A DNA stretch of 37,391 nucleotides from Amoebophrya sp. A120 (Eukaryota > Protista > Dinoflagellata), in NCBI GenBank assembly GCA_905178155.1, contig CAJINV010000046.1, positions 1-37,391 of the forward strand. Direction: 5' to 3'. Positions 1-37,391 of the stretch are shown piece after piece; the first letter of the stretch is position 1, and each line of letters opens with the position of its first letter. A program made the position numbers and the translations under genes. The notes below the pieces were generated by a model, which was given only the letters and a program-made list of their open reading frames with translations, was not told the origin of the DNA and did no database searches.

Positions 1-574
1 TCGCACATTGGAAAGGGCTGGCAGATCCCTGGTAAGCAAATGCACGGGGTACGACTGGACCCGCTCTCCATGCGGGGGTCGTGCCAAAAATTTTTATGTC
101 CCACCCGCCCACCCGTTACGCTGATTCTTCGCGCCCGCGAGCGGCCACTCGCGGTGACAGAAGAACGAACAGGGAGGGGGCGTAGAGGCATCCCAGCGGG
201 CTGTCTCTACTGTGAGGGACCTGGAAGCCCTCGCTCTCTCTCCCCATCACGCCAATACTCATGCCCCTTCTGGTGGAAAAAAAATCAGAAGATGTCCGTC
301 GTGATAGGGGGTAGCACAACATCAAACTTACGGCATGTTGATGTTGGGTAGTGCAGGTATAAGTACAACTGCACCACTGGCCTGCCTGCGTCTAAGCAAA
401 AGGAAAATCTAAAGCTCGGTGCTGATCAGACACCAAAATGTAGATCAAAACAAGCCAAAGTGACTACTCCAGTACTGCTCGCGCTCAGTGTGAATAGTAT
501 TCGGATCTTTAGGTCACAACACCGACATTCCTAGGTCGTTGTCATGATCACCAGAATGAGATCAAATTTCTTCG

Positions 575-673
575 ATATGGCTCGCGTAGCGATTATATTA
601 GTTTATCCGATCCGATCAAGAGGGTTGAGCATTTGCAGTGGTGGACTTGTCCACACCTGGCTCTAGAAAATTT
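575..673 (+). repeat. Split direct repeat A1
   Basis: atatggctcgcgtagc...ctctagaaaattt, identical to 10281-10379. Confidence 0.97.
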
Positions 674-1990
674 CTGTCTTCGGTGCTGCTTACGTAGCGC
701 CACAGACATGGGCGCGAGGTGTTGTGGTGCAGCTTAGCAGCCCCTTCGCCCGGGTGCCTCGATGAGAGATAATCTTCATCAGGGCACTCGGAATTTTCTT
801 CGAATGCCTCGATGAGAAAGCGGGCCGCGGCCTAGGCCTTCCCCCTGTCTCAGCGATGCTGAGCCACGCCTCCGACGCGCCCGGACGATGTTCAGGCGCG
901 AGGCGTGAAAGGGGTCCGGAAATTTCAGATCAAATCGCAAAAACGCGCACCACTGCTAGTACCCATGGTAGCGCGCGGCCGATGGCCGCGCTTGATCAGT
1001 GGCAGCGCTCAAATAGACTCTCGCGCGCAACTCGAGCGACAGCCTATGGAGGTCTCTAGAGAAGCGTGCGCGTGACGCAAGCCTTTGGCATTGTTAGCCG
1101 CAAACCACGACGCCGATGGCGTCTTCGTGGTCGAAAACTTCGGGGCACCTATGGTGACCCCGCGGTCCATAAAATCTGCTGCGCGCAGATTGCGTCGCAG
1201 CGGAGATTACCACATGGACCCCGCCTGCCTCCGATGGTAGCAGGCGGCCCGTCTGACGAAGGCAACCCTCATGGGACCCGCGGTGCTCCGTGACACCGCG
1301 CGCTGCCATCCAATGAAAGAAAAGCGGTTCCGCCGATCGCGCATAAAGTGATCAGTTTGAAACCCAACGCACGCTCCGGATCACCGCAACGATCCACAAA
1401 ATGCACAAAAATGAGTTGCCTCATGTCATCACAGCCTCCCTCGCTAAAAGATCGGATAAACTGAACGCGACCCATACAATGCACGCAATAAATGACGCTG
1501 ATAAATCTTCAAACGATGTTGATCTGCCTTTCTGTGGATCGTTGCACTTCGTCTTCTCGACTGCAAAATATTTGCTCGCTCTTACACGGTGGTGGGTGCC
1601 GATGGTACCCGCTCGAAAAAGAGACTCGGCCATAAGTCGGCAAAATAAAAGTCCGGCAGTGTCGTCTCTAGCCGCCATGTGGCTCCGTGTCGTCTGTCTC
1701 CAATTCGTAACCTCATCGTGACTATGTCGTGGGGTTCGTTCGTTAGTCCACACGGACATTGGGGGCAACGAGTGAGTTTGGGATCGAAACAAGAGTGAGT
1801 GATCGATGAGTGCTCGTGGGGTCCCAACTCACTTCCGTGAGGCGCGTTGTCGCTTTTCTTTGAATCAAACGATAACAGGGGACTCGCTTGTCCACTCTAG
1901 TTTTTCTTTGCCCCGTGCAAACTGCATCTTCCTCTCTTGCAACTAGTGCAACTATTTCGTCGCGCGCGACACACACACACACGCATCAAA

Positions 1991-2518
1991 ATGGCCTCTA
2001 ACCAGCAAAACACTTCCAGCCCTGTCCAACAGGCCGCTGAAGAGATTCGGGCCCGGCAGGCCGAATTTGCGCCTCTCCTGCTATTGCAGGAGAATGCCAG
2101 CATGTACGAGGGCGGCGCGGGTGAGGACCCCTACAACTACGCCTTCATCTTGGACAGGATTGGGGGACCGGTCCAGCAAGCCAATACCACCGACAGTCCT
2201 TTGATCATGGTATGCGTGGTTGGTAATAGCACTACAGACGCCGCGCGCTTTCTATCATCACCAATCGAGCGGGACCTGCTACGAACCCGCGCCCACTCTA
2301 TTCAGCACGTCACTGCAGCCTTGTGTCCCGCGACGCAGGCCATAGAGGCGAAAAAGACGACGCGGGGTCGTCAGGGAGAGCTCGTGGTCACGGCAACGCG
2401 CTCGTCATTGCTTAGGGGCTCCCCGCAACGTGCGCTGACGAGTTGCGGACAAACACACCTGACCCAGAGGCACTGCAAAGTTTGCAGTCGAAGACTACCT
2501 AATAGTAGAAAGCAATAA
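1991..2518 (+). CDS. Hypothetical extra ORF in the retrotransposon 5' region
   Basis: ATG at 1991 (MASNQQNTSS...). N-terminal half looks protein-like; no recognisable motif. Confidence 0.35.
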   Translation: MASNQQNTSSPVQQAAEEIRARQAEFAPLLLLQENASMYEGGAGEDPYNYAFILDRIGGPVQQANTTDSPLIMVCVVGNSTTDAARFLSSPIERDLLRTRAHSIQHVTAALCPATQAIEAKKTTRGRQGELVVTATRSSLLRGSPQRALTSCGQTHLTQRHCKVCSRRLPNSRKQ

Positions 2519-3014
2519 GTTTATCATCGCCCCTCGCGATTCAACGAATGATTGTGACTGCTAGAGCCTTCGCAGCGTGAATGTGTCTCCACATAAGGGT
2601 GTGAGCCTGGCCCCCCCGGGGGCCACAGATGGCGCACAGCAGCCCGTTCTCGGTTGACAAAAATAGATACTGTGTAGAAGCGGGCAATCGTGCAAGAGGC
2701 TGCTATGACGCCCCGCCAAGGTTCAGTAGGTCGGCTGGGCCCCCCGTGGCGCTCGGCCGGACCGGAAAAACTACGGGGCGGAGCCTCGCGGAGTTTCGGC
2801 ACGCCCAAAAATAGCGATGTTTTATGTGAAAAACAAGGACGGAGCTATCGCAAATTTACTTTTTTTGACATGTTTTGACCCCGTCGTGCACTCGCTCTGA
2901 AATTAAAATTTAAAAATTAGGCCTATTTTTTATAGGCAAAGCGTTGACACGCGCGTGTGCCAGACATTTTGATTTCGGCTCCGCCCTGCACACAAAACAA
3001 AACTTCAGGGCATC

Positions 3015-5339
3015 ATGGTCGCCATCTCGACCCTCCTCTTTGGATCGTTCGAAGGCGATCAGTGGTTAAACGAACAACATGTGCTCCGCCACGTTTGTCC
3101 GGCGATACGGGAATTGTTGACCCGCGCAGCCGTCGCGATTTGTGAAAACGGACTATTGCCCAGCGGCCTTGTGACGAGGATGGCGCGGCGGGGGGCAGTG
3201 TCGCGCAGAAGTTTTCTGTCAGGGCAGCAGATCACGGACCAGAGTCTGCGATACTGGTCCGCGGAACATCAGGAATTACTCCTCGAGTACCTCACGGTGG
3301 TGCTGCGCCCCTTCTTGCAAGTGAACTTTCAGGATCAGCTGACTGCGCTCCTCATCGAGCAAGCGCAGTACCAGGCCGACGCCGAGGAGGTCGTGACTTT
3401 TCCGATCTTCGTCGCGGACCCGCGCACGCTACACCGCAGGTTCAGCACCGTGCTCGCCAACGCGCTGGCAGGGCGCGACGGGGGCCGTGGCCGTAGCAAT
3501 GACGGGGCGCGTGGGCGTAGCAACGACCGCCACGGTGGGCAGAACAATCAGGGCGATCAGGAGCAGGCGCCGCCAGCCGGGGGCGACGACGCGAACAACC
3601 AAAACCCCGCTGGTAGCGGGCAGCAGCCGATGCGTAGAGCCCCCCCGATGCGACGCGCGATGCGCACAGCCCCCCCGATGCGCAGAGCCGCCCCGCCCGG
3701 TGATGGAGATGGAAGTGACTCGTCGTCCTCAACGTCGTCCGCAACTTCGACTTCGGATCGCAGTGCGGCTCGTGGTCGTCGTCGGCAGCGTCGACGCCGA
3801 AACGCACGCGGGGACTCTCCCGCCGGTCGCCAGGCCCGGAACCAGGAAAACGTTTTTGAAGCCTTTACTAACTGGGCTGACGCGCGGTACGGCGCGCGCG
3901 GGGCTCGCAATGGGGAACAAGAGCGGGATGAGGATCGGGCCCAGGCCCACCCAATGCAGGAGCCCGCCGAAATCCATCGGTATCACACGGGCGACCAGTC
4001 CGTGGATAGAGTGGAGCTGGACTTGATAAATGCCTCGCGGTTCCCCGAAGCCCGACCGGGGCCTTTGAACAAAGACGGCCTCTACTTGAACCCTGCTGCC
4101 GTGCGCCCTGTGAAGCAGGCAGTGCGGATCACGCTGCACAACGCCCGGCCGGCGGCGGTCGCGGCCGATGGGGATCCCGAACCGGTGGCAGTGCCGCATC
4201 AGTACTTGGATATTCTGGCCGACCGTTCGGCAGCGCTGCTTGTCCGAGGCATGGTCCGCGACGAGTACCAGGGGGTCGATAACTACGACCTCTTGACGAA
4301 CGAGCAGATCGAGAACAGCGTGACTGTCGCGAACTTGGTTATGCTGGGTTTCGGTGGCATGACCCGTGATGAGCTGCGCGACTTCGCCGGGCAAGGTAAA
4401 GATCAGTGGGTAGCTCCGAAGAACATGCTCCTCATCAAGACCGCAACGGCAATCACGCAGTCGCAGAACTTGACAAAACTGGTGAAGCGGTTGGCCTCCC
4501 TCACCACAGCCGAGCGCACGCCCACCGAGAAGCTGCTGAAGCTGATGAAGGTGCACACGGTGCACTCGATCGAGGACATTAAGGCAGATTTCGGGCAACT
4601 CGATGCCCTCGCAGCCGGTATCACCAGCTTGCAGAGCCTTCCGAGGATCCAGATGTCGAAAAAGGCGATTCTCAGCCTCGCGAATAATAACCCAACGAGC
4701 AAAGTGATTGCGACTCTTGCGGCGCTCGCAGTTCCGGTGCAGGGGCCGCACGCGGCAGTGCGCATCGCGGACCTCGCTCTTTTCGGTGATAACAACTCGG
4801 CCAACACAACTATCACACAGTACGACAAGGAGCGGACCGTGTGGGCGATCTTGATCTGCGCCGCCAAAGCGGCCCGAGAATACGAGCCGGCCCGGCCAGA
4901 AAATCTGACCTCCTCGTACGAAAGTTACATCAAGAACTGCAGCCCGCCGTCGGGGCCCGATGAAAGCCACGAGGCCGCCCGCAAGAAGATCGCCGGCACC
5001 AAGGACAAGGGTGGTAAGGCGGACCGGGGCCAGAAGGGCGCCGGGGCGAAAGGCGGCAAGACCACCGGGAAAGGTCAGGGTAAAAACAACCAGAAAGGCT
5101 CCGGTGCGCAGAAAACCGAAATTACGGAAGCCCGCGAGGCCCTGGCGCAGGCGTTTCCGGCGGCGACAGGGCTGCACTACCCGAAGGCCTGCACGTTCAA
5201 TGTCTGTGAACAGCTCGGGGTGAAGAACAAGGAAGGCCGCGACATCGCGTGCGTGCATGGCGACGCGTGCAGGCGCGGACACGGGTCGGACTCCGCCACC
5301 GCAGAAATGGTTTCTGCCATTCAGGCCGCCACCGGATAG
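3015..5339 (+). CDS. Gag-like ORF1 (774 aa) with C-terminal CCCH-like zinc finger
   Basis: Long ORF upstream of RT, with low-complexity R/G/S tracts and C-terminal C..C-x5-C-x3-H (CTFNVC...CVHGDACRRGH). Confidence 0.75.
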   Translation: MVAISTLLFGSFEGDQWLNEQHVLRHVCPAIRELLTRAAVAICENGLLPSGLVTRMARRGAVSRRSFLSGQQITDQSLRYWSAEHQELLLEYLTVVLRPFLQVNFQDQLTALLIEQAQYQADAEEVVTFPIFVADPRTLHRRFSTVLANALAGRDGGRGRSNDGARGRSNDRHGGQNNQGDQEQAPPAGGDDANNQNPAGSGQQPMRRAPPMRRAMRTAPPMRRAAPPGDGDGSDSSSSTSSATSTSDRSAARGRRRQRRRRNARGDSPAGRQARNQENVFEAFTNWADARYGARGARNGEQERDEDRAQAHPMQEPAEIHRYHTGDQSVDRVELDLINASRFPEARPGPLNKDGLYLNPAAVRPVKQAVRITLHNARPAAVAADGDPEPVAVPHQYLDILADRSAALLVRGMVRDEYQGVDNYDLLTNEQIENSVTVANLVMLGFGGMTRDELRDFAGQGKDQWVAPKNMLLIKTATAITQSQNLTKLVKRLASLTTAERTPTEKLLKLMKVHTVHSIEDIKADFGQLDALAAGITSLQSLPRIQMSKKAILSLANNNPTSKVIATLAALAVPVQGPHAAVRIADLALFGDNNSANTTITQYDKERTVWAILICAAKAAREYEPARPENLTSSYESYIKNCSPPSGPDESHEAARKKIAGTKDKGGKADRGQKGAGAKGGKTTGKGQGKNNQKGSGAQKTEITEAREALAQAFPAATGLHYPKACTFNVCEQLGVKNKEGRDIACVHGDACRRGHGSDSATAEMVSAIQAATG

Positions 5340-6366
5340 TCGCGCTGGTCTCCTTTGTTCATCGTCTTCTTCACAAAAGGGGAGTGTGGCTCTGAGGTCT
5401 TTGGGGGAAGAATTTCTTTGTTGAGCAGGCGCTACTCAACAGCTCTTCTCTCGTATGCAAAACTGAGTGGTTCAATAATCGCAATTTTCCAACCACTACT
5501 GGCTTTGCTATAATATAATAATTATCAAATGACGAGTTGGTTCTGTTTTATAATTAATTAAAATGAATGTGAAAAACAATTTGTATTCGCTCGGTCTCCT
5601 TTTCTTCTGGTGGTTTCAAACCTCGGCCCATCATACTGATAACGAGGGTTCAGAAGGATTTTGTGCGAAAATCCTCAGAAATCTATGAAAGGCCGACGGA
5701 AAAGCAGTTTGGCGGTTTTGATGCGATGAAAGCCCGTATTTCTGCCATCAACCGCGTGATGCGACATTTTTTGAGAAGTTGCAGGAACAGCACGCGACCT
5801 GCATTCAGCCTAACAGAGACATCTTTTTTATGCAGGTCAGCACAGCGCCTCGTTAGAAGCCAAGGGGTTTCTCGGCTGTGTTGTCCGGAACTTGATTTTA
5901 TATGCGCGTGCATCTCTTAAAACAGCTATTAATCTCCAACTATTGCATTTCATCAGTTTACCCTGTTGATCTTGCAGTAGCAGCGTAGAAAAGCCCCAGC
6001 CCCAACCTCCTGGTAAGGTTAGGGTAGTGGTTTAGAACTTTAAGTATTTTTACCTTGGCCTCCTTGGAAGGTTAAGGTCGTGGTTTAGAACATCGCGCCG
6101 AAGCCAGCGGCTTTCGGACTCGCCAGGTCTTCTGTCGCGTTTTCACAGGGGTCGCATCTAGAATTATTATTGAATCTGAACGCCTTCTCTTTCGTTTCAG
6201 TGGTTGGAAACCGATGTAAGGCGTGCGCACAGGTCGGATCGTAGCGAGCGCGGGCTCGTACGTCCGGGGGGGGCAGCCATTATGGACTGCCCGTGTTCTC
6301 CTTGCAAATGCAATTCAAAGCCCCACTCTTCGACGACAGACAGCGGCTTGACGATTTGGTTGGTTT

Positions 6367-8946
6367 TTGATGATCATCGCTTCCCTGCTGGGGTTCCTTT
6401 CATTTGTGTTTTTTGACCGCCTCTTTTTCGGTCAACCGAAAGTTTCGAGGCCAGCGACGATGGACGAAGAGGTGCGGAAAGTGCGCGCCAACATCCAACA
6501 GGACGAGACTGGACGCGGATATGGGAAAAACACAGTCACCGACGAAGACGCGGCGCTCCTGGACGGGATGGAGAACCGCACTGCGCACGGCATGCGGAGC
6601 GACGTCTTTGGCTACCTCAACAGGCTTTTGGAAAAAACGAGGGCGCAAGATGATCTTCTTCTCGCCGGCAAAGCGGCCGTCATGCCGGACGGGATAGTAG
6701 TGCAGCTGCCGAAGCACATGGTCCGGATCTACAGCGACCCTCTACTAGTCGGCGACTACCCAAAGCGCCCGCTGTTGCTGGCGACAATGGCGCAGGATCT
6801 CGGCGTCGAGTTTCTGGCGCGGGACACCAGCAAAGTCGCTTCCACCATCAGTTCCTCGCCCTTCCTTCAAGGTTTTGAACACCAGGGGCCATGGCTGCCA
6901 ACCGGGCTTTGGCCGAACGCGAAGAAGCTGACGGAGCTAGAGAGCATGATGTTCGAGGAGGCTACGAGCGACTTCTTCGTCGACGAATCCATTCGGCCGG
7001 AGAGGGCCACGAAGCCGGTTGGCACAGCGGAGGCAAGGAGCCGCCAGTGGCAAGACACTGCGGAGCTCCGCGCGGGGACCGTCTTGGAAGAAGTAGCGGA
7101 CGGAATACCGCAGGGGCAGGTGGTCACGGTGATGTTCCCGCTCCTACAGAAATGGTCCGACGACGAGCAGCGTTATCTGAAGTGCCGGACCATTGTGCAC
7201 GAAGTCGAAAGAAACACGAAATACACCAGGCTAGGAGAGCACGCGGCGCTCCCGAGCGTCGCGCGCATCGTGCAGCTGGTCTCCTACTGCCTGGCCGGCC
7301 AGCGAGACAGCCCGGCGATGCAGATGCGGGCCGATGTGCTGCACGACATCGACACCGAAAAACGTCTTTCATTCCCGGAGAAAATAAAGGACCCCGCGAT
7401 GCCCGCCACGCAGGAGCAGGCAGGCCACCGCGCGTGGCTGCCCTGGTTGCTTAAAGTCGACCTCAGCAACGCCTTTTACCAAATTCCGGTCCGTTGTCCC
7501 GATGAAAATTATTGCACGATGTACAATGAAGACGAACAGCGGTGGGTGAATTTCAGAAGCAACAGCTGCACGATGGGCAACATTCGCAGCATCATGTCGT
7601 GGCTGGTAGTGTCGGTGCTTTTGGAGCGGTTGTTCCGGAAGTTCGGCCTGGCTCTGTGGATCTATGTGGATGATTTGATAGCCTTCGTGGCCCGCCACAG
7701 CGCGCGGGACTTCCACCGGCTGGTAGTTGACGTCGTTCGCTGGCTCGGCTTTCGGGCGGACGATAAGAAGCTGGAGCGTCATGGCGCCACCCCCGGCACG
7801 GTGGTGGTCGACCACCAGGCCACACGCGGGCCCCTCGCTGTCCTCGGTGTCTGTTTCGAAACGGACCTTTCCTGTCCGGGAAATCCGAAAATGCATGTTT
7901 ATGCGCCGGAAAAGAAGGTGAAGCAGATTCAGGACGACCTCCAGACCGCCGAGAAGGAGGTTGTGCGTGGCACGCTTGGCATCGAGGCGCTCCAAAAAGT
8001 GCAGGGCGCGCTGTGCTTCGTACTCTTCGCGCGGGCCCACAAGCCGGCGCTTGCGGGGTTCCTAGCCATTTCGGCCTGGCTCGACGAGCGGCTTTTCCTT
8101 CAGTTGATGCAGTCGCCCGCAGCGGTCATCTCGCTTGCCGGGGTTCTCCGCGACACCAGATTTCTGCTGGATGGGTACGCCAAGCTCACGCTAGATAAAA
8201 ACTCACTGTCCCGACCGCGGGCGCACTTGTACACGGACGCCGCCACAGCGGGCAGCGGTGGCGCGGTCCTGCTTGGAGGGATCTTGCTGCGGCAAGGATC
8301 GCAGCCGCGGATCTTCACGATCCGCGCGGAGCAAGCAGAGCTCCCATCCTTCCTACGCAACAGGAGTATATTCGTATACGAAATTTTAGCTACCCTGTGC
8401 GCCCTGGTGTACTTCGAAATTGAAAACGCGAACCTGCTGGCGCACTGTGATAATATTGGTGGCATGTATGTCATGCACCGAGGATGCAGCTCCTGCCCTT
8501 TAGGGACGGCCCTCGCCGGCGGGGTGGCGAAGCTTTTGGCAGAGCGAAACGTATGCCCCTACTGGGCATACGTCCGGACCGATCGGAATCCTGCGGACAA
8601 AGCGACGCGGGCACAGATGTTCGCTGACATCTCCAAGGCGTTGGGTGTGGAGCTCGAACACGTGCCACCGGGCCGGATTGCGGCCTTCGTCCAGGGCCTC
8701 GAAACTTCGTTTGACAAAATTTCATATCTTCGTTCGCATTTGTCCACCGCTAAAGATTCTGTTAGTAGCACCTTCTGCAAAATTAATAAACTACATACTA
8801 AGAGCTCTACTAAAAAGCGTCTTCTTCGAAAATATGCCTCGCACTTACAATCGACAAGCGTCAGGCTCGGCTCCAGTACGCAGACAGGCACCCGCGCCAC
8901 TACCGAGCGGCCCGCGCGAGCGGGCTTACGCGGAAAACAGTACTAG
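6367..8946 (+). CDS. Reverse transcriptase / RNase H, DIRS type
   Basis: RT motifs KVDLSNAFYQIP, WIYVDDLI, LAVLG; RNase H motifs LYTDAA, YEILA, HCDN, RNPADKATR. True start uncertain. Confidence 0.93.
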   Translation: MMIIASLLGFLSFVFFDRLFFGQPKVSRPATMDEEVRKVRANIQQDETGRGYGKNTVTDEDAALLDGMENRTAHGMRSDVFGYLNRLLEKTRAQDDLLLAGKAAVMPDGIVVQLPKHMVRIYSDPLLVGDYPKRPLLLATMAQDLGVEFLARDTSKVASTISSSPFLQGFEHQGPWLPTGLWPNAKKLTELESMMFEEATSDFFVDESIRPERATKPVGTAEARSRQWQDTAELRAGTVLEEVADGIPQGQVVTVMFPLLQKWSDDEQRYLKCRTIVHEVERNTKYTRLGEHAALPSVARIVQLVSYCLAGQRDSPAMQMRADVLHDIDTEKRLSFPEKIKDPAMPATQEQAGHRAWLPWLLKVDLSNAFYQIPVRCPDENYCTMYNEDEQRWVNFRSNSCTMGNIRSIMSWLVVSVLLERLFRKFGLALWIYVDDLIAFVARHSARDFHRLVVDVVRWLGFRADDKKLERHGATPGTVVVDHQATRGPLAVLGVCFETDLSCPGNPKMHVYAPEKKVKQIQDDLQTAEKEVVRGTLGIEALQKVQGALCFVLFARAHKPALAGFLAISAWLDERLFLQLMQSPAAVISLAGVLRDTRFLLDGYAKLTLDKNSLSRPRAHLYTDAATAGSGGAVLLGGILLRQGSQPRIFTIRAEQAELPSFLRNRSIFVYEILATLCALVYFEIENANLLAHCDNIGGMYVMHRGCSSCPLGTALAGGVAKLLAERNVCPYWAYVRTDRNPADKATRAQMFADISKALGVELEHVPPGRIAAFVQGLETSFDKISYLRSHLSTAKDSVSSTFCKINKLHTKSSTKKRLLRKYASHLQSTSVRLGSSTQTGTRATTERPARAGLRGKQY

Positions 8947-9814
8947 GGCGCGCCAAACGCGGTGGGCCAGCTGGATCAAATTCACGCAGACCCACCCGGA
9001 GATCCCCTACCGCCCGGGGTCGCCCACGATCGAAGTCGGGACCCATCTTTACCAGTTTGGGGAGTGGCTTGTGACCAGCGAGGGATGCGGGCAGAGTTCG
9101 AAGGATTATTTGTCGACAGTTACGGACCTCCTCGTCGACGAGAAGTCGATGGTAGAAAGTACCTGGAACTGGCACACGCTGCCGCGCGTGCGGCGGAGCA
9201 TTAGAATGATCGCGGGACGCGAAGAGCCACTGAAGGCTCCGATCATCCGCTTTCACAAACTCCCGCTGCTGAAAAACCAGGCGCGCTCCTGGTTTAACAT
9301 ATGGCAGCAGACCGGGCTCCGGTTGGCCTCCTTCCTCGAAATGCATGACACCTTCGTGACGATTCAGAGGGATGCGGAAACGCCGTCGATTTCCTGGGCG
9401 GTGTGTACCGTCCCCGTGAAGGCCAATCCGCAGGAGACGCCGTTTACTATCAAGTTCCCGGCGGAGCTGTACACCGCCGGCATTTTCAGCAATTTCAACG
9501 AGTACCGCGTAAGGGAGGAATTGATCAAGCCGCTCGGTTGCACTGGGCACTCGCCGCGACGAACATTGGCGGTTTACATCCGCCTGCAATGCTCTAAGCG
9601 GGGGTGGATGAAGGTGGACCAGATTCCTGCTGACACGTGGAGGAGAACCTGCTTCGTGCTTGGATGGACAGAATCCTCCAAACAATTTGGCGAATACAGT
9701 AAAGACTACGAGCTCTATGCTTCCGCTCGTTTCGCGGTCCACCGCGACACCCACTACCGCATCTTCCAGAACTACCAGCACCACGTGGGCGAATCCCTCA
9801 CGTCCTGCCGCTAG
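8834..9814 (+). CDS. Tyrosine recombinase
   Basis: TGLR (catalytic R), GHSPRR (HxxR), LGW, then Tyr candidates (FGEYSKDY). ATG at 8834; overlaps the RT ORF end in another frame. Confidence 0.88.
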   Translation: MPRTYNRQASGSAPVRRQAPAPLPSGPRERAYAENSTRARQTRWASWIKFTQTHPEIPYRPGSPTIEVGTHLYQFGEWLVTSEGCGQSSKDYLSTVTDLLVDEKSMVESTWNWHTLPRVRRSIRMIAGREEPLKAPIIRFHKLPLLKNQARSWFNIWQQTGLRLASFLEMHDTFVTIQRDAETPSISWAVCTVPVKANPQETPFTIKFPAELYTAGIFSNFNEYRVREELIKPLGCTGHSPRRTLAVYIRLQCSKRGWMKVDQIPADTWRRTCFVLGWTESSKQFGEYSKDYELYASARFAVHRDTHYRIFQNYQHHVGESLTSCR

Positions 9815-9946
9815 CACATCCTCAAGATTTGTTTTCTCAGCCTGCTCAAACGCTGCGCGATAGCGCGCCGCTCTGGAGCAGAAATTTCCGAACCACGCCA
9901 TGGCGAGCTTTAGCCACGATTGGGGAGAAACTTTTGGGACAAGGCT

Positions 9947-10015
9947 ACCCGTGCTGCGTTCCAGAACAGGCTGCTGCGCCCCTACCTGGAGCTCCGCACG
10001 ACTCCCAGACTGGTG
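9947..10015 (+). repeat. Split direct repeat B1
   Basis: acccgtgctgcgttcc...cagactggtg, identical to 10442-10510. Confidence 0.97.
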
Positions 10016-10280
10016 CCAATCCTGGTTTGCTCGAGGCGAGATTACGACCGGCTGTACCTCCTCCGGCCGCCGGTCATTTTTACTACCACTGTGACGCGCA
10101 AGTGTTGACTCGCAGGATAGATAGCAGTTGTTTGGTTCGGTGCTGAGGATGAAAAATGCAAAACGTACACTAGAACGTGAGAAGGGGCGCACCTGTCGCT
10201 CCAGATTTTGAAGAAAGAGGTTGTGTTCGCGCTCCGTGCATTTGCTAAAGAGGGTGAATTGATCGGCTTCGGATGAAATT

Positions 10281-10379
10281 ATATGGCTCGCGTAGCGATT
10301 ATATTAGTTTATCCGATCCGATCAAGAGGGTTGAGCATTTGCAGTGGTGGACTTGTCCACACCTGGCTCTAGAAAATTT
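10281..10379 (+). repeat. Split direct repeat A2
   Basis: Identical to 575-673. Confidence 0.97.
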
Positions 10380-10441
10380 TACCCTCCCAGCAGCTCGGCA
10401 CTTGCGCACCTCGCTTCAGCCCGCCCTTTGGATGGCCTCTC

Positions 10442-10510
10442 ACCCGTGCTGCGTTCCAGAACAGGCTGCTGCGCCCCTACCTGGAGCTCCGCACGACTCC
10501 CAGACTGGTG
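10442..10510 (+). repeat. Split direct repeat B2 (right terminus)
   Basis: Identical to 9947-10015. Confidence 0.97.
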
Positions 10511-10729
10511 GAAGACGGGGCCAGTGTGTCCTCCAACTAAGTACGTGTTCATTCATTCCTAGCGTTATCTTCGTGCAAGGATCCCGAGATGTCAAGGAGA
10601 ACGCGAAGGTTCAGATTTCCCATTGCATCATTGAACAGAGAATTATAGGAAGCAGCAGAGAAAAGAGTACTAAAAATACCAGAAACCAGATCCTCTATAT
10701 AAGGCGTTTTTTGCAGGCAAATCCAAATC

Positions 10730-13557
10730 ATGTCGGGCATGGCAAGCTACTTGCCTCGTGCGACTGGTGGCTTCGTGACTCGTGCTGTAGCTACTTCGTT
10801 CGTGATCGTGTCTCTGTTGCGTCCATTTCACGAGCTGTGCACATCACAGGAGCAACTTCCCACCCTGGAAGTTGTCGGCAAAAAAAGTGGTGCGAAAAAA
10901 AAGAGTGCGAAGCAAGCCAAAAGTGAAAAAAAGGCGAAAAAGAAACAGAACAAGCAAAAGGATAGCGGTGGCAAAAAGGCAGCAAGTGCCACCAGTGACG
11001 CAGAAAAATCGAAGAAAGCCACAAACTCAAACGATCGCCCGAGCAGCACGAAGAAGATCCCGGAGGCAATAGAGGAGGAGAATGAGGACGATGAGGAGGA
11101 TACTAAATCCTCGGGCGGTAAAAAGAAATTCCACGAACTAGACGGGGCGCCAATGGCGGACTTTCCCGCGACGACCAACACAGTGCCGGTGGTATCAGGC
11201 GAAATCGACTGGGCAGAATTTTACGAGAAGTACGCCCGACACCACCAGCCGGTGCTGTTCCGGAACGCGAACTTCCGCAACCCCTTCTTGGAGAAGTGGA
11301 CCGACCAGTACTTTGCAAAGGACAAAAAGATCGGCAAAATTGTTGTGAATGCGGAACGATCCAAATCGGAGGTCCGGGGCGGGCCCCGAGCACAGATGCT
11401 GTTCAAGGACTTCATCAAACGCAAGGACGTGGAGGATCTGTATGCCATCATCGGCACCGAGGCGGTCCCGGAGTTCGGCCAAAGTCCTGCGGGGCTGATG
11501 AAAGCGTTCGCGGTGAAGGGCCCGAAGGGGAAAAAGGCGAAGGACGGCGCGCCGCCCGAATTTGTGCTGCACAACCGCAAGATGCTCGACCTCAAATCTT
11601 CCCAAAGAACCAGAGCCGCCAAATCTAGTTCATCGAAAAAGAAGTTATCTGCGGAGGAGAGGTTGCAGAGCGATGTGGAAATCCCCAGAATGCTGGCTTG
11701 CGAGGAAAACCTGTATCAGTCGATGACCATCTGGTTCTCCAGCGGAGGCACCAGCTCCGTGCTGCACCAAGATGACGCCGACAACTTTCTCATGCTCCAG
11801 GAGGGCAGCAAGCTCGTCACGCTGATCGACCCCAAGTTTGCCCGCGAAATTGCGATCAAGGGGGGCTACTCCAGGATCAACCAAGATCGGGTGAACCTGA
11901 AAAAGCACCCCAAATTTTTTCACGTGCCGAAGCAACGGCTGACGATGTACAAGGGCGACATTCTCTTCATTCCCAACGGCTGGTTTCACCAGGTCAATTC
12001 TGGGGGGACCCGCAATCTGGCGGTCAACGTTTGGTAAGTTGTACTCTTCTATCTTCACATGAGAAACTACAAACACAAAGAAACCTTCTGTAAACCGTAC
12101 TTAAATGGCCAAGTCCTCACGCAGGACAAAATTGCTGATCATGCATCATGACCTTTCTCGATGCCGCACGTGTGTGTGTCTGTGCGTGTGCCAGTCGTGT
12201 TGAAAACCTCTATAAGGCACTTGTAATTGTATCGACAAGGTGGAGTCGGCAGGATGATTTTCATTGGGCGGAGAACCTGGACACCATCCCGGACCTCTCC
12301 AAAACGCGGCCGAAGGCTAGCCTGCCGACGAACGAGACGGTTTGCACGCCGCTGCCACCGAGGGAGGACGGTAGTCGCATTATGCATTGCAAAAATGTCT
12401 GGGTCTGGAAGATTCCGAGACTTGTCATGCAGTTTTTCCAAGCTCCGCCAAGTCTGGAATGCAGGGCCTGGCATCACAGGTTCTGGAGCCCCTTGGTGAT
12501 GCCTATTCTGCATGAGAAATGCCCTCTCAGAATGGCCAGAAATGGGGACCTTTTGAAAGTCACGCAACACAGATTTTTGTATGATCCGCAACACGCATCA
12601 CAAGTTCGCATCCTTCCAGACCCAGACATTTTTGCAATCCATACGCATGGTGTTTCACGATGTGACCTTTTTCGACGAGGGGGTCTTGGGGAGCTATCAA
12701 ATGTAAAAATGTCTGGGTCTGGAAGATTGGAACTTGTGATGCTAACCTTGGACTCTAGAAAAATCTGTATTGCATGACCAGCAAGACGAGGAGTCTACTT
12801 TGTGCTACGCGGGGAGGGCATTTGTCATGCGGAGTAGCCATCAGGAAGCCAGCGCAAAATCTGTGATGCGCGGTCGTGCATTACAGACATCCTGGGTCAT
12901 GCAAAACATGCATGACATTTCTCAGAATCTTCCAGACCCAGACACTTTTACATTTGATAGTAGCGTGCGCGAACTGATGAAGAGGCGGTACCAGATATGC
13001 ACTGCACAAGTATCGTAGTAGTATAAATCGCATGACAGATTTCCTCATCATGAGAAGTGGAATTTCTAATGCGCATTTAGCTTGAGAAGGAAATTTGTAA
13101 TGCATCAATGCGATATAGTACGAATGCGGTACTTTTGCACAGGATACCAGAAACGGTACAACTACAACATGCGCGAAATTTATGAGGAAACTGTGGTAGC
13201 CTGTGCAACTACTGTATCGTATTTGTAGTAATCGCAATCATGCATTACAATTCTCTATTCCAAGGTGAAACAGCATGACAAATTCTATTTCTCATGCGGG
13301 CCGAATTTGTAATGCGATTTCTACTAGTGCGATGCTTTTGCAATGCATACGTGGCGCGACGAACGGATCTGGATCGGGACTCAGAAGAGGAGGAGGACTT
13401 GCGACGTGCGAACGAGCAGTATAAGAAGGCCCAAAACGGCGACGGCACCGACTCTGAAGCGGAAAGCGACGACGAGGAGGAGCAGCAGAAGCAAGATGAA
13501 GAAAGTTACGAAGAAAAAAGTGGAGAAGCGAGCGTAGACTCGGACGAGGAGCTTTAA
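10730..13557 (+). CDS. JmjC / cupin-8 family 2-oxoglutarate oxygenase, multi-exon (approx. exons 10730-12033, 12240-12380, 12649-12694, 12965-12995, 13152-13196, 13355-13557)
   Basis: QPVLFRNA, SVLHQDDADN (HxD), GDILFIPNGWFHQV. GT-AG intron 12034-12239 gives AVNVWWSRQ. Removing four TIR elements plus one TSD each gives a continuous frame to an acidic tail. Confidence 0.85.
12381..12643. mobile_element. TIR intron element (introner), family A, 263 bp
   Basis: tatgcattgcaaaaatgtctgggtctggaag ... cttccagacccagacatttttgcaatccata; TSD cgcat/cgcat. Confidence 0.93.
12695..12959. mobile_element. Introner, family A, 265 bp, opposite orientation to 12381
   Basis: tatcaaatgtaaaaatgtctgggtctggaag ... 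cttccagacccagacacttttacatttgata; TSD ggagc/gtagc. Confidence 0.92.
12996..13146. mobile_element. Introner, family B, 151 bp
   Basis: tatgcactgcacaagtatcg ... cggtacttttgcacaggata; TSD ccaga/ccaga. Confidence 0.9.
13197..13349. mobile_element. Introner, family B, 153 bp, opposite orientation
   Basis: tagcctgtgcaac... to ...gatgcttttgcaatgcata; TSD tgtgg/cgtgg; a 45-nt in-frame mini-exon precedes it. Confidence 0.85.
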
Positions 13558-14606
13558 TAGGAACAACCGAAAGGTGTTTCTGTTTCTTCAACAAAATCAG
13601 GAGCCGAACAGTCGCAGTAGACGGAGATATTGTTATTGGAAAAGCTGCAACGCAAATGCGGAAAAACGAAGGGTGGACAAAAGTAGAATTCCCACATTTA
13701 TTCTAAACTCGAGCTGCAACCCGCAGTACTTCGGTACAAGGGCAGCTCCTGTAGCAGAACCCCTGCCTTCCTAGAAATTGAGACTCCTGAAACAATAACG
13801 ACGGTGCCTCCTCGATGTCAACATAAAAGATTACTTACAAGAATGTGGAAGGAATGCCGGAAAAACGGCCACCTTGCGATAGACACTTGAGGTTGCACTC
13901 CTGTAACCCATTGAGTTGTTCCGATAGGAAACTACAAGAGCTAGGATGTATGTATCTGATGTGCCATCGACGCGACGGCGATATAGATGAAACTAAAAGC
14001 ATCCTCATTATCGGTGATGATACCACAGGTGGTTCCCTTGCCTTCGGTCACATCGTTGCCTGCATGCCTACTCAATAAAGACAGATCTACGTACTTTAAT
14101 ACCAGCGATGTAGTCAACCTGTTGAAGCAAATTTATGACCCTGCTTTTGTAAAAAAAAAAATTTCTGTTTTGTCCACGAAATGAGGAAATGGAAATAACG
14201 AGCGCTCACATCGGTTGCCAGAGGCAAGTACTATAGTGCTTGTCGGTTTTGAAAATCGAAAGTTCACACTGCCATTTTAATGCCCCCTTCTCTGCAGTTT
14301 GCTCTTGATGTGAAACATGCATCATTTTCGGCTGCTAACATTCAAAGTTTACTCTACCTAGTGGAGCTCTTCCTAGCAGCGAACACCTTTTGTCATTATC
14401 CTTCGCTATTTAATTTCGCCTCAACCGCTATTTCATCTTCAATAAAAGTTTTCCTTGTATAATCTGTGCGATCCACCTATCTTCTTTTCCCGAAGACCTA
14501 AAGAACCTCCTGGAAATAGTAAATAAATCCATTTCTTTTTCTTTTTGCATCGCGCTTGCCGCCGAATTGATTTCAACTGCTAAACTATCTAAAAAAGAAC
14601 ATCAGC

Positions 14607-17249
14607 ATGTCGAGCGCACCCGCAGGCCAGCCGACCAAGCCTGGCTCTCCGCCGCGAACGCACCAGCACCTGTCGGTAGACCACAACGTCCCGGCCCGCC
14701 ACAGCAATGTATCGGCAGGCGGATCCGCGGCTGAGAGTGTAGGATTGTCGTTTCAGCGTCACGGGCGCCACGGCGGGTGTCCGGTCTCCATCACGGGGCC
14801 GACCCGCTTGGAGCGCGATCTGATCGGCGAGCGCGAAGTGCCCGTCGGCGCCTACTACGGCGTGCAAACCCTGCGTGCGGTGGATAACTACCAGATCACC
14901 GGTATGCTGCTGCGGCAGTTCCCCTCGTTTATCACTGCATTTGCGCAGGTGAAAAAGTCCTGTGCGCTGGCCAACCATCGCCTCGGTGGGCTTGACAAAA
15001 AAATCATGGTCGCGATCGTGCAGGCCTGCGACGAGCTCATCGAGGACCCGGACCACTATCCTAGAGAAAAGCATACCTACTCCTACACCAGAAAAAATTG
15101 AATTTGTGTTTCGCTGTTCTCCCGTCCCGATAGCCTTTTCTTGCAATGCTGAGCCACTAGCGAGGCAATTTATTTCTGTGGTCATACTGTTGTAATTAAA
15201 ATAAAAGATGGAGAGTGTAAAGATGCGGACCTGTAGCTGGAGTCATCAAGTAGTCCAGGACTTGAAATAAAATTCGTCACGTTCTTGAAAAGCCGGCAAA
15301 AAGAGACCATTCTTTGTGACCACACTTGAGACAGCTGCAAATCGCAAATAAGTATTTTTGAATATTGCTGGGTGTTGTGCTTTTCTGCAGGATAAGCGGT
15401 ACGAGGAGAAGGAGCCCGAGAAGGCGGACATCATGCGGAACCTGCGGTACAGTTTCGTGGTAGACATGGTGCTATGCATTGCAAAAGTATCGTACTAGTA
15501 GAAATAGCATCACAAATTTTTCCAGAAGGAAAAATGGAATTTGTAATGCTGAATAAGCTAAGGAACGAACCAGACTTGTCATGCATGACTGCAATGACTA
15601 GGAGTACGATACTTTTGCACAGGATAGGTGCAAGGCGGCGCCGGGACGTCCACCAACATGAACGCCAACGAGGTGATTGCGAACCGGGCCCTGGAAATCA
15701 TGGGCAAGAAGAAGGGCGACTACCAGTTCTGCCACCCGAATGACCACGTGAACAAGGCCCAGTCGACCAACGACACGTACCCAACCAGCGCCAAGATTGC
15801 CATCCACCACATGCACAAGCATTTAGTGAAGTCCATGGAGCAGCTGCGGCAGTCCTTTTTGAACAAGGCCGAAGAATTTTGCAGCGTCGTGAAGATGGGC
15901 CGCACCCAGCTGCAGGACGCCGTGCCGATGACGCTGGGCCAGGAGTTTAACGGCTACGCCACGACGATTGGGTACGACTTGGAAGAGGTCACCAAGGGCG
16001 TGGACCGGTTCTGCTTCTGCAACCTGGGCGGCACGGCGATCGGCACGAAGATTGCCGCGGACCCGCGATTCAGCGAGACCGCCGTCGAGGAGCTGAAGCG
16101 GGTGACCGGGCTCCCCATCCAGCTCGCCCCGGACCTGATCGAGGCCAGCAGCTCCGTGGGCGCCATGCTGTTCTTCAGCGGGATCCTCCGCCGCGTGGCG
16201 GTCAAGATCTCCAAGATCTGCAACGACCTGCGGCTGCTCGCGTCCGGGCCCCGGTGCGGCTTCAACGAAATCCACCTCCCGGACATGGCGCCCGGGAGCA
16301 GCATCATGCCGGGCAAGGTGAACCCGGTGATCCCGGAGGTGATGAGCATGTGCTCGTTCCAGGTGATTGGCATGGACAACACGGTGGTGATGGCGTCCGA
16401 GGCCGGGCAGCTCGAGCTGAACGTGTTCGAACCCGTGATCATACACTCCATCTTCATGATGATGCAGGTGCTCAGCAAGGGCATGGACACGCTGCGCCTC
16501 CGGTGTGTGGACGGCATCGGCGCCAACGAGGACCGCTGCCGGGAGCTGGTGCACAACTCCATCGGGATCGTCACGTCCCTGCTGCCCACCATCGGCTACA
16601 AGAACGCCTCCCTGGTGGCGAAGACGGCGCTGAAGGAAAACCGGGCTGTCGGCGAAGTCGTGGTGGAGAAGGGATTTCTGAACAAGTCCCAGGTGGACGA
16701 AATTTTACAGCCGGAGAAGATGTGCGGCATATCCTCACCGCACATGCGGCGGCAGCACGCCACCGAGTCGCTGCACTCCCCCGATGTCCGCCGCAGGAGC
16801 CACCACTCGCCCAGCATGCCTCTATCGAACGCAAACAATATTACCTCCGTCATTCTCGAAAGCGAATCAACTTTAATATCATGCGGACGTTATTTCATTC
16901 TTGATGTTTTTTTCGCTGAAAATTCAAAAATGCAACATGAACATGATCAAACCATAATCCCGTGCTTGAACGTCCAATTATGACAACTGCATGAGCGCTT
17001 CCGCTTTCTTATTGTCATGATCAAGTGTTTCTTTTCAACGAGAATCCTAACAACCCGGAGTGACGGAGTGATATTTGCATCGCATAGCCACCGAAAACGA
17101 GCAACAGCGGGGACGCCGGGGCGACTTTTCCTGTCATGCCTGCGCTACAACTGGCAGGATCCGCCTCGTCTCCAAGAGAAGCTGCCTCGCAAAATGTCAC
17201 ACCTGCTTCTTCGCTGCAGCCGCCAGACGCAAAACGGCGCAAGATGTAG
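14607..17249 (+). CDS. aspA: Aspartate ammonia-lyase (aspartase), fumarase/aspartase superfamily (approx. exons 14607-15056, 15400-15472, 15632-16822, 17092-17249)
   Basis: RLERDLIGEREVP..YYGVQTLRA, spliced VDMVQGGAGTSTNMNANE, QSTND, KMGRTQLQDA, GSSIMPGKVNP, GQLELNVFEP. GGAGTS and TQLQDA fit aspartase better than fumarase C. Confidence 0.92.
15057..15394. mobile_element. Old, degenerate introner, 338 bp
   Basis: tatcctagagaaaagca ... tgcttttctgcaggata imperfect IR; flanks accac/agcgg match poorly, but removing element+5 nt restores the frame. Confidence 0.65.
15473..15626. mobile_element. Introner, family B, 154 bp
   Basis: tatgcattgcaaaagtatcgtact ... agtacgatacttttgcacaggata; TSD ggtgc/ggtgc; removal rebuilds DMVQGGAGTS. 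Confidence 0.95.
16823..17086. mobile_element. Introner, 264 bp, distinct TIR
   Basis: tatcgaacgcaaacaatattacctccgtca ... tgacggagtgatatttgcatcgcata; TSD gcctc/gccac. Confidence 0.8.
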
Positions 17250-18708
17250 AAGCACCAGTTGATGAAAAAGTTAAAGTAGACTTAGGTGATCCACACCGAT
17301 AGCACTAACAGCCCCCAGCAGTTTGCGTACTTACTCCATGTCATTCACATACTTTTTTAAACGCATTTGTTGTGGTCTATACGTTTGCATTTGAGGTGCC
17401 TGCCTTCGTTTATTGAAACTCGTTTCGCGCTACTTTCTACTGCCACCTGTTTGCATATCAACTAGTGGACAGAGCTTTTTTCGTTTTTCAGAACAGGAAA
17501 AGGGATAGCCTCGTACCTACGTGGTCCAGAGTGTGCCATATCGAGGTTGCCTTGATTCCTTTTGTGTTAATTTCCAGCGCTGTTAGGACAATTCATCTTG
17601 ACGTGTATTTCACATCAAGAGACGCGTCCATTTTTAGCATTCGCAGATTCTGTTTTCTGCGCAGTGACAAACCACACCAAAAAGAGTCTATGGTTAAGTG
17701 GACTATCTGCTGCGATGCAGATGAAGATTAGATCTGTTCGCATAAGTAGAAGAAGTATCCGATCCTGTCATGATGTGTCTGTGGAACCTAGGTAGATATA
17801 CATCAGCCACTCAGCTCGATGCATCTCAGATGTTTGCAAGATTTTTTGCTTTTTCGGTTCTCGTGGATGATATTTTTCCACGCTCCCCTCGGTAGCGATG
17901 CTTACTTTGTCAAAGAACGAAAGTGCAACCAAGTCTCCAAAATGATAAATCGAGTTTTCGGTTCGTTCCTGCTGCGGCTGCCACCTACTGCAACAAGAAC
18001 TGGTGTGCTGGCATTACTTAACTTTCGACGTCGAACTACAAACGCTATACACTGTCGTACAACTCATCGGCGATCGTACTGCTTCTCAATAAAGAAGCCT
18101 TCGGTGCATCAAATGTGTGCCGTCGGTCGTCCATCTTCGCACACAAGTTCCCGTTATATCGCCTAGTGTGCCTGCGCGCCAGGACATCGTACAAACCAGC
18201 ACGTCCGTTCAGCCAGCGTGCAGCTGACATCTCATCTCGTCGTTCGTTCTACTTTCGAACACATTGCGAAGACTTTCCAAGAACCATCAAACTCTTTCTA
18301 CTCATGGTTGCGTGCGTCGTCCTTTTTACAGGCCTACCTCCTGAATGTGAATTTACAAATGACCCCATACGATATCATATTCCCCATCTGCCTCTCGCTC
18401 TACCACAACATGTGACTACTTTATTACCTAGTCTACGTTCCGTATCGGTATCCGTGAGCAACTTTTATTTAGTAGGTAGTTTAGCCCATTCATGTTGTTG
18501 TGGTTCACGGCGACTTCAAGTCCTCCTCCTCCTCCTCCTCAAGTACATTAGCATAATTTTGCCCATGTGGGTTGGTTATCTGCCGTTCTTGATGCCACAA
18601 CCACAAAATGGCGTCGACGCTCGGACCGCAGTGAGGTAGTCGAAGTACGAGAAGTGTTGTACTTCAACAACCAAACTGAAGCAAGAAGGAAAGTGATACT
18701 GTCCGAAA

Positions 18709-21700
18709 ATGACGCAGAGCGCAGGCGATTCCACGTCCAAGAAAGCTCCCGAGGCTTACCAGACAAGAACGGGCGATAGCAGCTCGAAGCAATTCTTGGA
18801 AGGCGATGGTAGCGGCAGCTCCAAGCAAAGAAATGCTGCACCGGACAACAAAAAGGCCAACATGCCGCCACTTGCGTCGTTTGAAAGTGGGAGGATACCT
18901 GCTCCAAATATGGCGGCGTGAGCTCATTTTTTTCGAAGAAATTTTTTTTTTTGCTATGCGACTTTGGTAGCCATCCACGTTGGCATGACATGTGTCCCAC
19001 GACTGGAGTTAGTTGACATGCCCAGTCCGGAACCTTCGGCCGGAGCCCGGTATAGCGGCCCGCCTTTGATGCGACAAAGCGGCGACAAATGTGGAGCGGC
19101 CCCGCTTTCACTGTGGTGCCGAGGGTCTTACGCCCGGGGGGTGTTGAAGTATTGCCCGGAGCAGATAAAAGCATTCGCGCGCGCGGACGTTGCGCGGAAG
19201 GCGGTCTGCCATGCGTGGCCTTTGCAAATAATCCGTCACACAGAAACACACAAACCACGGGCGACCCCTAAAAGGCGCGCGCGCCTTGTGCGGGTGCGGG
19301 TGCATGGGGCTAGGGCCCCTCGGAAAACAGCAAAGAACCGGGGCGCCGGTGGCCCGCGATCGAGCCACGCCAGCTCGCATATGTCCCGGCAATCAAAAAA
19401 GCCGCGCGCCTAATCTGCGCGGCGCGTTTTATTACTCTGCAAAAGCCCAAAGCCCGCCCCCAGGGCCGGGCCGGGATTGGCACGCGGGGCGGTGGTGCAG
19501 CTCTGATTTTTCTCTTTCGGGTTGTGCAAGTGTTGCGCCGCGCGATTTGTGCCCTTTTGGGCCGTCGCGCTTCGCAGCTCCGATCCCGATTTCGAGGCCC
19601 CTGGGAAGAAAACCTACGGCGCCACTCCATGCGCCGCGCATTTCGAAACAGCCGCAGGCGCCCTTTTACGGCAATGCGGGGGCTAGGTGCCCTCTCCCCC
19701 AAGTCCGAGCGGGGGGCATGCGGGGCAGGGCTGTAGTTGCCGCCCATTCTGCGACCGCGTCAGGTGGAGGACGGCGGGGCCAGTTCGTGGGCTAAAAACT
19801 GGCTAAATTTTTCGGGATTTCCCCGAGGCCCCAAGGCCCGGGCACCTCTCTGGCTTGGCCCGTGTGCCGCCGCCCAGGTTCGTGTCTTATCGCTCCCCCC
19901 TGTCTGGTTCGTCTCCGCCTTGTCGGTCCCATGGGGTTTGTTCGTGTCTGTGGGCCACTGGTACAATGCGGCCGCGGTGCCTGCTCCTACCTTGTGTTTT
20001 GTGTTTGGCCGCGCGCCAAGTTTTAAAATTTAAAAATTGGCCCGGTTTTCCATAGAAATGTGGAGACGGCCAATTTCGACATGTCTTCCGACGCTGGTTT
20101 TCCGGATATTTTGCACCACGCAAAATATCCGGCAGCGTGGTCATGTGTGTTGCAGGGGAAGGCATTATCTCAGGCACAACAGGCTCGAGATGGTGTCTGT
20201 CACTATCTCGGCCAAGCCCTGGGGGTTGCCTCTCCTTATAATTGTTCTGCATCGCGCTCCGCGCTGTGTTGTGTTTGTCTTTCTGATGACGTCGACCTTC
20301 GTCGCAGGATTCTTGTTCTAAATGTGGCTTTGGAAATATAGAAGTCCAGAGGACTTCCATGTTTCCAAAGCCGCGGGATTCACACTTTTTCATCTTCGAA
20401 GTCGGCGGCTAAATCTGCAAGTTTGTGACTTCCTTCCCGAAATCACTGTACTCGCGAATTTAGCCGTTCGAGGCGAAGATGAAAGGAGTGTGAATCCCGC
20501 AAAGTTTAGAACAAGAATTAGAAGGGCAATTTAGAGCATGATTTAGCCATGCGATTTAGAACAAAAAATAGAATAGGGCTTAGAATAGGATTTAGCCGGC
20601 CGATTTAGCACACAATTTAGCGGGCCAAATTAGAAAGGATTTTCCGCGCTTTTTGCTAAACTGCCAATTTAGCAAAAAGCGCGGAAGGCTAAATCGTTTG
20701 GGGCGGTGGAAATGTGGTGGGGAAATATAATAACCATTCGCGCATGGGATGGCGGCCCACTGATTTCCGGGGGCCAAACACATTTCCGCCGGCGCCGGCT
20801 TCCGTTTGGGTCTGTCCTTCTTGGGTTCAAGGGCTTCCGCCTTCGGGCATTTCGTTTCCATGTCTATCCCCCATGCGCCATGGGGTGTCGTCTCGTTCTG
20901 TGCGCGCTCCGTCCGGGCCGCCGCAAAAAAGCCGTCGCAAACTCCGCTGGGGTTTTGTTTTCTTTTGCCCACGCCGCGCGGGCTTACTCTTTTCCTTCGG
21001 CGGCAACGCCACCGCGGTCGCCTTTGTTTGCCCGGACTTTTTAAAAATCCCGAAAAAATTAGCCAAAATTTAGCGGGCGAAGTCGCCCCACGCCCTCCAT
21101 CTGAACCGCGAGGTGGCGCGTTCTGCGTATTCTGCCAGCGGCCACGGCATTTGGCTACCCCATGCGCGTCGCGTCTTTGCTTTGCCTACAATGCCCCCCG
21201 GCGGTGGGGCGGGCTGCGTCGCTTTCTTCGCCCGCATGTTGAGCAAAGCCCCTCGGTTTGGGGGGGCAAGGCCGGCCGCCTGTTTTCCACATGCCGAAAG
21301 GGCCGGCGAGGAACCGTGGCAGCCTTCGGAAGGTGCTCGCGGCTGGTTGGAGGCGGTGTTCCATGGCAAAAATAGAGCGCCCAGAAAAGAGCGGCAAGGC
21401 CGCTGGAAGAGCAGCCTGCCGAGGGCGTGCGGGCGGCTTGCGCGCGCGTGCCCTCTATGGCAGTTGCGGCCGGTTCGGCGATGCCTAAGTGCGGAAAGGC
21501 GGCGGGCGGCAGATTTTGCTGGGGCTCTCGCGACCCTTTCTGTGGCTTTTTGTTATGGGCCGGGGCCGCTAGCCCCGCCGTAGGGATGGCGCCTCGCGTA
21601 GCCTATTGCCGCCAAGCTTGCCGCCGTTTTTCTGTTTTGGCGCCTTCGGCGTCGCGCAGAAGACGGGAATCAGGAGCCTGTGGTGGCGCACAGAGGTCGC

Positions 21701-24700
21701 AAAAACCGGAAGGGCCCCCACACACAATGGCCCCGGCCTTTGGGTGGAAATCATACGCAAAGGCGCACGGGGGAATGTTGTTCTGCGGCTTTGGTGCAGG
21801 CGTTGGTGGTTGCGCGTCTGCAGCAACCGGCAAAGCCCCCGAAGAACGAGGCCGCGCGCCGCATTCCGGAAGCCTGTGCTGCTAGACATGCAACCTGCGG
21901 ACCGCGCTAGCGGTTCGGCTTTACTATTTTCACCCCCCCGGAAAAAAGCCCCTCACCCCCCCCTCCCGGAGAGGCGAAAGCGCCAGCATTCCATCGGGGG
22001 AAGCTTCGAAACCACCCCCCCCCCTCCGGGACCGTTCACCCCCCCCCGACAGGGGCCTTCCCGATGCCCCTCAAAGACAGAGGCCCCCGAGGAAAGGCGT
22101 CGCGGCGCGGCGTAGTGGGCTGCCTAAATGTGTGAGCGCTGCAGGCCTTGCGCACCGGCGGGCGGGCATAGGCGAGCGGCCTTCCGGGCGTAGCAGGACA
22201 CCGCTAGGCCCTTGCGAATACAACAAAACCCGCACTGCCCTGCCTAAGCAGTGCGACGCGCCCGCCCGGGCCCGCCTGCCAGCACGGCCATGGCCTTTTT
22301 GCTTCGCAGGGCCCGCGCTGCTCTCCGGCGTGCCTAAGCGACAGCAAAGGGCGCGGTGGTTTTTCGGACCGACCCCGGGGCCCTTTGCGCTTACTCTGCA
22401 CCCGCCCCGGGATTGTTTCTGATCCTAGCGGCCTCTGCATCGCTGCGCGCGCCGAATCACGAAACTCCGCCCGCCACGGGGACAGCGGCCTTGCTGGCGG
22501 TTGGTAGTTCTTTCGCAGACCCCAAATCCGCCCCGCAACCAAACAAGGAGGGGCGAAGGCACTGCGCGGCGCGCCCTCACGCCCCTAATTTTTTGGCACG
22601 CGCACCCCGGGCCCCCCGCCGCCATCGGGCCTCGGCAACCAAGGGCCGGCGACCGTGAATGTGTTGCGAGGCGGGCAGCTGTTTGCTTTTATTCACTTCT
22701 GCCCAAAACAGTTCGCCAGCGCCACCGCCTGCCCAGCGCCCAAGCGTGACCCTCACGCCCTTTGGGCTTTCGCTGCCTGCGTGGGCCCCCTCCTCGGCCG
22801 TGGCCGACTGTGGCGGCATGATGCGCGTGCCGCTGCGGATGGCCAATCGCCGGCATCTCCCGGCGCGTATGTCTGCAGCGCCAGGGCGGTGGCCGTCTCT
22901 TGTGCCCAGGTGCCGGCATGAGGCCCCCTTCGGGGTGGATTACGTGGCAGGCCGCCCACGGTTTGCCACCGGGGCAAAGCGGGCAGGAAGCCGGCGCGCC
23001 GCCTTCGCGCACGATAGAGGAGGGGGCCCCCCAAAGCCCCGCCCGGGCGGTCCGGCCTTTCGCCTTTTTTCTCGGCCGGGCCCGGGGAAGTTCATGCCCC
23101 CGCCTTCATATTTCCCGGCGGAGTGCGCCTGTGTGATATCCAGCCGCGGGGCCCCCCGCGCTTTTGTCATCTCGATAAGCCCCCCCAAGGTTGGGAGGCT
23201 CGCTGGGTTTCCCGCCATTCCTGTGGCGCCAATTTCGCACGAAGGTGCGCGAGGCCGGTGCGCGCGTACTAGTGGCGCGGCCTGTTTGCCTTCGCCAGGC
23301 CAATCGGTTTGGGTTTTGCGGCAGAATCATAGACACAAACAAAGGAGCAAGGCGGCCGCCGCCCAATTCCGCGACCCCTGGCCCCCCCAGCCCGCGGCCA
23401 AATGTCGGCGACCACGCGCCACAGCCTGCGCACGGGCCGCGCCTCGTTTGTGGTCTCGCCGCCCTATTGCCATAGCGCCGCCACAGCTTTGCGGTCATGG
23501 GTGCTGGCGGTTCCACGTTCGCGCACCGCTCCGAGACGGGTCCGCGCCTCAGCTTCCTGCTTTACCACCCCGCCGGCTACCGCAATATCGGGCTCCGTCT
23601 TCATTTCGCAAGCGGGCCTTCTGCTATTAGTCACAGTAATGGGGCCAGTAAATGCACATATTGCTAGGCATTTAGGTGGCATATGAAAAAAAAAAAATTT
23701 TTTCAAAAAAAATGAGCTCGCGCCGCCATACCAAAGGGCGGCGCTAACAAAGGACCGGCTCCGTCTGCAAATGCTCCCGATGCGACGAGTGGATCCCCTC
23801 CTGCGGTAAAGAGAAAGACGAATTCCAATTCGATAGTTGTACCAAAAGCACCATCAGATCCTTCTCCCCCGTCTGGGGAAATAGCAAAGAGCAATCTTGG
23901 AGGGGAGCCCAGTACTGGATCGGTCACAGCGGAAGCGAATTCTAATATTAGTGGCGCAGGTAATTATCCACCAATAAAGCCGAGTATACTAAAGGGCACT
24001 ACGTCACCAGGTGCTTCGGCCCTCTCCGATGGTGATGGAACGTCCGCAGCTGTAACGGATGCTGATACGACTGATCCACCTCCTTCATCTCCTGCAGCTA
24101 CGAATACAACTGCGACGGCGACTGCGAACCCGGCCGGTCAAGACCATTCCCCCGCGAAACCAAAAGCCGGCGCACTAGTGCACTTTCAATCTTCTGGCAC
24201 TATCCCTAATTTAGCTCCCTCCCGACTGGACTCCACGGCGAGCAACTCAGCGGGCATGTCCATGGCGAGTGCTATGGCCGCGAAGCGGGCTGCGAAGACC
24301 ATCAAGGAAAAGGCACGGAAACTTCGCGACGAGCGGCTACAGAAGATCGATGCACTGAACCCCGCGGCCAACAACTTGGTGAAAGAGCGACGCGCCCTGC
24401 GGGGCCGGAAGGATATTTCGCTGATGCAGCGCATCGTGGTCTCGAAGCGGTTCGACTTCCTGGTCACGGTGTATCAAATGTAAAAGTGTCTGGGTCTGGA
24501 AACTTGTGATGCTGTGTTGCGTATCATGAGGACAGGAGGCCACAATTGCTGGCTCAGCATGCCAAGTTTCTGAGCTTCTAGGTGTTGCCTATTCTGCATG
24601 ACAAACTACGATTCTGCATGACAGAAAAGTGGGGCTCTTTGGTAATGTGCATGACAGATTTCAGAGTCATGCCAGACAAGCATGACAAACTTGCATTGTT

Positions 24701-27700
24701 CCAGACCCAGACATTTTTACATTTGATACGGTGCTAATCACGGCGAATTGCATCTTGATGGGGTTCGAATACCAACTAAGTGCGGACCACAAGGAGGACT
24801 ACGCCACCGGCATCGCCTATGGAAGCGTCAGGTTTGAAATCGTCAAAGTTGAAATAATGACACATCTACCCTGGTAGATTCTTTTCGTGGAGTGACTGGA
24901 AGGAGTTCCTCCGGTCGCCTTTGTTCATGGGCTGGCAGATCCCTAGAAGCTAATGCCTGGAGGTACTGGACTCCCTTCCCCTGCGAGAGGGGCGGGAGGG
25001 TGCCTCCCGTTCGCGGTGTTTGGATTGCGTTTTGAGCTGTTAGACGCAGCTATTTTTGTCTTTACGCACAGGCTTACATGTTCCGCTAGAGTGCGGAGCA
25101 CTGCCTAGAGGGCAGTCCCAGCGGGGACAGTTTGCGTTTGCCGATGCTTCGCTAGAGTGCGGGGCATTGCCTAGAGGGCAGTCCCAGTCGGGACAGTTTG
25201 CGTTTGCCGATGCCTTGCTAGAGTGCGGAGCATTGCCTAGAGGGCAGGCCCAGCGGGGACAGTTTGCGTTTGCCGATGCTTCGCTAGAGTGCGGGGCATT
25301 GCCTAGAGGGCAGCCCCAGTCGGGACAGTTTGCGTTTGCCGATGCCTTGCTAGAGTGCGGAGCATTGCCTAGAGGGCAGGCCCAGCGGGGACAGTTTGCG
25401 TTTGCCGATGCTTCGCTAGAGTGCGGGGCATTGCCTAGAGGGCAGCCCCAGTGGGGACAGTTTGCGTTTGCCGATGCTTCGCTAGAGTGCGGAGCATTGC
25501 CTAGAGGGCAGTCCCAGCGGGGACCGTTTGCGTTTGCCGATGTTTCGCTAGAGTGCGGAGCATTGCCTAGAGGGCAGTCCCAGGGGGGACAGTTTTGCGT
25601 CTGCCGATGCTTCGCTAGAGTGCAAGGAATTTGCCTTGAGGGTTGTCCCAGCGAGGACAGGTTGGCGCATGCTCGCCATGGGGGCGGCCTCAGCGGAGGC
25701 GGTGTCGCGGTGTTTTGCTACACGGCCGAGTCCAGTGGGGAGTAGTTTTGCGGACATTTACTATGGGGCAGTTTTATCGGAAGATGCGAAGACAGTGCTG
25801 CGTCAGCGTCGGTTTGTTGTGAGGCAGCCCCAGATAGAGTCGCGGGTATAAGCATTGGTAGCCTCAACGAGGATTGTGCCTTCTGCAGTTGGATCGTTAC
25901 CGCTGGAGGGGTTCTGGTGTGGCAGGCCTTCACAACGTTGTCGCTTTCGCTGTAGAGGTGAGGCTGGCCGCGGCCGTCCTGGGGTGTCCTTACCAGATTG
26001 AAAGGGCCACGGTAGTTAGCTTGGGCTGGCATGCGTCTATATGTATTTCTTCCATCCTTTTGGGCTCCAGTCTGGGCCGGGTTGTCACGTCTTGAGGGCG
26101 TCGCGGTATGTTTTCTACACTGGGCAATGGCCTTGCACTCTCGGGGCCGGCGGCCTCTTCTCCCTTGGAGATTGATGTTGGTATGCGCACTCCCCGACCA
26201 GAAGTTTTGCGGAGGCCCCCCCGCATCCGCGCGGGGGATCTCGGATGATATTCTCCAGAGACTGTTGCTGTTCCGTCTCTTCGTCTTCTTGAAAGTGCTT
26301 GCATTAGCGCGCCGGTAATGTTGGGGGCATTGTTTATTTGCCCAGAGGTCTTGTCTATTTTGCAATGTGACATCTTGTGGCCGGGGTCGCCACTGTTCGG
26401 CAGCGTCGTTTGGCGCCTTATTTCCGTGCTCTATGGTGGATATCGATATACCTTCATCTGTCCTCGATCCCGCCTTGCTTTGGGAACAGGGGTCGTTTGG
26501 CACTGGCGGTACCCAATCCGTTACCCTTGCGAACTTGTTCCCATGCTTTGGCTGGGGTTCTTGGTGTCCAATTTGTTCGCCCTCTGTTCCCTTAGCAGGG
26601 TGGGGCCGAGGATCCTCCAAGTCAATTACAATCTATTGCGCTACATACTGCTTCGTGCGGGACGATGGTTGTGGTTCTCTAGTGGCGGACCCGTCCTTCT
26701 TGACAGGCTGTCTCTATGGGCACGGTGTGGCCTCGTTGGCGCGCCGATACAATCATAGGCGCACGGATTCCTTCCGGCGGTAAGGGGCTCGCGCGCGAGT
26801 CTGTATGCCTTGGGGGCTACGATAGCGCTATCGTTCGCCACGCGCTCCTGGGGAGGGCTTTGCTTGTCGCTAGCCACGGCAGGCATTGCTAGGTCTAGTG
26901 CCTCTAGTGAGATTTTGGCGCCCGTGGAGGCGGAAGGGGGCCGCAAAGGGGCGGCTGTTCGTGCTCGGTCTTCGGTTGTTGGTCAGTATCCGGGAGTATG
27001 TAATGCCCTTGTTGCGGGCTTCTGTGGCTTATTGTTTGGCTTGTCCCGCGGGAAGCACTACCGGGGATGGCCCCCTGCTCTTTCAGTTGTGCGCCTCTGC
27101 GTCCAGTTGCAACGGCTTCTACTTTTGACCCGTTACACGGGGCAGTCTCTCCCGGCGGGCAGGGACGTACTCGAAGATGTTGCTCGCGTTTGGCTGGCGC
27201 TCGGGCGCTTTTGGTTTTGTGTCACGGAGACCGCTGCGCGCGCCGGGGCGGTTTGTCTCCAGGGCGCCTACGTTTCAAGTTTTGCGGGCTCTGAGGCTTT
27301 GCTGCGTTTATTCTGGCGGAATTGGTGTCATCACTGTATTGCCGGATCCGGATGTGGTTCGCTTTTTCGCGGTTACTTGGGGCTCGCCTTCCGTGCGGGC
27401 TATAGCTCCGAAGTAGGGGCCGGGGCAAGTGGGGCTGGGCTGGCGCTTCTCTCCCCCCATTCAACCACCTGCGGTGGGGTTCTGGGGGGTCTTGCCTGTT
27501 GGCCAGGTGGTGGTGGAGTGGGTCGTTCCCTGCTGCGGGAGCGAGGGTTCGACCCGCTCGACCCAGCCCCAATGGCGCCGTCCAACGGGTTACTCGGGTT
27601 GGTTTGGCGCATAGGATGACAGATGGAAGGAACGCAACGAAATTGTAATGCATAAAATGCGATACAAAAAGCGACTCTATTGCAGAGGACGCAAGGGAGG

Positions 27701-29372
27701 CAGATCATAATCCTGGTAAGGGTCAAAAGTTGGACTGCTGACTAGCATGACAGAAGGCAGCTCTTTTGCCCTAAACCGCATGACAGACTCGCTTCCAGGA
27801 CCGGGAAAATTTGTCATGCACCGACTACAAACTGCAGGTCTAACTGGTATCCGTTTTATGCATGACAAACTATTTCAACTTTGACGATTTCAAACCTGAC
27901 ACATCCATATCGCCATCGGCGACAGTCTGTTCTTGCTCTTCTTCACGGTGGAGCTGGTCCTGCGCTGCATGGCGTTCGGGGCGCGCCGAATTCTGTTCAA
28001 CTTCCAGTACTCCCTGGACGTGGCCGTGGTGTTGACCGGGTGGCTGTTCGATGTGTTCTTTCCCCTGGCGACCACGGGGACCATCACGGTGGCTGGAACG
28101 GACCAGAAGGGCGGTGTGCAGAGTGCGGTGAAGATCCTCCGCGTGTTTCGGGCCTTCCGCGTGCTGCGGTTGCTGACCATCTTCGAGCACTTGTGGCACG
28201 TGGTGCAGTTGTTCTTCTTCTCCCTGACCCCGTTGATGTGGACGGTTCTGTTCATCATGATCATCATCTTCCTGTTCGGGATCTTTTCCGTCGTCATCAT
28301 CGGGCAGAACGATAGCATGACCTACGAAGCGGACGACAACAACCCGGAACACGAGGAGGCGTTCGACAACGCGAAGTCCCTGTTCGGGACGACGCGGGAC
28401 AGCATCGTGTATTTGTTCCAAATGATGACGCTGGACGGCTGGACGGACATGGTCGTCCCCCTGTCCAACGACCACATTTGGCCCTACTTCTACTTTCTGC
28501 TCTTCATCTCCATCTCCGCCCTGGGGCTGATGAATCTGGTCACCGTGACCGTGCTGGAAACGGCCAGCCGCCAGCAGCGGGAGGTGCGGCGCAACCTGGA
28601 CATTGACGAGAAAATGGGGGAAATCCAGGACCTGCTCCAGTTCCCCGGACAGGAGGTGGTCAACACGACGCGGACCTTCTTCATCGAGAACTACAAGAAG
28701 TCGCTGGCGTTTCGCAAGGTGTTCGAAAAGCTGGACCTCACGGACGAGGACGCGGGCTACTTCTTCGACGCGATGGACCTGGACAGCAGCGGCGAGCTCG
28801 ACCCCTTTGAGCTGTCCACCACGTACATGGAGTTGACCACCTCCGTGATGAACTCCACGGCGTCCGTGGCCCTGATTCGTTCCGCCAATGTCCCGGAGGA
28901 GAAGGGCCGCATCCTGAAGGCGACGATGTTGCAGGCGCAGCAGAGCCGCTTCCAGGAGATCGCGAAGAAAAATTTCGACGACGGCCTCAAGGCCTCGTCG
29001 CGGGCGGCAGTCAAACAGAACGAGCAAATGCTGGCGGCGCGCGAGGATCGGGCGTCCATGAGCGAACGGCAGGACAAGATTCTGAACGAGCTCGCCGCGT
29101 TGCGTGAGGAAGTACAGGCCCTGAACTCGTTGCGGGAAGAGGTTTCCGCTATGCGCAGCGGGGGCACGATCAAAAGCGGCGGTGTCGTTGTTCCAGGGGG
29201 TACAATGGGTAGCCAGCATCCGTATAATAATCTTCACCAGCGCCCGTTCCGGTCCTCGAGCCGGAGTAGAGTAGATCCCGACCCGCAATTTGACGCAGTG
29301 GCCATGATGAGCCAAACGTCGGATGGAAAGAAAGCGCCGCGTGCAGTATCCTCGGTCGATTTAGTCATCTAG
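18709..29372 (+). CDS. Single-domain (6TM) voltage-gated Ca/Na-type channel with C-terminal EF-hand (approx. exons 18709-18908, 23736-24471, 24734-24817, 27915-29372)
   Basis: Spliced S1 FDFLVTVLITANCILMGFE, S2 DSLFLLFFTVELVLR, S4 KILRVFRAFRVLRLL, pore FQMMTLDGWTD, S6 LMNLVTVTV, EF-hand DLDSSGELDPFE. Confidence 0.88.
18909..23730. mobile_element. Giant TIR element / introner, 4822 bp
   Basis: About 45-bp imperfect TIR tatggcggcg(t/c)gagctcattttttt...; perfect TSD ccaaa (18904-18908, 23731-23735); removal joins ...RIPAP to KGGANKGP... in frame. Confidence 0.9.
24472..24728. mobile_element. Introner, family A, 257 bp
   Basis: tatcaaatgtaaaagtgtctgggtctggaa ... ttccagacccagacatttttacatttgata; TSD cggtg/cggtg; interrupts helix S1. 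Confidence 0.95.
24866..27615 (-). mobile_element. Nested, decayed, 5'-truncated non-LTR retrotransposon-like insertion
   Basis: Flanked by atgacacat/atgacagat. Minus strand has PLL..24 aa..YSDDT (RT-like spacing) near 27320-27420 and HLYSESDNVVKA (weakly RNase H-like) near 25920-25960; many stops. Confidence 0.5.
25084..25670. repeat. 66-bp tandem repeat, about 8 full units plus a degenerate one
   Basis: gctagagtgc recurs at 25085, 25151, 25217, 25283, 25349, 25415, 25481, 25547 and 25614. Confidence 0.95.
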
Positions 29373-29632
29373 AACTAGTACTTAGTCAACGAGGTGCTTC
29401 TGCTCCAGTCTTTCCATGGTTTACCAAAACAATTTAGGAACAGATTAATGGCACCAAGAACCCATTCTCTTGATTTGCCCTGCTCCTTCAGCGGTTTCTG
29501 AAACCCGACATTAGCAAGCGGCTTTCCTTGTGTGCTAACGCGGCTTTTTCGTACTTACGCAGTTTTCCAGCGCTAATAAACCGGTCTCCCCGAAGATGTC
29601 ATATGTCTTTTCAAACGCAAGCACAATGTCAT

Positions 29633-29945
29633 GATAAAAAATCAGAAAAAAACGAACCAGGAAGGGCGTTGTAAAAACAGGAGTACAATTTCTGTGCTCC
29701 GCGAAAATAGTATGAAAGATGAAAAAACAAGAAAAACACGTGTTCAACTAGTTCGTGTTTCAGATTTCGTTCTTGGGGTAAATAAATCTCCTTGTTGGTA
29801 CTTCCAATTGAAATTAGTTTTTGGCTCCTCCGTGAAATTTTCGCCCGATGGTTCACCTTCGGTTGAAGTCCCCTGGATGTCAAAATAGTCGCGTTCGTGT
29901 ACGTAGTCCCGACGTGCGCATCCACGTTTTTTTATTTCAATTTCA
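29633..29945. repeat. Dispersed intergenic repeat, copy 1
   Basis: Collinear blocks shared with 33393-33774: aaccagg.agggcgttg, tagttcgtgtttc, ttggggtaa.taaatctc, attttcgc.cg.tggttca.cttcggttgaa, tgtcaaaat, ccacgtttttt. Confidence 0.85.
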
Positions 29946-30073
29946 ATTTTATGTCCCAAGGAGAAGATGAGGAGTGCCAAGAACCAAGCCAAGCCTAAAC
30001 GAGCAATGAAAAAAGTGGTGAAGAGTTAGTGAGGTGAGAGTTGGCCCCCCTTCTCTCCGCTTGCTGGGAATCG

Positions 30074-30128
30074 CTACTACTACTAGCACTACTACTAGTA
30101 CTACTACTAGTACTACTACTTCTGCTAC
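30074..30128. repeat. Imperfect (TAC/TAG)n microsatellite
   Basis: ctactactactagcactactactagtactactactagtactactact. Confidence 0.9.
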
Positions 30129-30262
30129 ATCAGAAGTCAATGAGGTTCAAGGGTTGACTTTTTGGAAACCTGGACTTTATTTGATTCCTAGTTCTTCGAC
30201 TTGTTGAAGCCCTGTCGCACAGTCTGTCACGCGCACCATCCAGCGCTATACGTGAGAGCAAG

Positions 30263-33010
30263 ATGACGCCTCCACGAGGTTTTTTTACTTTTACGTTGTG
30301 CTTGCGGTACGGCTTGCTTCCGTGGCGCGGCGCAGGCGAGCTAGCGCCAACCCTCTTACCGGAGAACGTCACAGACGCCTTCATCGACCGCTCACCGCAT
30401 TCCCGCTACGACGACTCACAGCAAGTGCGCACGGTCGTTGTAGATACCGCCGCGGAGTTTACGGATGAGGAAGAACGGGCGGGCGAGTCGGGTTTTGTGG
30501 AGAAATCAATATCCGGCGATTCCAGCGCGATTGGAGAGTTAGAAGAAGCACCCTCCACCACTAAAATTGCGGCGGATGACCAGACGGAGCAAGGAGATTT
30601 TTACCGCGCTGCCGGGGAGAAGGGGTTGCAGCGGAGCGGACACGGGATTGGAGCGGATTACTCAGAAGTCGGAACGAATGACACGGAGTCCACAGGATCA
30701 GGAGTGGTCAACTCGTTTCTAGTTACAAAAGCAGGCGCATCCACATCAACTTCAACAAGATTGGCGGATACCGTTCGCCACACAGCAAAAGCGATCGGAG
30801 GGGTTGGCTCCATGTACATGGGACTACCTACCGTGTGGGGCGAACGGATTGGTGACCTGGTTGCGAGAGGAACCCTGCGAGGAGGTAAGCTGGCCATCGA
30901 GGCAGCGTGGAGACTCCAAGAGGCAATACGCGAGAAGATGATGCACGGCGTGCAAATTTTGTTTGACCTGTCGCAGCGAAAGCTCCAGGAGATTTCCAAG
31001 AAGTGGGAAGAGCACAAGCAGAGACATCCCAGCCTCGCGTGGTTTGCTGTGCACGTGGTGGAGGCAGAACCAGGTGCCCTAGTACGTCCTCTAGCAGACT
31101 TCATCGGAACACAGATCGCCGATCACCACAGGAAGTTTTCGCTTTGGACGCACTTGCAGAAGTGGTTCTGGGAGGACCTTGGCGTGCTCAACTCCATCCA
31201 GCAGCTGCATGTTGTGACGGACAAAGATTCCTATCGCGAACTGAAAGGGAAAAGCGAAGCTGGAGACACCGACTACAACAAAAACTTGGTGTTCGAAAAC
31301 CACGCATGGCTCAACAGCCTCGCTGATCGTGATCGGGAAGATCACTCTGCTCCTGGTCTTGACCGATGGCGGAAAGCAGAGCTTTATCGTACAATGGTGT
31401 TTGCTAAAGCTGTGTACGAAGCGAACCCGATTGACGCAATCAAGAAGCCTGGCGCTTTTCTTATAGAAAGCGCAGCGCCGGGGGTGACAGATGAGGATCG
31501 GGAGATGAAAGACCACTCGGGAAGAAAGGAATATGTAGACGACTTTAGCAATGTGGACCAGTTTGCGTACTATATCGACGCGAAGCTCAACGAGCCTGCG
31601 TACATGATCCTGCGGGACGACTTGTTGCAGGCTATTGTCGTGGTGATTCAAGGGACTGCCGGCCCGGCCGACATCCGAACGGATCTGCACTATGGAGACT
31701 GCTGGGTGCCGTTGGCGGACTTCGGCGTCGGCAATGAGAAGTTGCATCACCATTCTGTCGACCACGAAAAACAGGCCGTGGAGCACAACCCGCATCATCC
31801 GGCCGTGCACAAACACCCGGACCCGCAACACCGTCACTCGCATGACGCAAATCACATTTGTACACGACAGAAGCACAAACGAGACAAGCAAACCCACTCC
31901 GTGAATGAAATGGTCCGAGTACACGCGGGCTTCTTCAAAGCAGCGCACTACGTCAGCTTCAAGACGTTCAAGCTCGTGCACAACATGCTGAAACACGATG
32001 AACATGAAAAGTACAAACGTGTGATCATCACAGGCCACTCTCTTGGTGCCGCTACTGCTCAGTTTGTTTACGCCATGTGGCGCGGAACGAAAGCGTTCCA
32101 TGACATCGACCACGCGCGAAAGAAACACGCCAAGAAAGCGAACCGCGACCATCACCCTATTGAAGTCAAGTGCTACGCCCACGCGAACCCGGGCATGATC
32201 AGCACGCACGCCCAGGTGCACCATTTGAAGGAGCAGGCGAGAAAAGGCACGATCAAGGCCTCTGACTTACTTTTCCCGTTCAAATCGTTTCTCACTACCA
32301 TATTCACTGGAAATGTGTCAATGTTTGGGTGTGGCGGAGTACAAAACCGTTTCCATGTCTAGGTACTTATTCTGCAACATGAGAGACTTCGCTCGTTGCG
32401 TCGCAAGAAATGGACAACTTGTGGCACTCATGTAACGCGGATGTCTGTGTAATGGCGTTCCACTAGAGAGCTAGCATTACATCACGAGCAAAGCTCGTAT
32501 CCGTATCGTTCCAGACCCAGGCATAACTTGGTTTGCAATGCATAGATCATAGCCGGCTACGACGTCGTGCCGCGTGTGAACTACCCAGAGCGGCTAAAGA
32601 ATATGGCGGATGCGGCTTTCGCTGTTCTAAGCACAGCCGACACGGAGTCCGAAAACTGGAACAGCGAAAATTCGGCTGCCAGCGATCTCTGGACAGCAGT
32701 CGACACAGCCCAGTCTGAAGAACTGAAGCAACCCACCGACGCGAAATCTGGTGGAGCACTCCCGTCTGGGCAACTGGTGCTGTATTTGCCGGGGCCACCG
32801 GAACCCGCACCACCAGAAGAAAGCCATGTGGCGGGAGTGTTTGGCTTTGCAATTGTTCATCAAGAAACCTTTAAAAATCCTATTTTCAGCATGAAAGCGT
32901 TACTTTCGCATGACGGTGCGAACTACATCGCGAAATTGGCAAAGCTGTTTGTTTCTACTCCCAATGGGCTGCTGCGTCCAATTGCTCGCGACAGCATGCA
33001 TTCTGCGTAA
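30263..33010 (+). CDS. Class 3 lipase (alpha/beta hydrolase), 2 exons (approx. 30263-32300, 32550-33010)
   Basis: IVVVIQGT, VHAGF, ITGHSLGAATA (GxSxG), spliced AGYDVVPR (Asp), SHDGANY (His). Possible N-terminal signal sequence. Confidence 0.88.
32301..32544. mobile_element. Degenerate introner related to family A, 244 bp
   Basis: tattcactggaaa...tgggtgtgg / ccagacccaggc...tttgcaatgcata; TSD tacca/gatca; removal is needed to link the catalytic Ser exon to the Asp/His exon. Confidence 0.75.
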
Positions 33011-33392
33011 TCGCTTATCTGTGAATCCCGTTGTAGTTATTTTTCTCATATGAATCTGGTTGACGTTGAGTTCTGCTTTTGTTCGTAAAAGTATTCTATT
33101 GGTTTTTTTTTGCACTGCAAGCACTTTTTTTCCTTGTTTTCGTTTTGCTTGTAGAAAATCGATTTGCTGTCCCTTCTACTCTGCGAAAGAAATAACGGAG
33201 AACGTCTCCTCTGTCAAAAAAATCAAATAAGCAAAAGAAAAAACACAAAAAAAATACTTCTAGGGCCGATTCCAAAAACACAAAAACGCACTTAGCGCAA
33301 AAAATAGCGCACTCTGCTCACACTACGCAAGTACAAAAAAAGGCCCAGGGCTGGCAATAAAAATAGAAAACGCGCTCTGCGCGCAATTTCGC

Positions 33393-33774
33393 GATAAAAG
33401 ATCGGGAAAAAACCAGGCAGGGCGTTGCAGAAGCATTTCTGTGCGAATTCTCGTCTTCGATTGTAATTTATTTAGTTGATCTCATACTAAAAAGAAGCAT
33501 TCCCGTGCGCGGAAGCATTTCCGTGCGCGGAACACCGCTCAATTAGTTCGTGTTTCGGACTTGGTTGTTGGGGTAATAAATCTCTTCGTTGGTTCAACTT
33601 GGAATTAGTTTCTTTGGTTATGGTTATGGTTTTGGTTCCTCACCCTCAGTGAATGTGAAACAATTTTCGCTCGGTGGTTCATCTTCGGTTGAACTTGAAA
33701 TCCCTCGGTGTCAAAATTCTTGTCGTATTCGTGCAGTCCCGTTCGCACCCACGTTTTTTTGAATTTCAAGTTCA
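33393..33774. repeat. Dispersed intergenic repeat, copy 2
   Basis: Homologous to 29633-29945, same orientation. Confidence 0.85.
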
Positions 33775-33893
33775 CGCATGTTGAAATACATCAGTAGAAG
33801 TCAATTGCAAGTGTCGCCCAAAGGCGAACAACCTGTTTTGCCTCTGCCACGAGCTCCTCCTTGTCCGAAGATCGCGCTGCAAAATTTCCGCTT

Positions 33894-36147
33894 ATGCTGC
33901 AATATTGTCCCTGCGCGACAATGTGGGGCGGATTTTACGACGTGTTTTCCCCGGCGGACAAGTGCGCCGCGGCCCCGCCCGGCAGCGGTGTGGTCGGTCA
34001 GCCCGGTGCAGCGAGTTCGTCAGTCGGAAAAAGCAGTCTTCAGCATGACGAGGAGAATCCGACTGTGGAGCTTATATCAAGTGCAAAAATGGCTGAGTCT
34101 GGAAGATTGCAACTTGTCATGCTGTTTTTGGACTCTAAAAGAATTTGTATTGCATGACCAGCAAGAGGGCTACAGTGAGTTCTTGCTACACGGACGGGCC
34201 ATTTCTCATGCTAAAGGTGCATCGGGAAGACCTCTAAAAGTCTGCGATGCTAGGTCAAGTATTACAGGCATCATGGGTCATGAGAAATATGCATGACATT
34301 CTTTTTCTTCCAGATCCAGACACTTTTACACTTGATAGCTTACCGTCTCGAGCCACCCCAGCTGCTCCTCACGGGCTCGCAATCCGCAGCTCGCTTATCC
34401 TGTGCAAAAGTATCGTACTCGTATTGCAGTCATGCATTACAAATCTTTATCTTAAGGTTAAGGTAAATCCGCATTACAGATTTTCTCTCTCATGCTGAGG
34501 AAATTTGTAATGCATTTATACGAGTGCGATACTTTTGCAGTTCATATCGCTCAACTGGACGCGAAGTTGATCGGTCGGGTGGGGAAGCAACTGCATTTAT
34601 CGGCGGACGGCGTGGTCAGCGGCAGCACCAGAGGCACGGTCTACGGCAAATACAGAATTGAGCAAGACAAGCTGTACTACGAAGTTGAAATCTTACGAGC
34701 AGAGAAGAAAAACCACAGCACGCCTTCCAAGAAGGCAAGACTCTTCCTGGGTCTGACCAACACAGTGGCGCCGAGAGGTACGCCGGAAGAGACAGCCGAC
34801 GACGATCTACCTGCGGTACTTATGATTGCCTTGGTTCTGGAAGGGGGCCTAGGGCTAGGCCTCCACAAGTTGTTTAGAGACATACATGCTTGAATCCTGA
34901 TTTTCTTTTTTGACGTCGACAACGTAATAAAGAAACATAACCGTCTGCACTTTCATTTTCACCTGAAAAAGAAATCGGATCAGCAAAACAAACAATCCGA
35001 GTTCTAACTCCAAGTATTAATCCTTCGAAATTATCAAAAGCGAGGACACGGCTGCGAAGTCGAAGTGGAGGGAGGTGACATTTTCAGCTGCACCTACGAC
35101 CAAGCCAACTATCCTACATTCAACATCTACCAGAATGCAAGTCTTGTGGAGAGTGTCACAGGTACTACAATCAAGAATGCACACTTGAAAGTGCAACTAG
35201 TATAATTTAGAAAATCTTCTAACATTTTCTCAAAATCAAAATGATTTTCATTTTAGAGCCGCACCTTTTTCACTTCTTGTCCTTCCGACGTTGGTAGTTA
35301 GAAGTGCGACTTCTTCGTAATGCTGTACTGGAAATAAAAAGGTTGACAAACCAAAATCTCAACTACGCCAATTTGTCTCAACGTTTAGACAAAACGTCCC
35401 AACGTTGACCCCGACGCCTCAACTTCGGCACCGTTTAGGTTTGGGGTTAGGGTCTAGGGTTTGGGGTTCTGGTCGTCGGCCAGGGCAGCCGCCGCCGGCC
35501 GGCGGCGGCTGCCCTGGCCGACGACTCTCTCCTTTCCTTGTGTTGTGTTTCACGCCCACGCCCCTGCCCGTGTGTGTTGCCGCGCCCTTGCGCCCCTTGT
35601 GTCTCATCGAGTGCGTCTCGCGTCAATGGTGGCGGGCGTGCCTTTCCGCCACTGCCGGCGAGCGTTGTTTGAGGCCGCCGGGCAATCGTTGAGACGATTG
35701 CTCGTCGGCGTCATGAACGTTGAGACAAGAACGTTGAGATTTTGGTCTGTTAACCAAATAAAAAGATGAACACGCACAAATTACATAAAACTAAAAACAA
35801 AATCTGACGTTTCTCCTGCTCGCGCTCCGTCTTCAGGTATGAAAGGCCAACTGATACCCTATGTGTCTTTCTTGGACCACCTTCATGGACAGTTGTCGCC
35901 TCATGAGGAAGATGGTGGAGAGCGGGGTGACCAAGAAGATCTGTCTACCACCGCATCCACAGTGTCCGTCCCCTCTGTGACGGGAACTACTGCAGCCGCC
36001 AGAGGCAAAGCAAGCGGAAGTTCGGTCGGTGCCGGAGGGAGCGCCGAAATTCACATCCTCTGGCGATTTCACGACGTGCGCAACAAAGAGGCAATGCCTG
36101 ATTTTGCAAATTTTGATAAATTCATGACCGCCCGCAGTGTGATATAG
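33894..36147 (+). CDS. SPRY-domain protein, SPRYD7-like (approx. exons 33894-34074, 34343-34395, 34552-34815, 35041-35161, 35837-36147)
   Basis: IEQDKLYYEVEI..LFLGL, GDIFSCTYDQ..FNIYQN, GMKGQLIPYVS. Two introners plus GT-AG introns 34816-35040 and 35162-35836 keep the frame. Start could be 33921. Confidence 0.7.
34075..34337. mobile_element. Introner, family A, 263 bp (same orientation as 12695)
   Basis: tatcaagtgcaaaaatggctgagtctggaag ... cttccagatccagacacttttacacttgata; TSD gctta/gctta. Confidence 0.93.
34396..34546. mobile_element. Introner, family B, 151 bp (same orientation as 13197)
   Basis: tatcctgtgcaaaagtatcgtactcgta ... tacgagtgcgatacttttgcagttcata; TSD tcgct/tcgct. Confidence 0.93.
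35341..35755. mobile_element. Mutator-like MITE (415 bp) inside a canonical intron
   Basis: TIR ggttgacaaaccaaaatctcaac / gttgagattttggtctgttaacc (21/23); 9-bp TSD aaataaaaa; iterated subterminal tctcaacg. Confidence 0.85.
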
Positions 36148-36934
36148 TAGGACAAGCTGGTCAGGGAGCAGGACGAACAACATTTATTTTCTGCAAAGTC
36201 GACGAGTGCGAAAGCCGCTGTAGCAGTAGCACATCATACGCATATCATGGAAAAGTCATCACTTAGCGATACTAGGTAGATCAAGTGGCAGTGAGCGCTG
36301 TCCCGATCGGTCGTGCCATTATGTGTGCGACTTGCGCCGGTTCATACGCATCACGCATCCGCGTGGTCATTGCACGCTCTCACCGGACGGCAGCTGCTAG
36401 TAAGTAGCTATTTACGGCATGATTGATGCTTCTGTGTGTACGAGATAAGTACTGTGTTCATCATGGTTTTGACGGCGGCGCACAATTTCAAGTTAGTAGG
36501 GAGTTAGGGTGGTCGTGGTGTGATGAACTCTATAAAAGTCTCTGTGTCGCGGGATAGCGAGCCTGCTGATGTCTTCAAAGTGTGTGATCCTAGCCTGCTA
36601 CTGTCTTCAAAGTGTGTGATCCTACAGTAAAAGTTTCATGCACACAAAACAAAATTCAAAAGAAATACAAATAAGAATAGAAAAAAACCAAATAGGAGAT
36701 TTAAGTATGTACATGCAGCAGTGTACTGGTGTTACTGTATTGGGTCAGTCTTTGCTAAAGTCGGAGGTCGAATCTGCACACGCCGTCGGTGACTGTTATA
36801 GTCCAGTGTATGGCATAGTGCCGCCTCTACAGAATTTGGATGATGGGGTCGACCTCGACTGACAAATTTGAACCACTTGATTGATGACGCTTGAAGAAGT
36901 TCTATGTGGTTTCTCGTGGTGGAAGACGATTTAG

Positions 36935-37391
36935 GATGACCAGCAATTTACCCGAACAAGAAAACACTTGCTGATGTTGGATGGACCAAGCAAAGCTCCA
37001 GACGCGAGCGAAGCTCCGCCTGCACCGGTGACCGAGGAAACCGTGGCAAGGCTGGAGGCGGCTGCGGAGAGACTACTGCACATGCCTACTGTAGTATCCC
37101 ACGAAAAAACTGTTTTACTGTGGAGTGGTGATTTTGCAAAATCTGCGTCACAAGTTTGTTACGCCTGACACCGAAAATCTGTCATGCGGGGTTCCCAAGG
37201 GAGAACACAGCTAGAAATCAACTGTCTTGCATGTGTAGCTTGCATGTGTAGCATGACACACACTTGTGCGATCCATTTTCTGCATCACAAGTTCACAGTG
37301 AAACAGTTTTTTCTTGCGATATGTAGTCCGGCCCCAAGTATTGCAACGTCCCGGAAGCGGGATGAGCGGGGGGTCCGCAGGAGTCCCCACA
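36935..37391 (+). CDS. Partial hypothetical gene, runs off the window end
   Basis: Open frame after an AG at 36934 (...VARLEAAAERLLHMPTV), continuing as VRPQVLQRPGSG... once the 37095 element and one TSD are removed. Confidence 0.55.
37095..37321. mobile_element. Introner, 227 bp, distinct TIR
   Basis: tatcccacgaaaaaactgttttactgtgga / ttcacagtgaaacagttttttcttgcgata (26/30); TSD tgtag/tgtag. Confidence 0.9.

Follow-up and report, generated by a model that had tools for sequence, protein, structure and literature searches.

Introner elements in both orientations in genes of Amoebophrya sp. A120 and their probable removal from RNA at positions set by their inverted ends

Two families of introner elements, here referred to as A and B, were each found both ways round in + strand genes within a 37,391 nt stretch of Amoebophrya sp. 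A120 DNA (contig CAJINV010000046.1, positions 1 to 37,391, here called the window), as the initial annotation had claimed, and the two orientations were about equally frequent in loci of a related assembly. It is very probable that the elements are removed at the RNA level, whichever way they face, and that the place of removal is set by their ends. This much is common to the 3 readings weighed below, in which the paired ends guide the spliceosome, a non-spliceosomal enzyme cuts the RNA hairpin, or each end motif is read separately. The elements, their hairpins, the missing U1 and introners inserted in either orientation are already known, whereas the even orientation ratio without canonical splice sites is new, as is a candidate ruler-like cut 1 nt upstream of the opening TAT and 4 nt downstream of the closing ATA (register -1/+4), the latter being derived from few junctions in one run.

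A scan for TA-bounded inverted repeats followed by inspection of the ends yielded 14 elements in the window, at coordinates that the initial annotation had given correctly as far as it listed them (Table 1). They start with TAT (one with TAG), finish with ATA and carry the end motif of TAT, 7 variable bases and AAA. End positions 3 and 11 to 13 were nearly invariant in all families, which is partly set by the criteria for calling elements. An exact 5-bp direct repeat, a feature absent from the initial annotation, flanked 9 of the 14 elements. In the window and the related loci together, 131 elements were called with no criterion other than their inverted ends; 109 of these had an exact 5-bp target duplication, and no alternative length between 2 and 9 bp occurred in more than 10. 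A TA target duplication, as in Tc1/mariner-like elements, was rejected because 5 bp fits instead. With TAT...ATA terminal inverted repeats, a target duplication fixed at 5 bp and many short non-coding copies, the elements are short, non-autonomous, MITE-like DNA transposons. No Pfam match, to a transposase or otherwise, was obtained for the 3 longest frames tested within L1 and L2, and a search of the window against Rfam gave no matches. It was also noted that the insert of 2.8 kb within L2 contains a 66-bp tandem array at 25019-25661.

Table 1. Genes, elements and the joint intron in the window.
Feature	Position	Strand	Description
Host gene, JmjC/cupin protein (PF13621)	10730..13557	+	589 aa; one GT-AG intron 12034-12239; carries A1, A2, B1, B2
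Exon of 45 nt separating B1 and B2	13151..13195	+	In deposited gene model, conserved in A25 orthologue; missing from RNA contig
Joint intron B1 + exon + B2	12995..13353	+	One unit, AT...TG ends in -1/+4 register; inferred from X4 record 9
A1, family A introner	12381..12643	.	Orientation x; duplication 5/5; RNA contig piece stops at 12375, matching precise removal
A2, family A introner	12695..12959	.	Orientation y (opposes A1); duplication 4/5; removal inferred from 80-nt gap in RNA contig and protein P0121
B1, family B introner	12996..13146	.	Orientation x; duplication 5/5; own ends match 17/24
B2, family B introner	13197..13349	.	Orientation y; left end TAG, not TAT; duplication 4/5
C1, introner	15057..15394	.	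Duplication decayed, 2/5; unique RNA junction gives cut at -1/+4
B3, family B introner	15473..15626	.	Orientation x; aspartate ammonia-lyase gene; precise removal in RNA
E1, introner	16823..17086	.	Duplication 4/5; junction permits -1/+4 or 0/+5 only
L1, long element	18909..23730	.	4822 nt; ion-channel gene; TAT...ATA ends; duplication 5/5
A3, family A introner	24472..24728	.	Orientation x; ion-channel gene; from sequence alignment and frame
L2, long element	24818..27909	.	3092 nt; family element of ~270 nt with 2.8-kb insert inside
F1, decayed introner	32301..32544	.	Lipase gene; duplication 3/5; deposited model permits -2/+3, -1/+4, 0/+5
A4, family A introner	34075..34337	.	Orientation y; from sequence alignment and frame
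B4, family B introner	34396..34546	.	Orientation y; from sequence alignment and frame
D1, introner	37095..37321	.	Duplication 5/5; host strand uncalled

The proteins of 3 genes in the window were 100% identical to records of Amoebophrya sp. A120, and the elements are the introner elements already published for this organism, for which TAT-N7-AAA inverted ends, direct repeats of 3 to 5 nt and hairpins have been described (Farhat et al. 2021, PMC7789003). They share with these the organism label, the ends, the direct repeats, the hairpin, the non-canonical borders and the lack of an internal transposase. In the accessible text of that study, the position of the splice sites varied with respect to the hairpin and repeats of 3 to 5 nt were given, whereas we observed a strict 5-bp duplication with -1/+4 as the candidate register. 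The absence of an orientation bias and the joint removal of an inverted pair go beyond that account as far as it was accessible; all 4 uses of the word orientation in its main text concern genes. Many of the A120 families have been classed as terminal inverted repeat DNA elements, according to the text available from Gozashti et al. 2025 (PMC12130899), and a method of 2022 permitted copies in opposite orientations, as described in the accessible part of PMC9860276.

The opposing orientations within the families were confirmed from the interiors of the elements. After 60 nt had been trimmed from each end, A1 matched the reverse complement of A2 at 65% (95 of 146 columns, z = 14.0 against 200 shuffles) and its forward strand at 49% (z = 2.4). 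In agreement with the initial annotation, A3 resembled A1 (forward, 60%, z = 10.5) and A4 resembled A2 (forward, 69%, z = 17.4), while the reverse matches of A3 to A2 (55%, z = 6.2) and to A4 (53%, z = 4.2) were weaker. For family B, with 40 nt trimmed, all 6 pairs agreed, with z values of 6.6 to 10.8 in the favored direction and at most 1.5 in the other. The grouping of B1 with B3 and of B2 with B4, which had previously been read from the asymmetric ends, therefore stands, but the exact letters given for 2 of the ends do not: B2 starts with TAGCCTGTGC rather than TATCCTGTGC, and the far end of B4 reads TATGAACTGC on the other strand. Besides the JmjC/cupin gene, of which the spliced form aligned to the A25 orthologue at 42% over 111 columns, the + strand hosts encode an aspartate ammonia-lyase (PF00206) and an ion channel (PF00520). 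The host gene of A4 and B4 was assigned solely from a frame of 223 codons obtained after removal and from its codon score.

To count orientations we used 157 overlapping loci (404 kb) of one related assembly, JACKZZ01. The loci were located with a family A end motif in 13 of the 64 parts of the metagenome collection, and they resemble the window almost solely in the element regions; the viral collection gave no matches. A total of 271 unique elements was obtained, 8 of which came from the window; 167 were of family A size, 39 of family B size and 65 of other sizes. Host strands were assigned by a codon model trained on the loci alone and tested on the window genes, which was correct for 114 of 118 called sites at a threshold of 4 and for all 115 at a threshold of 6. 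The ratio of the 2 orientations relative to the host strand in the JACKZZ01 loci was 54:60 for family A (binomial p = 0.64) and 11:15 for family B (p = 0.56). These numbers represent 114 of 163 family A elements, since 35 were without a strand and 14 without an orientation, and 26 of 36 family B elements, 10 being uncalled. The even ratio was stable over thresholds from 3 to 12, with a lowest p value of 0.17. Strand calls of neighboring elements agreed in 96 of 98 cases, and Pfam matches were obtained for 8 of 70 frames on the called strand and for 0 of 70 on the opposite strand. A comparison independent of the strand model gave the same picture, in that neighbors of the same family at most 1500 nt apart had the same orientation in 21 cases and opposite orientations in 22. 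Among elements with one TATG and one TATC end, TATC was located at the 5' side in 43 and TATG in 22 (p = 0.013, uncorrected and post hoc), although TATG is the more donor-like end. It was also noted that the insertions in the loci and the window were biased in phase: in the -1/+4 register, 87 of 177 were located between codons, compared with 36 and 54 in the 2 remaining phases (chi-square p = 1.2e-5). Despite this bias, no clear target-site motif was seen.

Canonical splice signals were scarce. Among 177 elements of assigned orientation that have a perfect duplication, a GY-AG register that preserves the length was possible in only 12, so that canonical U2-type GY...AG termini are generally absent. 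G was present at position +1 in 58 of the 177, against 55.4 expected, and AG at the 3' end in 21, against 14.7 expected (p = 0.06, phase-matched). The duplicated bases thus resemble ordinary coding sequence and show little trace of a spliceosomal preference. Because of these 2 results we could rule out the alternative named in the initial annotation, namely that both strands carry usable canonical signals and that these are the ones used. The idea that recognition relies on symmetric features appears to be right, considering the orientation ratio of about 50:50, the few canonical sites and the observation in the RNA contigs that one kind of B end was used on the donor side at 12996 and 15473 but on the acceptor side at 13349. 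Excision independent of the strand, which the initial annotation had taken to be implied by the 2 orientations, has to be qualified. The part about symmetric ends holds, but 2 orientations alone do not imply non-directional splicing, because inverted ends give the same termini on either strand and can thereby produce an even ratio without strand-blind chemistry, and because introners with ordinary sites in either orientation have been published. According to the text available from bioRxiv 10.1101/2020.10.14.339549, such introners occur in Polarella glacialis (classes 6, 8, 10 and others) and Aureococcus anophagefferens, and there, as here, transposon insertions facing both ways have turned into introns. 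However, the Polarella and Aureococcus introners take GT, GC or GA donors from the element or the duplication, as they do AG acceptors in the classes described in detail, and one orientation predominates in Polarella classes 6, 8 and 10, whereas the ratio here is even.

Four sequencing runs were compared over positions 10700-24900. Run X1 was DNA-like, with an even depth of 44 to 49 on single-copy parts and the GT-AG intron kept, whereas X4 was RNA-like, with the GT-AG intron absent and silent stretches without depth; the RNA nature of X4 is the guess of the tool. C1 and E1 were present without gaps in X1 contigs at depths of 45.7 and 43.9, as were the single-copy flanks, and both were missing from X4. 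This largely refutes excision from double-stranded DNA before transcription, which the initial annotation had entertained and which would resemble the internal eliminated sequences of ciliates. The transposon anatomy, the unbiased orientation and the exact restoration of the frame would suit such a process, but the DNA-like run retains the elements that the RNA-like contigs lack, so that absence from expressed DNA, as in ciliates, was not seen. Furthermore, all 4 informative junctions fit -1/+4, a single register in the direction of transcription, with none in the mirror register, and 2 separate insertions depart together with the exon between them. We consider DNA excision highly improbable. 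None of the 15 X1 joints listed, out of 250, was a precise excision, although contigs lose rare forms. The raw RNA runs X10 and X11 had no exon coverage, and 137 of 138 and 2 of 2 reads, respectively, matched partially. About 135 reads in X10, which has the same species label, matched just one family A end (12695-12745) and had different flanks, suggesting that the family is common to another strain or species.

A few observations were made on the ion-channel region (18709-29372). In-silico removal of L1 (4.8 kb), A3 and L2 (3.1 kb) in the manner proposed for the short elements created a frame of 825 amino acids, which aligned to homologues over the A3 and L2 sites; the library protein P0127 spans just the last exon. 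X1 contigs with many differing letters at 18700-18900 and 24225-24736 suggest that there is a paralogue of this gene, and a low-depth X4 signal near A3 bears the same paralogue-type letters; no RNA junction was seen at A3.

The joints in X4 were deduced from the coordinates of the aligned pieces rather than taken from the joint table, and the register comes from 2 contigs of this one run. Record 10 showed C1, B3 and E1 removed. Record 9 consisted of pieces matching 12239-12375 and 13353-13820 with 80 bases between them, and among models that cut within the duplications there was a single fit, in which A1 and A2 were each removed precisely while B1, the exon and B2 were removed jointly. The joint removal bypasses an AG before and a GT after the 45-nt exon. 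Since the deposited protein P0121 contains this exon and the A25 orthologue conserves it, B1 and B2 are probably also removed separately; removal of B2 alone was seen only in the gene model for P0121.

A perfect duplication hides the position of the cut, which is instead revealed by elements with mismatched duplications and by exon-skipping junctions that join 2 elements. The RNA junction of C1 fits solely -1/+4, the junction of E1 and the deposited lipase model at F1 are compatible with it, and the B1-B2 joint permits -2/+3 or -1/+4. Three RNA junctions and 1 gene model thus lead us to propose -1/+4 as the candidate common register. The codon at C1 in protein P0001 is the one given by -1/+4 alone, but deposited gene models are not independent since they probably share RNA data with X4. 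The mirror register, -4/+1, was excluded by all 4 cases (3 RNA junctions and the F1 gene model), in keeping with removal that proceeds in the direction of transcription. Because the C1 duplication is decayed and its junction has no repeat, the position of the cut seems to be measured from the inverted ends, and because -1/+4 removes the element plus 5 nt, the reading frame is restored even where the duplication has decayed. Homologues did not indicate the correct residue at C1, which lies in a variable region, a lipase paralogue had V against the T given by the -1/+4 register at F1, and a codon test of 29 mismatched duplications did not discriminate between registers. Table S4 of PMC7789003 gives 9 top non-canonical motifs for A120, each of which begins with NT as the -1/+4 register predicts, and NT starts and AN ends are both frequent in the family table of PMC12130899, as far as these sources were accessible. 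However, neither table can fix the register, because the aligner places ambiguous junctions. No orientation count or fixed register for Amoebophrya was found in the literature text covered.

Reverse-transcriptase template switching across hairpins flanked by short direct repeats could in principle mimic such junctions. Hairpins and 5-nt direct repeats favor jumps of reverse transcriptase, and the hairpins predicted here are strong. However, the junction at C1 has no repeat, and A1, A2 and B2 break the frame of a gene that matches A25, so that real removal is needed. We regard this explanation, too, as highly improbable.

For the pairing of the ends, the evidence points in 2 directions. Folding predicted that the left end of B1 pairs with the right end of B2 (P 0.77 to 0.84) with the exon in the inner loop, and the pairs between the elements' own ends had P 0.00. 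For A1 and A2, equilibrium folding in context gave P 0.00 for the own-end pairs and 0.27 to 0.49 for the cross-pairs, yet these elements were removed singly. When 12 elements were folded alone, end pairing was predicted with P 0.26 to 0.97, while the fixed cut offset comes from 4 junctions only. No selection for stem strength in the transcribed strand was detected (172 G-U against 172 A-C; sense strand more stable in 105 of 200), nor did stems extend into the duplication beyond expectation (40 observed, 43 expected). Thus, the joint removal of B1 and B2 favors pairing, whereas the single removal of A1 and A2 and the absent stem selection speak against pairing as a simple rule. The behavior of A1 and A2 could be put down to folding during transcription or to the loss of frameshifted skipping products, but these would be after-the-fact excuses.

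We tentatively favor the reading, to which we give slightly less than an even chance, that a relaxed, U1-independent spliceosome removes the elements by using the paired ends as a ruler. The inverted ends would be required to pair, and the spliceosome would perform the chemistry without U1, cutting 1 nt ahead of the first TAT and 4 nt past the last ATA. Every intron would then start with N-U-A-U, with position +1 free, and end with ATA and 4 free bases. The U-A-U in this start matches a donor consensus of the GUAUGU type at positions +2 to +4. The interior of the element would be ignored, and a similar hairpin would form on either strand. According to the accessible text of PMC7789003, 83 of 89 spliceosomal proteins are present in A120, together with U2, U4, U5 and U6, and U1 was undetected, while canonical introns and U1 are described for another Amoebophrya strain in the available part of PMC12005148.

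It is also conceivable, but unlikely in our judgment, that a non-spliceosomal enzyme cuts and ligates the RNA by the same hairpin ruler, as proposed for the nonconventional introns of euglenids. Neither terminal dinucleotide is constrained, the internal AG and GT are skipped in the B1-B2 joint and U1 is undetected, all of which would agree with such an enzyme, as would the euglenid introns, in which pairing begins at +4 and -6 and which are released in circular form with no lariat (accessible text of PMC11282704). However, no such enzyme has been identified, 35% of the A120 introns are GT-AG, so that the spliceosome works in the same transcript, and a cut at -1 yields the donor-like N-U-A-U start.

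A protein or snRNA that reads each end motif (TAT-N7-AAA or its complement) would not need pairing, and the B1-B2 joint would then be ordinary exon skipping. This would explain why A1 and A2 leave singly despite their equilibrium fold and why there is no G-U/A-C bias, and the near-invariance of the end positions, partly a consequence of element calling, and the slight preference for one direction at end position 4 (43:22, uncorrected) also agree with it. Plain skipping is unexpected, however, given the AG before and the GT after the skipped exon, and recognition by a transposase explains the conserved ends equally well. We find separate reading of the motifs quite unlikely.

In its most far-reaching form, the A120 mode of removal would read no terminal dinucleotide at all: an RNA stem bounded by TAT...ATA would be cut at -1/+4, possibly without the spliceosome, and inverted neighbors would swap pairing partners and rewire exons. 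We consider this rather doubtful. If true, every insertion, at any site and in either orientation, would be an exact intron.

Several features recall the nonconventional introns of euglenids, which, in the accessible text of PMC11282704, likewise have non-canonical borders and a probable MITE origin; their ends are brought together by inverted repeats at a set offset, as is proposed for the introners. The euglenids are another lineage, however, with CAG/CTG at +4/-6 rather than TAT/ATA at +2/-5, and circles have been reported as their excised products. In line with the favored reading, the U2-type spliceosome of a tunicate removes non-canonical introns derived from terminal inverted repeat elements (available text of bioRxiv 10.1101/2025.08.15.670264). 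As in Fritillaria borealis, the transposon ends are the splice sites and removal is precise (bioRxiv 10.1101/2025.08.15.670264 and PMC11282704, as far as accessible), but the introns of F. borealis have narrow dinucleotides (AG-AC, AG-AT) and a demonstrated dependence on the spliceosome, whereas the first and last bases are free here.

In the accessible text of PMC7789003, the removal of A120 introns without GT-AG, which make up 65% of the total, is posed as an open question. The even ratio and the fixed register narrow the range of mechanisms and can be checked in existing RNA-seq data. If the rule is true, a transposon can fill genes cheaply, thousands of intron borders would be corrected, and the spliceosome or another enzyme would appear to be positioned by structure.

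Additional repeats were observed elsewhere in the window. A retroelement-like block at 575-10510 contains + strand frames at 2973-5339, 6352-8946 and 8504-9814, of which the frame at 6352-8946 had a weak reverse-transcriptase match below the Pfam cut-off. The block also contains split exact repeats (575-673/10281-10379 and 9947-10015/10442-10510), a layout that we presume to be like that of tyrosine-recombinase retrotransposons. Repeated intergenic motifs at 29744-29867 and 33539-33693, upstream of 2 successive genes, are possibly promoters or non-coding repeats, and a perfect GC-rich palindrome of 54 bp was located at 35472-35525, directly past a short run of telomere-like repeats.
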